Shown here in pieces: positions 1 to 64,000 of a DNA stretch of 64,000 nt (the stretch's first letter is position 1; each line of letters starts with the position of its first letter). Under the pieces are notes generated by a model. That model searched no databases. It was not told the origin of the DNA and saw only the letters and a list, made by a program, of their open reading frames with translations. The stretch is taken from contig BPIR01000001.1 in assembly GCA_026004215.1 (NCBI GenBank), positions 832,566 through 896,565 of the forward strand. Direction: 5' to 3'. The position numbers and the translations under genes are program-made. Source of the DNA: Candidatus Binatia bacterium (GTDB lineage: Bacteria > Desulfobacterota > Binatia > HRBIN30).

Positions 1-1465
1 CCTTGCCCCCCAGGGTACTGCGCGGCATGGTTGCAGGGAGGCGGTCGTAGCCCAGGAGTCGAGCGACCTCTTCGACAACGTCAATTTCCCGCTCCACATC
101 CTGCCGATAACTCGGGGGCGTCACCGTCACGGTTCCGCGGGGCGCAGGCGACGTGTCGAATCCCAAGGACCGCAATGCGCCCACCATCTCCTGGCGACCC
201 ACGGAAACCCCGAGCAGCTCTTCGACTTTGGCCAGCCGCACCGCCAGCGGCGCGGGCACATGAGGGCGCGGGTATTCGTCCACCCTCCCGGAGCTGGCGC
301 GGGCGCCGCACAGTTCCCCCAACAACGCGCCTGCCCGATCGGCAGCGACCGAAACCCCTTCGATGTCCACGCCGCGCTCGAAGCGGTACGAGGCTTCGGT
401 TTTCAAACCCAGCCTCTTTGCTGTGCGCCGCACCGTGCGCGGCGAAAACCAGGCGCTTTCCAGCAACACCCGCCGGGTTGCCTCACTGACCTCGGTATTC
501 GCCCCTCCGATAATTCCGGCCAGAGCAACCGGTTTCTCTCCGCTCGTGATCAAAAGATCCCCGGGTTCCACGACACGGGTTTCGCCATCTAAGGTGACGA
601 ATTCCTCGCGCTGCGATGCGTGCCGCACGGTGATTTCGCGCGCCGGGAGGCGATCGTAGTCGAAGGCATGCAGTGGTTGTCCTCGCTCCCACATCACATA
701 GTTGGTCACATCCACGATGTTGTTCACCGGCCGAAGCCCCACCGCCTTGAGGCGGTACTGCATCCACAAGGGCGAAGCGCCTACATGCACGTCGGTAAAC
801 ACCCGCGCCACGTAGCGGTGGCAGGCCGCATCCGGAGCGATGTTCACACGAACAAACTCTGCAGTGGGCCCGAGTCGCTCCGCCACTCGGATCCTGGGCC
901 GACGCAGCCGCTGCCCGGTTAACGCGGCCACTTCCCGGGCAATGCCCAAGATGCTCAAACAATCGCCCCGGTTGGGCGTGACGGCCACCTCCAGAATTGT
1001 GTCCTTCAGGCCCAAAGCCACGGATATGGGGGTGCCGGTCGATACCTCGACGGGAAGCCAAAACGGCTCGTTGCTGTTCGACCCTAAACGGAGATCCGCT
1101 TCGGTACAAATCCTTGCTTCCGAGCGCCGGCCGCTGACCTCCACCAGTCGCACCTCGTCTCCGCTCGGCAACTTGGCGCCGAGGAGAGCCACCGCCACGC
1201 GTTGTCCGGCGCGGACCGGGAATGGCGTGATCACCGCAACGGGAGGGAGGTCGCCACCTGCCAGCACCTCACAGGCCACGAAGCCCGGCGTATCCGGGAG
1301 GTGGGTCACCGAAACCACCTCCCCGGCAACGACATGCTCCAATCCCTGTCCGAACACTTCGATACTTTCGACTTCGAGTCCCGCTTGCGTCAGCCGCTCG
1401 GCTACCGCTTCCACGGGCTCGCTCACCTCGACAAACTCTTGCAACCAGTTCCAGCTCACCCGCAT
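1..1465 (-). CDS. pheT: Phenylalanine--tRNA ligase beta subunit (N-terminal ~488 aa, runs off window start)
   Basis: Reverse-strand translation from CAT at 1463-1465 gives MRVSWNWLQEFVEVSEPVEAVAERLTQAG..., the canonical PheT N-terminus. It is in frame through to position 1 (spot-checked ~700: DVTNYVMWERGQPLHAFDYDRLPAREITV). It is absent from the ORF track, presumably because it has no stop inside the window. Confidence 0.85.
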   Translation of the reverse strand, partial: MRVSWNWLQEFVEVSEPVEAVAERLTQAGLEVESIEVFGQGLEHVVAGEVVSVTHLPDTPGFVACEVLAGGDLPPVAVITPFPVRAGQRVAVALLGAKLPSGDEVRLVEVSGRRSEARICTEADLRLGSNSNEPFWLPVEVSTGTPISVALGLKDTILEVAVTPNRGDCLSILGIAREVAALTGQRLRRPRIRVAERLGPTAEFVRVNIAPDAACHRYVARVFTDVHVGASPLWMQYRLKAVGLRPVNNIVDVTNYVMWERGQPLHAFDYDRLPAREITVRHASQREEFVTLDGETRVVEPGDLLITSGEKPVALAGIIGGANTEVSEATRRVLLESAWFSPRTVRRTAKRLGLKTEASYRFERGVDIEGVSVAADRAGALLGELCGARASSGRVDEYPRPHVPAPLAVRLAKVEELLGVSVGRQEMVGALRSLGFDTSPAPRGTVTVTPPSYRQDVEREIDVVEEVARLLGYDRLPATMPRSTLGGK

Positions 1466-1476
1466 GTCCGGTTGCC

Positions 1477-2571
1477 TCAAACGAACTGCCGGAGGAAACG
1501 GACGTCGTTGGTCGTAAATGTGCGGATGTCCGGAATCTCGTATTTGAGCATGGCAACGCGCTCCACACCCAAACCGAAGGCAAATCCGGATACCTTTTCC
1601 GGGTCGTATCCCACGTGAGCGAACACATTAGGGTCGATCAGACCTGCACCGAGGATTTCTAGCCAGCCACTGCCTTTGCAGACTCGGCAACTGCGATCTC
1701 TTCCGCCGCACATGACACACGCAATATCCACTTCCGCGCTAGGTTCCGTAAACGGAAAGAAGCTGGCCCGGAAACGCAAGCGGGTTTCCGGACCAAACAA
1801 CTCGCGCATGGCGTAAGTCAGCACGCCCTTGAGATCAGCCATCGACACGCGTTCGTCCACCAGGAAACCCTCGATCTGATGGAACATCGGGGAGTGTGTC
1901 AGGTCATCGTCGTGCCGATACGTGGCGCCGGGCACCACGACGCGCAGCGGCGGTTGCCTACTTTCCATCACCCGGATCTGCACGGGCGAGGTGTGAGTTC
2001 TCAGCAGGTAGTCCTCGTCCACGAAAAAGGTATCTTGCATATCGCGCGCTGGGTGATCCGGTGGAAAGTTCAGTGCGGTGAAATTGTGATAATCGTCCTC
2101 GATGTCCGGGCCGGTGGCGACCTCGAACCCGAGCGCCACGAAAATATCAACAATCTCTTCGATCGTTTGCGTGATCGGGTGCAAGGCCCCCAAAACACGC
2201 CGCCGCCCTGGAACGGTGACGTCGACCCGCTCTCGCGCCAGTCTCTCTTCTTCTTCCTCCGATTGCAGCCGCGTCAATTGCGCGCCGATCTCCGCCTCCA
2301 GAGCATCCTTGATCGCATTGAGCCGCGCTCCGACTCGCGGCCGGTCCTCGGGGGGCACGTCCCGCAAGGAGCGGACGAGCTGCGTCAACTCGCCGTTGCG
2401 GCCTAAGTAACGCACTCGCAACTGCTCGACCTCGGAGCTCGAGCGCGCCTGCCGCAGCGCGGCCAAAGCCTCTTGATATAAGCTCTCTAGACGCTCCATC
2501 ATCACGGGGCACACCCCGCCGTAGCGCAACCCCAGCGGACGGCCGTGTGGGACTATCGTCCCAAACGGCAA
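1477..2571 (-). CDS. pheS: Phenylalanine--tRNA ligase alpha subunit
   Basis: 364-aa ORF with class II aaRS motifs (FPFTEPSAEVD, GLGVERVAMLKY), lying directly upstream of pheT. Confidence 0.95.
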   Translation of the reverse strand: MPFGTIVPHGRPLGLRYGGVCPVMMERLESLYQEALAALRQARSSSEVEQLRVRYLGRNGELTQLVRSLRDVPPEDRPRVGARLNAIKDALEAEIGAQLTRLQSEEEEERLARERVDVTVPGRRRVLGALHPITQTIEEIVDIFVALGFEVATGPDIEDDYHNFTALNFPPDHPARDMQDTFFVDEDYLLRTHTSPVQIRVMESRQPPLRVVVPGATYRHDDDLTHSPMFHQIEGFLVDERVSMADLKGVLTYAMRELFGPETRLRFRASFFPFTEPSAEVDIACVMCGGRDRSCRVCKGSGWLEILGAGLIDPNVFAHVGYDPEKVSGFAFGLGVERVAMLKYEIPDIRTFTTNDVRFLRQFV

Positions 2572-2596
2572 ACGCTTCAGACTCCTGCCCTATATC

Positions 2597-2959
2597 TCAC
2601 GCTGCCGCAAGAGCACTCTTCGCCAGGGAAGCAAAATGACCGAAAGCTTGTGGGTCCGTCACCGCGATGTCCGCCAGTACCTTGCGGTCCACTTGCACGC
2701 CACTCTTGCCTAGGCCGTGGACGAACTGGCTGTAGTTTAACCCGTGCAAGCGGGCGGCCGCGTTGATTCGAGCGATCCAAAGGCTGCGGAATTCGCGCTT
2801 GCGTACCTTGCGGTCCCGATACGCGTAACAGAGCCCCCTTTCCACCGTTTCTCGAGCTTGCCGATACTGCCGGCGACGGCCCCCAACGTAGCCCTTAGCC
2901 AGCTTCATGATTTTCTTGCGGCGGCGCCGAGCCTTAAAACCTCGCTTTGCTCGCGGCAT
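2597..2959 (-). CDS. rplT: 50S ribosomal protein L20
   Basis: 120 aa, [24 protein letters not shown]..., typical L20. Confidence 0.95.
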
Positions 2960-3025
2960 GATCCTTCTCCTTTGACAAGGTGCGGCTTGCTAACACCGTG
3001 GTCGGGTACACACAAGGGCGCGGTC

Positions 3026-3223
3026 TCAGCACCCGTAAGGCAATAAACGGCGGATCGCTTTCGCGTTCGAGGAGTCCACCAGGGTTGCCTGCCGCAAATT
3101 GCGCTTTCGCTTGGGGCTTTTGCTCGACAAGATGTGCCGATGGTATGCCTTGCGGCGCTTGATCTTGCCTTTGGCTGTTACTTTGAATCTTTTGGCTGCG
3201 CCTCGGTTGGTTTTCAACTTCAT
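3026..3223 (-). CDS. rpmI: 50S ribosomal protein L35
   Basis: 65 aa, [30 protein letters not shown], typical L35. Confidence 0.95.
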
Positions 3224-3251
3224 CGTAGGACCACTCCTTTCTCACGAATGC

Positions 3252-5156
3252 TCACAGCGGCACCGGCGGTTGTGCTTCGCGGCGCAAACGCTCGATAAAT
3301 GTTTCTAGCGGTACCGGCGATTCGTTTCCGCCCGCACGTGTGCGGGGCGCGACGGTGCCCTGTTGCGCTTCTCGGTCACCGACCACCAGCAGGTACGGAA
3401 TCTTCGCCATTTGCCCTTCGCGAATTTTGTAACCGAGTTTTTCGTTTCGGTCGTCTAGCTCCGCGCGCCACCCTTGCGTTCTCAACTGCTCCGTAATCTC
3501 GCGCCCGTAGGCCTCTTGGCGGTCCGTCAACGTCAGCACGCGCACTTGTACCGGAGCCAACCATGCCGGCAAGTTGCCGCCGGTGTGCTCCAGCAGCATC
3601 GCGATGAAACGCTCGATCGAGCCGAGAACAGCTCGGTGCAACATGACCGGCGTTGCCGGAGTGCCTGCAGAGGTCGTGTACTCGAGGCCAAAACGTTCCG
3701 GCATCGCGCAGTCAATCTGAACCGTGGCCAACGTCCACGAACGCTGCAACACATCGTGCACGTCAAAACCAATCTTGGGGCCGTAAAACGCGCCTTCTCC
3801 CGGAAGGGTCACCACCGGGTATCCGGTGCGTTCCGCAACCCGTTGGAGTGCTGCCTCGGCGCGGTCCCATAACTCGGGGTGACCCAAGAATTTTTCCGGT
3901 CGCGTTTGGACACTCACACGCACATCGGCGAACCCGAAAGCCTCGTACACTTCGCGGGTCATGGCCACAAAACGATCGAGCTCCTCGTCCATTTGCTCGG
4001 GCGTGCAAAAGATGTGGGCATCGTCTTGAGCCATGGACCGTACCCGTGTCAGACCAGTGAGCGTGCCGGATGGCTCCAACCGGTGCAAACGACTGAAGTC
4101 TGCGAAGCGCACCGGCAGGTCTCGATACGAGTACTTGCGTGTTGCATAGAGGTAACAGTGCCCGGGACAATTCATGGGCTTGATGCCGTACTCCTCTTCC
4201 TCCACTTTCATGAGAAACATGTCGTCCCGAAACGCGTCGTAGTGGCCGGAGGTTTTCCAAAGTTCGGTTTTAAAGATCAGGGGCGTAATGACCTCTGTGT
4301 AACCGTAGCGGCGGTATAGGGCGCGAATGAATTGCACCAGCAAGTTGTACACTATGGTGCCTTTTGGGTGGAAGAACGGCGACCCGGGCGAAATCGGGTG
4401 CAAAGAAAATAGGTCGAGCTGCTGGCCCAACCGCCGGTGATCGCGCTGCCGGGCTTCCTCCAGTCGCTGGAGATAAGCCTCCAGGTCCTGCGCCGATGCC
4501 CAGGCGGTGCCGTAAATCCGCTGCAACATTTCGTTGCGCGCATCGCCGCGCCAGTATGCCCCCGCCACACCCGTGAGCTTCACGGCGGGTATGCGACCAG
4601 TGGACGGCACATGCGGTCCGCGGCACAGGTCGGTGAACTCGCCCTGCCTATATACGGACACCACCGGGTCCGGAATGCCTTCAATGATTTCTACCTTGTA
4701 ATGCTCACCCTGGTTGCGAAAAAATTCGATCGCTCGCTCTTTTGGCCATTCTTCCCGCTCGATGGGATAATCGGCGCGAATGATTTCGCGCATCACGGTC
4801 TCGATGCGTTCGAGATCCTGCGGGGTGAAAGGCTCCTGGCGGCTGAAATCATAGTAGAAGCCATTCTCGATCACCGGCCCGATGGTGACTTGAGTTTCCG
4901 GGAATAGCCGCTTGACCGCTTGCGCCATTAAGTGCGCGGAGGAGTGCCGAATCACCTCCAAACCTTCCGGGCTACCTGCAAACACCGGCGCGACATCGCA
5001 GTCGTGCTCTAGGCGCCGACTCAGGTCCACGACCTGCCCGTCGACCCGGGCTGCGACCACATCCGGTCCGAGCAGACCCTTAGCCTCGAGCGCTTCGCGC
5101 GCAGTGATGCCTCTTTCCATCTCCAACGTGGTTCCGTCCGGGAAGCTCACTTTCAT
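3252..5156 (-). CDS. thrS: Threonine--tRNA ligase
   Basis: The track ORF 3252..5318 contains an internal M (MKVSFPDGTTLEME...) at residue 55, matching the TGS-domain start of ThrS. The upstream 54 codons overlap a tRNA gene and look non-coding. A zinc/class II aaRS core is present. Confidence 0.9.
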   Translation of the reverse strand: MKVSFPDGTTLEMERGITAREALEAKGLLGPDVVAARVDGQVVDLSRRLEHDCDVAPVFAGSPEGLEVIRHSSAHLMAQAVKRLFPETQVTIGPVIENGFYYDFSRQEPFTPQDLERIETVMREIIRADYPIEREEWPKERAIEFFRNQGEHYKVEIIEGIPDPVVSVYRQGEFTDLCRGPHVPSTGRIPAVKLTGVAGAYWRGDARNEMLQRIYGTAWASAQDLEAYLQRLEEARQRDHRRLGQQLDLFSLHPISPGSPFFHPKGTIVYNLLVQFIRALYRRYGYTEVITPLIFKTELWKTSGHYDAFRDDMFLMKVEEEEYGIKPMNCPGHCYLYATRKYSYRDLPVRFADFSRLHRLEPSGTLTGLTRVRSMAQDDAHIFCTPEQMDEELDRFVAMTREVYEAFGFADVRVSVQTRPEKFLGHPELWDRAEAALQRVAERTGYPVVTLPGEGAFYGPKIGFDVHDVLQRSWTLATVQIDCAMPERFGLEYTTSAGTPATPVMLHRAVLGSIERFIAMLLEHTGGNLPAWLAPVQVRVLTLTDRQEAYGREITEQLRTQGWRAELDDRNEKLGYKIREGQMAKIPYLLVVGDREAQQGTVAPRTRAGGNESPVPLETFIERLRREAQPPVPL

Positions 5157-5192
5157 GCCGATCCGCGTAATCCGCAAAAAAGACAACAGCAG

Positions 5193-5264
5193 TAGGCACG
5201 GGCGGGATCGAACCGCCGACCTCTTCCGCGTCAAGGAAGCGCTCTCCCACTGAGCTACGTGCCT
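5193..5264 (-). tRNA. tRNA-Val (anticodon GAC)
   Basis: The reverse complement of 5193-5264 reads AGGCACGTAGCTCAGTGGGAGAGCGCTTCCTTGACGCGGAAGAGGTCGGCGGTTCGATCCCGCCCGTGCCTA. It has a 7-bp acceptor stem, a D-arm GCTC/GAGC, an anticodon stem CTTCC/GGAAG with loop TTGACGC (anticodon GAC), a 5-nt variable loop, a T-arm GGCGG-TTCGATC-CCGCC, and discriminator A. CCA is not encoded. Confidence 0.85.
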
Positions 5265-5358
5265 TCGAGCCAATCCGGCTGCGGGCCAGGGCACGCCTCG
5301 AAGTGTCCCAGGCCGCACAATCCGCGGGTGCGACTGCTACCAACCCCCGTGCCGGACG

Positions 5359-6918
5359 TCAAGGAACACTCTCGCAGGCAACCGTAGGATCGCAATCCCG
5401 CTGTGGCTCGATGGTGACACGCCTCCGCCCCCCACGCCGCAACAAGCCAAGCCGCAAGATCTGCTCCTGGGGGACCCACTCCCAGCTCACCAACCCGCGA
5501 GGCATATCCACTTGATACGTGTAGCCGCTCGGGTACACCCGCCGCGGCACGACCAACTCCGTCGGAAACCCAATCTGGGGATTGTCCGAGAACTCCAGAC
5601 TGAACCGCCGGGTCGCGTGGTCAAACTGCCACTGGAGCGGGATGCCCGCCACCCGCTGCGGGTAGGGCTGAACGACAACGTCCAGCAGCGGGCTTTCCGC
5701 TCTCTCCGGACCGTAGATTGGCCCCCAGTTTCCCGGGTCGTACGACCAGTAAAACCAGCCGCTGGCAACGTCGTCGGTAAGCGCGAGTGCCTTGCGCAAG
5801 TAACCGAGCGGATCGCCGTTGGCCGTCCAGGGTAAGCCAAGCTCGCCGACAACGATCGGCACACGCAACTGTTCCAGCTCCCGCCGCCGCTGTTCATACC
5901 AAGCGTCGAGCTCTGGCGTTACGTTCGGATCGAAAAAGCCGTTCAACTCTGGCTGGATCGCGTACTGATGTGGGGCGTAGACCAAGCGGGGCTCACCTGG
6001 ACGCGGGTCGTCCAGCTTTCCCAAAAACGACGGCCCACCGTTGTTGACCGGCAAGGCGAGCGGCTCGTATAAAATCCATTTCTCGCGATCCACCGCTCGA
6101 ATCGCCGAGATCAAGCGCTCGTAGAAACGGCGGAATCGTGTCTGCTCGAACGTCCGAGACCGCTCGGCATCTCCCACCCTAAGGGGACCCCACTGGGCCC
6201 AGGCCGCACTGCCAGCGAACGGCTCGTTCATGAGGTCGTACCCGAGCACGGCCGGGTGGTTCCGGAAGTACTGGGCGACAAACTGCCACATGGCAATGTA
6301 GTGGGCCTGCACGTCCGCGTGCGGACCTGTTTCCTGCCAAAAATTGTCGAAGGCTCGCCGCACGCCAGGCTGCAAATACGTAAGCGCCCACGGATCGATC
6401 AGCCGATGCGGAAGCCCGTCTGTGCGAGCCGCCCAGGGTGGGGCTCCATCGAAGCCGAGCGGGGTACCGTCGCTGGCGTACTTCCCGTAGACATCCTGGT
6501 GCATGTCCAGCACCACCCACAACCCTGCTTCCATGCACCAATCCACACGCTCCCGAACCCGCGCCAGGTATCCCTCGTCGTAGGTTCCCGGGTGAGGTTC
6601 GATCGCGTCCCAAAAAATCAGCAACCGTACGGCGTTGAAGCCCCATTGTTTCAGGCGAACTAGGTCCTCCGCCCGCACCCACGGCATGCGAAATGGGTCA
6701 TCTTTTGCAGAACCGCTCACGTTCATCCCCCGCAACACAAGCGCCCGCCCCTGCGCATCGGTGAGGAACGCCGCATGCCGGCCGCCTTGGGGGATTGCGC
6801 CGAACCCGGTCGGCTCGCCATCGTCGCCACACCCGGTGGCCAGCAACAACACTACCCACAGGAGTCGCAAAGCTGCCCGTAATGCCGCTACGCTTCGTCG
6901 GAGCCGTTCTTTCATCAC
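5359..6918 (-). CDS. Glycoside hydrolase family 5 (cellulase/endoglycoceramidase-like) lipoprotein
   Basis: 519 aa with a signal peptide and lipobox (LLLATGC). GH5 signatures include WGFNAVRL, the NEP catalytic acid, and VGELG. The start overlaps the aroK stop by 4 bp. Confidence 0.8.
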   Translation of the reverse strand: MMKERLRRSVAALRAALRLLWVVLLLATGCGDDGEPTGFGAIPQGGRHAAFLTDAQGRALVLRGMNVSGSAKDDPFRMPWVRAEDLVRLKQWGFNAVRLLIFWDAIEPHPGTYDEGYLARVRERVDWCMEAGLWVVLDMHQDVYGKYASDGTPLGFDGAPPWAARTDGLPHRLIDPWALTYLQPGVRRAFDNFWQETGPHADVQAHYIAMWQFVAQYFRNHPAVLGYDLMNEPFAGSAAWAQWGPLRVGDAERSRTFEQTRFRRFYERLISAIRAVDREKWILYEPLALPVNNGGPSFLGKLDDPRPGEPRLVYAPHQYAIQPELNGFFDPNVTPELDAWYEQRRRELEQLRVPIVVGELGLPWTANGDPLGYLRKALALTDDVASGWFYWSYDPGNWGPIYGPERAESPLLDVVVQPYPQRVAGIPLQWQFDHATRRFSLEFSDNPQIGFPTELVVPRRVYPSGYTYQVDMPRGLVSWEWVPQEQILRLGLLRRGGRRRVTIEPQRDCDPTVACESVP

Positions 6919-7475
6919 CAGCCTCCCGTGACTGGATCCTGCCGAGTCCGAGTCGGTACCGCGGCAAGGACCTCCACCAGTTCCTCGGCGACCTGTGCGG
7001 GATCGCCTGCACGCGCGTCAATGGTGAGATCGGCAAACTTCTCGTAAAGGGGGGCACGCTCGGCCAGTAAGCTGCCCAAGCTCTGGCCCGCAGCCCGAAC
7101 GACCCCTCGGCTCACGAGGTCCAAACCCCTGCGTTCCAAGGCCGGGAAGTCCGCGGACAAGTACACGACCATCCCGAGCTTCCGCAAGTGCTCCATGGCG
7201 CGCACGCTGTACACTACACTGCCCCCGGTAGCCACAACGCACGACTTGGCAGCGACCCCCAAAACCAGTGCTTCTTCCTCTTGGCGAAATCTCTCTGCTC
7301 CAAAACTAGTGAGAAAGTCGCCGAGGGGCTGGCCGACACGCTCGGCCAACAGCACGTCGGTATCCAAGAAAGAGCGCCGCAACTTGTGCGCCAGCAACCG
7401 GCCGACAGCGCTCTTACCCGCTCCCGGCATGCCGATCAAAATGATGTTGCTGCGCAACTGCCCGGCTGAGGCCAT
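6915..7475 (-). CDS. aroK: Shikimate kinase
   Basis: An internal start MASAGQLRSNIILIGMPGAGKS (Walker A) was verified as CAT at 7473-7475. The ORF-track upstream extension is unlikely to be coding. Confidence 0.85.
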   Translation of the reverse strand: MASAGQLRSNIILIGMPGAGKSAVGRLLAHKLRRSFLDTDVLLAERVGQPLGDFLTSFGAERFRQEEEALVLGVAAKSCVVATGGSVVYSVRAMEHLRKLGMVVYLSADFPALERRGLDLVSRGVVRAAGQSLGSLLAERAPLYEKFADLTIDARAGDPAQVAEELVEVLAAVPTRTRQDPVTGGW

Positions 7476-7549
7476 CGTTGGATCTTGCGCCCTCGCGAAG
7501 TGCTGCGGCGATTTGCCAGTCCAGCGTATCGCTGGTACCCTCGGCGACA

Positions 7550-8626
7550 ATGACGCGGTCGCAGCTCTTCGCAGCGTTTTTTTTTAGCGTCTTTCTCTTC
7601 CTCCTTTACCAGCTTTACCGCATGTTCGCGGGCTTTTTGGCACCGCTTGCATGGGCCGCCTTGCTGGCACTGATTTTCCACCCGGTCCAGCGCCGCCTGG
7701 TTCGTTGGTTGCGGGGACGGGATGGTCTTGCCGCTTTTACGCTTACCACGCTGGTCATTGGGGGAGTCATTGTACCTGGGCTCGTTCTGCTCGCGTTGGT
7801 GGCTAACGAGTCGGTGCTGCTCTACCAGCGGATCGCCGCGCTGGTGGCCGAAGGCAAGCTCAGCGAATGGCTCGGGTCTCTGGAAAACTCGCGGCTCGGT
7901 CATGTTTGGCTCCACGTGCAGCCGTTGCTTGCGCGGTGGAACGTGGATTTGGGCAGCATTGGTGTAAAGGTGACCAACGCCATTAGCGGCTTTCTGGTCA
8001 CCCAGGCGACCGCGATTGCCAAAAACGTCGTGGGCTTTCTGGTGGACTTTTTCCTCTGCACCGTGGCGCTGTTTTTTCTTTTGCGGGATGGCGAGCGCAT
8101 GATCCAGGCGGTGCGCGATCTCCTCCCTATGGAGCCACACCATCGCGACCTCGTGCTGGCGCGGTTCGCCGACGCTCTAACCGCGGTCGTGCAAGGCTCG
8201 CTCTTGACCGCGCTGGCCCAGGGTACTCTTGCCGGGATCGGTTACCTGGTTCTTGGCGTTCCCTTCGCCGTGTTCCTCGGTTGTGCGACGGCGCTGATCG
8301 CGCTGGTCCCCATGGGCACTCCGCTCGCCTGGGGTGGAGTGGCGGTGTACCTCGTCGCCACGGGGCACCCCATCAAAGCCGTGATCCAGGTGCTGTGGGG
8401 AATTCTCGTCGTGAGCACGATCGACAATGTCATTCGCCCGTGGGTGATCGGCGGCAGAACGAGGATTCCAACCATTCTCCTTTTTTTCGGGATTCTCGGC
8501 GGGCTACAGGCGTACGGCTTTTTGGGGGTGTTTCTTGCTCCTGCGGTGATCGCACTCCTGGTTGCTTTCGTGCGCATCTACCGGGAGGAATACAACATTG
8601 CCCGCCAAGTCGCCGCCGTGGATTAG
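7550..8626 (+). CDS. AI-2E family transporter (PerM/UPF0118)
   Basis: Multi-TM protein with the typical AI-2E architecture. The start was chosen at MTRSQLF (ATG 7550). The track start at 7478 is a TTG. Confidence 0.75.
   Translation: MTRSQLFAAFFFSVFLFLLYQLYRMFAGFLAPLAWAALLALIFHPVQRRLVRWLRGRDGLAAFTLTTLVIGGVIVPGLVLLALVANESVLLYQRIAALVAEGKLSEWLGSLENSRLGHVWLHVQPLLARWNVDLGSIGVKVTNAISGFLVTQATAIAKNVVGFLVDFFLCTVALFFLLRDGERMIQAVRDLLPMEPHHRDLVLARFADALTAVVQGSLLTALAQGTLAGIGYLVLGVPFAVFLGCATALIALVPMGTPLAWGGVAVYLVATGHPIKAVIQVLWGILVVSTIDNVIRPWVIGGRTRIPTILLFFGILGGLQAYGFLGVFLAPAVIALLVAFVRIYREEYNIARQVAAVD
7577..7585. repeat. T9 homopolymer in codons 10-12 (FFF) of the AI-2E transporter gene
   Basis: gcagcgTTTTTTTTTagcg. 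This is unusual in a ~67% GC coding region. Confidence 0.6.
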
Positions 8627-9618
8627 GCGGCACTGTCCGCCCGGGCTGCTCGGGGCACCCGGGCGGCCAAACGGGTTAGGACGTCCTCCGCTTCGCGCAC
8701 GACGTCCCGCACCACTTCCGCCGCGGGTTTGATTTCCCGAATCAGCCCGAGGCCTTGCCCCGCAGGCATGAACGTGCGCTCCGGGTCCGCCCCGCGGCCA
8801 ACGCCCATGTAATCCATCACTCCCTCCTGAACGGACCGCGCCACCTGCGCAGGGAAAGGCAAAATCTCATCGCGCCGTCGCTCCCAGCTCTCGTTGTACG
8901 GGTTCCGGATCGCGCGGGCGGGCTTGCCGGTATAGCAACGGGTGCGAATGGTGTCCGACTCGCCGCTCCGCAAGATCGCTTCCCGATACTCGGGGGCCGC
9001 CTGCGCTTCCGGCGTCGCGATGAACCGGGTACCCATGATGACCCCCTGGGCTCCCAGCGCCAGCGCGGCCACCAGGCCCCTTCCGTCGGCAATACCTCCG
9101 GCTGCAATCACGGGAATGCGAACGGCATCCACGGTTTGCGGCACCAACGCCAAGGTACCCACCTCGCCGGTGTGGCCGCCGGCCTCGGTCCCCTGCGCTG
9201 CCACCATGTCGGCTCCCGCTCGCTCTGCCTTGATTGCATGCTCGACCTTACCGGTCATGACGATGACGATCATCCCGCGATCGTGCATTTCGGCAATGAA
9301 GTCGCGAGGGACGGCCAGCCCCGCAACAAAAATCTTCACCCCCTCTTCAAAGACGACTTTCATCTGGGGCCGAATCATATCGGGGATCGGTGCCAGCAAA
9401 TCGACGGCGAAGGGCTTATCTGTGAGCTCCCGCACCTTGCGGATTTCCTGCCGCAAGCCCTCGGCATCGAGGGTCGCCGCGCCCAAAACGCCCAGCCCGC
9501 CGGCGTTAGAGACTGCCGCCACCAGGCGATGCATCGAAACGCCGCCCATACCCGCCAAGATAATGGGGTAGTCGATGCCCAAACGATCACATAGCTCGGT
9601 CCGGAGTATTGTACTCAT
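8623..9618 (-). CDS. Nitronate monooxygenase / 2-nitropropane dioxygenase family (FMN-dependent, FabK-like)
   Basis: MSTILRTELCDRLGIDYPIILAGMGGVS... matches the NMO TIM-barrel family. The start was verified as CAT at 9616-9618. Confidence 0.8.
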   Translation of the reverse strand: MSTILRTELCDRLGIDYPIILAGMGGVSMHRLVAAVSNAGGLGVLGAATLDAEGLRQEIRKVRELTDKPFAVDLLAPIPDMIRPQMKVVFEEGVKIFVAGLAVPRDFIAEMHDRGMIVIVMTGKVEHAIKAERAGADMVAAQGTEAGGHTGEVGTLALVPQTVDAVRIPVIAAGGIADGRGLVAALALGAQGVIMGTRFIATPEAQAAPEYREAILRSGESDTIRTRCYTGKPARAIRNPYNESWERRRDEILPFPAQVARSVQEGVMDYMGVGRGADPERTFMPAGQGLGLIREIKPAAEVVRDVVREAEDVLTRLAARVPRAARADSAA

Positions 9619-9866
9619 GGTAACTAGCAGTACCGAAAGGCACCTTGTAAAAGAAGCACCCCCCTGGCTCCCGTCTTCACCGAGGCACAGGCACGCGACG
9701 CAACGTGGCCGCTCTCCACGGACTTTGCTGAAGGCCGACGATGGGAGACGCGCTGCGCCGCGTGCAGGAACGACCGTCCGACAACCGTAAAAGCACACGG
9801 GGCAAGCACCGTGCGAACGATGCTTGCCCCGTTCTCGACACCATTGGACGGGAACCGATCGCTCCC

Positions 9867-10688
9867 TTACTTCGCGCGAGCCAACTCGTCGTCAATGATG
9901 GCCTTGAACTGCTCGAAGGGATATGCGCCCTTCAATGGCCGGCCGTTGATAATGAATCCCGGCGTGCCCTGGATTCCCAGTGATTGAGCCTCGGCCGCTT
10001 GCGCCTTCACTTTATCCAGCGTCTTCTTGTTGTCGTAGCAGTCGGTAAATTTTGCGACGTCGATCCCTGTATCCTTCAGCGCTTCGAGTGTTTTGTCCTT
10101 CAAGTTCTGCGGGTTGATGTCCTTTTGGTTCTCGAAGTAGTAGGCGTACAGCTTCCAGTACGCCTTTTCGCTTTGCTCCAAAGCGCATTCCACGGCCACC
10201 GCGGAAGGCTCAGCCCATGGGTGGAAGTTCAGTGGCAGGTTCTTGTAATAGAACTTCACCTTGTCCCCGTATTCCTTGAGCACTTGGTTTTCGATGGTGT
10301 CAAAGCCGCGCTTGCAGAACGGGCACTGGAAGTCCGAATACTCGACAATCACGACCTTGGCGTTCTTGTTACCCTTGAATGGCCGACCTTTGAGGTCGAT
10401 CTTCTGCATGACCGCCGCAAACGGATCTACGGTCAGGTCCTCGAGTTCACCAAAAACCACGTAACGCCCGTCGTCGGAAATGAGAAACGAAACCTTTTGG
10501 TTGCCTACTTGGATAGTGCCCGTCTTGGCGCCCTTGATTTTCGAGGGGGCCAGCTCGCTCACCGTCACCTGCGCGTTGGGCGGTACGTTTGCCTTGCGCT
10601 TGTAGTACTCGACCAACTTCGAAGTGTCCTGCGCCGTGGCGCCTACCGCCCATAACAGCGCCATCCCGCTCACGATCCACAGTCTCAT
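9867..10688 (-). CDS. DsbA-family thiol:disulfide oxidoreductase (secreted)
   Basis: Signal peptide MRLWIVSGMALLWAVGATAQ. Thioredoxin-fold CPFC active site (FQCPFCKRG). The protein is Lys-rich, and the gene's GC is visibly lower than its neighbours. Confidence 0.8.
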   Translation of the reverse strand: MRLWIVSGMALLWAVGATAQDTSKLVEYYKRKANVPPNAQVTVSELAPSKIKGAKTGTIQVGNQKVSFLISDDGRYVVFGELEDLTVDPFAAVMQKIDLKGRPFKGNKNAKVVIVEYSDFQCPFCKRGFDTIENQVLKEYGDKVKFYYKNLPLNFHPWAEPSAVAVECALEQSEKAYWKLYAYYFENQKDINPQNLKDKTLEALKDTGIDVAKFTDCYDNKKTLDKVKAQAAEAQSLGIQGTPGFIINGRPLKGAYPFEQFKAIIDDELARAK

Positions 10689-10882
10689 GCTCTTCTCCTC
10701 CCAAAGGATAGTTTGCCGCCGGTTAGCACGGGCATAGCGGGCACACAACCGGTGCAAATTGGAAGCGCCCCAGGGACCAGGGAGAATGACCGGCACCGCG
10801 CCGAGGGGCTTTTCACTGACTTTTCACGCGCAAAACCCGCCCCCGCGCTAAGAAGTTCCCGAATATGAAGGAGGCACACACG

Positions 10883-11335
10883 ATGCCGACGATTTGGATG
10901 GAGCCGAGCAAGCGGATTGCGCTGATTGCGCATGACCACTGCAAAGCCGACCTTCTCGACTGGGCGCGATTCCATCGCGACACGCTCGCCCAACACCACT
11001 TGTACGCCACCGGCACAACCGGGGCCGTTCTGCAAAAGGAACTCGGGCTCCCAATCCATTGCTTCCTCAGCGGACCTTTGGGGGGCGACCAGCAGGTCGG
11101 AGCCGCGATTGCGGAAGGACGACTCGACTTTGTGATCTTCTTCTGGGATCCACTCGAGCCACAGCCTCACGACGTCGATGTTAAAGCACTGCTGCGGATC
11201 GCGGTTGTTTACAACGTGCCGATCGCGTGCAATCGGGCGAGCGCCGACTTTTTACTTTCAAGTCCATTGATGTCGAGCCCGTACCCCCGGCTCGTGCGCG
11301 TCGAGCCACCGCGGAAGCGTAGTTTGGGCGACTAG
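10883..11335 (+). CDS. mgsA: Methylglyoxal synthase
   Basis: ALIAHDHCK...ATGTTG...[12 protein letters not shown]...IFFWDPL...[11 protein letters not shown] follows the E. coli MgsA pattern throughout. A strong SD (AAGGAGG) lies 9 nt before ATG 10883. Confidence 0.85.
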
Positions 11336-11452
11336 CAGAATTGACTATGAGGTCCCGCGTCTGTCATATTCTCAACACCCACGAGCCGGGCTCAAACCCG
11401 GTTATCGTGGCTCTAGGGACTCACAATCCACTCTGAAAAGGAGGTCGTGTTT

Positions 11453-12094
11453 ATGGAACCACAACGCTCTTTACCCCGTCTCAACGAACCCGCGCCCGAC
11501 TTCGAGGCGTTGTCCACGTTCGGCCCAATCAAGCTCTCGGATTTTCGGGGCAAGTGGGTGATTTTGTTCTCCCATCCTGCGGACTTCACGCCGGTGTGCA
11601 CAACCGAGCTCACCGAGTTCGCCCGCAGGCAGGAGGAATTCAAAAAGCTCAATACACAACTGATCGGTCTCAGCATCGACAGTGTCTATTCGCACCTCGC
11701 TTGGATCCGCAACATGGAGCAACACTTCGGAGTGAAAATTGATTATCCGCTGATCGCCGACCTCGATATGAAGGTGGCGCAGCTATACGGCATGATTCAC
11801 CCGGGTGCCAGCTCCACGGCGACGGTACGTTGCGTGTTTTTCATCGACGATGAGGGCATTTTGCGCGCAATGATCTACTACCCGCTAACCAATGGGCGCA
11901 GCGTGGATGAAATCCTGCGCGTACTTCAGGGCCTGCAACTCAACAAGGCGAAGGGGGTGGCCACTCCCGAGGGCTGGCGCCCTGGAGACAAGGTCATCGT
12001 TCCCGCACCCACGACCTTGAAAGCAGCGGAAGAGCGCGTGAAAGATTCGTCCATGGAAGTCGTGGACTGGTACTTCGCCAAGAAACAACTGTAA
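11453..12094 (+). CDS. 1-Cys peroxiredoxin (Prx6 subfamily)
   Basis: PADFTPVCTTE peroxidatic-Cys motif. SD AAAGGAGG lies 8 nt upstream of ATG 11453. Confidence 0.85.
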   Translation: MEPQRSLPRLNEPAPDFEALSTFGPIKLSDFRGKWVILFSHPADFTPVCTTELTEFARRQEEFKKLNTQLIGLSIDSVYSHLAWIRNMEQHFGVKIDYPLIADLDMKVAQLYGMIHPGASSTATVRCVFFIDDEGILRAMIYYPLTNGRSVDEILRVLQGLQLNKAKGVATPEGWRPGDKVIVPAPTTLKAAEERVKDSSMEVVDWYFAKKQL

Positions 12095-12105
12095 CTCGCT
12101 CTACC

Positions 12106-12139
12106 GGGGGAACTCGGGGAATGCTCCCGAGCTTCCCCC
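12106..12139. terminator. GC-rich hairpin between convergent genes (candidate bidirectional terminator)
   Basis: GGGGGAACTCGGGG-aatgct-CCCGAGCTTCCCCC forms an imperfect 14-bp stem in the 68-bp gap between the peroxiredoxin stop and the MBL hydrolase stop. There is no T-run, as is typical for a high-GC genome. Confidence 0.35.
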
Positions 12140-12162
12140 ATCCGCCACCATCGCGCCGGCAA

Positions 12163-13149
12163 TTACACAGCTCGGTAGCGGGTAACCTCGTACCCATCTT
12201 CACGAACCACTTTCCCTTCGGCCCGCAAATACTCCAGGTGGGCCAACGCCTCGAACGTCGCTGGAAACTGGATCTGCAAAGGGGCGTGCTCGTCAAACCC
12301 CCACGCCAAGGCCGCCACCTCGTATGCGGTCCGGGCCTGGCCGTGCACTGCCGCCAGCATTTCTCGTAACCGGTACTCATGATGCTGGATGATCTGTTGG
12401 ATTCGGCGCTTGAGATCTGGGAACGCGCGACCGTGAGCCGGCAATACAAGGTCAACCGCTAAATTCTCGATCCGTTGCAACGAACGCAAATAGTCGCCCA
12501 AAGGATTCTCTGGTCCTCCCGGGAAGCGTCCGATATGAGGGGTGATTTTCGGCAGCACGTGGTCTCCGACAATGACCAGCCGCTCACGCGGCAGGTAAAA
12601 CACACAATGGCCCGATGTATGGCCCGGCGTGGCAATGACCTCGACCCGACGATCGGCAAACTCGAACACTTGGCCGTCAGTCAGAGGTGTGGTCTCGCGA
12701 GCGGGGCGGTAAAACTGGGCCCAAAACGCGCCCACCGGCGGTACTGGACCGAGACGGTCGAGGGGGATCCCGTGCCGGCGAAAAAATGCAACGGCCTCGG
12801 GGCTATGTTCTCGCCGAAGGTAATGCTGCGCGGCCAAGGCTTCGGCTGGGTGCAAGAACACGGATGCCCCGGTATGCTCCGAGATGAGCCCAGAAGCACC
12901 AAAATGGTCCGGGTGGTGGTGGGTCACCAACAGAGCTCGGAGGTCACCTAACCCCAAGCCCAACTCTCGCCAAACTCGTTGAAGGAGCGCCCAACTTTCT
13001 TCGGTGTACATTCCCGAGTCGAGCTGGACCCATCCCTCCTCCGTGCGCACCAGCGTCACGTGCACGTGGCTGGGCTTCATCGGCAGCGGGAGCGTGAGAA
13101 AAAACACTCCCGGCGCAACTTCTTGCGTTACCTGCTCCGGCATCGCCAT
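12163..13149 (-). CDS. MBL-fold metallo-hydrolase
   Basis: THHHPDHFG zinc-binding motif with downstream His/Asp ligands. Confidence 0.75.
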   Translation of the reverse strand: MAMPEQVTQEVAPGVFFLTLPLPMKPSHVHVTLVRTEEGWVQLDSGMYTEESWALLQRVWRELGLGLGDLRALLVTHHHPDHFGASGLISEHTGASVFLHPAEALAAQHYLRREHSPEAVAFFRRHGIPLDRLGPVPPVGAFWAQFYRPARETTPLTDGQVFEFADRRVEVIATPGHTSGHCVFYLPRERLVIVGDHVLPKITPHIGRFPGGPENPLGDYLRSLQRIENLAVDLVLPAHGRAFPDLKRRIQQIIQHHEYRLREMLAAVHGQARTAYEVAALAWGFDEHAPLQIQFPATFEALAHLEYLRAEGKVVREDGYEVTRYRAV

Positions 13150-13173
13150 TCACAAGATCCAAAACAGGCTCGA

Positions 13174-13386
13174 TCACTCGTGGACGCGTTCCGTAACGAC
13201 GAATGAAAGATCGATCGTCACGTGCCATTGAGCCACGACGCCGTTTTCCACGACACCGCGGATCTCTTTGATCTTGAACCGCCGCAAATTTTGGATGGTC
13301 ACAGCGGCCCGACCAATGGCAACGTTCACCGCTTCTTCGATGCTTGCCGTTGAGGTTCCCGTCAGCTCGATCGTTTTCTCGACCAT
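13174..13386 (-). CDS. Dodecin family flavin-binding protein
   Basis: 70 aa: MVEKTIELTGTSTASIEEAVNVAIGRAA...IKEIRGVVENGVVAQWHVTIDLSF matches the dodecin fold pattern. Confidence 0.7.
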   Translation of the reverse strand: MVEKTIELTGTSTASIEEAVNVAIGRAAVTIQNLRRFKIKEIRGVVENGVVAQWHVTIDLSFVVTERVHE

Positions 13387-13641
13387 GGCAGCTCCCTATC
13401 TTCGGCGTGCACGCTAGGAGACCTGGGGTCGTTCAGCAACCGGTTGCCAACATCTTGCAACCCGCTGGATGAATCCCCACCGCGGACTCGAAGCCGCGCT
13501 CCCGCAAATTCGGGCAACCGTTGTCGGTTCGCTAGTCCCAACGTGCTCCGTCGTAATGGTCAGATGCCCGGCAAGCGGTTGACTCTCGGGACCGCAAACT
13601 CAGAGCTGGTCGCGCGCTCCATCCTGGCGCGAGATTTTGTT

Positions 13642-15099
13642 TCAAACGAGCGACTCCATGGAGCGGCGGGCAAGCTCGAACCAAGGCGTGGGAAACAGCC
13701 CCACCACTATCGTGCCCGCCACGGTCGCCAGTAGAGCGGCGAACAGATACGGTCGTGCCATTGGGGCTTCCACCTCCGCACCACCCTCCGTCATGTACAT
13801 CTTCACGAGCACACCGACGTAGTAGTACACGGACACGAGGCTATTCAGCACGGCAATCACGGTAAGCCAGACATAGCCTGCATCCAGCGCCGCGCTGAAC
13901 AGATAAAACTTTCCCATGAAGCCGGCCAACGGTGGCACCCCGGCAAGGGAAAGCATGAACACCGTCATCGCGAAGCCCAGAAACGGATTTCGCAAACCGA
14001 CGCCCGCCCAATCGTCGAGGTCTTCGTTCGGCTGCCCGCGCCGGCCCAAAGCAATCACCACCGCGAAGGCACCAACGGTCATCAGCGTGTACACGGCGAG
14101 ATAGAACAACACCGCAGCCCCGCCCCCCTCGCCGCCAGCCACCATCCCCACTAGCAGATACCCGGCATGCGCGATGCTGGAGTAAGCCAAAAGCCGCTTG
14201 ATATTTCGTTGTACCAAAGCACTGAAGTTGCCGACGCTCATGGTCAGCACTGCCAAGACCCACAGTGCGTCGCGCCAATCAGCCGCCAATGGGCTCAAGG
14301 TGTCCACAAAAATACGAACGAATGCGGCAAATGCCGCGGCCTTGATCCCTGCGGCCATGAAAGCGGTGACTGCGGTTGGTGCCCCTTCGTAAACATCCGG
14401 CGCCCAACTGTGGAACGGAGCTGCCGCCACTTTGAATCCGAACCCGACGAGCAGCAATGCCGCCCCCGCAACCAACAGCATGCGCTGGTCGGCCGAGCCC
14501 GGTGCTGCAGACTCCGCGATGCGGGGGAGCAAGGTCTCACCCGATGCCCCGAACAACAACGCAATCCCCAAAAGCAAGAACCCCGAGGCAAAGGCTCCCA
14601 ACACAAAGTACTTGAGCGCTGCCTCGTTCGAGCGAACTTGGGTCCGCCAAATTCCGGCGAGGGCATACGCCGCGATGGACATCACCTCCAAGCCGAGAAA
14701 AATGACGATCAAGTCCACCGACATCGCCATCAAGATCATGCCTACCGTGGAAAACAAAATCAGTGTGTAGTAGTCCCCGCAGCGGATGTCCGTAGTCTCC
14801 AAGTAATTCATCGAAAGCAGCAACGTCAGCCCAGAGCCCAAACAAAAAAGGACCGTAAAAAATAACCCGTAGCGATCTAGAGCCAGCACTCCGGCCATGG
14901 TCGTACCGCTTTGGTTCCACAGCGGTACGGCGATCCCCACTGCAAGCACGAGCCCGATCAATCCGATCCAGCCCAGCGCGTCGTAATCCGGCCCCTCGCT
15001 GAATAGGTCTGCAATTAACACCAAAACCGCCGTGCCCGTAACGACGAGCAGCGGCAATAGTGGAATCCAAGAAACGTCCGGGAATGCCAGAGACGTCAT
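13642..15099 (-). CDS. nuoN: NADH-quinone oxidoreductase subunit N
   Basis: 485-aa polytopic antiporter-like subunit. It has the NuoN consensus and sits last in the nuo gene string. Confidence 0.9.
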   Translation of the reverse strand: MTSLAFPDVSWIPLLPLLVVTGTAVLVLIADLFSEGPDYDALGWIGLIGLVLAVGIAVPLWNQSGTTMAGVLALDRYGLFFTVLFCLGSGLTLLLSMNYLETTDIRCGDYYTLILFSTVGMILMAMSVDLIVIFLGLEVMSIAAYALAGIWRTQVRSNEAALKYFVLGAFASGFLLLGIALLFGASGETLLPRIAESAAPGSADQRMLLVAGAALLLVGFGFKVAAAPFHSWAPDVYEGAPTAVTAFMAAGIKAAAFAAFVRIFVDTLSPLAADWRDALWVLAVLTMSVGNFSALVQRNIKRLLAYSSIAHAGYLLVGMVAGGEGGGAAVLFYLAVYTLMTVGAFAVVIALGRRGQPNEDLDDWAGVGLRNPFLGFAMTVFMLSLAGVPPLAGFMGKFYLFSAALDAGYVWLTVIAVLNSLVSVYYYVGVLVKMYMTEGGAEVEAPMARPYLFAALLATVAGTIVVGLFPTPWFELARRSMESLV

Positions 15100-16637
15100 T
15101 CGGCCGATCCTCCACCCGCCACGTGCAGCGCTTGGTCGCTACGCGGTAGGCCCGCCCTTTCCAAATATGGCTCCAACCGATCGAGTGTCACTCGCACTGC
15201 GGGTTCCATGCGCTGCAATACCGGTTTCGGGTACAAACCCAAAAGAAAAAACAAAGCAATTAGAGGAACGAACATCGCGACCTCGCGCGCGGACAGGTCT
15301 CGTAACGCAGCATTTTCCGGATGAGTCAGCGGCCCGAACATGACTCGCTGGAACATCCACAAGAGATACACCGCTCCTAAAATCACCCCCGTTGTACCCA
15401 AAATCGCTCCCAGCGGGTAACGCCCGAAGGCTCCCAACAAAATCAGAAACTCGCCTACGAAGCCGTTCAGCCCGGGCAATCCGACCGACGAGAGCATGAC
15501 GACCAGGAACAAAGCTCCAAACACCGGCAACCGTGCCCACAGTCCTCCAAACTCAGCGATCAACCGTGTATGCCGCCGCTCGTAAATTGCCCCTACCGCT
15601 AAAAATAGCCCGCCAGTGGAGAGCCCATGGTTCAGCATCTGCATGAGACTCCCTTGCACGCCTTGTAGTGTGAGGGCGGCCATGCCGAGCATCACAAACC
15701 CGAGGTGGCTCACCGAAGAGTACGCCACCAGCCTCTTGAGATCTGGCTGCACCATACAGACGAGCGCGCCGTAGATGATTCCGATCACAGCCAGTGCGGC
15801 GATCACCGGCATGGCTTCGACGGCCGCCTGAGGAAACAGTGGTATTGCGAAGCGAAGAAAGCCGTACGTGCCCATCTTCAACAAGATTGCCGCCAGAATG
15901 ACAGACCCCCCAGTGGGCGCCTCGGTATGCGCGTCCGGCAACCAGGTGTGCAGCGGAAACATGGGAACCTTGATGGCAAAGGCCAGCGCAAAGGCGGCAA
16001 ACAACAACCGCTGCACGTCGAGCGACAAATGCAATTGCAGCAAATGCTCCCAGGCAAAGCTGTACTGCCCGACCTGCTGGTGGTGCGCCAGCGCGAGGTA
16101 AATGATCGCCACCAGCATCAGTAAGCTACCGGCCATGGTGTACAGCACCAACTTGATTGCCGCGTAGATCCGCCTCTCTCCGCCCCAAATCCCGATCAGA
16201 AAATACATCGGGATCAGCATGAGCTCCCAAAACACGTAAAAGAGAAACAAATCGGTGGCCACCAAAGCCCCGAGCATGGCACTTTCCATGACCAGGAGGA
16301 GCACCAAATACTCCTTCAAGCGGTGGTGCACGTCCCAGGCCTGCACACACACGATGGGCATGAGGAAGGTCGTCAGCAACACGAGGAATAAGCTGATGCC
16401 GTCCACCCCGAGCATGTAATGAATCCCAAAGCGTGGAATCCATGCAGCACGCTCGACCCACTGCAGCCCGCCGTGCACCCCATCGAACTCGGCAACGAGC
16501 CACAGGGAAAAAGCGAAGGGCACAAGTGAAAACACCAGTGCTGCCCGTCGCAATGCCTGCGTTTGCTCTCGGGCGACGAACAAGAGCACTAAAGCGCCCA
16601 GTAGTGGCGTGAACACTATTGCCGACAGCAATGGCAT
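15096..16637 (-). CDS. nuoM: NADH-quinone oxidoreductase subunit M
   Basis: 513-aa antiporter-like subunit. There is a 4-bp overlap with nuoN. Confidence 0.9.
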   Translation of the reverse strand: MPLLSAIVFTPLLGALVLLFVAREQTQALRRAALVFSLVPFAFSLWLVAEFDGVHGGLQWVERAAWIPRFGIHYMLGVDGISLFLVLLTTFLMPIVCVQAWDVHHRLKEYLVLLLVMESAMLGALVATDLFLFYVFWELMLIPMYFLIGIWGGERRIYAAIKLVLYTMAGSLLMLVAIIYLALAHHQQVGQYSFAWEHLLQLHLSLDVQRLLFAAFALAFAIKVPMFPLHTWLPDAHTEAPTGGSVILAAILLKMGTYGFLRFAIPLFPQAAVEAMPVIAALAVIGIIYGALVCMVQPDLKRLVAYSSVSHLGFVMLGMAALTLQGVQGSLMQMLNHGLSTGGLFLAVGAIYERRHTRLIAEFGGLWARLPVFGALFLVVMLSSVGLPGLNGFVGEFLILLGAFGRYPLGAILGTTGVILGAVYLLWMFQRVMFGPLTHPENAALRDLSAREVAMFVPLIALFFLLGLYPKPVLQRMEPAVRVTLDRLEPYLERAGLPRSDQALHVAGGGSAE

Positions 16638-16662
16638 CGTCTCCGCTCCGTCCTACCGCTCT

Positions 16663-18606
16663 TCACCCGCGCCCCAGGAAGTACCCGACCAAGAGCAAGG
16701 CGCCCACTAACAACGACAGCGCATAATGTTGGACATTCCCAGTCTGCCAACGTCTCAGCCAGCGCCCCCCTTCTTCGGCTGCATCTCCTGCGCCGTTCAC
16801 GGCTCCATCGATCACAGCAACATCGAACTGGCGCCACAATGCATGAGCCAACTGCACCACTGGGCGCACAAACACAGCCTCGTAGAGCTCATCTACGTAG
16901 TACTTGTTCCACAGTAGCCGATAGACTGCGCGGAACTGACGGGCGACTTGCTCAGGGAGTTCGGGAACTTGGACATAAAACCGATAAGCCACGCCAATAC
17001 CGACGACGGCGGCCAGAACGGAGACCGCCATGAGCATCAACTCGAGCCCAAGCTCGCCGTGGTGTTCGCCATGCGCGGCTGCGGAAAGCACCGGGGCCAG
17101 AAAAGCCCCAAACCGATCGCCCCAAGCCAAAAAGTCAGGCAAACCCACGTAGCCGCCAACCACAGACAGGACCGCCAGCGCCAGCAGCGGTACCGTCATG
17201 GAACGCGGCGACTCGTGGATGTGCGCCCGCGTGTGCGCGTCGGCCCGACACTCCCCCCAGAAAACCAAGAAGAACAACCGGAACATGTAAAACGCCGTGA
17301 GTGTGGCCCCTAGAACGCCCAACCCCCAAAGGGCGGGCGAATGCGCAAACGCCCGAGCCAAAATCATATCCTTACTGAAAAAGCCGGCCAGTCCCGGAAC
17401 ACCCGCGATCGCCAGCGTCCCCACCAGAAAGGTACCATAGGTGACCGGCATCCAACTCCGCAGCCCCCCCATCTTCCGAATGTCCTGCTCGCCACCCATC
17501 CCGTGAATCACACTGCCGGCACCCAGAAACAACAGCGCCTTGAAAAACGCATGAGTCACCAGGTGGAAAATCCCCGCCGAAAATGCACTCACACCTACCG
17601 CCAAGAACATGTAACCGAGCTGGCTAATCGTAGAGTACGCCAACACCTTCTTGATGTCCGTTTGCACCAGCCCAATCGTGGCAGCGAACACCGCCGTGAG
17701 CGCGCCCACTATGGCGACCACCTCCAATGCCAGCGGCGCCAGTTCGTAAAGCCCGTGTAGTCGAGCAATCATATAAACGCCCGCAGTCACCATTGTGGCC
17801 GCGTGAATGAGTGCACTGACCGGCGTGGGCCCCGCCATGGCATCCGGCAACCAAACATAGAGAGGCAATTGCGCAGACTTGCCCGTAGCCCCCACAAACA
17901 ACAGCAACGCCACTGCTGTGACGACGCCAGGGGGCAACTCTGGGGCACGCCCGGCGATTTCGCTGAACGACAAGGAATGGCTGCCCGGTCCGAGGTTCCA
18001 CAGCAACAAGAAGATCCCGACCAAGAAAGCCGCGTCACCCACACGGTTGACAATGAAAGCCTTCTTGCCGGCGCTCGCATTGGCGTCGTTGTCGTACCAA
18101 AAGCCGATGAGCAAATACGAGCACAACCCAACGCCCTCCCAGCCGACAAAAAGCAGGACGAGGTTGTCCGCCATGACCAACACGAGCATCGCCACGGTAA
18201 ACAAGTTCAGGTAGGCGAAATACCGCGCGTAACTCGGGTCGTCGTGCATGTAGCCGACCGAGTACACGTGAATGAGGAAGCCGACCCCGGTGACCACCAG
18301 GATCATCACCGCGCTCAAGGCATCCACCCGCAGCGCGAACGGAACATCCAAGCTACCCACCGGCAGCCACTGCCACAGCACCTGCTGCAACACCAAACCC
18401 GGTGGGCCGGACCAAATCTGGAAGAAGGCAAAAAGAGATACACAGAAAGCCGCCCCGACCACCGCAGGACCAACGACGCTGACCGCTCGTTTGCCCAAAC
18501 GGTTGCCCAAGAAAATGTGGAACAATACCCCCAATGCCGGAAACGCAGGAATCCACCACAAGAAGCGCACAGTTTGCAGCGTGAGCGCAGAGCCGACCTC
18601 GTGCAT
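16663..18606 (-). CDS. nuoL: NADH-quinone oxidoreductase subunit L
   Basis: 647 aa, including the long C-terminal amphipathic helix region typical of NuoL. Confidence 0.9.
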   Translation of the reverse strand: MHEVGSALTLQTVRFLWWIPAFPALGVLFHIFLGNRLGKRAVSVVGPAVVGAAFCVSLFAFFQIWSGPPGLVLQQVLWQWLPVGSLDVPFALRVDALSAVMILVVTGVGFLIHVYSVGYMHDDPSYARYFAYLNLFTVAMLVLVMADNLVLLFVGWEGVGLCSYLLIGFWYDNDANASAGKKAFIVNRVGDAAFLVGIFLLLWNLGPGSHSLSFSEIAGRAPELPPGVVTAVALLLFVGATGKSAQLPLYVWLPDAMAGPTPVSALIHAATMVTAGVYMIARLHGLYELAPLALEVVAIVGALTAVFAATIGLVQTDIKKVLAYSTISQLGYMFLAVGVSAFSAGIFHLVTHAFFKALLFLGAGSVIHGMGGEQDIRKMGGLRSWMPVTYGTFLVGTLAIAGVPGLAGFFSKDMILARAFAHSPALWGLGVLGATLTAFYMFRLFFLVFWGECRADAHTRAHIHESPRSMTVPLLALAVLSVVGGYVGLPDFLAWGDRFGAFLAPVLSAAAHGEHHGELGLELMLMAVSVLAAVVGIGVAYRFYVQVPELPEQVARQFRAVYRLLWNKYYVDELYEAVFVRPVVQLAHALWRQFDVAVIDGAVNGAGDAAEEGGRWLRRWQTGNVQHYALSLLVGALLLVGYFLGRG

Positions 18607-18610
18607 CGTT

Positions 18611-18919
18611 TCACCACCGGAGCAAGTTGATTTCGTCTGCGTTGACGGTCTCCCGATTGCGAAACACCGCCAAAATAATGGCCAAGCCCACTGCTGCCTC
18701 TGCGGCCGCCACTGTCATGACGAAAAACACCATCACTTGCCCATCCATTGCTTGTTGCTGCCGCGACAGCGCTACAAACACCAAGTTGACCGCATTCAAC
18801 ATGAGCTCGATGGACATGAACATGATGATGAGGTTCCGCCGCACCAGGACGCCCAGAGCCCCGATCGTGAACAGCAACACACCGAGAATGAGGTACCAAG
18901 ACGCTGGAACTGCTGTCAT
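18611..18919 (-). CDS. nuoK: NADH-quinone oxidoreductase subunit K
   Basis: 102 aa with 3 TM segments. The sequence [15 protein letters not shown] is typical of NuoK. Confidence 0.9.
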
Positions 18920-19425
18920 CGCTGGATCTTCCTCGCCAAAACCACAGCTCCCACAATGGCCACGAGCAGCAGCACCGAGGTGACCTCGAATGCCAATGCA
19001 TGGCGGGTAAACAGCCTCTCCGCCAGCGCCTGAATCGATCCAAAGCTCGGGCCCACAGCAGCTTCTACCCCCGGGCCGGGCATCGCGGGCAAGCCCCGCA
19101 AGGCCACCGCCCCCATCAAGACCACAAACACCAAGGAGAAGACCACAGCGATGGTCCGTTGGCCCGGGCGCGCGCTTTCCACCGGCTCATGCTGCAAGTT
19201 GAGCAGCATGATCACAAACAGGAACAACACCATAATCGCGCCCGCGTACACGATCACCTGGAGGGCAGCGAGCATGCGGGCATCGAGCAAGAAAAACATC
19301 ACCGCCAAGAAAAACAACGCAACCACGAGAGACAACGCCGAACGCACCGGGCTTCGGGCCAGCACGACGCCCAGGCTAAACAGCACCAAGGGTATGGACA
19401 AACAAAAAAACAGTATTGGACTCAA
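18916..19425 (-). CDS. nuoJ: NADH-quinone oxidoreductase subunit J
   Basis: 169-aa membrane subunit that overlaps nuoK and lies directly downstream of nuoH. Confidence 0.85.
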
Positions 19426-19429
19426 CGCC

Positions 19430-20521
19430 TCACCCTCGCACCCACAACAGCACGGCGGCGGTCAACACAAGATTCGCCAACCCTATGGGAAGCATGACCT
19501 TCCAGCCGAACCACATGAGCTGGTCATAACGCAACCGCGGCATGGTCCAGCGCACCAAAACTTGCAGGCAGCAAAACACAAACACCTTGACCATGTACGA
19601 GAGCACCTGCAGCAGCACGACAACAATGTGGGGAAGTGCCAAACTCCAGCCCCACGGGAACACAAACCCTTCCGCGGTCAAGAACGGCACTTGCCACCCG
19701 CCAAAGAAGAACGTCGTGACTACGGCAGACACGACCGCGATTTCTACAAAGTCGGTCATGAAGAACATGAGGTACTTAATTCCAGAGTACTCCGTGAAGT
19801 ACCCGCTCACGATTTCCGATTCGCCCTCCGGCAAATCGAATGGCGCGCGCTTGGTCTCGGCGATCCCCGCGATCAAAAGCAACACAAACGCCACGGGCTG
19901 GTACCAGATGCCCCAAGCCGGGATCCAGCCGCCAATCATCCGACCCTGGCTGCGCACAATTTCCTGGAAGTCCAGCGATCCAAAAGTCAAAACCACCGCC
20001 GCCACCGATAGCCCCATCGCCAACTCGTACGAGATCATTTGGGCAGAGCCACGGATCCCGCCAAGCAAGGACAAACGGTTATTGGACGCCCACCCTCCGA
20101 GAACCACTCCGTACACGCCCAGCGATGTCATCGCCAGCAAGAACAGCACACCGACATCCACCTCCACGGCCTGCAAGTTCACCACCAGGTCGCCGATTTC
20201 GAGTCGGTCCCCAAACGGAATCACGGCAAAGGCAACGATGGCGGGAAACAAACTGACGCAAGGCGCTAACGTGTGCAGCAAGCGATCCACACCGCGCGGA
20301 ATCACATCCTCCTTGGTTAAGAATTTGATCGGATCCGCGAGCAACGTGTTCACCAACCCTGCGCCCGCGAAGCCAAAAATCGCGGCTCGGTTCGCTCCAA
20401 TGCGGTCCTGGATCAACGCGCTGCCCTTGCGCTCCACCCACCCGAGAATTCCGGCCAGGTTGAGCACCATGCCGATAACGATCAGCGCCTTGATGGCCGA
20501 GACGACAATCAACGTGACCAT
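19430..20521 (-). CDS. nuoH: NADH-quinone oxidoreductase subunit H
   Basis: 363 aa with the NuoH/ND1 consensus. Its stop is only 5 bp from the nuoJ start, so no nuoI lies between them. Confidence 0.9.
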   Translation of the reverse strand: MVTLIVVSAIKALIVIGMVLNLAGILGWVERKGSALIQDRIGANRAAIFGFAGAGLVNTLLADPIKFLTKEDVIPRGVDRLLHTLAPCVSLFPAIVAFAVIPFGDRLEIGDLVVNLQAVEVDVGVLFLLAMTSLGVYGVVLGGWASNNRLSLLGGIRGSAQMISYELAMGLSVAAVVLTFGSLDFQEIVRSQGRMIGGWIPAWGIWYQPVAFVLLLIAGIAETKRAPFDLPEGESEIVSGYFTEYSGIKYLMFFMTDFVEIAVVSAVVTTFFFGGWQVPFLTAEGFVFPWGWSLALPHIVVVLLQVLSYMVKVFVFCCLQVLVRWTMPRLRYDQLMWFGWKVMLPIGLANLVLTAAVLLWVRG

Positions 20522-20590
20522 GAGAGCTTCCGCAGACCTAAGACGCCCACGGCCCGATCAAAGCGCACTGTCCGAGGGCATGGTTCGGTC

Positions 20591-20944
20591 TCAGTCCCAT
20601 TCCAACGCCCCCTTCTGCCACACGTAAATCAAGCCCACACCGAGAACGAATAGGAAAACCAACATTTCCGCAAAGCCAAACCAACCGAGCCGGTCGAACA
20701 ACACCGCCCACGGATACAAGAACACTACTTCGATGTCGAAGATGATAAAGATGATGGCGGTCATGTAGAACTTGACGGGAAAGCGGCCCCAGGCGCTGCC
20801 GCTGGGGGGGTTGCCGCATTCGAACGCCTCACCTTTGGCGGGCGTTTCCACACGGGGGCCGAGCAATCGTCCCAAACTCACCATCACGGCAACGAGGCCG
20901 CCGACCAACACGAACGTGACCAGCACGGAAATCGACTGCTCCAT
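20591..20944 (-). CDS. nuoA: NADH-quinone oxidoreductase subunit A
   Basis: An internal start MEQSISVLVTF... followed by ...ECGNPPSG...FDIEVVFLYPWA matches the NuoA/ND3 signature. The longer track ORF start is likely spurious. Confidence 0.85.
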   Translation of the reverse strand: MEQSISVLVTFVLVGGLVAVMVSLGRLLGPRVETPAKGEAFECGNPPSGSAWGRFPVKFYMTAIIFIIFDIEVVFLYPWAVLFDRLGWFGFAEMLVFLFVLGVGLIYVWQKGALEWD

Positions 20945-21480
20945 CGCCACACCTACCCTAGAATCCCCGACGCAAACACTCCTGACCGATAGAGATGACC
21001 TTGCGCGCGGACCAACGCGCGCGCATGCACTAGGGGAAGCCCCAATTCCAGTCAAGCCAACTCGCTCGCCTCCCGCTTGCAAAAATCTAACGCCCCCTTG
21101 CATCGCGGCTAATCGGCCAGTGACGCGCTCGACAATGCGCACACACCTCTAGCCCCCGCCACTGAAGCCGAAGCTTCTCGCAGAACGATCGCGCAGGCAA
21201 ACAGTTCGTGCCCCCAGTTGGGCCGACCCCTTCCGCTCGCGCCATACGATCAGCACGGGTCAGCCGTCAAACCCGGGGAGCCATCTCCCCGGGTGCCTCC
21301 CGCGGTCTGCTCTCGCCGACACACCTTTCTGACGGGACCGGCCGCAGCGGCACGCGTGCGACCATCCGCTTGCGTTTGACTAGAAAGCTGCAAACATGCT
21401 CTGGGTTCGAAGGATTGACAGGTTAAAAGGTGAATCTATCGAGGAACAAGGGCGTCCAAGCGCGCCCCGGAGGTAGCGTT

Positions 21481-22332
21481 ATGGCAAATGCGATGAAGAC
21501 GACACTGCTTCTTGGACTCCTCACCGGACTCATTTTGTGGTTTGGGCAGTTTTTCGGCGGCTCGCACGGCATGGCCGTGGCTTTCGTGCTGGCTGTGTTG
21601 ATGAATTTCGGCAGTTATTGGTTTTCGGACAAAATCGTTCTGGCCATGTACCGGGCCCGCCCTGTCACCGAACACGAGGCTCCGGAGCTTTACAACATGG
21701 TTCACAATCTCGCCACCAAAGCCGGGATCCCTATGCCGCGCGTCTACGTGATTCCGTCCGATGCGGCCAACGCTTTTGCGACAGGGCGCAGCCCGAACCA
21801 CGCCGCAGTCGCCGTTACCGAAGGTATCTTGCGCATCATGACGATGGAGGAATTGGAAGGGGTGCTGGCTCACGAGCTCAGCCACGTCAAAAACCGCGAT
21901 ATTTTGATCAGCTCCATCGCCGCAACCTTGGCGGGCGTGCTCGTACTCCTGGCCGACATGTTGCGCTGGGGAGCCATGTTCGGCATGGCGCGCGATCGGG
22001 AGGACAACGCCGGCGGCGTCGTCGGCTTGATTGCTCTTTCGATCTTGGCGCCGATTGCGGCGATGCTCATCCAGCTTGCCATCTCGCGCACGCGGGAATT
22101 CGAGGCTGACGCCAGCGCAGCTCGGATCTTGGGAACTGGCGAACCGCTGGCGCGGGCTCTCGAAAAACTCGAATTCGCTGCACAGCGCTATCCCCTGCCG
22201 GCTTCGGCGCAGACGGCGCACATGTTTATCGTCAACCCGCTGCGCGGTGACTTTCTGGCCCGTCTGTTTAGCACGCACCCACCCGTAGAGGAGCGAATCC
22301 GCCGGCTGCGCTCGATGGAGTGGCGGCGCTAG
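21481..22332 (+). CDS. htpX: Zinc metalloprotease HtpX homolog (M48)
   Basis: HELSH motif and a 4-TM architecture. The start at [12 protein letters not shown] was verified as ATG 21481. Confidence 0.85.
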
Positions 22333-22376
22333 CAGACAACGCTTGGTAGCGTCTTCGAACGCACATCACTGGGACC

Positions 22377-22805
22377 ATGGCCACCGAGCACAACGAACAA
22401 CAACCGCAACGGGCATTCAAAGTGGAGGATCGGCGCCGCTTTACCGCAAGCGGGGATCCACGTCCCGATCTCCAGGACCAACCTGCAACCGAACGCGAGA
22501 ACAAGCCGGAGCAAACTTCCAAAGACCCCGGCTTTCGTATGGAGCCGCCGCCACCGCCACCAGCCATCAACTTTGCGACCTTCGTTCTCAGCTTGAGTAC
22601 GCAAGCATTGGCCCATCTGGGAGAAATCCCCGACCCAGTCACCCGGGAGATCCGACGCGATCTCGCCGCCGCGTCTCAGATGATCGACATTTTGGCCATG
22701 ATCGAGCAAAAGACCCGCGGCAATCTGGAGCCCGACGAGGCGCAGCTTTTGAGCGACATCCTCTACGACTTACGCCTGCGGTACGTGGAAAAGTCGAAGT
22801 CTTGA
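22377..22805 (+). CDS. DUF1844 domain protein
   Basis: The core INFATFVLSLSTQALAHLGEIPDPVTRE...IDILAMIEQKTRGNL matches the DUF1844 pattern. It has an acidic/Pro-rich N-terminus. Confidence 0.7.
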   Translation: MATEHNEQQPQRAFKVEDRRRFTASGDPRPDLQDQPATERENKPEQTSKDPGFRMEPPPPPPAINFATFVLSLSTQALAHLGEIPDPVTREIRRDLAAASQMIDILAMIEQKTRGNLEPDEAQLLSDILYDLRLRYVEKSKS

Positions 22806-22906
22806 GTTCCTGGTCCTAGCTTACAGCTATCCCCTGGTGTTCACTTCGAGCAATCTCTTTTGAGGAAGGAGGCCACGCATTCATGGTTGGCAACGGCCGC
22901 CGCGCT

Positions 22907-24388
22907 ATGGCGGCACTTATTCTAAGTTGGCTTGGCTGGCTTGTACCTGTCCGAGCAACGTTTGCGATAAGCTTTTGGGGCGAAGCTGCTTCACCCACAC
23001 CCACGCCGTTGGCGCACCCTGCACCACAAGCCAGCACCGGGGCGGAATCAGAGGCGCGTCCTTGCTTGCCCGATTTTGCGTCCTTGGTCGACCGTCTCAG
23101 CCCTGCTGTGGTGAACATCTCCACATCCTCGACCGCGTCTCTCGAAACCCCCGGGCAAATGCTGCCCGGACCGTTCGGGCGCGGTCCGGAGGAATTCTTC
23201 GAACCCTTCGAACGTTTTTGGGGCAGGCCCCGCCAATACCGGCAACGGAGTCTCGGCTCCGGCTTTATCATCAACCACGAGGGCTACATCCTCACGAACA
23301 ACCACGTGATCGAGAACGCGGACCAAATTACGGTGCGCTTGGAAAACGAGCAGGAATTCAAAGCTCGGGTTATCGGCCGCGATCCCAAGACAGATATTGC
23401 CGTCATCAAGATCGATAACGCCTCGAACCTCGCCGTGGTCACTTTGGGCGATTCCGACAAACTGCGAGTGGGGGACTGGGTGCTCGCCATCGGCAACCCC
23501 TTTGGGCTCGATCACACAGTCACCGCCGGCATTGTCTCGGCCAAGGGCCGTTACCTGGGACAAGGTAGCTACGACCAGTTCATTCAAACGGATGCGGCCA
23601 TCAACCCGGGGAATTCGGGAGGGCCTTTGATCAACACCCGCGGCGAAGTCATCGGCATCAACACAGCGATTTTTTCTCGCGGTGCGGGGAACATCGGAAT
23701 CGGCTTTGCCATCCCGATCAATCTTGCCAAAGAGCTGCTTCCGGAACTCGAGGCCAAAGGCAAGGTCACTCGCGGGTGGCTCGGGGTGCTTATTCAGAGA
23801 GTCACGCCGGACATCGCGGAGTCCCTCGGCTTGAGCAAACCCGAGGGGGCGTTGGTGGCAGACGTCGTGGCCGACGGCCCGGCAGCCGAAGCGGGAATCA
23901 AAGTGGGTGACGTCATCGTGGAATTCGACGGGCACGCGATCAAAGAGTCCAACGAGCTTCCCCTGTTGGTCGCCCGTACTCCTGTCGGCAAGGTGGTCAA
24001 GGTAAAGGTGCTTCGCAACAACAACCCCGTAGTCGTCGAGGTGAAGGTTGGGGAACTCAAGGATGAAGAGCCCGCGACGGGTCCGTCGGGCGGCGAGGCG
24101 GAAGAACTCGGCATCACCGTGCAACCTCTCACACCCGACATTGCCGAATCGCTCGGCTTGAGTCGCGACCTCAAAGGCATGGTGGTGGCTCGTGTGGAGC
24201 CGGGAAGCCCGGCTGAGGAAGCGGGACTGCGACGCGGGGACGTGATCCTGGAAGTCAACCGCGAGCCGGTCAAAGATCTGGCATCGTACCGCAAGGCCCT
24301 CAAGGCCGCGGCGGGCAAGAAAACCGTGTTGCTTCTGGTTCGCCGAGGCGAGAACACCATCTTCATCCCCATCAAACGCGGGAGCTAA
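22907..24388 (+). CDS. degP: Periplasmic serine endoprotease DegP/HtrA family (two PDZ domains)
   Basis: Trypsin-like catalytic triad context (HV...D...GNSGGPL) plus two PDZ-like segments. The signal peptide starts at the internal M (MAALILSWLGW). Confidence 0.85.
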   Translation: MAALILSWLGWLVPVRATFAISFWGEAASPTPTPLAHPAPQASTGAESEARPCLPDFASLVDRLSPAVVNISTSSTASLETPGQMLPGPFGRGPEEFFEPFERFWGRPRQYRQRSLGSGFIINHEGYILTNNHVIENADQITVRLENEQEFKARVIGRDPKTDIAVIKIDNASNLAVVTLGDSDKLRVGDWVLAIGNPFGLDHTVTAGIVSAKGRYLGQGSYDQFIQTDAAINPGNSGGPLINTRGEVIGINTAIFSRGAGNIGIGFAIPINLAKELLPELEAKGKVTRGWLGVLIQRVTPDIAESLGLSKPEGALVADVVADGPAAEAGIKVGDVIVEFDGHAIKESNELPLLVARTPVGKVVKVKVLRNNNPVVVEVKVGELKDEEPATGPSGGEAEELGITVQPLTPDIAESLGLSRDLKGMVVARVEPGSPAEEAGLRRGDVILEVNREPVKDLASYRKALKAAAGKKTVLLLVRRGENTIFIPIKRGS

Positions 24389-24445
24389 GCTCCCCCATCA
24401 CCCCCGGCGCCCGCAGGGAAACAGGCGGGCGCCGGGTACACGAAC

Positions 24446-26752
24446 ATGTGGCGCCGCATTGCTGGGATCGTCGTTGCCGTTCTTGCCCTCGCCACCGTTG
24501 TCGCCACCATCCTCGCATGGCGCCAAATTCAGGCGCTTCGGGCCGACATCTGCGAGCGCTTCCGCAACCACACCTGGCAGATCGCCTCGCGCGTGTATGG
24601 GGATGCGTATTTGATTTACCCAGGCCTGGACGCAACTGCGTCGGGCCTCCGCGATCGCTTGATCGAGCTTGGCTACGAGGAACAACCCCACGAACCCGAC
24701 CGCCCCGGGGCTTTTTGTTCCCAATGCGCCAACGGATGGGTGCTGTTTGTACGATCTTTCCCGCCTTGGCGCGAGGCGCCTGAGCGAGTTCGGCTCGAAG
24801 TCGCAGGGGCTACGATCGAGCGTATCGTCGTCGAGGACACCCATGAAGAGCTGCCCGCGTTCGAGCTCGAGCCTCCTCTTCTCTCCGGCTTGTATGCGGA
24901 GTCCTGGGAAGACCGCCGGCTGGTCAGCCTCGATGATGTTCCTCCCCTCCTGGTGCAGGCGATCTTGGACACCGAGGACCGCCGTTTTTTCGAACACCGG
25001 GGAATTGACGTCTACGGAATCGTGCGCGCGTTGTGGACCAACCTGCGGGCTCGTCGCGTCGTCGAGGGAGGCAGTACGCTCACGCAGCAGCTCATGAAGA
25101 ATTTCTTCCTGACGGACGAACGCACCTTCCGCCGCAAAATTCAAGAAGCAGTCATGGCCTTTTTCGTCGAGCGAGAGTTTTCGAAGGAAGAGATTCTCGA
25201 AAATTACCTGAACGAGATTTACCTCGGCCAACGTGGTGCTCAGGCGATCCACGGGGTCTGGGAAGCCAGCCACTTTTACTTTGGCAAGCCACCTCAAGAG
25301 CTGACGGTCGGCGAAATCGCGATGATCGCGGGGCTCATTCGGGGCCCGAATTTGTACTCACCCCACCGCGACCTGACGCGCGCCACGCGACGCCGTAACC
25401 ACGTTCTCCGGCGCATGTTACAAGCCGGCCACATTGACCAAGACACCTTCGAACGAGCCATCGCCGAGCCGTTACGCCCGGCCCCCTACGTTTTGCGAAC
25501 GCGCGACGCACCGTACTTTACCGATTTCGTCCGCCAGCAGCTCGGCGAACTGTACCCGCCGGAACTCTTGTTCAACGAAGGGCTGCGCGTGTTTACCACT
25601 CTCGATCTCCATTTGCAGCGGCTCGCCGAGGAATCCGTTTCGCGGGGGCTCGAGCACCTCGAGCAAACGGTCGCCGCAATCGGCAAAGCCAAACAAGAGG
25701 GAGAGCCCGTGCAAGCCTGTTTGCTCGCCATGCAGCCGCAAACCGGATTCATCCGGGCGATGGTTGGCGGGCGCGACTACCGCACAAGCCAATTCAATCG
25801 CTGTACGCAGGCGCTGCGGCAACCGGGATCGGTGTTCAAGCCCATCGTGTATGCTGCTGCCCTGGAAGCCACGCGGCACAGCCCGGCACCGCTGCAGCCC
25901 ACCACGTTTATCGAAGATGCCCCATTTTCTTGGCCTTACGACGGGAAGACCTGGAATCCCTCGAATTACGACCAGCGCTACCTCGGCCAGGTTACCCTGC
26001 GCACTGCGCTGGAGCTTTCCCTCAATGCGGCCACGGCGCGATTGGCGTTTCAGGTCGGGTTGCCCGAAATCATTTCTACGGCTCGCGCTCTTGGAATTAC
26101 CTCGCCGCTACCCCCCGTTCCCGCTGTCGTTCTGGGGGCCGCCGAACTCACTCCCCTCGAGGTGGCCCAGGCGTACGCTGTGTTCGCCAACGGCGGAGTC
26201 CGGACCCGTCCTCTCGCCTTGCGCCGTGTTGCCGACCGCAGTGGGGTGTCACTGGAGCGCCAGCCCGTGGAAGTCGAAGCCGTGCTGCCGGCGGACACCG
26301 CTTTCCTCATCACCCACATGCTGACAGGGGTGCTCGAACGCGGAACCGCGGCTTCTGCACGACGCCTGGGCTTCAAACGCGTCGCAGCCGGAAAGACTGG
26401 CACGACCAACGATTACCAGGATGCGTGGTTTGTTGGCTACACCCCAGAGTTGCTGGCGGTCGTCTGGGTGGGCTTCGACAGCAAACAACCGCTGGGTCTA
26501 CCCGGAGCCCGCGGCGCACTGCCCATCTGGGTGGACTTCATGAAACGGGCCACGGCGTCATTTCCGCCCCACGACTTCACTGCACCACCCAACATCCGTT
26601 TCGCTCGGATCGACCCCGAGTCGGGCGCACTGGCAACCGAAAATTGCCCCGAAACTCTGGTGGAAGCATTTTACGCCGACCGAGTGCCGCTAAATTTGTG
26701 CCCCCTCCACTCTTCCCCGCCCGACGATCTCCCCACCGGCGAGCCGCACTGA
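24446..26752 (+). CDS. Class A penicillin-binding protein (PBP1B-like: UB2H + GT51 transglycosylase + transpeptidase)
   Basis: GT51 motifs (EDRRFFEHRGID, GGSTLTQQL). A TPase SxxK / KTGT region (RVAAGKTGTTND). An N-terminal TM helix. Confidence 0.85.
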   Translation: MWRRIAGIVVAVLALATVVATILAWRQIQALRADICERFRNHTWQIASRVYGDAYLIYPGLDATASGLRDRLIELGYEEQPHEPDRPGAFCSQCANGWVLFVRSFPPWREAPERVRLEVAGATIERIVVEDTHEELPAFELEPPLLSGLYAESWEDRRLVSLDDVPPLLVQAILDTEDRRFFEHRGIDVYGIVRALWTNLRARRVVEGGSTLTQQLMKNFFLTDERTFRRKIQEAVMAFFVEREFSKEEILENYLNEIYLGQRGAQAIHGVWEASHFYFGKPPQELTVGEIAMIAGLIRGPNLYSPHRDLTRATRRRNHVLRRMLQAGHIDQDTFERAIAEPLRPAPYVLRTRDAPYFTDFVRQQLGELYPPELLFNEGLRVFTTLDLHLQRLAEESVSRGLEHLEQTVAAIGKAKQEGEPVQACLLAMQPQTGFIRAMVGGRDYRTSQFNRCTQALRQPGSVFKPIVYAAALEATRHSPAPLQPTTFIEDAPFSWPYDGKTWNPSNYDQRYLGQVTLRTALELSLNAATARLAFQVGLPEIISTARALGITSPLPPVPAVVLGAAELTPLEVAQAYAVFANGGVRTRPLALRRVADRSGVSLERQPVEVEAVLPADTAFLITHMLTGVLERGTAASARRLGFKRVAAGKTGTTNDYQDAWFVGYTPELLAVVWVGFDSKQPLGLPGARGALPIWVDFMKRATASFPPHDFTAPPNIRFARIDPESGALATENCPETLVEAFYADRVPLNLCPLHSSPPDDLPTGEPH

Positions 26753-26775
26753 CGCCTCAGCGCATCGCGGGCCCG

Positions 26776-28800
26776 TCAGACCGTCCCTGCGGCAGACTGC
26801 TCCGCAACCGGTCGATCGCCGCCCTGGCGCCCACGCACATCCTCCACCGTGGCCACAATGTCCTCCACGATTTGGGTCAGGGTTGCTTGGCCCGGGGTGT
26901 AAATTCTCGCCACCCCGGCTCGCCGCAGGGCGTCGTGATCCTGCTCCGGAATGATCCCGCCGACAAACACGGGCACATCCGTCAATCCTCTCTCTCGCAG
27001 CAGTTCGATCACCCGGGGCACGAGGGTCAAGTGCGAACCCGAATGGATGGACAGCCCGACCGCATCCACGTCTTCTTGCAGGGCCGACTCGGCAATTTGC
27101 TCCGGCGTCAGCCGGATGCCGTCGTAAATCACCTCGATTCCAGCTTCTTTCGCCCGCACCGCAATTTGCTCGGCGCCGTTCGAGTGACCATCGAGTCCGG
27201 GTTTCGCCACCAGGAGTCGAAGCGGGTGCCCGAGCTTTTGCGCGACACGTTGCGTGTGGGAGCGCAGGGCAGCGATGCGTTCGCCGTCCGTGGCAAAGGT
27301 TACGCCTTGCAGTCCTGTCGGCGCACGGTATTCCCCAAACACTTTGCGCAAGGTTCCCGCCCATTCACCCGTGGTCACTCCGGCGTGAGCCGCACGAATG
27401 GAGGCGGGCATAATGTTGCTTCCGTTCCGAGCCGCCTCTTCCAACGCGCGTAGTGCGGCCTCGACTTCTGCCGCGTTGCGTTTTGCGCGGAAAGCCCGCA
27501 AGCGTTCCACCTGACGGCGTTCTGCCTCCGGATCCACGACCAGGATCGCAGTCGCTCCGTTGCCCTCGAGCAGGGGGGATGGCTCGTGTTCCGTGAACTT
27601 GTTCACTCCCACGACCACGATCTCGCCGGATTCGATCTTGCGCTGTCGCTCGGCGTGGCTTGCAACCAACGCGCGCTTCATCGTTTCGATGGCCACATTC
27701 GGGTCGCCAATCGCCAAGATACGGTCGAGCTCCGCCTGCGCCGCATCCATCAGCTCCTGCACCTTGGCCTCGATCACCTTCGAACCCGCAAAAATGTCCT
27801 CGGGATATTCGAGCAAGTCCGTTTCGTAGGCGAGCACTTGCTGAATCCGGAGCGACCACTGTTGGTCCCACGGCCGCGGCAACCCGAGCGCTTCATTCCA
27901 AGCCGGCAGTTGGATCGAACGCGCCCGCGCTTCCTTGGACAGGGTGACGGCGAGCATCTCCAGGACGATGCGCTGTACGTTGTTCTCGGGCTGCTGTGCG
28001 GTAAGACCGAGCGAATTCACCTGCACGCCGTAGCGGAAGCGGCGCTTGCTCGGGTCTTCCACTCCGTAGCGCTCGCGGGTCAGGCGATCCCACAAGCGCG
28101 TGAAGGCTTTGAGCTTGCACATTTCCTCGATGAAGCGGATGCCCGCGTTTACAAAGAACGACATGGCACCAATCACATCGGGCATGGAAACGCCCGGCCG
28201 CTGGCGCACCCGATCCAAAACGGCACAGGCGTTGGCGAGCGCGAAGGCAATTTCCTGCACCGGTGTCGCCCCGGCCTCCTGCAAATGGTAGCTGCAGACG
28301 TTCATCGGGTTCCATTTGGGGATGTGCCGGACGGTGTACTCGATCACATCCACAGTTAGGCGCAGCGACGGCTCGGGAGGGAACGCGTACGTGCCGCGGG
28401 CCAGGAACTCCTTGAGAATGTCGTTCTGCGTCGTGCCGCGAAGCGTGCGTGGATCCGCACCCTGGCGTTCCGCCACCGCCACGTACAGGGCGAGGAGCCA
28501 GGCGGCCGTGGCGTTGATCGTCATCGAGGTATTCATCTTGCCGACGGGGATCTGATCGAAGAGCAGCTCCATGTCCTCGATGTGACAAATCGGCACGCCC
28601 ACTTTCCCCACTTCCCCCGCGGCCATGGGGTGATCGGAATCGTAACCCGTCTGCGTGGGCAGGTCGAAGGCAATGCTTAGGCCGGTTTGCCCTTTTGCTA
28701 AGTTGCGCCGAAACAACTCGTTAGCGGCGCGGGGATCCGTGTGGCCTGCATAGGTTCGCATCAACCACGGCTCGTCACGTTGGGTCATGAATTCGAACAT
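26776..28800 (-). CDS. Methylmalonyl-CoA mutase family protein (fused substrate-binding barrel + C-terminal B12-binding domain)
   Basis: MTQRDEPWLMRTYAGH... gives a mutase N-terminus. The C-terminal ...DVDAVGLSIHSGSHLTLVPRV...VFVGGIIPEQD is a B12-binding Rossmann-like domain. The start was chosen at the internal MFEFMTQ. Confidence 0.8.
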   Translation of the reverse strand: MFEFMTQRDEPWLMRTYAGHTDPRAANELFRRNLAKGQTGLSIAFDLPTQTGYDSDHPMAAGEVGKVGVPICHIEDMELLFDQIPVGKMNTSMTINATAAWLLALYVAVAERQGADPRTLRGTTQNDILKEFLARGTYAFPPEPSLRLTVDVIEYTVRHIPKWNPMNVCSYHLQEAGATPVQEIAFALANACAVLDRVRQRPGVSMPDVIGAMSFFVNAGIRFIEEMCKLKAFTRLWDRLTRERYGVEDPSKRRFRYGVQVNSLGLTAQQPENNVQRIVLEMLAVTLSKEARARSIQLPAWNEALGLPRPWDQQWSLRIQQVLAYETDLLEYPEDIFAGSKVIEAKVQELMDAAQAELDRILAIGDPNVAIETMKRALVASHAERQRKIESGEIVVVGVNKFTEHEPSPLLEGNGATAILVVDPEAERRQVERLRAFRAKRNAAEVEAALRALEEAARNGSNIMPASIRAAHAGVTTGEWAGTLRKVFGEYRAPTGLQGVTFATDGERIAALRSHTQRVAQKLGHPLRLLVAKPGLDGHSNGAEQIAVRAKEAGIEVIYDGIRLTPEQIAESALQEDVDAVGLSIHSGSHLTLVPRVIELLRERGLTDVPVFVGGIIPEQDHDALRRAGVARIYTPGQATLTQIVEDIVATVEDVRGRQGGDRPVAEQSAAGTV

Positions 28801-29199
28801 ACCAGCGCCCCAGACGATCAAGCAAGCCAGCGTGGCGCGGCCCAGGGTAGAGGCCGCTATCGGGCTTCGATTATCGTGTTCTCTCGAGAGAACTGCTCGC
28901 ACCTTTTTCCGGGCTTCATCTCACCGAGGTCGGTCTCGACGCTGAAAGCAGGCGACAATCACATCCTCCATCCGTTCGGCTCGGCGGCGTTATCGCGGGG
29001 ACCCCCACCCCAGGCGCAAGACGCCATAGACCAGCAGACTCATCAACACGACGAACCAGGCGCCTCTTGCGCCGACGGGAACTGAAGCGGCACAGCGCAC
29101 ACTCCCCGAACAATCAGGGTCGGCGCAGTCCACCGCCCCGTCGCCATCGTTGTCGAAATCATCGCTGCACGCGAAATCCCCCGCTGCGCGTTCGAACTG

Positions 29200-29460
29200 A
29201 GAGCGCGTGGGGGTCACCGTTGGCGAGCCCGTCGGGCTCCGCGTCTGGGTGGGGGAGGCGCTCGGCGTCGGGGTGGGAGAGGGAGTCGCACTGGCCGTCG
29301 CGGTGGGAGAGGGAGTAGCACTGCCTGTCGCGGAAGGAGACGGTGTCACGGTGGGAGTGGGGCTCATTGGGCCGGCCGAGGATGAAGTTGGCGTTACCGT
29401 CGGACTCGGTGTGTCGGTCGGTGTCGCAGTGGGCGTGGACGGGTTAGAGGTTGGGGAGCC
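29200..29460. repeat. Imperfect ~30-bp tandem DNA repeats encoding a Pro/Thr/Ser-rich linker
   Basis: Repeated gtcgcggtgggagagggagtcgcactggcc-like units appear on the + strand. On the minus strand they encode [26 protein letters not shown]. Confidence 0.5.
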
Positions 29461-30634
29461 GGAACTCGTTTGCTGGAATTCGAAAACGTACGCCGACCCT
29501 TGGTCCGTGGGGTTGATATCGTCCTGATACGCCCCCACAACGACCGTTCCTCCCGTAACAGAAGGGTAAAATCCCACCGCAGCCCCGAAGAGATCGGATA
29601 TCTCCCCGTCGGAGGCGACCAGCTTTGCGGCCTCCGAGATGCTTCCGGACCATCCCGCTGGGGGCTTCGCATACACGTACGCTTTGCCGGGGCCTCCTGG
29701 CTGCTGGGCCCCTGCGATCACCGTGTCGCCGGAAATCGCCACGCTGTATCCAAGCTGGTCCCCTGAGCTCGCGTCCGAGGCCGTGAGGGTGGCGCTCTCC
29801 GACATGTTGACCCAACCGCTAATTGGCTTGACAAAAACAAAGCCCCGCCCTGCCCCGCTTGCCATGTTTGGCGCTCCCGCTACCGCGACGTCGCCATCGA
29901 TAGCCACGGAAAGGCCGAGCCAACCGTCCGAAACGCAGCTTGCCGTCTGAAGAAACGCGGTTTCGTTCAGCGTGCCAGACCAGCCACCCGCAGGCTTCGT
30001 GAAGACGTAAACTCGACCCGCGTTCGTGCAGAACATGCCCAGGTCGAAAAACGGTGCGCCTGCGAGAACTGTGTCTCCGTCAATGTCAACCTCGACGCCG
30101 AGCTCAGCGTCATCTTGGTTGTTCGAAGCGACGAGCTTGGCGTTGTGCGTCAACGTACCGGACCATCCGCCGGCGGGTTTGACGAATACATAAGCGGCCC
30201 CGGGATCGTCGGCTCCGCTGAACGGAGCGCCCGCGACAATCGCATTTCCCGAAATCCGCACCGCATCCCCGAACCAATCGCCAGGCATTCCGTCGCCCGC
30301 AACCAACTTCGCGCTCTGCGTGAGGTTTCCGGACCATCCCCCTGCCGGCTTTACGAACACGTACGCGGCCCCACGGTTCATGTTCCCATTTGTATCGTGA
30401 GTCGGCGCGCCGACGACAACGACATCGCCATCGATGGCTACCGAGTCCCCGAATCGGTCCCCGGCGTCACCGTCGCTGGGAGCGAGTTTCGCGTCCCAAG
30501 ATGATGTCGTGGCCCAGCCACCGCTCGGCTTCAAGAAAACATAGGCGGCACCCGGAGTAACCCCAAACGGTGCAGGTGACCCCACAACGACGGTGTCGCC
30601 AAAAATGGCCACCGAGAAACCGAAAAAGTCACTT

Positions 30635-30642
30635 CCCCCCCC
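30635..30642. repeat. C8/G8 homopolymer at the frameshift site of the FG-GAP gene
   Basis: acttCCCCCCCCggag on the + strand. The frames of the two halves of the gene differ by one nucleotide here. Confidence 0.8.
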
Positions 30643-31753
30643 GGAGAAGCGGTCAACTTCGCCACCTCCACCCAAGGGTCGATCGTGACGGGGTAGAGGG
30701 TGCCGGGGGTCTCGACGACTTCGATACCGATCGTGCTCGCGTCCAAAGTCAACCGCGCGGGCAGCTCGCGACCACGCGCGTCCCACGCCAGCAATCCGCG
30801 ATACGACAGCACCGTCACGCCGCGGCCATCCCGCCATGAAATGGCGCGCCCTTCCCGGTCGAGTTCCGGCCGCAACGTGCCCGCATAGCCGATCTCGATG
30901 CGCACGAGGTTTTTGGCCTTTGGACCGGGTGGACGCGTTGCAACCGTGAAGCCCTGCTGCAAACCCAGCGGACCATTGACGTACCACTCCGTGAGGACGT
31001 CGCGCCGGTATTCCACCTGATTTGCCTGACTGCGCGGCACCACAGGTCGGATCGGGGCGCCGGGCTTCACTCCCGCGATTCCGAAGTAATGAAGTGCCAG
31101 ATGCTCTTTTCCCCAACGCACCCGCACGCCATCCTTGCGGAATTCCGCATCGAAACGGTGCTGCCGGTTCTCCGCGCGCAGGAGCTCAGAGGATGAATCC
31201 CGCCGAGCCCAGTACTGCCGTTCCTCTCTGCCCAGCGACCGAGAGATCGCAGCCCGCTGTAGCAGGCTCAGGTTGGTTGCTCGTTCCTGCGTTGCAGCCC
31301 AGGCGGCATCGCTTCTCGAGCACACAATCCAGCATCCCACGAAAAGAGCGATAACCCGCCCATGGAACCACTGCGGAACCTGGTGACCTTGCATGGCATT
31401 GCCTCCTTGCCTCGACGTTCGAAGACGGCAAAGCCGATGCAGCTCCCACTAGCCCACAGGGGCTGGCCGCCTAGCACGTGGATTGTCGCGCGCTACACTG
31501 TCTACCCCGATTGCGTAATTGTGGATTGGTTACCAGCCGCGTGCCCGAAAATCGCAACGGAGTCAAGCGGGCGGGTCTTACGATCGCACGGAACGGGAGC
31601 GACCCTGGCGATTCTCCGGGCACCCTAACTGGTTGCTCCCGCCACATAAGAGAATTGCCACGGCGGGAGGTGGAGCATCGCTCTTGTCACGAGCCCGCAA
31701 AAATGCGACTAGGGGCAAGTTTTCGAACTCAAGCCTCTCGGGGGATTCTTTAC

Positions 31754-33061
31754 ATGATTCCAATTCAAAAGGTTGTGGTTCTCGGTGCCAACGGCACGAT
31801 GGGTGCCGGCAGCGGTGAGGTCTTTGCTGCCGGGGGGTGCGATGTGGTGTTTCTGGCTCGCACCATCGAAAAGGCCCACGAGGGTCTGGTGGCTGCGCAA
31901 AACATGGCCAAGTCGGTCCGCATCGCAGATCGGATTTCGCTCGGCACCTACGACCAAGACATGGAGGAAGCCGTGGCCAAGGCGGACCTGATTTTCGAAG
32001 CCTTGGCCGAGGACATGGAGCTCAAGAAGTCTTTCTTTGCGAAAGTGGACAAGTTCCGGCGGCCGGACTCGATCGTGGCCACGGTGTCGTCCGGCTTGTC
32101 GATTGCCGAAATGGCACTCGGCAGGAGCGAAAGCTTTCGGCGCAATTTCCTCGGCATTCACCTGTTTAATCCGCCCAGCGTGATCGTGGGAACAGAGGTC
32201 ATCCCGCATGCCGAAACCGATCCGCAGCTCGTGCGCGATATCGTCGAGCTGTTGGAACGCCGCTTCGGGCGCATCGCCATCGTCGCGGCAGACAAGCCGG
32301 CATTTGCGGGAAATCGCGTGGGCTTCAAAGTGCTCAATGAAGTGGCGCAATTGGCCGAAGAGCACGGCGTCGCCTTTATGGACTATCTGATTGGCCCGTA
32401 CACCGGGCGTGCCATGGCTCCCCTGGCCACGATCGACCTGGTGGGCTGGGACGTGCACAAGGCAATCGTGGATAACGTGTACGCCCACACCAACGACGAA
32501 GCACACGAGGCATTCCGCTTGCCCGGGTACATGGAGGAGCTGATCGACCGGGGACACCTGGGTAACAAAACGCCCCAGTTCGGCGGTTTTTATCGGCGGG
32601 TCAAAGAAGGCAACCAAACCGTTCAGCTCGTGCTCGACCCGAAAACCGGCGCCTACAAAGACGTCCGCGATACGGCAGTTCGCAAACTGTCGTGGCTAGA
32701 AAAAATCCGCGACCTCCATCATGTGGGTCGCTACCGCCAAGCCTTGCACGAGTTCGTGCAGGCGGAAGGACCCGAGGCCGACCTCGCCCGCAAGGTCGTC
32801 TTTGGGTACGTCAGCTATGCCCTCAACCGCGTGGGCCCGGATGAGGTCGTGCGCGAGGTCCGCGATATCGACCGCATCATGGGCTTTGGCTTTAACTGGG
32901 CACCACCGTCCGTGCTGGTGGATATTATCGGGCGTGACGAGGTGATCCGCCAACTGGAACGTTACAAACTACCCGTACCCGCCGTGCTGCGCCGGGTGAA
33001 AGCCGGCGAAAAGATGTTCCGCGAGCCGCACGTCAACATCGGCCGCTTTTTCGCCGCTTGA
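31754..33061 (+). CDS. 3-hydroxyacyl-CoA dehydrogenase family protein
   Basis: N-terminal Rossmann motif VVVLGANGTMGAGSG plus a 3HCDH C-terminal domain. The start at MIPIQK was verified as ATG 31754. The track's 92-codon upstream extension is implausible. Confidence 0.85.
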   Translation: MIPIQKVVVLGANGTMGAGSGEVFAAGGCDVVFLARTIEKAHEGLVAAQNMAKSVRIADRISLGTYDQDMEEAVAKADLIFEALAEDMELKKSFFAKVDKFRRPDSIVATVSSGLSIAEMALGRSESFRRNFLGIHLFNPPSVIVGTEVIPHAETDPQLVRDIVELLERRFGRIAIVAADKPAFAGNRVGFKVLNEVAQLAEEHGVAFMDYLIGPYTGRAMAPLATIDLVGWDVHKAIVDNVYAHTNDEAHEAFRLPGYMEELIDRGHLGNKTPQFGGFYRRVKEGNQTVQLVLDPKTGAYKDVRDTAVRKLSWLEKIRDLHHVGRYRQALHEFVQAEGPEADLARKVVFGYVSYALNRVGPDEVVREVRDIDRIMGFGFNWAPPSVLVDIIGRDEVIRQLERYKLPVPAVLRRVKAGEKMFREPHVNIGRFFAA

Positions 33062-33137
33062 TTTGCCTGCGGTTGCGCAACGACTGACGAGAATGGTAGT
33101 TTCGATTCGCTACGAAACGTTCTTTTAGGAGGCAGCC

Positions 33138-34370
33138 ATGTCAGCTCCTGTTTTCATCTTGGGCGGATACCAAACCGATTTTGCGCGCAATTGGAAAAAA
33201 GAAAACAAGCATATTGTCGCCATGATTCGCGAAGCCGTCGAAGGCGGCTTGGAGGCAACGGGAATCGATCCGAAAGAAATCCAGGTAGGCCACGTGGGAA
33301 ACTTCGCCGCTGAGCTTTACGCCATGCAGGGCCACCTGGGCGCGTTTCTGGTGGATGTGGATCCAGCTTTTTCCGGATTACCCACCGCCCGGCACGAAGC
33401 CGCCTGCGCCTCCGGAAGCATTGCGATTTTGGCTGCCTCCGCAGAGATCGAAGCGGGCCGTTATGACCTCGCCTTGGTGGTGGGTGTGGAACAAATGAAA
33501 ACGGTCGATCCGGCCAAGGGCGGCGAGTTTCTCGGCACCGCTGCCTGGTACGAGCGCGAGGCAAAAGGCATCGAGTTTCCATTCCCCAAGCTTTTTGGTC
33601 GCCTCGGGGACGAGTACGATCGCCGCTACGGCCTCAAAGACGAACATCTCGCCCACATCTCCGCAATCAACTACTCCAACGCCAAGCGCAACCCTCTGGC
33701 TCAAACCCGCAACTGGTACATGACGGAAGATCAGGCCCGCTCGGTAGACAAGTTCAACACCGTCATCGGCGGGCGGATCAAGATTTCCGACTGCTCGCAG
33801 GTCACCGATGGCGCGGTGTCGCTTTTCCTCGCATCGGAAAAGGCGGCTGCAGCGTATGCCAAAAAGCGGGGGATTTCCTTGGACAGCATTCCTCGCTTGC
33901 TCGGGTGGGGCCACCGGACTGCGCCTATCGAATTCGATGCCAAAATTGCCGAAAGCAAGAACCAACCCTATGTGCTCCCCCACACCCGCCAGGCAATCTT
34001 GGACGCGTTCCGCCGCGCCGGTATTCCAGACGTGTGGGCCGTGCAAGCCATCGAAACACATGATTGCTTTACAACTTCAGAGTATATGGCCATCGATCAC
34101 TTTGGCATCACGAAACCGGGAGAATCTTGGAAAGCCATCGAAGACGGGACCATCGAAATGGGTGGCAAATTGCCGATCAATCCGAGCGGTGGCCTGATTG
34201 GTTGCGGTCACCCGGTGGGGGCCACGGGTGTACGGCAAGTGCTCGACGCATTCAAACAAGTCACCGGTCAGTGCGGTGACTACCAGGTCGAAAATGCCAA
34301 GCGGGTGGCCACGCTGAACATCGGGGGGAGCGGAACGACGAGCGTCTCCTTCGTGGTTGGATTCGCTTGA
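33138..34370 (+). CDS. Thiolase-like protein (SCP2-type 3-ketoacyl-CoA thiolase / acetyl-CoA acetyltransferase family)
   Basis: Conserved Cys in HEAACASGS, and C-terminal GHPVGATG / NIGGSG motifs. Confidence 0.85.
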
Positions 34371-34503
34371 TCCACTGGATTCCGAATTTAGCAACTGCAT
34401 TGTACCGGACAGTATCGTCGCCTCTTCTCTTGGCGCACCCGTTGGGATTTGCAGCGCCCGGCGCCGGCTCCGGGGTGTGATCGCCGAATTTTCGAGAGTC
34501 GCT

Positions 34504-35694
34504 ATGAACGAGGATTTTGGGTCTCAATCCGTTTCACTCCACGGCAAACTCCACGGCAAGGTAGAGGTGCGAAGCAAGGTTCCTCTCCAAAACCGCCTCG
34601 ACCTGAGCCTCGCCTATACTCCCGGGGTAGCCGAGGTTTGCCTAGAAATCGCGCGCAATCCGGAACGTGTCCACGAACTCACCGTCAAGCACAATACTGT
34701 TGCCGTCGTGTCGGACGGCTCCGCCATTCTGGGCTTGGGTAACCTTGGCGCCGCGGCGGCCATTCCAGTCATGGAAGGCAAAGCCGTACTGTTCAAGGAA
34801 TTTGCCAATGTGGATGCCTTCCCTATTTGCCTAGACACGCAGGACACAGACGAGATCGTGCGAACCGTGCGCGCGCTTGCGCCCGTGTTTGGCGGCATCA
34901 ACCTCGAAGACATTGCCGCACCACGGTGCTTCGAGGTGGAAGCGCGACTCCAGGATCTCGGCATTCCCGTGTTTCACGACGACCAGCACGGCACCGCCAT
35001 TGTCGTGCTTGCTGCCCTCATGAACGCTCTCAAGGTGACCCGCAAGGATCTCGCGCAATGCACGATTGTGTTCAGCGGCAGCGGGGCGTCGGCCATTGCT
35101 TGCGCCAAACTCATTCGCAGCTTCGGCTTGCTCGGCGTGCTCCCGCTCCCGCGCGAGGTGTTGTTGTGCGACTCCAAAGGCATCGTGCACCGCGGCCGCA
35201 CGGACTTGAACCCGTACAAACAAGAATTGCTGGAATGGACCAACCGCAGTGACCGCAGCGGAGGACTCGCCGATGCTCTAAAAGGTGCGGACGTGTTCAT
35301 CGGACTGTCTCAAGCCGGCCTCGTCAGCCCGGAAATGGTTCAGTCCATGAACAAGGATCCTATTATCTTCGCGATGGCCAACCCGGTGCCCGAGATCATG
35401 CCTGATGTGGCCCGCGCTGCCGGCGCCGTCGTCGTCGGCACGGGGCGAAGCGACTTCCCCAATCAAATCAACAACGTCCTAGCCTTTCCCGGGGTGTTCC
35501 GCGGCGCGCTCGACGCCAAGGCGAAAGTCATCAACGAGGAGATGAAAGTCGCTGCGGCACAAGCCCTCGCGGCCATCGTGCTCGAACCGACGCCCGAGCG
35601 CATTCTGCCGGACCCATTGGACAAGTCTGTCGCTTTCCGCGTCGGCGAAGCCGTGGCCGAGGCGGCACGGCGTTCGGGCGTGTGCCGTTCGTGA
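34504..35694 (+). CDS. NAD(P)-dependent malic enzyme (short bacterial form)
   Basis: Malic enzyme motifs (LSLAYTPGVA, VVSDGSAILGLGNLG, FSGSGASAIA, FAMANPVPE). The internal start MNEDFG was verified as ATG 34504. Confidence 0.85.
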   Translation: MNEDFGSQSVSLHGKLHGKVEVRSKVPLQNRLDLSLAYTPGVAEVCLEIARNPERVHELTVKHNTVAVVSDGSAILGLGNLGAAAAIPVMEGKAVLFKEFANVDAFPICLDTQDTDEIVRTVRALAPVFGGINLEDIAAPRCFEVEARLQDLGIPVFHDDQHGTAIVVLAALMNALKVTRKDLAQCTIVFSGSGASAIACAKLIRSFGLLGVLPLPREVLLCDSKGIVHRGRTDLNPYKQELLEWTNRSDRSGGLADALKGADVFIGLSQAGLVSPEMVQSMNKDPIIFAMANPVPEIMPDVARAAGAVVVGTGRSDFPNQINNVLAFPGVFRGALDAKAKVINEEMKVAAAQALAAIVLEPTPERILPDPLDKSVAFRVGEAVAEAARRSGVCRS

Positions 35695-35987
35695 TCCGGC
35701 CGCATACTTTTCCCTTCCACCGAGAATACTTTTGCCCTCCCACGACGTCCATGAACCAGGCCGAAGCATGCGTGGCCGGACGGTGCGATCCTAACCTAGG
35801 GTACCAGCAGCGGGCAAAGCACTGGACCGTGCCCTTGTAAAAAGGGCGGCCACTCACGTTGCACATTGCAAAGCCCTGGTCCGCCACACGTCGGCCTCTC
35901 GCATGCTTCCGTGACCAACTCGTTGCCCTCCGTCCGGTTCGGGCAGCGTCGCTTGCAGCGCGTCCGCCGGCACAGTAGCCTCCGTGC

Positions 35988-36614
35988 GTGCTGTCCGTCC
36001 GCTTGCGAATCTCCCTGGCTATCTTCTCTCTCGCTGGGTTGGCGGCCGCCACAGCGGCCCAGGCACCAATTACCACCGGAGGGACCGTGCGCGACACTGG
36101 TGGCCCACTTCGTACTGGTGGCGTGCCGCTCGCGGAAACCTCGGGTTCGGTCCGCGAATCTGGTGGTCCGTTGCGCTCCGCGATTCCCGGCTCGATTGGC
36201 GGCGTGCCGGTCAGTGCCGGAAGTCGAGGCGTGTACGGAGACGGTTCGGTCCGCGACAGCAGCGCGGGGTGCGTGCGGGACATGAGTGCGGTGCCTGTTC
36301 TCCCCAGCCTGCCCGTCGAAATCCTGCCCCTCTCTTCTCCCGAAGAAACCACCTTACCGGATATCGAGGCCTCCATTCGCAACCTGCGCCCCAGCGAACC
36401 GGAGCACGTTTCTCCGCCCGCGGAAGGCCTCGCACACAGCGAGGAAACTAAAGATGTTTCCGCGCCAGAGGTGGCACCGCCCGAAAACGACGACCTCCTG
36501 CGCCAACTACCGACGAGAACGACTCCGCACAACACGACGAGCCCGCAAGCATCGCCGCTGCAAGTGAAAGCGGGCCCCATGAATTACGAGCCGATGAGGA
36601 CGAGCGCGCGTTGA
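35988..36614 (+). CDS. Hypothetical secreted repeat protein
   Basis: Clean signal peptide MLSVRLRISLAIFSLAGLAAATAAQA. Internal repeats GGTVRDTGGPLRTGGVPL / SGSVRESGGPLRS. The overlapping antisense ORF 35531..36580 is R/S-rich junk. Confidence 0.4.
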   Translation: MLSVRLRISLAIFSLAGLAAATAAQAPITTGGTVRDTGGPLRTGGVPLAETSGSVRESGGPLRSAIPGSIGGVPVSAGSRGVYGDGSVRDSSAGCVRDMSAVPVLPSLPVEILPLSSPEETTLPDIEASIRNLRPSEPEHVSPPAEGLAHSEETKDVSAPEVAPPENDDLLRQLPTRTTPHNTTSPQASPLQVKAGPMNYEPMRTSAR

Positions 36615-37090
36615 GGGATGAACCAGCGCAGTAACCCGGGTGCGCGCGGTGGGATCGACTCCACTTCGATCGCCGCAACTTGGCCCGGCTGGAACGGCAG
36701 CGGCATGTGCCGCGCATCTCCTGAGAGCAGGAGCGAGGCGAGTCGGCCCAGGTCTGGTTCGTGCCCGACGAGCGCCACAGACGTTAACGAGCTGTAACCA
36801 CTCAGCGATTGGAGGATCTCTTCGGCGCCACGCCCGGGTGCGAGCGGCGCATGTTCTTCGATTCGAGCGGAAAGGCTCCCCGCGAGCAGTCGTGCTGTTT
36901 CTTGGGCGCGCCGCAACGGACTGACTAAAAACAACTCCAATCGCACACCGAGACGACGCAGACCGCGGCCCGCCAATACCGTGTCTTCTCGGCCCTCGCG
37001 CGACAGCACCCGATGGGCGTCCTCCATCCCTGGTCTTCCGGGCTCGGCCTGAGCATGCCGAACCAAATACAGCATCTTCCCGTTTACCAT
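36584..37090 (-). CDS. sixA: Phosphohistidine phosphatase SixA (histidine phosphatase superfamily)
   Basis: LYLVRHAQAE catalytic RHG-type motif. About 165 aa. Confidence 0.75.
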   Translation of the reverse strand: MVNGKMLYLVRHAQAEPGRPGMEDAHRVLSREGREDTVLAGRGLRRLGVRLELFLVSPLRRAQETARLLAGSLSARIEEHAPLAPGRGAEEILQSLSGYSSLTSVALVGHEPDLGRLASLLLSGDARHMPLPFQPGQVAAIEVESIPPRAPGLLRWFIPQRALVLIGS

Positions 37091-37108
37091 GGCTCTTCTC
37101 GATCCACC

Positions 37109-38161
37109 TCAGCGCGGCACGGGAACGTCTTTCCCGTATACCGCGCGCTCGAGCGCAATCAGCGCTCGCATATAGGCCGAGTTTCCCAGCGCCCTGCGCA
37201 CTACTCGTCGTGCCTGTGCTCGCAACGCGGCCAGCTTGTCCGGGGACAGCTTGCTCTTCGGATCCTCGGCAGCAGCAAGAAGGAGGTTTGCCCGTCCCAA
37301 GGCCCCAATGGCAGCAAAAAGACCATTTGCTGCCTCTTGTTCGCCGTGCTCGAGCAGCGCGAAGAAGGCGTCCTTCGTCGCCTGTTGCAGGCCGCAAAGG
37401 GTCACCGCGTCGAACTCTAACCGCAGAGCCGCATCGGCAGCCTGCCAACGCAGCAGAGACTGTCTGTGCTGCATGTGAATGGAGCAGAGTGCAGAGGGCT
37501 CTCCTCGCGCTTCATGACCGACTCCGCGGTACAGAGCTCGCAATCCGAGCTCGAACTTCGACGTGGGTTCCGGGGTGAGCGAGTATCGGGCTTGCAAGAG
37601 CGTGGCGAGCTCCTGCAGGGTGCTCGGCGGGCCAGAGCGGAGCTCCACCTCGATCTCCGCGTACTGCAGCGTGGGGCGCTTGTTCGCGCCGTGTGTGACG
37701 ACCCGGTCCAGCGCGATCTCGGCGATTTCACTGTCGAGTCGCTCGCGGCGAAACAAGCTGAGTAAGGCGCGGTCCACACGAGTGACCAGAATCGGAGCCA
37801 GCGGGCGCTTTGCAACGGTTGCGGCTAAACGTGTCTCCAGGGGTGGTGGCAAACGGCGAATCGGCAAACGCGGAGGCCGGCGGAGAGCTACGGTCAGTTC
37901 CTCGCGTTGGTGAATGCTGCCGTTCACACTACCCGTCCATTTTGCGGTCAACTCGCATCCCGGAACGCCCGCCTTCCGGCGCAACCGTAGCGCCACACCG
38001 GCTCGAAAGAGCGACCAGTCCGGCGTGTCCAAGTAGGAGGAGACGAGTTTCTCCCGGCCCTTGGGCCGGACGACAAAGTCTCCGAGCTCCGTGCCGCTTC
38101 GGAGCTCGTGCCAAACACGTTCATCTTCGGGGTGAAACTTCGCTTCGATTTCCAACGCCAT
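37109..38161 (-). CDS. CYTH domain (triphosphate tunnel metalloenzyme) + CHAD domain protein
   Basis: N-terminal MALEIEAKF...EDE CYTH signature, then a helical CHAD-like C-terminal half. The start was verified as CAT at 38159-38161. The track's 98-codon extension is Gly/Arg-rich junk. Confidence 0.75.
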   Translation of the reverse strand: MALEIEAKFHPEDERVWHELRSGTELGDFVVRPKGREKLVSSYLDTPDWSLFRAGVALRLRRKAGVPGCELTAKWTGSVNGSIHQREELTVALRRPPRLPIRRLPPPLETRLAATVAKRPLAPILVTRVDRALLSLFRRERLDSEIAEIALDRVVTHGANKRPTLQYAEIEVELRSGPPSTLQELATLLQARYSLTPEPTSKFELGLRALYRGVGHEARGEPSALCSIHMQHRQSLLRWQAADAALRLEFDAVTLCGLQQATKDAFFALLEHGEQEAANGLFAAIGALGRANLLLAAAEDPKSKLSPDKLAALRAQARRVVRRALGNSAYMRALIALERAVYGKDVPVPR

Positions 38162-38226
38162 CACTTTGCTCGACCCCCTGGGCCTTTTTTTCCACCGGCG
38201 ACCCTCGCCTCTCGGACTGCCGGCTT

Positions 38227-39141
38227 TTACCCCGGCACCGATGCCGCCTTGCGCTGCCGGTCCCAGGTCAGCGACCCGCCCTCCGTTCGCAAGGGAAGCT
38301 GGAACAGCGATGCCGGCAGGCCCACGTTGAATTGCACATGCTCGATCAACTGTTCCGCGGCCAGCCCGGCGACGGGAACTCCACCCGGATCGGCCGGGTA
38401 GAAGGACCTGACTCTCTCCTGGCGCACCCCGGCAACTTCCCGATATTCCCGCCACCGACCCAACCAGGTCGGATGCTGTAAAAATGGTGCCTCGACTTGG
38501 GCGTACACATGATCGAGGAGGCCGGAGTCCGCGTCGAAATAGAGGATCGCCCAGCGAATGGGCGACCGCAGTTCATCTGCATAGACGACGCGTAACTTTT
38601 CCCACCGCTGGTCTTCGTCCCCCTCTTGGCCTGCGTACGCGAGGGTCAGCCCCTCCATCTCCGCCAACACAAACGGCAAACCAAAGGACAACACCGAACT
38701 GATACCATGAAATTCCGTAAACATTTTTTCCTGCGGATGGTCCACCCAGCGGCCACCGCGAAACATCCAAGAGTGCCGCCCATCGTAACCGAACAACACT
38801 TCCTCCCGCAGCCCGATGGATTCCATCCGAATCAATGGTCCCCGGTGCAACGGCTGCTTGTGCAAGAAAATCGTTTCCGACGTGGCCTCACCGCGGCTGT
38901 CGAAAATGGTCAGCGTGGAAACAAAAGTCACATCTTTCAAAGCTTGCCACGCCCGCCAGCCGCCGGCAGCAGCAATCGCCTTCTCCAGCACCCGCCCGGC
39001 CTCACCTTCCGGGATGCGGGGGCGAGAACCGGAAGCGCTCGCCAGCGGCGGATTCTGCGGCACACTCTCTCGGCAACCCGCGCTCGCCCACAACCCGCCC
39101 ACACATGCCAGGGCCCACGCAACTTGTCGAATTCGCACCAT
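38227..39141 (-). CDS. Hypothetical lipoprotein
   Basis: Signal peptide with lipobox (LWASAGC). No recognisable catalytic motif. Confidence 0.6.
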   Translation of the reverse strand: MVRIRQVAWALACVGGLWASAGCRESVPQNPPLASASGSRPRIPEGEAGRVLEKAIAAAGGWRAWQALKDVTFVSTLTIFDSRGEATSETIFLHKQPLHRGPLIRMESIGLREEVLFGYDGRHSWMFRGGRWVDHPQEKMFTEFHGISSVLSFGLPFVLAEMEGLTLAYAGQEGDEDQRWEKLRVVYADELRSPIRWAILYFDADSGLLDHVYAQVEAPFLQHPTWLGRWREYREVAGVRQERVRSFYPADPGGVPVAGLAAEQLIEHVQFNVGLPASLFQLPLRTEGGSLTWDRQRKAASVPG

Positions 39142-39147
39142 GTACCC

Positions 39148-40020
39148 TTACGGCTCCTGTTTGAGGTACTCGATGATCCCCTGCACAGTGCGGCGATCGA
39201 GAATCGCACCGAAATGCGGCATGACTGGTTCTTTCTCCTGCAGCATGTGCAAAATTTGCTCGCGCATTCTAGCCTCGGGGCGGCCGCGAAAATACCCGCG
39301 ATCGAAGCGCACTTGCGGCAGTTTGGTCACTTCACCCGGAGCTGCACGCACTCCACGACCGTCGTCTCCGTGACAGGAGGCACACTTCGCCTGATACGCG
39401 CGAAATCCCGGCGACAAGAGTCGCACGAATGCCACAAGGGCGCGTGCCTCTTCCTCGCGGAGTTGCGGCACCAGTGCCGGCATGCCGGCTCGCCCGTGAC
39501 GTACAGCCAAAAGCAAATCCGCATCGCTCACCGCCCGCTGCCACGAGCGATCGCTCAAATCCCGCGGCGGCCGGACCCCTGCAGGAAGCTTCGCAGGGGG
39601 CTCACCGTAAAACCCGTGGCACTCCACGCAGCGGCCGAGGTACAACGCCCAGCCGCGTTCCACCTGCGGCCATTGCGCCCGCGCCAACCGCCGCAAGTGT
39701 TCCAGAATTTCGCCGCCTTGTTTCTCGAGCGCGGCCCGGCGCTCAGGGTCGGACGCGAGCGGTAGCGGCTGGCCGCGCAGTACTCGATCCACCAGCTCCT
39801 CCACGCTGTACCGCTGCAGCACGCCCGCCCGCAAATCGCGCGGTGGCTGCGCCAACGTCGCCGCATCCGGACCGTCGCCACGACCCTCCGGTCCGTGACA
39901 ATTCGCGCAATAGCGCAAGTACGCGACACGCCCGCTGTGGCTCTCAGCGCGAGTGCCCGCCGACGCCGCCATCACCCCCATCGCCACAACCACCCGCAAT
40001 ACCTTCCACCGAACCCGCAT
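39148..40020 (-). CDS. Tri-heme c-type cytochrome (secreted)
   Basis: Three CxxCH motifs (CANCHG, CVECHG, CASCHG) and an N-terminal signal peptide. Confidence 0.8.
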   Translation of the reverse strand: MRVRWKVLRVVVAMGVMAASAGTRAESHSGRVAYLRYCANCHGPEGRGDGPDAATLAQPPRDLRAGVLQRYSVEELVDRVLRGQPLPLASDPERRAALEKQGGEILEHLRRLARAQWPQVERGWALYLGRCVECHGFYGEPPAKLPAGVRPPRDLSDRSWQRAVSDADLLLAVRHGRAGMPALVPQLREEEARALVAFVRLLSPGFRAYQAKCASCHGDDGRGVRAAPGEVTKLPQVRFDRGYFRGRPEARMREQILHMLQEKEPVMPHFGAILDRRTVQGIIEYLKQEP

Positions 40021-40080
40021 GACCCGCTTCTAGCTCGACTGGATTCCACCGACCACCACCTTGCGGCGAACGAAAGATGA

Positions 40081-40132
40081 TGTCCGGATCTGTCTGGACA
40101 GATGTTGACAGCCATTGGCTTTCGGTTAATCT
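40081..40132 (+). promoter_or_regulatory. Candidate CarH-type operator (three tandem ~11-bp direct repeats) overlapping a sigma70-like promoter
   Basis: tgtccggatc / tgtctggaca / gatgttgaca are TGTC-containing repeats with period 10-12. They are followed by TTGACA (40105-40110), a 16-bp spacer, then TAATCT (40127-40132). SD GGAGAG lies 7 nt before ATG 40155. Confidence 0.4.
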
Positions 40133-40154
40133 TTCCGGTGCCGGAGAGCTTCGG

Positions 40155-41177
40155 ATGGTGACGGAAAAAAAGAAGGTCAGCGCCACAGCGCAGCCCCACG
40201 AACGCTATTCCCTCGCCACGGTCAGCCGCCTGACCGGCTTGACGCCGGACGTGATTCGCGTCTGGGAGCGGCGCTACGGGGTGGTGCAGCCGGAGCGCGG
40301 GCCGCGTGGCGCGCGGATCTACCGCGCTTCGGACATCGAACGCCTCCACTTGCTCGCTGCGGTTGTGGCGTCGGGACGCGCCATTGGCGACGTGGCCCGC
40401 TTGAGCAACCGGGAGCTTTCCGCACTGCTCCATGCTGGCGGCGGGCCTATTTCTGCGAAGGGCGAGGCGGGGTCCGGCGTCCTGCACCAACCTTCCGCGA
40501 GCCAACCGGCCGCTGGCGTTATCAACGAGCGCATCATGGCAGCCGTCCAAGTGTTCGACCAGGCACAGGTCGAGCAGATTCTTGGTGACGCACTGGTGGC
40601 GCTGGGGCCCATCGGGTTGGCGCAACGAGTTCTCGCCCCATTGTTGGATACCGTCGGCGAACAATGGATGAACGGAGCCCTTACCGTAGCGCACGAACAC
40701 TTTCTCTCCGCCATCTTGCGCAACTTCGTGGCCGGCATCCTGCGCAACCGCATCAGAGCGTCGTCCCGGCCCACGGTGCTGCTGGCGACACCCGAGGGCG
40801 AACAACATGAATTTGGCCTCTTACTCGCCACTCTCGTGCTCGCAGACGCAGGGCAAAGCCTTTGCTACCTGGGCACTCAGGTGCCGACCGAAAACCTCCT
40901 CCAAGCGGCGCACGCCGTCGGTGCTGCAATCGTGGCTCTGAGCGCCGTGAATACGGCCAACCGTGCCCGCGCCGTGAAGGTCGTCGAGCAAATACTCGCG
41001 CTGCGATCTCCCAAAGTAAAGGTCTGGCTCGGGGGACGCGACGCGGCGACCGTGGCCCGCTTGGCAGGCGGCAATGGGCGCGTGACGGTCGTCTCCGACA
41101 TCAGCGAGATCGAGAGCCTCTTACGGGAGTTGCCCGACTTGCGAAGGCAACCATCGAGCAAAACGGAAAAGGAGTAA
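40155..41177 (+). CDS. carH: MerR-family transcriptional regulator with C-terminal cobalamin-binding domain (CarH/LitR-like light-dependent repressor)
   Basis: MerR HTH (YSLATVSRLTGLTPDVIRVWERRYG). A B12-binding domain with the E-x-H-x-x-G motif (EGEQHEFGLLLATLVLADAG) and a downstream GG motif (VWLGG). The start was chosen at MVTEKKK, because the track start 40077 would place the operator repeats inside the CDS. Confidence 0.8.
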   Translation: MVTEKKKVSATAQPHERYSLATVSRLTGLTPDVIRVWERRYGVVQPERGPRGARIYRASDIERLHLLAAVVASGRAIGDVARLSNRELSALLHAGGGPISAKGEAGSGVLHQPSASQPAAGVINERIMAAVQVFDQAQVEQILGDALVALGPIGLAQRVLAPLLDTVGEQWMNGALTVAHEHFLSAILRNFVAGILRNRIRASSRPTVLLATPEGEQHEFGLLLATLVLADAGQSLCYLGTQVPTENLLQAAHAVGAAIVALSAVNTANRARAVKVVEQILALRSPKVKVWLGGRDAATVARLAGGNGRVTVVSDISEIESLLRELPDLRRQPSSKTEKE

Positions 41178-41181
41178 AGTT

Positions 41182-41556
41182 ATGTCGGTATTTCCCTCGG
41201 ACGTCGAAGCACGCGATTTGGCCATCATCGAGCACATGATGGCGACCGGCGAAATTGTTGCCGCTCAGATGCCCTCTAAACACTTTTGGAGCCCCGAGAA
41301 AAAACTCGCCGCGGCTGTGTTCGTCAGCGGCCTGGTGGAAATTCGCAACCACGTTCACAACCCCGCAAAGCGTAAGCAGGTCGAAAAAGAGCTCGCCTGG
41401 GTCTTCTCCGATGACACCGACTGGCCGTATTCTTTCGTGCGACTGTGTGAACTCTTCCAACTCCACCCCGACTACGTGCGGCGGATCGTGAGCGAGTGGC
41501 TCAGCGCGCAGCCCTCTCGGCGGCGCATGTGCTCGACGCATCGCCATGCTGCTTGA
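41182..41556 (+). CDS. Hypothetical protein (second gene of carH-like operon)
   Basis: 124-aa ORF, 4 bp after the carH-like stop. No recognisable motifs. Confidence 0.45.
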   Translation: MSVFPSDVEARDLAIIEHMMATGEIVAAQMPSKHFWSPEKKLAAAVFVSGLVEIRNHVHNPAKRKQVEKELAWVFSDDTDWPYSFVRLCELFQLHPDYVRRIVSEWLSAQPSRRRMCSTHRHAA

Positions 41557-41581
41557 ACTCGCGTTTGGAGGACGTGCACGC

Positions 41582-42844
41582 ATGCGCATCGCGATCGTGG
41601 GTTCCGGCATCTCGGGCTTGGCCGCTGCGTACTACCTCTACCGCAAGCACGAAGTCCTCGTTTTCGAAAAGGAATCGTGGGTCGGTGGCCATGCCTGCAC
41701 CATCGAAGTGGAAGACGATCAAGGTCGGCCCACACCGGTCGACGTGGGCTTCCTCGTTTACAATGAAAAAACCTACCCATTGTTCACTCGACTCTTGAAC
41801 GACATCGGTGCTCCCACGGCCCCGAGCAACATGTCTTTCAGCGTACGCTGCGAGCGCTGCTCGCGGGAGTATGCGAGCCACACATGGACCACGGCTCTCG
41901 GGGGTTCCCTCAAGCAATGGTTCCGTCCCGACCATCTGCACATGCTCTGGGAAATTCCTCGATTCAACCGGCTTGCTCGCCAATGGCTGCGCGGGTTTAC
42001 TGGCCCAAAAACCCTCGGAGAGTTCGTTCGAGCACACCGGCTGTCCGATACGTTCGTGCGTCACTACTTGGCGCCCATGACGGCAGCGATCTGGTCCGCC
42101 CCGCCATCGAGGATTCACGATTTCCCACTCGCTTTGTATTTGCCCTTCATGGACAACCACGGCTTGTTGTCGGTGGCCGACCACCCACGGTGGCGGACGA
42201 TCCGCGGCGGAAGCCGGGAATATGTGCGGCGTCTGATCGCCCCGTTCCAGCGCCAAGTGTATTGGAACACGCCCGTGCGACACATTTTGCGCAGGCCGCA
42301 CGGCGTGGAGCTTCAACTCGATCACGACACCGTGCGCGTAGATGCCGTGATTCTCGCCGTGCACTCCGACCAAGCACTGGCCTTACTGGGCGACGCCACA
42401 CCGGCCGAGCGTTCCGCCTTGTCCGCAATTCGCTACCAGAAGAATGAGATCGTTCTCCACAGTGACACCGGGCTCTTGCCGCGCCAACCTCGACTGTGGT
42501 CTTCCTGGAACTACCACGTAACCGACTGCGCCGACAACACCGCACCACTGACGATGACGTACTGGATCAATAAGCTGCAGAACCTGTCCACCCAATCTCC
42601 GTTCCTCGTGTCGTTGAACTCCACGATCTCGATCGATCCTAACAAGGTGCATTGGCGTGCGCGGTTCGACCACCCGCAATACGACCACTCGACCCCTCGC
42701 GCACAAGCCTTGCTGCGGAGCCTAAACGGTCAGCGCGCCACGTACTTTTGCGGCGCGTATCTGGGATGGGGGTTTCACGAGGATGGGATCCGGTCGGCAC
42801 GTGAGGTCGCCTGGGCCATCGAGCAAGAGCGCGCTGCGGCATGA
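41582..42844 (+). CDS. FAD/NAD(P)-binding oxidoreductase, amine-oxidase/phytoene-desaturase-like
   Basis: N-terminal dinucleotide-binding motif MRIAIVGSGISGLAAAY...VFE. This family is commonly found clustered with DUF1365 and CFA-synthase genes. Confidence 0.8.
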   Translation: MRIAIVGSGISGLAAAYYLYRKHEVLVFEKESWVGGHACTIEVEDDQGRPTPVDVGFLVYNEKTYPLFTRLLNDIGAPTAPSNMSFSVRCERCSREYASHTWTTALGGSLKQWFRPDHLHMLWEIPRFNRLARQWLRGFTGPKTLGEFVRAHRLSDTFVRHYLAPMTAAIWSAPPSRIHDFPLALYLPFMDNHGLLSVADHPRWRTIRGGSREYVRRLIAPFQRQVYWNTPVRHILRRPHGVELQLDHDTVRVDAVILAVHSDQALALLGDATPAERSALSAIRYQKNEIVLHSDTGLLPRQPRLWSSWNYHVTDCADNTAPLTMTYWINKLQNLSTQSPFLVSLNSTISIDPNKVHWRARFDHPQYDHSTPRAQALLRSLNGQRATYFCGAYLGWGFHEDGIRSAREVAWAIEQERAAA

Positions 42845-43668
42845 AGTCGGCGTTGTATTTCGGATGGGTCCAACACGTACGGCACCATCCCCAGCGTCAT
42901 CGATTCCGATACCGCTCCGCTTTCTTTTATCTCGACCTTCACGAGCTGCCTATACTACGGCGACGACTTTGGCTTCTCGGCGTCAACCGGCCCGGCTTGT
43001 TTTCCCTTCGCGAGAGCGATTTTCTGGATGGGCGCGGCTTGTCGGTGGAACGGCTGAAGACTTTCGTAGCTCAGCAGGGTCTCCCCAGCGAAGCTATAGC
43101 CGCCACACGGCTGCTCACGCATGTCCGGCAATGGGGTTACGTATTCAATCCCATCTCCCTCTTCTTCTGTTTCAGCCGCGCAGACGAACTTCTTTACGTC
43201 GTTGCCGAGGTCAACAACACTTTCGGAGAGCGTTTTCACTACGTGCTATCCGACCTTTCCCACCACGGCGGCAACTCAGTGTTCTTCGCCAAGGTCGAAA
43301 AGCACATGCATGTGTCGCCGTTCGCTTCGCGCGACGGCTGTCACTACGAATTTCGTTTTCGGCCACCCGCGGATCGGTTTTCGCTAGCCATTCGGCTCCG
43401 GGAGCAAGATCGGCCCGTAATCGATGCCGCTCTCTGGGCCGAGCGGCATCCTCTGTCCGACCGCACGTTGCTGCGTCTTGCGGCCCGCCACCCCTGGCTG
43501 ACGGCCAAGGTCACACTCGCAATCCACTGGGAGGCCCTGAAACTGTACCGAAAAGGCCTGCCATTTTTTTCCCAACCGCCCCCGAGCCCGGCGCAAGCAG
43601 CGCAGCAAGCGATTTGGCAGCGGTCGAATTTACACCACGAGCAGTCCAAGCTGCGGTTTCGCTCGTAG
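42841..43668 (+). CDS. DUF1365 domain protein
   Basis: Conserved core ...GYVFNPISLFF...FHYV.... There is a 4-bp overlap with the upstream oxidoreductase. Confidence 0.8.
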   Translation: MKSALYFGWVQHVRHHPQRHRFRYRSAFFYLDLHELPILRRRLWLLGVNRPGLFSLRESDFLDGRGLSVERLKTFVAQQGLPSEAIAATRLLTHVRQWGYVFNPISLFFCFSRADELLYVVAEVNNTFGERFHYVLSDLSHHGGNSVFFAKVEKHMHVSPFASRDGCHYEFRFRPPADRFSLAIRLREQDRPVIDAALWAERHPLSDRTLLRLAARHPWLTAKVTLAIHWEALKLYRKGLPFFSQPPPSPAQAAQQAIWQRSNLHHEQSKLRFRS

Positions 43669-43681
43669 AAAGGAGTCAATC

Positions 43682-44911
43682 ATGGAACGCGTCGCCTCGC
43701 TGGAACTGAACACCAAGGTGCCCAATTGGCTGGATCGTCGAGCAGTTGCTCTCGTGCTCCAGGCGCTCCGCAGGGTTTCCGGTGCGCAAATCTTGGTGCG
43801 GCTACCCGACGGCAGCACGCTGTGCGGTGGCGAACACGAAGCAGATCTCCAGGTCACCGTGAAGATCCATGAATGGCAAGTCTTTCGCCGTTTGCTCTGG
43901 GAGCAAGACATCGGTGCCGGCGAGACGTATGCCGAGGGGTGGTGGGATACTGACAATTTGCCTCTTCTCTGCCGCGTGTTCCTTCGCAGCAATGCCCTGT
44001 GGGAGCTCCCTTCCCTAGCACGGCGGATGTTTCGCATCGCCCAACGGGTCCACTGGAGACTTCAACGGAACACCCGCAGTGGCAGCCGGAGAAATATCGC
44101 CTATCACTATGACTTGGGCAACGACTTCTACCGGCTGTTTCTCGACGAGAGCCTCACATACAGTTGCGCCCTCTTCGAGCCGGCATCGCTCGGCCTGGCG
44201 GAGGCACAAGCCAAAAAACTCGACGAAGTTTGCCGGCAGATCGGCTTGCAAACTGGCCAAAGCATTCTCGAGATCGGCTGCGGTTGGGGATCCTTCGCGC
44301 TGCACGCCGCCACCCATTACGGGGCACGGGTGCACGGAATTTCGCTATCCCAGCGGCAATTAGACCTGGCCCGCCAGAGAGTCGCCGAGGCCGGCCTGCA
44401 CGACCAGATCACCCTAGAATATCGCGATTATCGAACCGTGCATGGTACCTTCGACCACATTGTCTCCATCGAGATGTTCGAAGCCGTTGGCCACGAGTAC
44501 TACTGCGATTTTTTCCGGGCCGTCCAGCGCTGTCTCCGGCCGGGCGGACGCTTTTTCCTCCAAACCATCACGGTTCCCGATCAACGCTACGACTCATACC
44601 GCCGCGACTTCGATTTCATCAAGAAACATATTTTCCCGGGTGGCTTGCTGGCCTCGCTCCACCGTATCCTCGAGACCACCAAGCAACATACCGACTTGCG
44701 ACTCGTGTACTTGCGCGACATTGGGGAACATTACGCCCGCACTCTCCGAACATGGCGCGAGCGATTTTTAGCTGCTCTCCCCGAGGTGTTCTCCCTCGGC
44801 TTCGACCGGCGCTTTGCCCGCCTGTGGGAGTTTTATCTCGCCAGTTGCGAAGCCGCTTTTAGCGTGCGTCACATTGGGGACGCCCAAATGGTGTTCGAGC
44901 GCCCCGCTTGA
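43682..44911 (+). CDS. Cyclopropane-fatty-acyl-phospholipid synthase family SAM-dependent methyltransferase
   Basis: SAM-binding motif ILEIGCGWG and the CFA-synthase-family C-terminal region (HIFPGG, YLASCEAAF). Confidence 0.85.
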   Translation: MERVASLELNTKVPNWLDRRAVALVLQALRRVSGAQILVRLPDGSTLCGGEHEADLQVTVKIHEWQVFRRLLWEQDIGAGETYAEGWWDTDNLPLLCRVFLRSNALWELPSLARRMFRIAQRVHWRLQRNTRSGSRRNIAYHYDLGNDFYRLFLDESLTYSCALFEPASLGLAEAQAKKLDEVCRQIGLQTGQSILEIGCGWGSFALHAATHYGARVHGISLSQRQLDLARQRVAEAGLHDQITLEYRDYRTVHGTFDHIVSIEMFEAVGHEYYCDFFRAVQRCLRPGGRFFLQTITVPDQRYDSYRRDFDFIKKHIFPGGLLASLHRILETTKQHTDLRLVYLRDIGEHYARTLRTWRERFLAALPEVFSLGFDRRFARLWEFYLASCEAAFSVRHIGDAQMVFERPA

Positions 44912-45091
44912 GCCAGGCCCGCCCCGGCTGCGTCGCGGACGATCAAACCCGCAAACTCGAAGGCGCATCACCCAACCTCTGTTCCGATCGGATCACCAGT
45001 TCGACCAGAGCAACCAACGCGATCGCTTGGTATCATGGATGCTCTTCCCAAAGCTTGCGCCCCTGCCGTGTTTTAGTTTTCGCTGTATCCC

Positions 45092-46261
45092 ATGGAAATT
45101 TTTGGCTATTGCGACCCGCGCTTCGAGCGTGTACGCGACGCGTTCCGCCACAACTTTGCCTCGCGCGGCGAGCTCGGGGCGGCCGTCCACGTCATTGTCC
45201 AGGGCAAGCCCGTGGTGGACTTGTGGGGCGGCATCGCCGATCACCACACCGGCACGGCGTGGAAAGAGGACACCCTCGTGCTGGTTTTCTCCTCGACCAA
45301 AGGGGCCACAGCCGCGTGCGCGCACCTGTTGCGTACGCGGGGACTGTTGGATTTCGAAGCTCCCGTGGCACGCTACTGGCCGGAATTTGCGCAACAGGGG
45401 AAAGAGTCTCTGCCGGTTTCTTTCCTGCTCACCCACCAGGCGGGACTGGCGGCCATCGAAGAACCCCTTCCTCCCGAGGCACTGTTCGACTGGTCGCGCA
45501 TGACCACGGCCCTGGCGCGACAGCGCCCGCTGTGGAGGCCGGGCGAGGGGCACGGCTACCACGCTGTCACCTTCGGGTTTTTGGTGGGAGAGGTCATTCG
45601 GCGTGTGAGTGGGCGAAGCGCCGGGCACTTTCTGCGCGAGGAAATCGCCAAACCTTTGGGCCTGGAATTTTGGATCGGTTTGCCCGCCGAGTACGAACCC
45701 CGCGTCGCCAGAGTACGCCTGCCTCCGCTGCGCACGCGCCCGACCCCGTTTTTTCGCGCCCTCATGCAGCGTGGCTCGCTGACGTGGCAAGCCTTCATGA
45801 ACCCGCCGAGCTTCACGAGCGGCAGCGCCGCCAACACGCGCGCGGTGCGTGCGGCCGAGCTCCCCGCCAGTAACGGAATCACCAGCGCCCGCGGGTTGGC
45901 TGGATTGTACGCCGCATTGATCGGAAGGGTAAACGGTGCCGCTACACCACTGCTCGACCCCGATACCCGCGCCCTCGCGGAACGTGTCGCTGTGGATGGT
46001 CCAGACCGCGTTCTGCTCGTGCGCACCCGCTTCAGCCACGGGTTCATGAAAAGCGTGGCCGACGATCCCAACGACTCTGTCCGCTTCGGCCCTAACGATG
46101 CAGCGTTCGGCCACGTCGGCGCGGGCGGGTCCTTCGGCATGGCGGATCCGGTGGCGGAGGTGGCCATGGGATACGTGATGAACCAGCTCGGCCCGGGTAT
46201 TTTCCTGAACGAACGCGGCCAGAGCCTCATTGACGCCGTGTACGAATGCCTGGGGGCGTGA
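45092..46261 (+). CDS. Serine hydrolase, beta-lactamase/EstB-like esterase family
   Basis: SxxK nucleophile motif (FSSTKG) and class C-like YxN/KTG-equivalent regions. The antisense 373-aa ORF is rejected. Confidence 0.8.
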   Translation: MEIFGYCDPRFERVRDAFRHNFASRGELGAAVHVIVQGKPVVDLWGGIADHHTGTAWKEDTLVLVFSSTKGATAACAHLLRTRGLLDFEAPVARYWPEFAQQGKESLPVSFLLTHQAGLAAIEEPLPPEALFDWSRMTTALARQRPLWRPGEGHGYHAVTFGFLVGEVIRRVSGRSAGHFLREEIAKPLGLEFWIGLPAEYEPRVARVRLPPLRTRPTPFFRALMQRGSLTWQAFMNPPSFTSGSAANTRAVRAAELPASNGITSARGLAGLYAALIGRVNGAATPLLDPDTRALAERVAVDGPDRVLLVRTRFSHGFMKSVADDPNDSVRFGPNDAAFGHVGAGGSFGMADPVAEVAMGYVMNQLGPGIFLNERGQSLIDAVYECLGA

Positions 46262-46543
46262 AGTGCCGGCAAGCCACTACCGAGGCCCTTCGCAGCCACT
46301 CGGCCGCGGTTCCCTCCCACGCCTCGCCCCGAGTGGGGCACGGTGCGGAGCGCCAATACTAGCACTGGCGCAGAGGTGGCAAGGGTCGTTCGAACCCGAA
46401 GACACGGAGGAACTAGCCTGCAAGCGGTTCTCTTCCACCGTTGGCTAGAACGCCCGCGGCTTACGTGCATCCCGACAGACGGAAGATCCGAAGGGCACAC
46501 CAGGCTTCCACCTACGGGCACCACGACCCTTCCCGGGTCAAAG

Positions 46544-47311
46544 TCAGTGGACGGGTGCCACCCTCGGGTGCGGCGCGCGCTGCATCATCGAGAGCAGTGC
46601 CCAAGCGCACAACCATGCGTAAAAGACAACGTTCAACCACAACTTTACCGGGCGGAGGAGTTCGAGGCCTACAGCACCTCCAGAGTATACCGCGACGCTC
46701 AGGGCAAACGGGTTTCCCCGAGTCTGGCGGACGAGGACCCGAGCCGACGCAGCAGCGAAAAGGGCCAGCACTGCAAAGTACAGCGGCAGAGGCTCTACGG
46801 GCAACGTGTGCGCGGCCTCCGGGGGCAGCCAGCCCGCACGGGCCTGCTGCAAGAAGACGACGCTGTGCTTGCTCAACGAAACTGCCCACGGAGTCGTGCT
46901 GGGCAGACCAAAACAGCAACCATTGAGGAAACATCCCAGGTGAACGAACGCCACGCTCGCCCAAGCCGGCGCGGCCAGCGCATGCATGGACTCGCGCAGG
47001 CGAAGGAGATCCAGTCGCTGCCCGATAGAAAGTATCGCCACTGCGAGCGACAACCCTCCTGGAAGGCGAAACCCGGCGAGCCAATTCGGCGCCACGAAGG
47101 GAAAGTCGCTCGGACACAAAACGCGCTCCAGCACATACGTACCCTTCGCACCCAAGAAGACCGCAATGACCAACGCCATGGAGAACAGTGTCGCCGGGAA
47201 ACGCCCAACTCCGGCGCGAACGAGGCAGCGCGGCGCCCACACCAGAAATGCCACGGCCGCTAACACCCAGGCGGCATAGTACGTCGGTATGCCAGCAACG
47301 TACGGCAGCAT
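46544..47311 (-). CDS. lgt: Prolipoprotein diacylglyceryl transferase-like membrane protein
   Basis: Polytopic membrane protein with the Lgt-like signature HLGCFLNGCCFG...PWAV. Confidence 0.6.
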   Translation of the reverse strand: MLPYVAGIPTYYAAWVLAAVAFLVWAPRCLVRAGVGRFPATLFSMALVIAVFLGAKGTYVLERVLCPSDFPFVAPNWLAGFRLPGGLSLAVAILSIGQRLDLLRLRESMHALAAPAWASVAFVHLGCFLNGCCFGLPSTTPWAVSLSKHSVVFLQQARAGWLPPEAAHTLPVEPLPLYFAVLALFAAASARVLVRQTRGNPFALSVAVYSGGAVGLELLRPVKLWLNVVFYAWLCAWALLSMMQRAPHPRVAPVH

Positions 47312-47400
47312 TGCCTACCCCGGTGTCGGCAGGCGCGACATTCGAGATATCGCTTGCCGAGAGGCGACTCGGTCCACCGTTGCGGCGAGGGCGCTCCTCA

Positions 47401-47985
47401 TCAGTAAGCCTCGACTGCGCCCACTGCCTCGAGGTCTTCCACCGGTGGCCACTGCCACGTTCCCCACTCGCCACTCGTGAGTTCGTACTTGCCTGCCGCG
47501 CCCCCCACACGCCACGAGCCGGAAAAGTTCCCAACGACATTCCCCGCCTCGTCGAACAGCTTACCGTACACCACTCCCGGCTCGATCACGCCCTCGCAAC
47601 CGAGCACCTCCCCGTCGGAACGCCCCGGCAGAACAACTTTTCCGCGTAGCTCCTTTCCCTCCCGCACCCCCACAAAGCTCCAAGCTGTGGCGGTGCGCTC
47701 CCCAGTCGAAGGAGACTGCCCAATTCCGGACTCGGCCAAATCTCCGCGCAACGCCAGCGACTCCGGCAACACAACTCCCAGCAGCAACGAATCCGGCGCC
47801 AGCAGCACCAGGCTCACGGCAATCGCTGCCCCCACCCAAAACCCGCACCACCGAGGGATCTTGGAAACCCCCACCCGCTGGCGCTCGCAGTCGCTCACGG
47901 CAGCACCTCCACGCTCACGGCCGGGCACCACACACAGGGCTCCTCCACCCACGGCCGACACGCCCACTGGTAGTGGCCGCGGCAC
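47401..47985 (-). CDS. Hypothetical secreted protein
   Basis: Hydrophobic N-terminal segment, with a compositionally normal C-terminal half (VVYGKLFDEAGNVVGNF...). The start is uncertain. It lies directly upstream of the lgt-like gene. Confidence 0.4.
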   Translation of the reverse strand: MPRPLPVGVSAVGGGALCVVPGRERGGAAVSDCERQRVGVSKIPRWCGFWVGAAIAVSLVLLAPDSLLLGVVLPESLALRGDLAESGIGQSPSTGERTATAWSFVGVREGKELRGKVVLPGRSDGEVLGCEGVIEPGVVYGKLFDEAGNVVGNFSGSWRVGGAAGKYELTSGEWGTWQWPPVEDLEAVGAVEAY

Positions 47986-48494
47986 TGAAGAGTGTCCAAC
48001 CGGTACTCACCCGCTTCGACCCAGCTTTCCACTCGCACACGACAGCGAAACAACTGCGGCTCCCCCCGGGGCCGGCGGCGCAACTCCCCGTACAATGCAA
48101 TCCCCCTGCATGGGACGTCTTCCCCGCACCCCATCGGGTAAGGCTCCGCCCTCAGCCCGGCATACGCCGGCGCGTCCACCGCGACGCAACTCGCCGTGTG
48201 CCCTCCGGCAACCCGGACAACCGGCCCCAGCAGAGTCGTGCCCGCAGTCGCCCACGGAAAGCTCACCAATGCCGCAACCTTCCAACCCTGCCACTCTTCA
48301 TCGCGAGCAAACCACGGGGACACCAAGGTCACCACCAGCACCGCTTCTTGCCCCGCCCGCGCCCGCACGGGCTCCGTGGCTACCCGCACCGTGCGGCTGC
48401 AATCGATCCCCTGCGCCACGCACTCCCGCCTCAGCCCCTCCACCCCAACCACAGCAAGAACAAACCACAGCACTGCGAATGCACGACGCAACAT
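47895..48494 (-). CDS. Hypothetical Cys-rich secreted protein
   Basis: Internal start MLRRAFAVLWFVLAVVGVEG (signal peptide) followed by a Cys-rich domain. The track's 120-codon Gly/Arg-rich extension is rejected. Confidence 0.45.
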   Translation of the reverse strand: MLRRAFAVLWFVLAVVGVEGLRRECVAQGIDCSRTVRVATEPVRARAGQEAVLVVTLVSPWFARDEEWQGWKVAALVSFPWATAGTTLLGPVVRVAGGHTASCVAVDAPAYAGLRAEPYPMGCGEDVPCRGIALYGELRRRPRGEPQLFRCRVRVESWVEAGEYRLDTLQCRGHYQWACRPWVEEPCVWCPAVSVEVLP

Positions 48495-49057
48495 CACTGG
48501 CTGCCTCCCGCAGGCTGGTTGTCTTCCTGCCACGTCGCCACGCAGCTCGACAGCACGTTGCGCACCCCACGCACCACCTCGTCCACCGTCACTGCCCCGT
48601 CCTCGTTGCCATCCGCCGCAGCACAGCTCTCGTACGGCCCCGCTCCCACCACGATGCCCACCGCCCGCACCAACTCCTCCACCGTGACCCGGGCGTCCCG
48701 ATTGCAGTCGCCCACACACGGCACCACCTGCAACGTACCCCCTTGGCAGCCTCGCCCGCATTCCGCCGGCAGCACGAGAGCCTCGCGGTTCCCCGTGCAC
48801 TCGATCGGATAGGCACGCGGCTTTGCCGTGGGAGGGATGGTGAACTCGCAGCAAATGGCTTCATCGTCAGGGGCAAACGGAAGACCGCTGGGAAGGGGCC
48901 ACCCTAACTCGTCCGGCCAAGCAAATGGTTTCTCAGGCACCCAGGGCCCCCCGCGGTCGGCCAGGGAGCACACCAATCCGGACAGGATGTCCCCCTGGAT
49001 TCCTTCGCACGGTGTCGACTCTCCGCAACCGGGGGGAAAAAAAATCCCCTCCCACAC
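48494..49057 (-). CDS. Hypothetical Cys-rich protein with dockerin-like Ca-binding repeats
   Basis: Two EF-hand-like dockerin repeats (DCNRDARVTVEELV, DGNEDGAVTVDEVV). GTG start. Codons 5-9 lie on a T8C6 tract. Confidence 0.45.
   Translation of the reverse strand: MWEGIFFPPGCGESTPCEGIQGDILSGLVCSLADRGGPWVPEKPFAWPDELGWPLPSGLPFAPDDEAICCEFTIPPTAKPRAYPIECTGNREALVLPAECGRGCQGGTLQVVPCVGDCNRDARVTVEELVRAVGIVVGAGPYESCAAADGNEDGAVTVDEVVRGVRNVLSSCVATWQEDNQPAGGSQ
49031..49044. repeat. G6A8 (C6... T8 on coding strand) compound homopolymer at codons 5-9 of the ORF 48494..49057
   Basis: ggggggaaaaaaaa on the + strand. It encodes I-F-F-P-P on the minus strand. Confidence 0.7.
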
Positions 49058-49630
49058 CTCGGTGGCGCTTTCGCTGGGATCAACCGCGCCGGCAACAACG
49101 AAGCCTTCCTCTCGCCCCAGCTTAGGCTATTCCGGAGAGCCAAGGACCAACGGTCTAGCTTCGGATTGTAAAGCCTACAGAAAACAGGCCCGGAAAACCC
49201 CCTCAAATCCCGGAACCGTAAAGAGAAGGTGGCATACCAGGTGCCGTACTGATCACAACAACGAAAGCGCGGCCGCACCGCCACACACACTCGTGTCCGC
49301 GCGCCCGGCGCTCCGATCGCATCCGATGCTTTCACAGGCTCCACGACATGCTGGGCAAAATAAGGCCAAGGTTGGTCTTCGTTTGCCGGAAAATCCATGA
49401 CAAATTGTCCGGCGCAGCGCGGCGCGCAAGCAAAGAGCAACCCAAATCCACCTATTAGACTGGCTAACGTCCGTTGGTGTTCCGATGCTCGATGAAATCG
49501 TGCTTTCATGGCCCGCTCTCCTCAGCAGCAGCTCCCCGAACAGCCACCTACCCACAAGGTGGATCGCCCAGGAAACGGCCACAACGATGTGCCGCGAAGG
49601 TCCCCCGCCCGCGCCCGCTCCACCCGAGGG

Positions 49631-49870
49631 CACCGCGGGCAGGCACCAGGCCTGCCCCTACACACGTCGCCCGCAATCGCATCGTTTCCCCCGGCACCAC
49701 GGGCGTGTAGGGGCGACCCTTGTGGTCGCCCGGGGTTCCCCCGGGCACCGCGGGGGGGCGCCGGCACCGCGGGCAGGCACAAGGCCTGCCCCTACACACG
49801 TCGGCCGCAATCGCATCGTTTCCCCCGGCACCATGGGCGCGTAGGGGCGACCCTTGTGGTCGCCCGGGAC
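49631..49870. repeat. Tandem dimer of a 134-bp nested-palindrome repeat element
   Basis: Unit: caccgcGGGCAGGCacaagGCCTGCCCctacacacgtcg[g/c]ccgcaatcgcatcgtttcccccggcacca[c/t]gggcg[t/c]gtaGGGGCGACCcttgtGGTCGCCCgg. The period is 134 bp (49631→49765). It contains two 8-bp-stem hairpins plus an outer CCTACACACG/CGTGTAGG inverted repeat. Confidence 0.75.
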
Positions 49871-50373
49871 CGGTGTCCTCGCCGCCTGCTGAGCCCGGGC
49901 CAGGCCCAATCTGGACGGTGGCCGGGTGTGCCTGGCGGTGGCCAGCGATTTCCGGCAAGCACGGCACCGAGCAACGACGCCCAACTCGAGGCATCTACCA
50001 CAGACCCCCTCCAACCAGCCGGATTCACCACTTCACGGCAGGAGAGCCGCCGGGCGGTGGCGCCTCGAATCAAGTCCTCGACGCCGTAGTCGCCATCACG
50101 ATCGTAATCCACGTTCGGGCAACGCCGCGGTAGGCCACTCGCATCCGGCCACAACACATCGTCGCGGCCCTCGACCAACTCGGATGTGTCTACAACACCA
50201 TCTTCGTTACAATCCACTGGGCAGGCTCCCAGCCCCCATGCCGACCCGATCACCCATTGGAGGCACAAAAGAGGCCCGCCAAGCCCGAGTCGCAGCCAAC
50301 ACCTGACCCCCCCCCCCCCCCAACGCAGAGAAACTCTCTTGCGTGCGATCGGCAGCATGGGGATCCTCCCCAA
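49792..50373 (-). CDS. Small dockerin-like repeat ORF with G15 tract near its 5' end (the 3' part of the track ORF runs into the repeat element and is probably not coding)
   Basis: Dockerin-like repeats (DCNEDGVVDTSELV, DYDRDGDYGVEDLI). The N-terminal WGGGGV is encoded by the G15 tract. The C-terminal ~30 codons are a translation of repeat unit 2. Confidence 0.35.
   Translation of the reverse strand: MGRIPMLPIARKRVSLRWGGGGVRCWLRLGLGGPLLCLQWVIGSAWGLGACPVDCNEDGVVDTSELVEGRDDVLWPDASGLPRRCPNVDYDRDGDYGVEDLIRGATARRLSCREVVNPAGWRGSVVDASSWASLLGAVLAGNRWPPPGTPGHRPDWAWPGLSRRRGHRSRATTRVAPTRPWCRGKRCDCGRRV
50307..50321. repeat. C15/G15 homopolymer
   Basis: acctgaCCCCCCCCCCCCCCCcaacg is 15 consecutive C, the longest homopolymer in the window. 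It lies within the 5' coding region of the minus-strand ORF 49792..50373. Confidence 0.9.
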
Positions 50374-50583
50374 AGGCCATTTACGTTTACACCCACCGGC
50401 CGAATGGAGTCAAGCAGCGAGATAGGTCAGTGACCGCATCGCCGGGGCAAGGCCCCACCAAGGCTGGCCAACGATGCGCGTGCATGTCACGCACAGGCCG
50501 TTCCGTTACTCGGGCCATGATTGCCTAAACCTCGGCAGCGGGGACTTCCTATCGGTAACCGATGCGACACTCTACAAGGCGAG

Positions 50584-50835
50584 CCCGCGGGCGGCTCCCT
50601 CGGTATGGCGGATCCGGTGGCGGAGGGCCAGTGCCGCAAAGTACAGCGGCAGAGGCTCTACGGGCAACGTGTGCGCGGCCTCCGGGGGCACCCAGCCCGC
50701 ACGGGCCTGCTGCAAGAAGACGACGCTGTGCTTGCTCAACGAAACTGCCCACGGCGTCGCGCTGGGCACACCAAAACAGCAGCCATTGAGGAAACATCCC
50801 AGGTGAACGAACGCCACGCTCACCCAGGCCGGAGT
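50584..50835 (-). pseudogene. Internally deleted duplicate of the esterase-3'/lgt segment (lgt fragment pseudogene)
   Basis: 50584-50627 is ~90% identical to 46121-46161 (the esterase 3' end). It is joined directly to 50628-50830, which is ~95% identical to 46762-46964 (lgt codons for …VAFVHLGCFLNGCCFG…PWAVSL…). This means about 600 bp are missing relative to the parental locus. Confidence 0.6.
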
Positions 50836-50869
50836 CGTGAGCGCAATCGCCCACGGAAAGCGGGCGCGG

Positions 50870-51095
50870 GCACCACGGGCAGGCACAAGGCCTCCCCCTA
50901 CACACGTCGCCCGCGACCGCATCGTTTCGCCCGGTACCGTGGGCGTGTAGGGGCGACCCTTGTGGTCGCCCGGGGTTCCCCCGGGCACCGCGGGGGGGCG
51001 CGGGCACCGCGGGCAGGCACAAGGCCTGCCCCTACACACGTCGGCCGCAATCGCATCGTTTGCCCCCGGCACCACGGGCGCGCACACCCACACCT
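50870..51095. repeat. Second tandem dimer of the 134-bp nested-palindrome repeat element (second unit truncated)
   Basis: Same unit as 49631-49870, in the same orientation, with period 134 (50871→51005). The second unit degenerates after ...ggcaccacgggcg. Confidence 0.75.
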
Positions 51096-51193
51096 TCGGG
51101 CGACCGGCTCTATCCGAGACGGGAATGGGCAGGAAGACGACTCGTGCGCCCACCCGCTTGGCTCTCGCACGAACGTTGGGGTAAACAACGGCC

Positions 51194-52909
51194 ATGCTCG
51201 ACTGGCTCATTCGTGACGTGGAGATTTGCGACGGCACGGGGGGAAGACCACGTTTCCGCGGTGACATTGGCCTGCACGCTGGAGAGATCGTGGCCCTTGG
51301 CAAGGTGGACGAGAAGGCTCGCCGCACTCTCGATGCTTCCGGCCTTTTCGCGGCGCCCGGCTTTATTGACGTGCACACGCATTACGACTGCCAAATTTCG
51401 TGGGACCCGTATCTTACCCCCTCCGGGTGGCACGGCATCACGACGGTGGTGATGGGCAATTGTGGTTTCACCATTGCCCCCTGCCATCCCGACGATCGCG
51501 AAACGCTAATGCGGATGCTCCTGTACGTCGAAGGCATGCCCACCGCAGCCTTGGCCGCCGGCATCCGTTGGGAGTGGGAAAGTTTTCCCGACTACTTGGC
51601 TGCTCTCGAACGCTGGCAGCCGGCTCTCAACGTGGCCGCGTTCGTCGGGCATTCCGCGATCCGCTTCTTCGTCATGCGCGAGGCAGCCACGCAGCGCGCC
51701 GCTACAGACGAAGAATTGGAGGCGATGCGCTGCATCGTTCGCGAAGCCGTGCGCGCCGGGGCGTGGGGGCTTTCGAGTTCCGAATCGCCGACACACTTTT
51801 TCGGCGATGGCACGCCCGTGCCCAGTCGCGTGGCTCCGCGCGAGGAACTGCAGGCACTGGCCAGCGCTTTGCGCGCTTCGCCCCGCGGGGTGATCGAAAT
51901 TGCCCCGCGCAATCTCCTGGGAACCGCGGAGGACAAAATCCACGACCAGCAATTTTACGCAGAGCTCGCCGAACAAAGTGGCAAGCTTGTGAGCTGGGCG
52001 CCGCTGCTGCACAACCCGTTCGAGCCGGAAGGGGCGCTTCGGGTCATCGAAGATGCGGCCCGGTGGCAAGCGCGGGGAGTGAAAGTCGTCCCACAAGTGG
52101 GCTGCCGTCCGCTCGAAGTGCGGATCACCTTTGGGAGCAGCAGCATCGCAACGGAGAACAATCCTTTTTGGCGCCCGATTCTTGCGAAACCCGAAGCGGA
52201 GCGAAAAGCACTGCTGGCTAGCCCACAATTCCGCGACGAGTTGCGTTCGATGTCGCGCGGGGGAGGCTGGGTGGCGGCACTCGGGCCCTCGTGGAAGCAA
52301 ATTTTCCTGCGTTGGTCGCCCGCCCGCGAGCACGCGGCGTGGCTCGACCAAAGTGTGGCCGACATCGCTGCGGCACGCGGGCAGGACGAAGTGGATACTC
52401 TGCTCGACGTTTCCTTGGAAACCAATCTCGCTTGCCAGTGGGGAATCCCGATCATGAACACCGACGAGCACATTGTCGGTCAGCTTCTGCGCCACCCCGC
52501 AGGGCTACTCGCCCTGTCCGATGCGGGAGCGCACGTGGACACTCTGGCAGACCACAGTTTCTCGACCCACTTGCTCGGTCACTGGGTGCGAACGCTGGGC
52601 ATGTTGAGCTGGGAAGAAGCGGTGCGCTTGCTCACCTCGGTGCCGGCACGGTTGTACGGCATCCCGCAACGCGGTGAACTCCGCCCTGGCTTCGCAGCCG
52701 ACGTGGTGCTGTTCGATCCGCAGCGCGTCGGCCCGGCGAAAACAGAACTTTGGAACGATCTCCCCGGCGGGGCGCATCGCTTAGTACAGCCAGCACAGGG
52801 GGTCGAGTACGTCTTCGTGAACGGGGAGCCCATCGTGGAGCAAGGCCGGCCGACGGAAGCCCGGCCGGGAATCGTACTCGGTCGCAGCAATGGACGAGGT
52901 CACTGCTAG
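51194..52909 (+). CDS. N-acyl-D-amino-acid deacylase (D-aminoacylase) family amidohydrolase
   Basis: Metal-dependent amidohydrolase motifs (GFIDVHTHYD ... DAGAHVD). About 570 aa with the D-aminoacylase architecture. Confidence 0.8.
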   Translation: MLDWLIRDVEICDGTGGRPRFRGDIGLHAGEIVALGKVDEKARRTLDASGLFAAPGFIDVHTHYDCQISWDPYLTPSGWHGITTVVMGNCGFTIAPCHPDDRETLMRMLLYVEGMPTAALAAGIRWEWESFPDYLAALERWQPALNVAAFVGHSAIRFFVMREAATQRAATDEELEAMRCIVREAVRAGAWGLSSSESPTHFFGDGTPVPSRVAPREELQALASALRASPRGVIEIAPRNLLGTAEDKIHDQQFYAELAEQSGKLVSWAPLLHNPFEPEGALRVIEDAARWQARGVKVVPQVGCRPLEVRITFGSSSIATENNPFWRPILAKPEAERKALLASPQFRDELRSMSRGGGWVAALGPSWKQIFLRWSPAREHAAWLDQSVADIAAARGQDEVDTLLDVSLETNLACQWGIPIMNTDEHIVGQLLRHPAGLLALSDAGAHVDTLADHSFSTHLLGHWVRTLGMLSWEEAVRLLTSVPARLYGIPQRGELRPGFAADVVLFDPQRVGPAKTELWNDLPGGAHRLVQPAQGVEYVFVNGEPIVEQGRPTEARPGIVLGRSNGRGHC

Positions 52910-54524
52910 CCCTGCCGCAAGCGCACCGCTACTCACCGGCACCATCCCGGCCGCACTGCCGCGCGATTCCAACCTGCCCGCGTTGTTGACCGAGCAGGGC
53001 ACCTACACGTTCTCTACGCTCTCCACCGAGAGCCGTATGATCGCGCTTGCGCTGGCTCGCCTGGGCGTGCGCAAGGGAACACATGTCGGCGTGCTTCTTC
53101 CCAACGGCCCGGAGTGGATCACGACGGCGTGGGCGGTGTGGCAACTCGGAGCCACGTTGGTTCCGTTGAACACCCTGTGGACCGCGCCCGAACTGGGCCA
53201 CGCCCTCGATCTCGCCGACGTACAGTTGCTCGTGGCCACGCCCCATTTCCTCCGGCACGATTACGCCTCTGCGCTCGACTCCCTCGGCATCGAGCTCGAT
53301 CGCCGCGACGCACAAAGGGCAAGGTTTCCGTGCCTGCACACGATTGCCTGGTTGTCTGCGGCTCCTGTCGCAAGCGCAGTTTCCTTAGCAGCAGAAATGC
53401 GGCCTCTAACCGAGCGCGAACTCGAGTGGCTCGGTGCCCTGCAGGACACCATCGCTGCAACCGATCCGGCAGCAATTTTCTTTACCTCGGGAAGCGAGGC
53501 GGAACCGAAAGGGGTAATTCATACGCACGCCAGCATCCTCGCCGCAGCGCGGGGGATCGCAGACCGACTCGGTTTGGAATCGTCGGACCGGGTGTGGGCT
53601 TACTTGCCCTGGTTTTTCGCGGGCGGATTGGTGGCGGGTGTTGTCGCCCCGTGGCTCGTTCATGCCGCCGTGATCAGCCATGCCGTGTTCGATGCGGGCA
53701 AGGCCATTTCCTTGATGGAACAATTCCAAGCGACCACGTTCTTTGCCTGGCCGCATCAAGCCCATGCCATCATCGCCCACCCCGACTTTTCCGCCGCTCG
53801 CCTGCGGCTGTGCAAAGGCCCCGGAGCACAAACCGATTGGGCCGAGATCCTTTACGGCCCGAATCATCGAGCAGTGAGCTCCTGGGGAATGACCGAGACT
53901 GGGCCGATGGCCTCCACCACCGCCTACTCGGATCCGTTGGAGAAACGCCGCACGACCCATGGCCGCCCGCTGGCGGGCGTAGAGCTGCGCGTGATGGATC
54001 CCGAAACCGGACGGATCTTGCCCCCGAACGAAGAGGGTGAGCTTCTAGTGCGCGGGCCGACTGTCATGCTGCGCTACTGCAAGCGGCGCTGGCAAGATTG
54101 TTTCGACCGGCAAGGCTTCTTTCACACCGGCGACCGTGGTTGGATCGATCGCGACGGATACCTGCACTTCACGGGACGCATTCGGGATGTCATCAAAACC
54201 GCGGGCGTCAGTGTCTCTCCCTCGGAAATCGAAGCTGTCCTGCGCGGTTACCCGCACGTGCGCGCGGCGGCTGTGGTTGGCGCCAACGACCCGCGACGAG
54301 GCCAGTGCATTGTGGCTTTCGTCGTTGCCGCACCCAACGCGAGCGTGGGCGCACTCGACATCATTGCCTGGTGCCGCGAGCGGCTGGCCGCATACAAGGT
54401 GCCGCAATACGTGTTCTTCGTGAACGATCTGCCGACCCTTGGCAGTGGCAAGGTTCACAAGGCCGCTCTCGCCGCCCGAGCCAACGAACTCCTGGCGCAA
54501 GCCTCTACCGGCTCCAAAAGCTGA
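52890..54524 (+). CDS. AMP-dependent synthetase/ligase (acyl-CoA synthetase family)
   Basis: AMP-binding motifs (FFTSGSEAEPKGV, GMTETG, GDRGWIDRDGYLHFTGR). Overlaps the upstream gene by 20 bp. Confidence 0.8.
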   Translation: MDEVTASPAASAPLLTGTIPAALPRDSNLPALLTEQGTYTFSTLSTESRMIALALARLGVRKGTHVGVLLPNGPEWITTAWAVWQLGATLVPLNTLWTAPELGHALDLADVQLLVATPHFLRHDYASALDSLGIELDRRDAQRARFPCLHTIAWLSAAPVASAVSLAAEMRPLTERELEWLGALQDTIAATDPAAIFFTSGSEAEPKGVIHTHASILAAARGIADRLGLESSDRVWAYLPWFFAGGLVAGVVAPWLVHAAVISHAVFDAGKAISLMEQFQATTFFAWPHQAHAIIAHPDFSAARLRLCKGPGAQTDWAEILYGPNHRAVSSWGMTETGPMASTTAYSDPLEKRRTTHGRPLAGVELRVMDPETGRILPPNEEGELLVRGPTVMLRYCKRRWQDCFDRQGFFHTGDRGWIDRDGYLHFTGRIRDVIKTAGVSVSPSEIEAVLRGYPHVRAAAVVGANDPRRGQCIVAFVVAAPNASVGALDIIAWCRERLAAYKVPQYVFFVNDLPTLGSGKVHKAALAARANELLAQASTGSKS

Positions 54525-54645
54525 GGACTCCCGAGCCGTCGCGCCGCGATTCTACGGGCGTCTCGTCAGGCACCGTAAGAGGGGTGGCCGCCACGCGGCG
54601 CGTGCCTGGGCGGTGCCGAACAGGCCCAGCCGTGCGCCACACCCG

Positions 54646-55536
54646 TCACCGCAGCCGTTGGCGCAAAAACTCCCCGATGCGGTCTATGGCTTGCTGCCCT
54701 TCCGGCAGCATAGCCGCAAAGGCTTGCCAGACGTGGATCATGTCGTCCCACGCTTCCAGCGTGACCTCCACGCCCGCAGCGCGCGCCTTTTCCGCGAGGC
54801 GAAGCGAGTCGTCCAACAACGTTTCCGCCGTGCCCACTTGAATCAACAGGGGAGGTAAGTTGCGCAGGTCGGCGTACAACGGCGCCGCCAAAGGGGTACG
54901 CGGGTCCTGGCCACCAAGATACATCGCAGCCATCCGCAACAGGGCGTCGCGCTGGACCATGGGGTCCACGTCAGCCTTGCTCGCCATGGACTCGCCCAGA
55001 CCTTCCAGATCCACCCACGGCGACAAACACACCGCCGCTGCGGGCAGGGGAACCCCAGCCTCTCGCAGTGCGACCAATGTAGCGACCGTCAAGCCGCCAC
55101 CGGCGGAGTCACCGGCAATGGCCAGAGAGGCTGGCGGCACCCCTTGCGCCAGCAGCCAGCGATACGCCCGCACCGAGTCTTCCACGGCGGCTGGATGCGG
55201 ATGTTCCGGGGCCAGCCGGTAATCAATCAGCAGCACGCGGGCTCGCGCGGCACGCGCAATCCGCTGGGCAAGATCGCGGTGGGTACGAATGGAGCCAATG
55301 ACGTAACCACCTCCGTGCAAGTACAACACCACGCGTCCGGAGCCGCTTTCTGGCACTTTCACCCAGGCTGCTGGCACGCCGTCCGCATCCACCGGCATCA
55401 TCTCCACGTCCGGCGGCAGCGGGGCGATGCCAGCCATTGCTTCTAGGCCTGCCCGCATTTGTTCCACGGTGGGTTCTTCGAGCGGCCGCTGACTGCGCAG
55501 CATGTTCACGATCATGTTCAGAGCTTCACTCGCCAT
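54646..55536 (-). CDS. Alpha/beta hydrolase, HSL-family esterase/lipase
   Basis: HGGGY oxyanion motif and GDSAGG nucleophile elbow. The internal start MASEALNM was verified as CAT at 55534-55536. The 130-codon track extension is rejected. Confidence 0.8.
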   Translation of the reverse strand: MASEALNMIVNMLRSQRPLEEPTVEQMRAGLEAMAGIAPLPPDVEMMPVDADGVPAAWVKVPESGSGRVVLYLHGGGYVIGSIRTHRDLAQRIARAARARVLLIDYRLAPEHPHPAAVEDSVRAYRWLLAQGVPPASLAIAGDSAGGGLTVATLVALREAGVPLPAAAVCLSPWVDLEGLGESMASKADVDPMVQRDALLRMAAMYLGGQDPRTPLAAPLYADLRNLPPLLIQVGTAETLLDDSLRLAEKARAAGVEVTLEAWDDMIHVWQAFAAMLPEGQQAIDRIGEFLRQRLR

Positions 55537-55672
55537 GGTACCTCCCCTTGGATGCAAAAGGGCCAGCGTTGCGGAGCTTGTCGGCCAAAATCGCCTTCCA
55601 GTCAATGGTGCATGCCGCTGGCGGACTGGCCGGATCCCCCGGGATCCATCGGATCCGAGAAATCCACCAAGG

Positions 55673-56191
55673 TCATTCCTGGAACAAAGGGTACGTGTGC
55701 CGGTAAAGCCAGGGAGGAACCGGGTCGGGATCGGCCCACAGCCCGCGTTTTTGCCGCTTGGCTTCCGCTTCCAGCGCCTCGAGGTGGCGATCGTTGGAGT
55801 AGCGACGGTACCACCACGCCAAACCATTGCGCAGCAGTTCCTCGCACAGGTTCTTGCCGTCGGCCGTGCGGACGCGGGCAACAATGCGGTCGTAACGGTC
55901 CACCGCCCGCGGCTCGATGTGGACAACTTTGTCGATCACCAAGCGCGCCGTAAACGCGCGTGCTTCCCGCCCGTAGGGTTGGCGCAACTCCGGAGCATCT
56001 ACCTCGGCGAGGCGAATGCGAAGGTTGCGGCCGCCGTAGCGCACAACGAAGGTATCCCCGTCGCTCACCGCCACCACCGGTGCCTCGAACGACCGGTATG
56101 GTTGCCTGTGCCGTCTCGCCTCGGCTGGTGCACCGGCGAGCAGGAGCCAGAGAAACAACAGCGCCGCGGGCGTGCGGCAGAAGCGAGTCAC
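55673..56191 (-). CDS. Secreted thermonuclease (SNase/micrococcal nuclease-like)
   Basis: The motif ...VSDGDTFVVRYGGRNLRIRLAEVDAPE... plus a signal peptide. The start is uncertain and the ORF overlaps the mreB-like stop. Confidence 0.6.
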   Translation of the reverse strand: MTRFCRTPAALLFLWLLLAGAPAEARRHRQPYRSFEAPVVAVSDGDTFVVRYGGRNLRIRLAEVDAPELRQPYGREARAFTARLVIDKVVHIEPRAVDRYDRIVARVRTADGKNLCEELLRNGLAWWYRRYSNDRHLEALEAEAKRQKRGLWADPDPVPPWLYRHTYPLFQE

Positions 56192-57228
56192 CGGCGTTCG
56201 TCCTCCAAAGATGGGCGCACCCGCGAGTTGGCGATCAGCTCCTCGTACTCGTCGCGGTTCTTCAAGATTTCGATGAGGCCGCGCATGACGCACATCAAAG
56301 GATCGTCGGCAATGCGCACTTTGAGCCCCATGGCCTCACGCAGTCGTTCCGGCCAACCGCGTAACAACGCCCCGCCTCCCACCATGGCGGCACCGTCGGT
56401 GTATACGTCGGCGGCCAGTTCGGGCGGCAATCGCTCCACGCAACGCCGCACCGCATCCGTAATGTTGCGCGCAACGCCTTCCAGAGCCTCGCGCACCTCC
56501 GATACGCGCACCGATAGTCGCTGGGGCTTGCCGGTGCGGGAGTTGAGACCTTTGACTTCAAAGGTGGCGTCGCCCACCCCGTTCGGATACACGGCACCGT
56601 AGCGAATCTTGATTTGCTCCGCCGTGTTTTCCCCGATGGCAAAGTTGTACCGGTTGCGAAAAAATGCCTGAACGGCTTGATCCATGGCGTTCCCGGCCAT
56701 GCGCAATGACTCGCAGTGCACGATGTCGTTGAGGGACAGGGTGGTCACCTCCGTCGTGCCGCCGCCGATGTCGATCACCAAGTTGCCCCGCGGTTCGCTA
56801 ATCGGCAGGCCGGCCCCCAGAGCCGCCGCGAACGGTTCGCGCACCAGGTCTACACGGTGGCTCCCGGCCGCCTCCGCCTCGCGCACGAGCGCCTCCATCT
56901 CCACAGCAGTGGCGCCGTACGGCACGCACACGATGACGTGTTTGCGCTGAAACCAACGGCCGCGCGACGCCTGGCGAATGTAGTGTGCCAGCAAGGCACG
57001 GGCGGCGCCAAAATCTGCGATCACTCCGTCACGCAGCGGCCGAACGACTTCGATGAAATCGGGCGCACGACCTAGCATCGTACGCGCGCGCTCTCCAAAG
57101 GCCACTGCCTCTCCCGTAGCCTTTTTCAATGCCACCGCCGAAGGCTCACGCAAAACAATCCCTTTGTCCTGCGTGTACACCAGCGAATACGTGGTCCCTA
57201 AGTCGATGGCAATGCGATGCCAAAACAT
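56188..57228 (-). CDS. mreB: Rod shape-determining protein MreB-like (actin-fold ATPase)
   Basis: The motifs IAIDLGTTYS...VIDIGGGTTEV... follow the MreB consensus. The start was chosen at MFWHRIAIDLGT. Confidence 0.8.
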   Translation of the reverse strand: MFWHRIAIDLGTTYSLVYTQDKGIVLREPSAVALKKATGEAVAFGERARTMLGRAPDFIEVVRPLRDGVIADFGAARALLAHYIRQASRGRWFQRKHVIVCVPYGATAVEMEALVREAEAAGSHRVDLVREPFAAALGAGLPISEPRGNLVIDIGGGTTEVTTLSLNDIVHCESLRMAGNAMDQAVQAFFRNRYNFAIGENTAEQIKIRYGAVYPNGVGDATFEVKGLNSRTGKPQRLSVRVSEVREALEGVARNITDAVRRCVERLPPELAADVYTDGAAMVGGGALLRGWPERLREAMGLKVRIADDPLMCVMRGLIEILKNRDEYEELIANSRVRPSLEDERR

Positions 57229-57385
57229 GGCGCCCTCCCTATCGCACTGCCCTGCGCGGTGAGCAACGGACCAGTAATCGTGTGTTTCTCGCCGCCTGCC
57301 CCTCATGCAACCGGCTTCCGCACTCTGCCTTTGCTCGTGAGCCGGCTTGACCTTTTACCTAACGAGCCGTTACGCTCGCGGGCCC

Positions 57386-59431
57386 ATGTGGTGGGGTTGC
57401 CGCCTAGTAAGCGCTCTGCTGTTGCTCGCATCGCAGGCCCGAGCGCTCGACTTTGCCACGCGGGAAGAGATTCCGCTGGGCGCCGCCGGCCGCGCGGTGG
57501 TGCGCGGAGAACTCAACGGCGATGGAATTCCGGATTACGTCGCCGCCACCGATCAGGGCCTGGCCGTGCTGCTCGGTGCGCGCGAGGCAAAATTTGCCTC
57601 ACCCACGCTCTTTCGACTTCCGGCTGCGCCGCAGGCCATCGTGGCCGCTGACTTCGATGGCGACCACCATACCGACATCGCGTTTGCGAGCTTCACAGAG
57701 CTCGGCGCGTACGTTCGCTACGGCAACGGCGACGGCAGTTTCAGCGACGAAATTCGCTTGGCGCCGACGGAACGAGTGCTCTTTCTGCACGCCGCCGATC
57801 TCGACGCTGACGGCCGCGCCGACTTGTTGCTCGGCCACGCCGAGGGAGTCGCGGTATTTTACGCCATCGGCCGCAAACAATTTCGGGAACCCGTCTTCGC
57901 GGACACACAGGGAGTGGAAGGGCGCTGGTTCACCACCGCTCCGCTCGACGCCAGCGGACGGCCCTACCTCGTGCTGCTGGAAGGCGGGGGGGAAGCAGCC
58001 GGAGTGTTCGAACTGCAAGAGGACGGGAAATTTCGCCCGAGGCAAGCCTCGCCAGTGGGACTCGACCCTCGCACGGGTGCGGTGGCTGATTTGGACGGCG
58101 ACAAAACGGCCGATTTAGTAGTCGCCGACGCAGCCGGGATCTCCTGGCTCAAGGGAGACGGCAAACTCTCCTTTACCGACCCCGTACGATTGCTGCACAG
58201 CACCGACATCTCCGCACTCGGCACGGCAGACCTCAACGCCGACGGTGCCCTGGATATCCTTGCTACCGATCGCCGGCGGGGAGTGTTGGTCGTGCTGCTG
58301 AATTCGGGATCGGGTAAATTCGATCGCCGGTTTTCCTACGTCGTGGGACCTGCTCCAGAAAACTTGCTCGCCGCCGACGTCACTGGCGACGGTGTGGCGG
58401 ATGTTCTCGTCGCCAGCAAAATGGCCTCCGGCCTGACCTTGTGTCGCGGCCGTGGCGACGGGACATTTCGCGGCCTGCCGGCGTTCGACCTCGGGCCAGA
58501 TCCTTCGGTAGCCGTGGCCTATGATGCCAACCACGATGGCCACCTCGATGTGGCCATTGCGCATCGCGATGCGGGTTTGGTCACACTCAGCCTCGGAGAC
58601 GGCCACGGTAACTTTCGACTGCAAAATTCGATGGCGGTGGGCACCGATCCCCGCGCGTTGGCGGTCGGTGATTTCGACAATGACGGCGCGCTCGACCTGG
58701 TGACCGCCAACTTTGGTTCGGACGACGTTGCCGTGCTCGCAGGCACCACCCGCGGGGAACTGACGGCACCGCTGCTGATCGCCACAGGGCTTGGCCCCAG
58801 CGCACTCGCAGTGGCAGATTTCGACCGAGACGGGCATAGCGACATCGCAGTTGCCAACGGCCTTTCCAACAGTGTGTCGGTCATCTTCGGAGACGGCGCT
58901 GGACGATTCCCCCGGACACGCAATTTCCCCGTGATTGCCAAGCCTGACTTCGTTCTCGCCGGCGACCTCGGGGCTACGGGTAACGTGGACCTCCTGGTGG
59001 GGAGCTCACGTAGCGAGCGTGTCTCCATTTTGCGCGGTGGTCCCGCCGGGCTCAAAGCCCCGCAGGAAGACAACCTCGGCAACCGTGTGCGGCCGGTGAT
59101 CAGTGCCGATTTCGACGGTGATGAGATTCTCGACGTGGTTCGCCTCGAAGAAAGCGAGGACAAGGTTGGAATCTTGCGAGGCTTACCCGGGGGAGGGCTT
59201 GCCCCACCCGAGAAATTTGTGGTCGGGCGGCAGCCCAGCGCCGCTGTAGCCGCGGACTTCGACGAGGACGGACGCACGGATCTCCTCCTGCTGCACCGCC
59301 GCTCGCGAACTGTCGCCTTCCTCCGCAACACCACGAGCAGGCAGCCCGCCGGTTCCGCGACGGCACCGACGCCCGCTCCCACGCCCCCACCCGCTCCCGA
59401 CCCTTGGCGGCAAGCGATAGGAACGTGGTGA
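57386..59431 (+). CDS. Secreted FG-GAP/VCBS-repeat (integrin-alpha-like beta-propeller) protein
   Basis: Signal peptide, multiple FG-GAP-type repeats (DFDGDGHTDIA, DLDGDKTADLVV, DFDNDGALDLVTAN, DFDRDGHSDIAVAN), and a Pro/Thr-rich C-terminus. Confidence 0.75.
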   Translation: MWWGCRLVSALLLLASQARALDFATREEIPLGAAGRAVVRGELNGDGIPDYVAATDQGLAVLLGAREAKFASPTLFRLPAAPQAIVAADFDGDHHTDIAFASFTELGAYVRYGNGDGSFSDEIRLAPTERVLFLHAADLDADGRADLLLGHAEGVAVFYAIGRKQFREPVFADTQGVEGRWFTTAPLDASGRPYLVLLEGGGEAAGVFELQEDGKFRPRQASPVGLDPRTGAVADLDGDKTADLVVADAAGISWLKGDGKLSFTDPVRLLHSTDISALGTADLNADGALDILATDRRRGVLVVLLNSGSGKFDRRFSYVVGPAPENLLAADVTGDGVADVLVASKMASGLTLCRGRGDGTFRGLPAFDLGPDPSVAVAYDANHDGHLDVAIAHRDAGLVTLSLGDGHGNFRLQNSMAVGTDPRALAVGDFDNDGALDLVTANFGSDDVAVLAGTTRGELTAPLLIATGLGPSALAVADFDRDGHSDIAVANGLSNSVSVIFGDGAGRFPRTRNFPVIAKPDFVLAGDLGATGNVDLLVGSSRSERVSILRGGPAGLKAPQEDNLGNRVRPVISADFDGDEILDVVRLEESEDKVGILRGLPGGGLAPPEKFVVGRQPSAAVAADFDEDGRTDLLLLHRRSRTVAFLRNTTSRQPAGSATAPTPAPTPPPAPDPWRQAIGTW

Positions 59432-59483
59432 GGTTGGAAAGATTTTGCCTTGTCGCACGACCTTTGGCATGATGGGGCGCGTC

Positions 59484-59960
59484 ATGAGCATCAAGGGTGA
59501 GCAAGAGTTCTCGGTCGAGATCGCCGCACCTGTGGACACCTGTTTCGAGGTGATCACCACGTTCGAGCGCTACCCCGAATGGTTCTCGGGGATCAAATCC
59601 GCGGTCGTGTTGGAACGGTATGAGAATGGGCTCGGAAAAATCGTCGAGTTCCGTCTCGACATGGTGCTCAAGCGCATCCGCTACGTACTGGAGTACGCCT
59701 ACAAGCCGCCCACACGCCTGGATTGGCATTCCGTGGACGGTGATATCGAATCCATCACCGGGCACTACGATCTCGAACCGCTGGGTAAAACGAAAACCCG
59801 CGCAACCTGCCGGCAGGCCATTTCCGTCGGGTTTTGGGTGCCCGGATCGATCAAGAAACTTCTCGAGCAAAATGCACTGCGCCAGTCGGTGCTGGAATTC
59901 AAAGCTGCTGCCGAAGCTGCCTGCGCAGCGAAGCCGGCACGTAAGTCCAAGCGCACGTGA
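59484..59960 (+). CDS. SRPBCC (START/RHO_alpha_C/PITP/Bet_v1/CoxG/CalC) family protein
   Basis: About 158 aa with the polyketide-cyclase/CoxG-like pattern (…FEVITTFERYPEWF…). The start was chosen at MSIKGEQ. Confidence 0.6.
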   Translation: MSIKGEQEFSVEIAAPVDTCFEVITTFERYPEWFSGIKSAVVLERYENGLGKIVEFRLDMVLKRIRYVLEYAYKPPTRLDWHSVDGDIESITGHYDLEPLGKTKTRATCRQAISVGFWVPGSIKKLLEQNALRQSVLEFKAAAEAACAAKPARKSKRT

Positions 59961-60799
59961 GCTACGAGCAAATCCTTCTCTCCATCCGCGACGGCGTCGC
60001 CACCATCACCCTCAACCGGCCGGAGCGACTCAACGCTTACACTCCGCAAATGCGCCGCGAGCTGGCGCATGCATTTGCCGCGCTCGACGAAGACGATAGC
60101 GTGCGCGCCATCATCGTGACCGGAGCAGGGCGCGCTTTTTGTGCGGGAGCCGATGTCGGAAGCGGGGAGCGCGCATTCGACCGCAGCGACGATCCCGATT
60201 ACCTCTCCCGCCTCGCCGCAGAGCGCGCGGCGGCCGTGCGGCCTTGGGAAATGCGCAAGCCGATTATCGCGGCGATCAACGGGCCCGCCGTCGGCGCCGG
60301 CATCACGATTGCGTTGCAATGGGACATTCGTATCGCTGCAGAGGGGGCCCGCATCGGGTTCGTATTTGTCCGCCGCGGCTTGTGCCCGGAAGCACTGAGT
60401 ACATGGATCCTGCCGCGCCTGGTGGGGTTCAGCCGGGCCGCGGAACTGCTTTTGAGCGGCCGCATGCTCTCGGCAGCGGAAGCCCTGGAGTACGGTATCG
60501 TCAGCCGAACGGTACCGGACGCAGACCTTCTCCCTGCAGCCGACGCACTGGCTCGCGAGATTGCGGAACACACCGCACCCGTTGCCGTGGCTGTCACCAA
60601 GCGCTTGCTTTGGCGGCACCTCGCCGAGCCCAATTGGGAGAGTGCCGAACAGGTCGAACAAGAAGCCTTCACATGGTTAGGCTCGCAGCCCGATGCGCGT
60701 GAGGGTGTGCGCGCTTTTCTCGAAAAGCGACCGCCGCGATGGCACATGCGCCCGAGCACCGACATGCCCGGATTTTTGCCGGCGCGGCGCCGCAAGTGA
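59957..60799 (+). CDS. Enoyl-CoA hydratase/isomerase (crotonase family)
   Basis: Crotonase fold motifs (ITLNRPERLNA, VTGAGRAFCAGADV, INGPAVGAG). Confidence 0.85.
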   Translation: MSYEQILLSIRDGVATITLNRPERLNAYTPQMRRELAHAFAALDEDDSVRAIIVTGAGRAFCAGADVGSGERAFDRSDDPDYLSRLAAERAAAVRPWEMRKPIIAAINGPAVGAGITIALQWDIRIAAEGARIGFVFVRRGLCPEALSTWILPRLVGFSRAAELLLSGRMLSAAEALEYGIVSRTVPDADLLPAADALAREIAEHTAPVAVAVTKRLLWRHLAEPNWESAEQVEQEAFTWLGSQPDAREGVRAFLEKRPPRWHMRPSTDMPGFLPARRRK

Positions 60800-60837
60800 G
60801 GTGCGCCGGGCATCGCGCAGCGCTAAGAGGGGCCCTC

Positions 60838-62109
60838 ATGCCGCGCTGGGACGCAAACCCCGTATGGAATCGCTTGGAAAGCTGGTTTTTCCACAACTTT
60901 TTCCTTCTTCTTCTCTTGTGGGTCAGCGTCGCTCAGGCCATCGTGCTGTGGTGGATGGCGCGGCAATGGTGGCCCTGGGGAGGCGGGTCGTTTCTCGTGC
61001 TGGCGCTTCTCATCACGGCTTTCAATGTGTCGCTGGTGCGCCGGCGCCGCAGTACGCAGCGAAATTTGGTGGATCGACTCCCTCAACTGTATCATGCTGC
61101 CGCCTTCACCTGCCTGTTTTGCGCGGGCTTTCTCGCTGTGAATCATCTCGCTTGGGAAGGTGGCCGCTTTATCCACGGTTTTGTTACTGCGGAGGCACGG
61201 GGCTTGGCCGCCAAAAGACGCCCCCTGACGGCCGGTCCGCTCGAAGAACGAACGACCGGGTGGTTGGGCTTGCTGTGCATCTTTGGGCTGTTCGCCTACG
61301 GATACACCCGCGGCCAGCGCCAACTCCGCATCGTACACCAGCGGATTCCTTTGAAGCGCTGGCCGGACGGCGCCGCGCCTCTGCGACTGGTCCAGCTCAG
61401 CGATATTCACGTCGGCGCGAACTTACAGCCGGCCGAGCTGAAGTCTTTCGTGGCAGAAGTGAACGCACTCGAACCGGATCTCGTTTGCATTACCGGGGAC
61501 ATCGCGGACAACGCGCGTTCGGACCTGGATCTCTACTTCCCCATCCTCGCCCGCCTGCGCGCACGTTACGGGGTGGTGGCCATCCTGGGCAACCACGACC
61601 ACTACGCCGGCGCCGATCGTGTGGCCGCAGCACTGGCGCACCACACCTCGTTCGTGGTTCTGCGCGACTCCACCTGGAGCCTGAGGATCGAGCCAGGGCA
61701 ACTGCACATCATCGGGCTTGACGATCGTGGTCGCGACTGGGCTCGCGGCGTCGTGCGCATCCCTCAACTGGAAACTTTGTGGCGGGAACTCGCACTCGAT
61801 GGCCCGCGCATTGTGCTGTGCCACCGGCCTGACGTTTTCCCCCACGCGGCAGAACTGGGAGCCGATCTCGTCTTGAGCGGCCACACCCACGGTGGCCAGA
61901 TTGCACTACCCTGGTTCGGGGGGCGCCGATGGAGCCTGGCGCAATTCATCACGCGCTTCGACCGCGGGCTGTTTCGCCAAGGAGACTCCGTCCTCTACGT
62001 GAACTGTGGGCTGGGAGTGACGGGGCAGCGGATTCGCTTGTGGACGCCCCGCGAAATCACCGTTTTGGAGTTGGCCCCGAGCCGGGGCAGTTCTTCCACC
62101 GCCGGATGA
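60838..62109 (+). CDS. Membrane-anchored metallophosphoesterase (calcineurin-like)
   Basis: N-terminal TM helices, then the MPP motifs LSDIHVG, GDIADN, GNHD, GHTHGG. The start MPRWDAN was verified as ATG 60838. Confidence 0.75.
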   Translation: MPRWDANPVWNRLESWFFHNFFLLLLLWVSVAQAIVLWWMARQWWPWGGGSFLVLALLITAFNVSLVRRRRSTQRNLVDRLPQLYHAAAFTCLFCAGFLAVNHLAWEGGRFIHGFVTAEARGLAAKRRPLTAGPLEERTTGWLGLLCIFGLFAYGYTRGQRQLRIVHQRIPLKRWPDGAAPLRLVQLSDIHVGANLQPAELKSFVAEVNALEPDLVCITGDIADNARSDLDLYFPILARLRARYGVVAILGNHDHYAGADRVAAALAHHTSFVVLRDSTWSLRIEPGQLHIIGLDDRGRDWARGVVRIPQLETLWRELALDGPRIVLCHRPDVFPHAAELGADLVLSGHTHGGQIALPWFGGRRWSLAQFITRFDRGLFRQGDSVLYVNCGLGVTGQRIRLWTPREITVLELAPSRGSSSTAG

Positions 62110-62330
62110 AGAATCCCGTGCCGGCCGGCCCAGTAGAGCCAGGTTTGTGCGGATCTTGTCTCCACGCCCGGCGCATTCGAACCGCCCGTGGCTCGATATT
62201 TTACCGGTGCCAGCGTGCCGACACCGACCCGCGATTTCTTCGCTATCCGCCGTTGCCGGTGCGCGCTTGCCCCGGTTTTGAGCCCAGCTCCGCCCCAGGC
62301 GGCAAGGAACAGTGAAATGCGTAGCGATTC

Positions 62331-62987
62331 TCAACCGCGCGCATTCCGCTCGAGCACCTCGCTCGGGCACAAATACACGAACAAACGACCCGCACCGATG
62401 GCGACGAGGCTGTCATCGGCCCACGCCAACCACCACAACTCCTCGCCGCCCAACAAATCGGCAGGAAGGAGCCAGTACGCCCAGGCGGCCAAAACGACGA
62501 AGCGCGGCGCCAGGGGCAACGCTCGATCGAGCGATGCTTTCCACAGCACCCGCCCAGCGAGAAACAGCTCCTCGGTGCCCTTGCGCCAGTCGCGCCGCAA
62601 GTCCCGGAGTACTCGCGGGTCGGCGAGAGCGGCTGCGGTCGCCACACTCGCGAAAATACCGGTAGAAACCATCAACCAGAGCAGCACGACTCCGATTCCC
62701 TGTGCGGCATCCAGCAGCCGCGCGGAGAGGCGCTCCGTGCGCGTGACCCAACGGCGCACCTGCCGTTCCACCGATACATTCAGGGACTGTAGCCCGAATT
62801 CTTCCGGGGCCGCGCCTTGCCGAACTCCGATGGGTTCTGGGCGGATGCTCGCCGCGCCCGCGCCGGACGCAGCCAGACAAGCATCCATGAGCAGCACAAT
62901 CAACAAGACCCGTCGCAATGCAAGCTCCGGCAAGTGCAGATGAAAGTACTCGAGCAACGCATCTACCACCAATGATCCGGCTTGCAA
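62331..62987 (-). CDS. Hypothetical membrane protein
   Basis: Several hydrophobic segments and no clear motif. The overlapping + strand ORF 62188..62943 is Ala/Arg/Pro-rich antisense-like. The call is low confidence. Confidence 0.3.
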   Translation of the reverse strand: MQAGSLVVDALLEYFHLHLPELALRRVLLIVLLMDACLAASGAGAASIRPEPIGVRQGAAPEEFGLQSLNVSVERQVRRWVTRTERLSARLLDAAQGIGVVLLWLMVSTGIFASVATAAALADPRVLRDLRRDWRKGTEELFLAGRVLWKASLDRALPLAPRFVVLAAWAYWLLPADLLGGEELWWLAWADDSLVAIGAGRLFVYLCPSEVLERNARG

Positions 62988-63291
62988 ATCACCCTACGAA
63001 TTCGCATCCTCTCCGCGTGTGGTCGCGGCTCGTTTGTCTCTTCCTGCTCGCCTGGCCGGCGGTGCTCCTGGCCCAAGTGCAAGTCGACGTCAATCGCCCG
63101 CGGTCGCCGTTCGATTGTCTCTTGCCGGTTGGCCGGCAATGGTACGGATCCGAGCAGCGTTGCCTCGCCTATTTGTGCGAGGGTTTCAACGTGTACAACG
63201 AATACGTGTTCGATAGCCACAACCGCCGTCGCAAGAATCCGTGTTATGGGCAAAGCCCAACGGAACTGCGCGACCCGGGCGAAGGGAAATA

Positions 63292-63783
63292 ATGCGTAGA
63301 GCCCAGCCGCGAACGACTTGGCTACAGCTCCAAGAGCGGAGCAACCGGTTCGGAAGCATTCGTCTCCGGGTGACCCCGGCACTCCAAGCGGCGGTGAGCG
63401 AGCTCGCGCCCGCACTCGTCACGGCCGATCCGTCCAAAGTCGAGCCGATCGTGCAAGCCATTGCTGACGAGATTTGCCGCGGTCTTGGCGTTCCCCGCGT
63501 GGCCGTCACGGTGGAACTCGCACGCCCCCACAACCAGTTCGGAGAACTTCACGGCTTGTACACGGCGGACCGCCGCCACGGCGCCAGAATCCGGCTGTGG
63601 ATGCTCACGGCCAAGCGCAAGCAAGTGGCGGCTTTCAAAACCTTCTTGCGGACGCTGCTGCACGAGCTTTGCCACCACCTCGATTACACCCTGCTCAAGC
63701 TAGGCGGCTCGGTTCATTGCGAGGGGTTCTATAAACGCGAGTCTAGCCTGTTCCACCAAATCACCGCCCACATGCCCTCGTAA
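63292..63783 (+). CDS. Hypothetical HExxH zinc-metallopeptidase-like protein
   Basis: HELCHHLDY motif. The start was chosen at MRRAQP. The stop is followed immediately by the conserved CCTTGTGG-loop hairpin. Confidence 0.45.
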   Translation: MRRAQPRTTWLQLQERSNRFGSIRLRVTPALQAAVSELAPALVTADPSKVEPIVQAIADEICRGLGVPRVAVTVELARPHNQFGELHGLYTADRRHGARIRLWMLTAKRKQVAAFKTFLRTLLHELCHHLDYTLLKLGGSVHCEGFYKRESSLFHQITAHMPS

Positions 63784-63806
63784 GGGGCAACCCTTGTGGT
63801 TGCTCA
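63784..63806. repeat. Stand-alone copy of the GCRACC-cttgtg-GTYGC hairpin motif found inside the 134-bp repeat units
   Basis: GGGGCAACCcttgtGGTTGCTC sits directly after a TAA stop. Compare GGGGCGACCcttgtGGTCGCCC at 49716, 49844 and 50948. Confidence 0.45.
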
Positions 63807-64000
63807 TTGGTGTGCAGCCCTCGTGGGTGCCCGTTCGTGTGCAACCGGTTTGGGTGCCCACTCTCCGGCCACTCTAGGGGTTACGCTGGCGGCGCCGGTA
63901 GCTCGAGCACCGCAGGCACACGCCCCTGCCTTACACCGCGCGGCGAACGGCCTGCACAAAGGCACGCATGCGCTCGAAATCGCGCCGCCCCTGCGGGTCC

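Follow-up and report, generated by a model that had tools for sequence, protein, structure and literature searches.

The five same-strand genes at positions 40155-44911 (+) of the window, i.e., the whole 64-kb stretch of DNA that was analysed, probably form a light-derepressed, negatively autoregulated operon that would make a monomethyl furan fatty acid. Read 5′ to 3′, the block encodes a CarH-type regulator, a 124-aa protein, and UfaD-, UfaO-, and UfaM-like enzymes. All five genes lie where an earlier note on this DNA had placed them.

The regulator and its cobalamin-binding motifs

The regulator gene (40155-41177, +) encodes a 340-aa protein of the carH/litR class I type, assigned by its Pfam domains, its CarH motifs, and its match to T. 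thermophilus CarH. The open reading frame opens at 40077, but the start was placed at ATG 40155 because of the homologues and of a GGAGAG ribosome-binding site 6 nt upstream of this codon. The protein consists of a MerR wHTH domain, a linker, a four-helix bundle with the Wx9EH motif, and a Rossmann B12-binding domain. Pfam detected MerR_1 (residues 18-84, E = 2.4e-13), B12-binding_2 (E = 5.4e-10), and B12-binding (PF02310, E = 2.1e-12). The cobalamin motif is complete and spans residues 216-294, with E216-x-H218-x2-G221-x41-S263-x-V265-x27-G293G294 giving an exact regex match. The MerR-HTH and cobalamin-binding regulator with ExHxxG and GG motifs, which the earlier note had described, was recovered with its Pfam domains and the full canonical pattern.

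CarH homologues are defined by two motifs, Wx9EH and ExHx2Gx41SxV/Tx22-27GG, of which the former caps the adenosyl group and sets CarH apart from the MetH-type and CarA proteins (PMC8156234). In the regulator, Wx9EH corresponds to W171-MNGALTVAH-E181H182, which is invariant in the family alignment and aligns to WHRGEIGVAEEH of 3whp; W171-x9-E181H182 had not been mentioned in the earlier note. Both patterns were found in 71 of the 87 regulators checked, and the axial His was at the aligned position in most of the others. The best solved relative was T. thermophilus CarH (3whp/5c8d, E = 5e-29, ~ 30-35% identity), to which the DNA-binding domain aligned as well. The two defining motifs and this match uphold the assignment to the CarH family. 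The best NCBIfam match was the TransRegCarH equivalog NF052513, whose cut-off was not reached (129.8 vs 400 bits). Judged by its sequence, the regulator is a divergent relative of the NF052513 CarH and not an equivalog.

A protein of this architecture might sense cobalamin availability or redox instead of light, either as a dark B12-dependent co-repressor or in an AerR/PpaA-like manner, and would then couple lipid remodelling to B12 status. We consider this very unlikely. Proteins that do not sense light can also have B12-binding domains, the weaker structure matches included AerR (7te2) and corrinoid proteins, the CarH equivalog cut-off was missed, and M. xanthus CarA, which has the B12 motif, acts B12-independently (PMC8156234). 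Nevertheless, the regulator has the adenosyl-capping motif that distinguishes CarH from the MetH-type and CarA proteins, and this motif does not vary within the family. Moreover, the target genes form the classical singlet-oxygen/photo-oxidative module, and light induces this module via other LitR classes in Pseudomonas and V. cholerae. A light sensor of the CarH type would bind adenosylcobalamin (AdoCbl), and the AdoCbl-dependent methylmalonyl-CoA mutase encoded at 26776-28902 was counted as support for AdoCbl use. The RNA-family scan of the window, which comes from an uncultured MAG, gave one tRNA only, with neither a cobalamin riboswitch nor any other RNA family.

Putative operator and promoter

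The putative CarH operator (40081-40110, no strand assigned) is a 30-bp inverted repeat, TGTCCGGATCTGTC-TG-GACAGATGTTGACA. Its 14+14 nt arms, 40081-40094 and 40097-40110, were 79% complementary in the repeat search. The repeat holds four TGTC/GACA half-sites at 10-bp spacing, two per strand and head to head. The left coordinate that the earlier note gave for the locus, 40081, coincides exactly with the first base of the repeat. At its other end, the repeat overlaps the -35 box TTGACA (40105-40110) of a predicted sigma-70-type promoter (40105-40132, +), which continues with a 16-nt spacer and the -10 box TAATCT (40127-40132; TAnnnT type). We infer this promoter rather than report it as called, because the weak -10 box, matching 3/6 consensus positions, was not called by the generic promoter scan. 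TTGACA does not vary among the closest relatives (L001-L004), which also have a TAnnCT-like -10 box at equal spacing.

The core T-TGTC-N2-GACA-N4-TTGACA is invariant in the upstream regions of the window and L001-L005, the rest of which is unalignable. It was retained although the L001-L005 regulators are only 45-55% identical and although L004 and L005 have other flanks. In 1.85 Mb of locus sequence, the regex TGTC-N1-3-GACA-N3-5-TTGACA matched 69 times, and most matches directly preceded a CarH-like or small-protein gene; dozens of loci have the motif in such a place. In other phyla (L052, L067, L016), the same motif stands directly before a divergent ufa cluster; in L067 and L016 it is ~ 2 kb from the regulator gene, exactly between the ufa cluster and the divergent operon whose last gene is the regulator. 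Within the window the motif is single, as a search that allowed up to 3 mismatches gave no further copies.

Since the conserved putative operator overlaps the -35 box and precedes the regulator gene, the autoregulation suggested in the earlier note gains support. As in CarH/class I LitR, where a large operator overlaps a sigma-A promoter element, 40081-40110 has TTGACA inside it. The T. thermophilus and B. megaterium CarH operators are built from tandem 11-bp direct repeats, nAnnTnnACAn (PMC8156234). Such tandem repeats were not found here; of the four ACA-containing repeats, only GATGTTGACAG (40101-40111) fits nAnnTnnACAn fully.

Gene packing and linkage to the ufa genes

The gaps between successive genes of the block are +4, -11, -4, and +13 nt, and this packing makes a single operon at 40155-44911 the most likely arrangement. 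Downstream, a beta-lactamase-fold esterase (LipL-like; 45092-46261, +) is separated from the CMAS gene by 180 nt. Only the nearest relatives, with full synteny (L001-L003, L090, L092), have this gene behind the cluster, and L004 lacks it; it probably lies outside the operon unit. Neither the terminator scan nor folding (z-score 0.07) gave a terminator 3′ of the CMAS gene that would mark the end of the operon.

Among 80 CarH-like GTDB-species loci from many phyla, UfaD and UfaO homologues occurred within 10 kb of the regulator in 16, 15 of which also had a UfaM homologue, and crtI occurred within 10 kb in 10; the sample comprises the best tblastn matches to the window regulator and is biased towards its relatives. 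In other phyla, the ufa cluster accompanies CarH-like regulators that are only 30-40% identical. For instance, in L007, a 31%-identical regulator is divergent from a full SnoaL/SDR/UfaD/UfaO/CMAS/DUF2878/Chalcone_3 cluster.

The neighbourhood could also be mere inherited synteny, in which case the regulator would act on its own gene (and the small gene) alone, and the ufa genes would be under unrelated regulation. L001-L003 are indeed syntenic over > 15 kb, unrelated genes included, and the small gene follows the operator in loci that have no ufa genes (L005, L103, L104, L112). On the other hand, with gaps of -11 to +13 nt the genes are too close together for internal promoters, the same five-gene block is intact in L004 despite different flanks, the operator directly precedes divergent ufa clusters in other phyla, and the linkage recurs in 16 of the 80 independent species. 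We regard inherited synteny as very improbable. The earlier note had named an unlinked cluster in relatives as evidence against its reading; the cluster is linked to the regulator in L004 and recurs beside CarH-like regulators in other phyla.

Furan-fatty-acid-type enzymes

The first enzyme gene (41546-42844, +; likely true start 41582) encodes a UfaD-like FAD-dependent fatty-acyl desaturase with matches to Amino_oxidase (E = 4.7e-25) and NAD_binding_8 (E = 9.2e-13); its homologues have 419-421 aa. UfaD was described as NAD/FAD-binding and phytoene-desaturase-like (PMC7380195). The window protein has these features and is encoded next to the ufaO-like gene, a match to the description and not to a reference UfaD sequence. 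The second gene (42841-43668, +), which overlaps the ufaD-like gene by 4 nt, encodes a DUF1365 protein (PF07103, E = 6.2e-73, model positions 1-234 of 235), as UfaO is (PMC7380195), and is a candidate for the O2-dependent furan-ring-forming step. The third (43682-44911, +) encodes a SAM-dependent fatty-acyl methyltransferase of the CMAS family (E = 8.3e-88) that falls in the UfaM clade. All the Pfam families for which the earlier note had proposed HMM searches (MerR_1, B12-binding_2, B12-binding, Amino_oxidase, DUF1365, and CMAS) were matched in the block.

The CMAS protein is 43.4% identical to the validated Halomonas UfaM vs 29.5% to Halomonas Cfa and 37.6% to E. coli Cfa; the comparison involves this single validated UfaM, and the Halomonas ufaM and cfa sequences were taken from an OCR-damaged supplement. 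In a neighbour-joining tree without bootstrap, it was placed in the UfaM/in-cluster clade, apart from the two validated Cfa enzymes (E. coli and Halomonas), an outcome that favours UfaM in the phylogenetic comparison proposed earlier. It also missed all NCBIfam Cfa equivalogs (NF008686, 298.7/400 bits; NF053839, 279.5/600; NF040703, 239.3/650). In R. palustris, RPA2571-2570-2569 have the order ufaD-ufaO-ufaM and are sufficient for 9M5-FuFA synthesis (Lemke 2020, PMC7380195); the window trio has the same order. By family and order, the three enzymes are assigned to UfaD, UfaO, and UfaM, in agreement with the earlier view of this FAD-oxidoreductase/DUF1365/CFA-synthase-family trio as furan-fatty-acid-type genes.

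It is conceivable, though rather unlikely, that the regulator senses light while the enzymes belong to a paralogous lipid-modification pathway with a methyl-branched, cyclopropane, or other oxidised acyl chain as the product. A place in the cluster is not by itself proof of UfaM function, because RSP1089, the CMAS of the R. sphaeroides RSP1091-1087 operon, is not a functional UfaM and is dispensable for FuFA synthesis (PMC7380195). Furthermore, DUF1365 is broad and may have other oxidation roles according to Lemke et al. (PMC7380195), and 43% identity is modest for the sole validated UfaM compared. A furan product is favoured by the match of trio and order to genes sufficient for 9M5-FuFA, by the clade shared with the validated UfaM, and by scores under every Cfa cut-off.

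The small 124-aa protein

The second gene of the block (41182-41556, +) encodes a small conserved protein of 124 aa with no Pfam, NCBIfam, or PHROG match and with an invariant C-terminal R-x-A-A. Its family comprises 4,441 representative clusters without annotation; Pfam searches with 28 members plus 10 distant ones, and PHROGs, returned nothing except one AP2/HNH fusion. The AF2 model (pLDDT 77, core > 90) is all-helical with five helices, and no significant fold match was found. A CarS-type antirepressor, whose small, acidic, SH3-like beta fold acts as a mimic of operator DNA, was ruled out by the all-helical model, which had no match to 2KSS-like folds either.

L001-L005 and 23 of the 47 metagenome loci with enough upstream DNA have the gene directly behind the regulator, and the gene often directly follows the same operator motif. 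Stand-alone copies without the operator have mixed neighbours (ABC ATPase, sigma-54 activator, HTH-cupin proteins, K+ transporter), among which no consistent one was found. Our best guess is a short-lived regulatory accessory. The protein may be a helical, HTH-like factor whose expression is induced from the CarH operator and which is short-lived through R-x-A-A-COOH acting as an ssrA-like degron. It may act on the repressor in a feedback loop, as an antirepressor or co-repressor, or else relay the light signal to other promoters, as LitS does for LitR and the LOV protein for class II LitR. These roles form part of a broader proposal, which we offer as doubtful, namely that the protein is an unrecognised component of B12-light signalling and that CarH types control furan-lipid protection at least as often as carotenogenesis, via a bidirectional palindromic operator.

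Proposed mechanism and its implications

In the dark, the regulator would bind AdoCbl, oligomerise, and sit on the 30-bp four-half-site operator; RNA polymerase would be shut out because the operator overlaps the -35 box. UV-to-green light would cleave the Co-C bond, the oligomer would disassemble, and transcription from the freed promoter would run from the regulator gene over the 124-aa gene into those for the UfaD-, UfaO-, and UfaM-like enzymes. The enzymes would then turn cis-vaccenoyl chains of membrane phospholipids into a singlet-oxygen-scavenging monomethyl furan fatty acid: UfaM with SAM would give 11Me-12t-18:1, UfaD with FAD 11Me-10t,12t-18:2, and UfaO with O2 9M5-FuFA. Once the light is off, fresh regulator and AdoCbl would restore repression.

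If this is true, the output of B12 photoreceptors widens from pigments to membrane lipid chemistry, and many bacteria pre-arm their membranes with furan fatty acids on photons, not on damage via sigmaE/ChrR. It would give a regulatory handle and a "light-induced" annotation to a widespread, little-studied cluster (DUF1365, DUF1295, DUF2878, and CMAS paralogues), and would imply that uncultured Binatia inhabit lit, oxic niches and possess AdoCbl. Moreover, a CarH/operator pair of different geometry would bear on CarH DNA-binding plasticity and optogenetic tools, and the 124-aa protein family would become experimentally approachable.

Comparison with known systems

The pairing joins two parts that are each already known, and it recurs in many phyla. 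The earlier note did not recognise the arrangement as a described one. This holds for the B12-dependent case, as our literature search found no publication on B12-dependent (CarH-type) control of ufaM or furan-fatty-acid genes; it does not hold for the LitR/CarH family as a whole, whose class II members are published regulators of ufaM and FAD-oxidoreductase genes (PMC9758184).

The window regulator resembles CarH/class I LitR of T. thermophilus, M. xanthus, B. megaterium, and Streptomyces in domain order and in both motifs, and also in an operator placed over the -35 box of a sigma-A-type promoter and a likely autoregulated regulator gene. It differs in its target, a furan-fatty-acid-type lipid cluster instead of carotenoid genes, in its inverted 2+2 TGTC/GACA half-sites instead of three or four tandem direct repeats, and in the conserved 124-aa gene predicted to be co-transcribed.

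Pseudomonas class II LitR (PplR1/PmlR) controls phrB, ufaM, FAD-oxidoreductase, and SDR genes and represses a sigma-70 promoter from a site over the -35 box, TGTACA-N12-TGTACA (PMC9758184). It has the four-helix bundle but no Rossmann B12-binding domain and is not itself light-sensing, with a short LOV protein serving as the blue-light antirepressor (PMC9758184). The window system shares the regulator family and the kind of target cluster (ufaM and FAD oxidoreductase), whereas its regulator has the full B12 module (PF02310) and a different operator, which sets it outside class II. In V. cholerae, the MerR-family, LitR-like VCA0056 helps to induce photolyase genes under blue light, which also induces a CFA-synthase-family gene (PMC5241685). 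Unlike the window regulator, VCA0056 as described has no B12 domain, a ROS-based mechanism with ChrR was proposed, and the CFA-synthase gene is not adjacent.

Among the ~ 40 ORFs scanned in the 64-kb window, a part of the genome, there were no ECF sigma or ChrR genes. The R. sphaeroides RpoE-ChrR regulon and the R. palustris ufaD-ufaO-ufaM genes share with the window the enzyme families, the presumed product, and the protective role (PMC7380195). In contrast to the ECF sigma/anti-sigma pair of RpoE-ChrR, which responds to singlet oxygen and hence to damage, the window regulator is proposed to sense photons directly and would act in anticipation.

Gene unit and regulator

Five genes occupy the + strand between 40155 and 44911, with intergenic distances of +4, −11, −4 and +13 nt in order, which bears out the same-strand arrangement described in the earlier note. 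The first gene (40155-41177, 340 aa) encodes a protein with MerR_1, B12-binding_2 and B12-binding domains. Its reading frame is open from 40077; since the homologues begin at ATG 40155, which is preceded by GGAGAG, we assigned 40081-40154 to regulatory DNA, in agreement with the left boundary of 40081 chosen in that note. The regulator contains both W171-x9-E181H182 and E216-x-H-x2-G-x41-S-x-V-x27-GG, the motifs that jointly define CarH homologues, the Wx9EH motif setting CarH apart from MetH and the B12-independent CarA (Elias-Arnanz/Padmanabhan review, PMC8156234). The closest solved structure was T. thermophilus CarH (3whp/5c8d, E=5e-29), whose W131, E141, H142 and axial His of ERHEIG align with residues of the window regulator. 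At sequence level, the Pfam domains and both motifs support the proposed CarH-type MerR/B12 regulator. At 129.8 bits, the protein did not reach the 400-bit cut-off of the NCBIfam CarH equivalog and is therefore a divergent family member; its nearest homologues (50-55% identity) also come from Binatia MAGs. On its − strand (26776-28902), the window also encodes an AdoCbl-dependent methylmalonyl-CoA mutase whose C-terminal domain is of the B12-binding type, indicating that the organism uses adenosylcobalamin, the chromophore needed by CarH.

Lipid enzymes

The last three genes of the unit, all on the + strand, encode a UfaD-like protein (41546-42844, 432 aa, Amino_oxidase/NAD_binding_8), a UfaO-like protein (42841-43668, 275 aa, DUF1365, E=6e-73) and a UfaM-like methyltransferase (43682-44911, 409 aa, CMAS family, E=8e-88). 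The UfaD-like reading frame probably starts at ATG 41582 (MRIAIVGSG...) and not at 41546, because the homologues have 419-421 aa; this start would turn the 11-nt overlap with the preceding gene into a 25-nt gap. Lemke et al. 2020 (PMC7380195) assigned methylation to UfaM, of the CMAS family; desaturation to UfaD, which is NAD/FAD-binding and phytoene-desaturase-like; and insertion of oxygen derived from O2 to UfaO, a DUF1365 protein. In R. palustris, RPA2571-2570-2569 (ufaD-ufaO-ufaM) suffice for the synthesis of 9M5-FuFA, the monomethyl furan product (PMC7380195). The window has the identical three families in identical order, in line with the furan-fatty-acid-like trio proposed earlier.

A CMAS gene in this position need not encode a functional UfaM, since the R. 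sphaeroides operon includes a dispensable CMAS paralogue (PMC7380195). We thus typed the methyltransferase against E. coli cfa and the Halomonas ufaM and cfa (Table S1 of PMC12089945, OCR-damaged DNA), the latter two both validated by product analysis (PMC12089945). The window protein shared 43% identity with Halomonas UfaM, 29.5% with Halomonas Cfa and 37.6% with E. coli Cfa, and scored under the cut-offs of all three NCBIfam Cfa equivalogs. In a neighbour-joining tree with one UfaM reference and no bootstrap, it grouped, together with all other CMAS proteins from ufa clusters, with UfaM and away from both Cfa, which is the outcome favourable to the earlier interpretation. These results are supportive of, though not conclusive for, a UfaM-type enzyme.

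A gene for a beta-lactamase-fold esterase follows 180 nt after the CMAS gene; we left it out of the unit because it is retained only in fully syntenic close relatives. Further downstream, within 46120-51066, lies a segment of ~4 kb with unusual base skews, bounded by direct repeats: 46120-46160/50586-50626 (93%), 46761-46982/50624-50845 (93%, a fragment of an Lgt-like gene at 46544-47311, − strand) and a three-copy repeat at 49625-49826/49759-49960/50865-51066. The ORFs inside the segment had no Pfam match. It is absent from the relatives L001-L003; insertion, duplication and misassembly are all possible origins.

Linkage of the regulator and the ufa genes

Among fetched loci with related regulators, L001-L003 are syntenic with the window across the entire region. 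In L004 (regulator identity 48%), the five-gene block is intact and the flanks are different. L005 retains the regulator and the small gene, and behind them come Chalcone_3 and DUF2878, two families that share a cluster with the ufa genes in L007, where a CarH-signature regulator (31% identical) is divergent from SnoaL/SDR/UfaD/UfaO/CMAS/DUF2878/Chalcone_3. L006 (Gemmatimonadales) has the classical regulator-crtI-crtB order.

We also scanned GTDB, with one genome per species, and collected 80 CarH-like loci from many phyla; being the best 80 matches to the window regulator, they form a biased sample. UfaD and UfaO homologues were found within ≤10 kb in 16 of the 80 loci, mostly in divergent orientation, accompanied by a UfaM homologue in 15, and crtI was present in 10/80 of this biased set. 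The patterns Wx9EH and [E/D/Q]xHxxG were both matched in 71 of 87 regulators (the 80 plus L001-L007), and most of the remainder still have the axial His at the aligned position. Judged from gene neighbourhoods, the linkage, which the earlier note had named as a test, is clearly recurrent and lineage-independent, sample bias notwithstanding.

In Acidobacteriota and other phyla, the operon partners or neighbours of the CarH-like gene also include DUF1295, DUF2177 and an additional CMAS paralogue of shorter length (~340 aa), which may be FufM- or RSP1089-like (L067 7866-9979; L016 7773-9595; L013 11049-12845; L077 8748-9761).

Putative operator and promoter

A repeat search located a putative operator ahead of the regulator gene, an inverted repeat with 14-nt arms at 40081-40094 and 40097-40110. 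It contains four TGTC/GACA half-sites with 10-bp spacing, and its final hexamer is TTGACA (40105-40110), followed 16 nt later by a candidate −10 element, TAATCT, with a ribosome-binding site and ATG just downstream. We aligned the region with the upstream DNA of five relatives (regulator identity 45-55%, flanking genes different in two). The core T-TGTC-N2-GACA-N4-TTGACA was invariant in all six, the remaining upstream DNA was unalignable, and a TAnnCT −10 was retained in the four closest relatives. The core pattern occurred 69 times in 1.85 Mb of fetched loci, mostly immediately upstream of CarH-like regulators, those of Acidobacteriota and Betaproteobacteria among them, or of the small gene.

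Loci with divergent genes have the fuller palindrome TTGTCAA-N4-TGTCC-A-TGACA-N4-TTGACAA, which makes a −35 box available on both strands; the putative operator is thus potentially bidirectional. Two loci, L067 and L016, place it ~2 kb away from the regulator gene; there it sits precisely where the ufa cluster and a divergently oriented operon meet, the latter made up of DUF1295, a short CMAS, DUF2177 (L067 only) and, last, the regulator gene. This position ties the putative operator to the lipid genes themselves. In the window, two genes run divergently on the − strand, one for a c-type cytochrome with three haems (39148-40020) and one for a protein of 304 aa without a Pfam match (38227-39141). 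On that strand, the left repeat arm reads CGGACA, a weak −35 box.

The small protein

The second gene of the unit (41182-41556, + strand) encodes 124 aa without a family match, 100% identical to KatS3mg077_0759 [Candidatus Binatia bacterium]. Invariant positions in the alignment are W36, K40, W73, W81, F85, C89, R100 and W106. The aligned C-terminus, R-x-A-A-COOH, resembles the ClpX recognition signals of ssrA (...LAA) and RseA (...VAA), and so suggests that turnover of the protein may be regulated. In a profile search, the threshold E≤1e-30 gave 33 representative clusters and E≤1e-3 gave 4,441. The protein thus falls in a subfamily within a large family that has no annotation and whose core motif reads PExRL-LAVLE...SDD-WPFSF-ICE-LGLDPDYVR. 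Three distant relatives comprise one AP2/HNH-endonuclease-like fusion and two long proteins (P0321, P0237, P0306); in the long ones (333 and 647 aa), the profile matches two separate stretches each, and the SDD...F..ICE motif can be seen to recur in P0237.

We inspected 70 metagenome loci with the small gene, 47 of them with ≥700 nt of upstream DNA; in 23 of these 47, it directly follows the regulator. The gene orders included REG-SMALL-ufaDOM, REG-SMALL-ufaMDO and SMALL-REG. Five stand-alone copies (L103, L104, L112, L116 and L119) have a CarH-type operator directly upstream; the upstream DNA of another 24 copies was checked, and none of them had it. The ten neighbouring genes scanned for the operator-less copies were mutually unrelated, with no common neighbour. 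By sequence, the small gene often, though not always, appears directly behind a CarH-type operator.

Comparison with known systems

The interpretation put forward in the earlier note describes a real finding, supported at the level of sequence. Its view that the arrangement is undescribed holds in part. Among the papers searched, a set that excludes Sumi 2018/2020 and subscription-journal reviews of CarH genomic context, none linked class I (B12-dependent) CarH to furan-fatty-acid genes, and an earlier mention is possible. The view fails for the sister class, since class II LitR/CarH-family regulators of P. putida and P. mendocina control a cluster of ufaM, FAD-oxidoreductase, SDR and phrB genes (PMC9758184). 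Those regulators have no B12 domain of the Rossmann type and rely on an antirepressor of the LOV kind (PMC9758184). In V. cholerae, a MerR-like regulator and ChrR mediate blue-light responses, and the induced genes include a CFA-synthase-family gene (PMC5241685).

Beyond expectation are the wide recurrence of the pairing across phyla, the palindromic, potentially bidirectional putative operator and the conserved small protein. The operators of T. thermophilus and B. megaterium CarH are tandem direct repeats (PMC8156234), whereas the putative operator of the window is an inverted repeat; it also differs from the class II LitR site, TGTACA-N12-TGTACA (PMC9758184). We regard the locus as the union of two known parts, a photoreceptor family and a photoprotective lipid module; the sister class of regulators already provides an example of this pairing.

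Follow-up and report, generated by a model that had tools for sequence, protein, structure and literature searches.

Is the long G/C homopolymer of this Candidatus Binatia bacterium a working phase-variation switch, or does it only have the anatomy of one? A first-pass annotation of the 64-kb stretch of DNA analyzed here (the window) had singled out a 15-nt tract inside a small dockerin-like ORF and pointed to slipped-strand mispairing, the basis of contingency loci. The tract is real: C15 was located on the plus strand at exactly 50307-50321, corresponding to an uninterrupted G15 on the coding (minus) strand. There it is read as TGG GGG GGG GGG GGG GTC, i.e., W13-GGGG-V18 in codons 13 to 18, which bears out the description of a WGGGGV stretch near the N-terminus of a minus-strand ORF starting at ATG 50358. 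It is also a strong outlier, since 64 kb of this base composition should contain ~0.003 runs of C and ~0.0003 runs of G that reach 15 nt. A homopolymer census of the window found no other G/C run of at least 9 nt, the second longest being a C8, and runs of at least 7 nt were scarcer than expected (3 C and 4 G runs vs ~19 and ~7). G15 exceeds the length of ~8-9 nt from which G/C homopolymers are regarded as hypermutable. The annotated GC content of ~67% had to be lowered, as the window measures 62% as a whole and 65-66% around the tract. Elsewhere in the window, strong AT skew at 14-20 kb is accounted for by the nuoL/M/N membrane genes.

The ORF that carries the tract (KatS3mg077_0769; 49792-50358, minus strand) encodes 188 aa. 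The N-terminus of the product resembles a signal peptide and is followed by a dockerin/EF-hand-like module, and its tail enters REP-like repeats. Translation starts at ATG 50358, and a GGAGG Shine-Dalgarno sequence (50365-50369, minus strand) can be read directly 6 nt upstream of it; the stop codon (49794-49792) is supplied by the REP-like repeats. The product is identical to the NCBI entry [quoted passage not shown], encoded on a 1.74-Mb contig. A sigma-70 promoter scan detected no promoter, and a Pfam search with the 188-aa ORF returned 0 families at E ≤ 1.

At its assembled length of 15 nt, the tract puts the Shine-Dalgarno-preceded ATG in frame with the downstream module (ON phase). When tract length was varied in simulations starting from ATG 50358, the frame was kept with G12, G15 and G18 (187, 188 and 189 aa), while G13 and G16 produced 49 and 50 aa, and G14 and G17 produced 35 and 36 aa. 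Tract length could thus switch the gene, since a change of ±1 or ±2 nt cuts the simulated product short, and G15 lies where the tract of a contingency locus is found, i.e., in the 5′ coding sequence at a point where gain or loss of a unit would turn expression on or off. In each of the two remaining phases, an upstream ATG (50380) or GTG (50396) comes into frame with the downstream domain. Because these codons enter the frame, a leaky OFF state is predicted to be possible, with neither codon having a good ribosome-binding site.

The first-pass annotation had left open whether the ORF is a genuine gene and had named a lack of conservation as evidence against its reading. Orthologues were found by database searches and a degenerate-pattern scan, and those with a taxonomic label are Binatia MAGs, except for one (L002) that was binned as Myxococcales. 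Identity among orthologues over the module was 49-60%, with pN of 0.30-0.35 vs pS of 0.65-0.87 (saturated for pairs that include the window) and dN/dS of 0.2-0.35 where computable. This conservation, with pN far below pS, indicates that the ORF is a real gene in origin. The tract lies in its 5′ coding part, where the signal peptide is encoded. When collections of genomes and metagenomes were scanned with protein patterns, each scan gave 600 chance matches, none of which was confirmed; a degenerate DNA pattern for GDYGVEDLIRG matched two loci in the genomes and none in the metagenomes. Neither the ORF product nor the neighboring amidohydrolase was on record in exact look-ups, and these look-ups together with the collection scans found no second copy or strain of the locus, the protein being present in one assembly only.

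The two dockerin/EF-hand-like calcium-binding repeats proposed for the ORF were also recovered. The module spans residues ~44-107 (50038-50229, minus strand), and is supported by motif, profiles, AlphaFold 2 (AF2) modeling, Foldseek and dN/dS. Its Ca-loop motifs are visible in the sequence at 50179-50214 and 50074-50109 (minus strand), where loop 1 (D49-C-N-E-D-G-V-V-D-T-S-E60) and loop 2 (D84-Y-D-R-D-G-D-Y-G-V-E-D95) both read as 12-residue D/N/D/G loops with an acidic residue at position 12. The module is free of stops and frameshifts. Among 35 relatives of the module found by profile, EF-hand_1 was matched by 21, an EF-hand pair by 12 and Dockerin_1 by 7; in the one member whose Dockerin_1 score was inspected (P0010), 21.3 bits fell below the cut-off of 22.9. 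An AF2 model built on a 2-sequence alignment was unusable (pLDDT 35), and a 35-sequence alignment was used instead, giving pLDDT values of 84-97 over the module and two helices after the loops. When this model was compared to the PDB using Foldseek, the top 17 matches were all dockerins, but weak ones (E 0.2-4, TM 0.46-0.67), and a PDB sequence search with the ORF gave insignificant EF-hand similarity only (E 0.18).

Compared to a type I dockerin or EF-hand pair, the module has two predicted Ca-loop-plus-helix repeats, relatives that match EF-hand and Dockerin_1 profiles and a model whose best PDB matches are all dockerins. Conversely, the window sequence itself falls below every Pfam threshold, including the curated profile for Dockerin type I (PF00404), and its fold matches are weak (E 0.2-4). 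Unlike type I dockerins, the module also carries conserved Cys pairs (CPxDC…RCP…C) and is N-terminal in a lysyl-oxidase-like protein, not C-terminal in a cellulosomal enzyme. Judged by its sequence and predicted fold, “dockerin-like” would be a fair description of the module rather than proven membership.

The module is genuine, but the “small” ORF that was annotated around it is incomplete. Full-length relatives in other Binatia have 725-812 aa. In these proteins, the signal peptide is followed by the dockerin-like module and a lysyl-oxidase domain; next come a Cys-rich part and a Pro/Thr linker, and the domain at the C-terminus ends in …GGCSGSCC. The orthologues P0003 and P0005 match PF01186 (Lysyl_oxidase) with 35.6 and 38.3 bits (cut-off 20.4). 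When P0003 was compared to the window by tblastn, residues 18-127 aligned to 50238-49894 and residues 717-745 to 49626-49540 (83% identity). Both stretches share one frame, and nothing between them matches. The second stretch (49540-49626, minus strand), which lies in the frame of the ORF past its stop, is what remains of the C-terminal ~29 aa of a lysyl-oxidase-like protein (…RGTSLWPFPGRSTLWVGGCSGSCC); the possibility that this match, to the C-terminus of g528, was repeat-encoded junk was considered and rejected, as tblastn identified it as a true lysyl-oxidase-like C-terminus. Between the two stretches, a REP-like hairpin array of two ~134-nt units (array 1, 49625-49870) occupies ~245 nt in place of ~590 lost codons. 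Homology of the window ORF to its orthologues is confined to residues ~18-155, and the lysyl-oxidase catalytic domain (PF01186) is absent from it. In other Binatia, the corresponding lysyl-oxidase-like exoprotein has 725-812 aa; the ORF preserves ~155 aa of its N-terminus, with ~590 codons gone, and it is small because it is a remnant of a far larger gene. Compared to bacterial lysyl-oxidase-like proteins in general, the orthologues P0003 and P0005 pass the curated cut-off, whereas the window ORF has wholly lost the domain.

The surroundings of the ORF are damaged as well. The annotation had placed it in a mosaic region bounded by direct repeats and pseudogene fragments, and this held up both in the repeats and in the synteny breaks at 46268 and 51180. 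These breaks delimit a lineage-specific insertion of 4.9 kb (46268-51180, from a beta-lactamase-family gene to an amidohydrolase gene), which was identified by synteny with two Binatia relatives (L011 and L012) whose flanking genes are colinear with those of the window. In L012, the same slot holds a 157-nt spacer between the beta-lactamase-family and amidohydrolase genes, and in L011 it holds 0.7 kb with one 195-aa PEMT-like gene. The insertion contains the tract, the ORF, the REP arrays, a neighboring gene, an Lgt-like gene and scraps of a duplicate. It is a copy of a cluster found downstream of RND efflux genes in other Binatia, in the order LOX-like gene, 320-aa protein with a C-terminal dockerin-like module, 173-aa protein and Lgt-like gene. 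In L001 and L006, it sits beside RND efflux genes. The window also has an Lgt-like gene (PF01790, 50.9 bits; 46544-47311, minus strand), a conserved member of this cluster in other Binatia; in L005 and L006, Lgt-like genes follow on the downstream side of the LOX-like gene. A deletion-riddled second copy of 46120-49841 follows at 50586-51082 as four colinear direct pieces of 90-94% identity: 41 nt matching the beta-lactamase-family gene at its 3′ end, 222 nt matching the Lgt-like gene, 30 nt, and 218 nt (REP array 2). An Rfam search of the region between 46 and 52 kb gave no match. In the window copy of the cluster, most of the LOX-like gene has been lost, its neighbor is split and the duplicate is reduced to scraps.

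The split neighbor (48494-49509, minus strand), whose product has a signal peptide and, at its C-terminus, a dockerin-like module, is present as two ORFs separated at a T8C6 sequence (49031-49044). With T9 instead of T8, both ORFs join into 338 aa, and this fusion can be aligned to one uninterrupted 320-aa ORF in L006 (E 1e-29). A conserved programmed frameshift at T8 was considered and rejected, since the frame offset is -1 in the window but +1 in L001, and neither L002, which stays in one frame, nor L006, with its single ORF, needs a shift. Screening for ORFs lengthened by ±1 at every run of at least 6 nt proved noisy. Its flags included a T7 at 43564, a T9 at 7577 and G6 runs at 7049 and 34323; the T7 and the T9 were checked and dismissed as chance fusions of neighboring ORFs in GC-rich DNA, and only the cluster at 48947-49044 had homology backing. 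Judged from the sequence, the T8 break of the neighbor may be either a genuine mutation or an error of the consensus.

The same ambiguity bears on the tract itself, as a sequencing or assembly problem would mean that the run is absent, or that its true length is not 15 and the in-frame state accidental. The KatS3mg MAGs were assembled from PacBio HiFi reads alone using metaFlye 2.8.3, without short-read polishing (PMC9671151); the reads are deposited at DDBJ under DRA011957 (PRJDB11609). CCS reads call the lengths of 15-25-nt homopolymers less accurately than PCR-free Illumina reads, even at top quality scores (PMC11878640). Because the MAG is HiFi-only, tract length is uncertain by about ±1 (14 or 16 possible), and the break of a nearby gene exactly at T8C6, a possible consensus error, points in the same direction. 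HiFi errors, however, move a run by about one base and cannot make a 15-mer. Good coding sequence lies on both flanks of the tract in one frame, the conserved Trp21 is as far from the Met as in P0002, and a T9 (7577-7585) and a C8 (30635-30642) are found inside intact ORFs of the window. We regard an artefact or a mis-called length as quite improbable. In run DRR290133, a Logan contig with an identical amidohydrolase extends into REP array 2 and breaks off there, ~700 nt before the tract would be reached. The source spring was at 52 °C.

The origin of the tract can be approached through the orthologues, none of which has a long G run. In the closest relative (L002), the position of the W-GGGG-V stretch of the window is occupied by CGC GGG GGG CGT (R-G-G-R), ~14 codons after the ATG, and the Met-to-Trp21 spacing of the window ORF equals that of P0002. 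As L002 has G6 at this place, the tract probably grew by slipped-strand expansion of a short Gly-Gly run. Expansion from G6 to G15 would be the simplest reading of an N-terminal alignment that is short and weakly conserved. The Gly-Gly of L002 is also what could favor a requirement at the protein level, namely a Gly4 stretch needed in the signal peptide. Four successive GGG codons flanked by further G's are, however, unnecessary for encoding glycine, other orthologues have hydrophobic residues there, and Gly4 is found in no orthologue, all of which makes such a requirement very unlikely.

A further possibility is that the tract acts through nucleic acid structure. G15 begins 37 nt after the start codon and corresponds to a minimal G3-N-G3-N-G3-N-G3 motif, which might form a G-quadruplex in the mRNA or the non-template DNA and thereby throttle translation or transcription. 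Using ViennaRNA with G-quadruplex parameters, the minimum-energy fold of the 5′ mRNA was predicted to use the run as a three-tetrad quadruplex and to be more stable than the best non-quadruplex fold by ~28 kcal/mol at 37 °C and ~13 kcal/mol at 70 °C. Against this prediction, which is a prediction only, the G run is kept in no orthologue and no comparable element occurs elsewhere in the window. We give very little credence to a regulatory quadruplex.

The anatomy of the tract matches that of a classic genic poly-G switch, i.e., a homopolymer in the 5′ coding sequence, within the signal-peptide region of a secreted protein, and a working contingency locus would mean that G15 is kept by selection because ON/OFF switching of the secreted protein or its family benefits the population. 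Long uninterrupted homopolymers seldom persist neutrally, and since other G/C runs are depleted in the window, a pure G15 that has persisted could itself be a sign that mutability is selected for. The length of the tract also lies within the range of proven genic switches in Neisseria (G9-21; PMC5953494).

Further points for switching come from the orthologues, several lineages of which have independent repeats or indels in the same region of ~50 codons. L004 and L008 carry a (TG)6-C-(GT)3 repeat, an interrupted (TG)9.5, and the near-identical strain L007 an uninterrupted (TG)12.5; the sequences of this group belong to ERZ4756917, ERZ4756920 and ERR6335685. These two alleles, the only ones seen, differ in length by 6 nt. 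In L004 and L008, 5 or 8 TG units would be needed to bring the conserved Shine-Dalgarno-preceded ATG into phase, and it is out of phase in every allele seen, L007 having the same phase. In L006 and four variants, the signal-peptide ORF is split from the mature part at a G5, where the relative L001 has G6. L003 has an in-frame TAG in the signal-peptide region and L002, a MAG at 3x coverage, has frameshifts there, while the region is intact and free of repeats in L005 and L009. Across the ~133 kb examined, the sole G/C run of at least 9 nt and the sole non-GC dinucleotide repeat of at least 6 units both fall in the signal-peptide region of this family.

Several observations weigh against a working switch. 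The (TG)n alleles differ by a frame-preserving 6 nt, leaving all four variants in one phase; the break at a short G5 is identical in all five variants of the L006 lineage and looks fixed; and the window has a single such tract in 64 kb. Since the (TG)n variants share their phase and the G5 break is common to all five, the available alleles do not separate switching from decay, and the pattern across lineages would fit either a switch that has used slippage repeatedly or a dispensable gene that has decayed repeatedly. A contingency locus is expected to control an otherwise intact gene. Here, only the counterparts of aa ~18-127 and of the last ~29 aa of a 750-aa orthologue are present, and the gene lies, without its catalytic and C-terminal domains, in a decaying insertion. 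The phase-variation proposal made in the first-pass annotation is partly supported: the tract length, the 5′ position and the simulated frame effects agree with it, and the truncated state of the gene does not. Because the ORF is truncated, a working role as a contingency locus becomes less likely, and we consider it possible but rather unlikely.

Our preferred reading, held with moderate confidence, is that G15 is hypermutable and built like a phase switch but sits on a gene remnant, being either a relic or a tolerated expansion. A short Gly-Gly-encoding G run would have expanded to G15 by slipped-strand replication, in the signal-peptide-coding part of a minus-strand gene and in frame behind its Shine-Dalgarno-preceded ATG. 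As established for homopolymer slippage, a G/C run of this length would gain and lose bases often during replication, and gains or losses other than whole triplets would cut the product at 35-50 aa. Frequent slippage combined with such truncation leads to the prediction that the cell population is a mix of translational ON and OFF states. The tract may be left over from a time when it switched the full-length lysyl-oxidase-like gene, or its expansion may have been tolerated under relaxed selection on the gene. The remnant reading is favored by the inserted, duplicated and partly deleted state of the cluster copy, whose neighboring gene is also broken at a homopolymer. Against it, the tract is in ON phase and the module is without stop or frameshift, and the repeats and indels of orthologues in the same ~50 codons would fit family-wide slippage switching.

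That the slippage repeats in the signal-peptide region represent a recurrent, selected ON/OFF switch of a Binatia-specific secreted lysyl-oxidase-like/dockerin-like family is a broader proposal that we consider unlikely. If true, contingency-locus phase variation would occur in uncultivated, free-living, moderately thermophilic bacteria and not only in host-adapted pathogens. Knowledge of repeat-mediated phase variation comes almost wholly from host-associated bacteria, and a documented environmental case would show stochastic switching of secreted proteins to be a general bacterial strategy. We found no paper that connects Binatia to phase variation, dockerins or lysyl oxidase; the Binatia lysyl-oxidase-like family would offer a concrete test case using existing metagenomic reads. 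If the tract is a relic, the locus is mainly cautionary in that even a pseudogene can carry a long homopolymer exactly where a phase switch would have it, and that tract lengths and nearby frameshifts in HiFi-only MAGs need a read-level check before they are interpreted biologically.

Among known systems, the closest in anatomy are the poly-G/poly-C loci of Neisseria (pilC, pglA, lgtA and nalP, among others), and the pilC tract likewise lies within the signal-peptide-coding region. Both have an in-frame homopolymer at the 5′ end where ±1 nt turns translation off, and the 15 nt of the window fall inside the proven G9-21 range (PMC5953494). In contrast, Neisseria tracts have been shown to vary among cells and strains, whereas a single length from a single assembly is available here. 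Theirs are dozens of tracts in complete, functional surface genes of host-adapted bacteria, compared to one tract in 64 kb, in a truncated gene of a free-living hot-spring (52 °C) organism. The outer-membrane protein genes sabA, hopZ and oipA of Helicobacter pylori are switched by dinucleotide repeats in their signal-peptide regions. The (TG)n of L004, L007 and L008 resembles these in its position, in its length variation between near-identical strains and in that its phase decides whether the Shine-Dalgarno-preceded ATG is in frame, but its two alleles are 6 nt apart and all out of phase, and it is a feature of the orthologues, not of the window. In GC-rich genomes, the comparison is with high-GC Actinobacteria, and the homopolymer tracts of the Mycobacterium tuberculosis complex are shorter than G15. 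In this complex and in Cutibacterium acnes, G/C homopolymer indels are reported to silence genes reversibly (10.1101/2022.06.10.495637; PMC4746626). Unlike the tract of the window, these variants rest on thousands of isolates or on multi-strain comparison. Overall, the kind of element is well known, and the novelty of the Binatia tract would at best lie in its unusual host.

The segment of 4.9 kb at window 46268-51180 lies between a beta-lactamase-family gene and an amidohydrolase gene, and is missing in its entirety from two syntenic Binatia relatives (L011 and L012). The same slot is a spacer of 157 nt in L012 and holds a gene for a PEMT/ICMT-like protein of 195 aa in L011, and the site looks like an insertion hot spot. 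Comparison of window 50586-51082 with 46120-49841 revealed four colinear direct-repeat scraps of 41, 222, 30 and 218 nt with 90-94% identity, the first of which duplicates the beta-lactamase-family gene at its 3' end. Together the scraps resemble another copy of the segment, from which about 600, 1250 and 1360 nt have been lost. Overlaps of 3 nt and 14 nt at two of the scrap junctions point to microhomology.

Full-length lysyl-oxidase-like relatives (proteins P0003, P0060 and P0069) share a conserved C-terminal end, …RGTxLWPxPGRSTLxVGGC(S/T)G(S/T)CC. The last ~29 residues of the protein are kept in the window (49522-49626, minus strand), in the same frame as the dockerin-like ORF KatS3mg077_0769 and past its stop codon. 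Two hairpins, GGGCAGGCACAAGGCCTGCCCCTAC and GTAGGGGCGACCCTTGTGGTCGCCC, make up the REP-like arrays with a period of ~134 nt at window 49625-49870 and 50865-51090. There are no further sites within the 64-kb window, and L001 to L008, the first eight related loci, all lack the arrays. When translated, they yield spurious ORFs (e.g., …VGATLVVARG…).

The neighbouring minus-strand gene is divided into two overlapping ORFs of 201 aa and 187 aa (window 48494-49509), and the frame change between them falls exactly at a T8C6 run (49031-49044; A8 preceded by G6 on the forward strand). Addition of one T to this run produces a protein of 338 aa that carries a signal peptide and has a dockerin-like module at its C-terminus; this protein aligns with a single undivided ORF of 320 aa in the related locus L006. 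The break could be an error of the HiFi consensus, or else the gene is truly frameshifted.

Some lesion was present in most of the lysyl-oxidase-like orthologues examined. The signal-peptide region of this gene carries a (TG)n repeat in L004 (1277-1295) and in L007 and L008 (3000-3024), which is interrupted in two assemblies as (TG)6-C-(GT)3 and uninterrupted in a near-identical third as (TG)12.5; a conserved GGAGGTG-ATG upstream of the repeat is out of phase in all three loci. In L006 (5309-5560), a frame change at a G5 run or immediately ahead of it cuts off a signal-peptide ORF of 58 aa from the mature part of 725 aa, and L001 has G6 at the counterpart position (9150-9170). As all five near-identical variants of the L006 protein are 725 aa in length, the break seems to be common to all of them, and the long ORF remains intact despite it. 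In L001 (9480-9660), a shift of frame close to a C6 run splits the gene into ORFs of 271 aa and 528 aa. L003 has an in-frame TAG within the signal peptide (7630-7632) where the L001 counterpart is GAG.

Besides the run at 50307-50321 (G15 on the minus strand), the only homopolymer of at least 9 nt in the window is a T9 run at 7577-7585, which codes for FFF near the start of a membrane protein of 382 aa whose ORF is intact. With G-quadruplex parameters enabled, the predicted minus-strand mRNA fold (50250-50400) places the G15 run in a three-tetrad quadruplex, and a small GGGG…CCCC hairpin can also engage the SD region. Elsewhere, the strongly positive AT skew (0.27-0.36) at window 13642-18606 is due to three minus-strand Proton_antipo_M genes (nuoL/M/N-like) and is ordinary.

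Among the conserved genes of the cluster is one that is Lgt-like (prolipoprotein diacylglyceryl transferase family, PF01790), at window 46544-47311 (minus strand), L005 3952-4710 and L006 9475-10272. Several orthologues carry a lipobox-like L/V-A-A-C directly ahead of the first Cys of the dockerin-like module, the counterpart of which in the window is LGAC. A dedicated step of lipidation would be conceivable.
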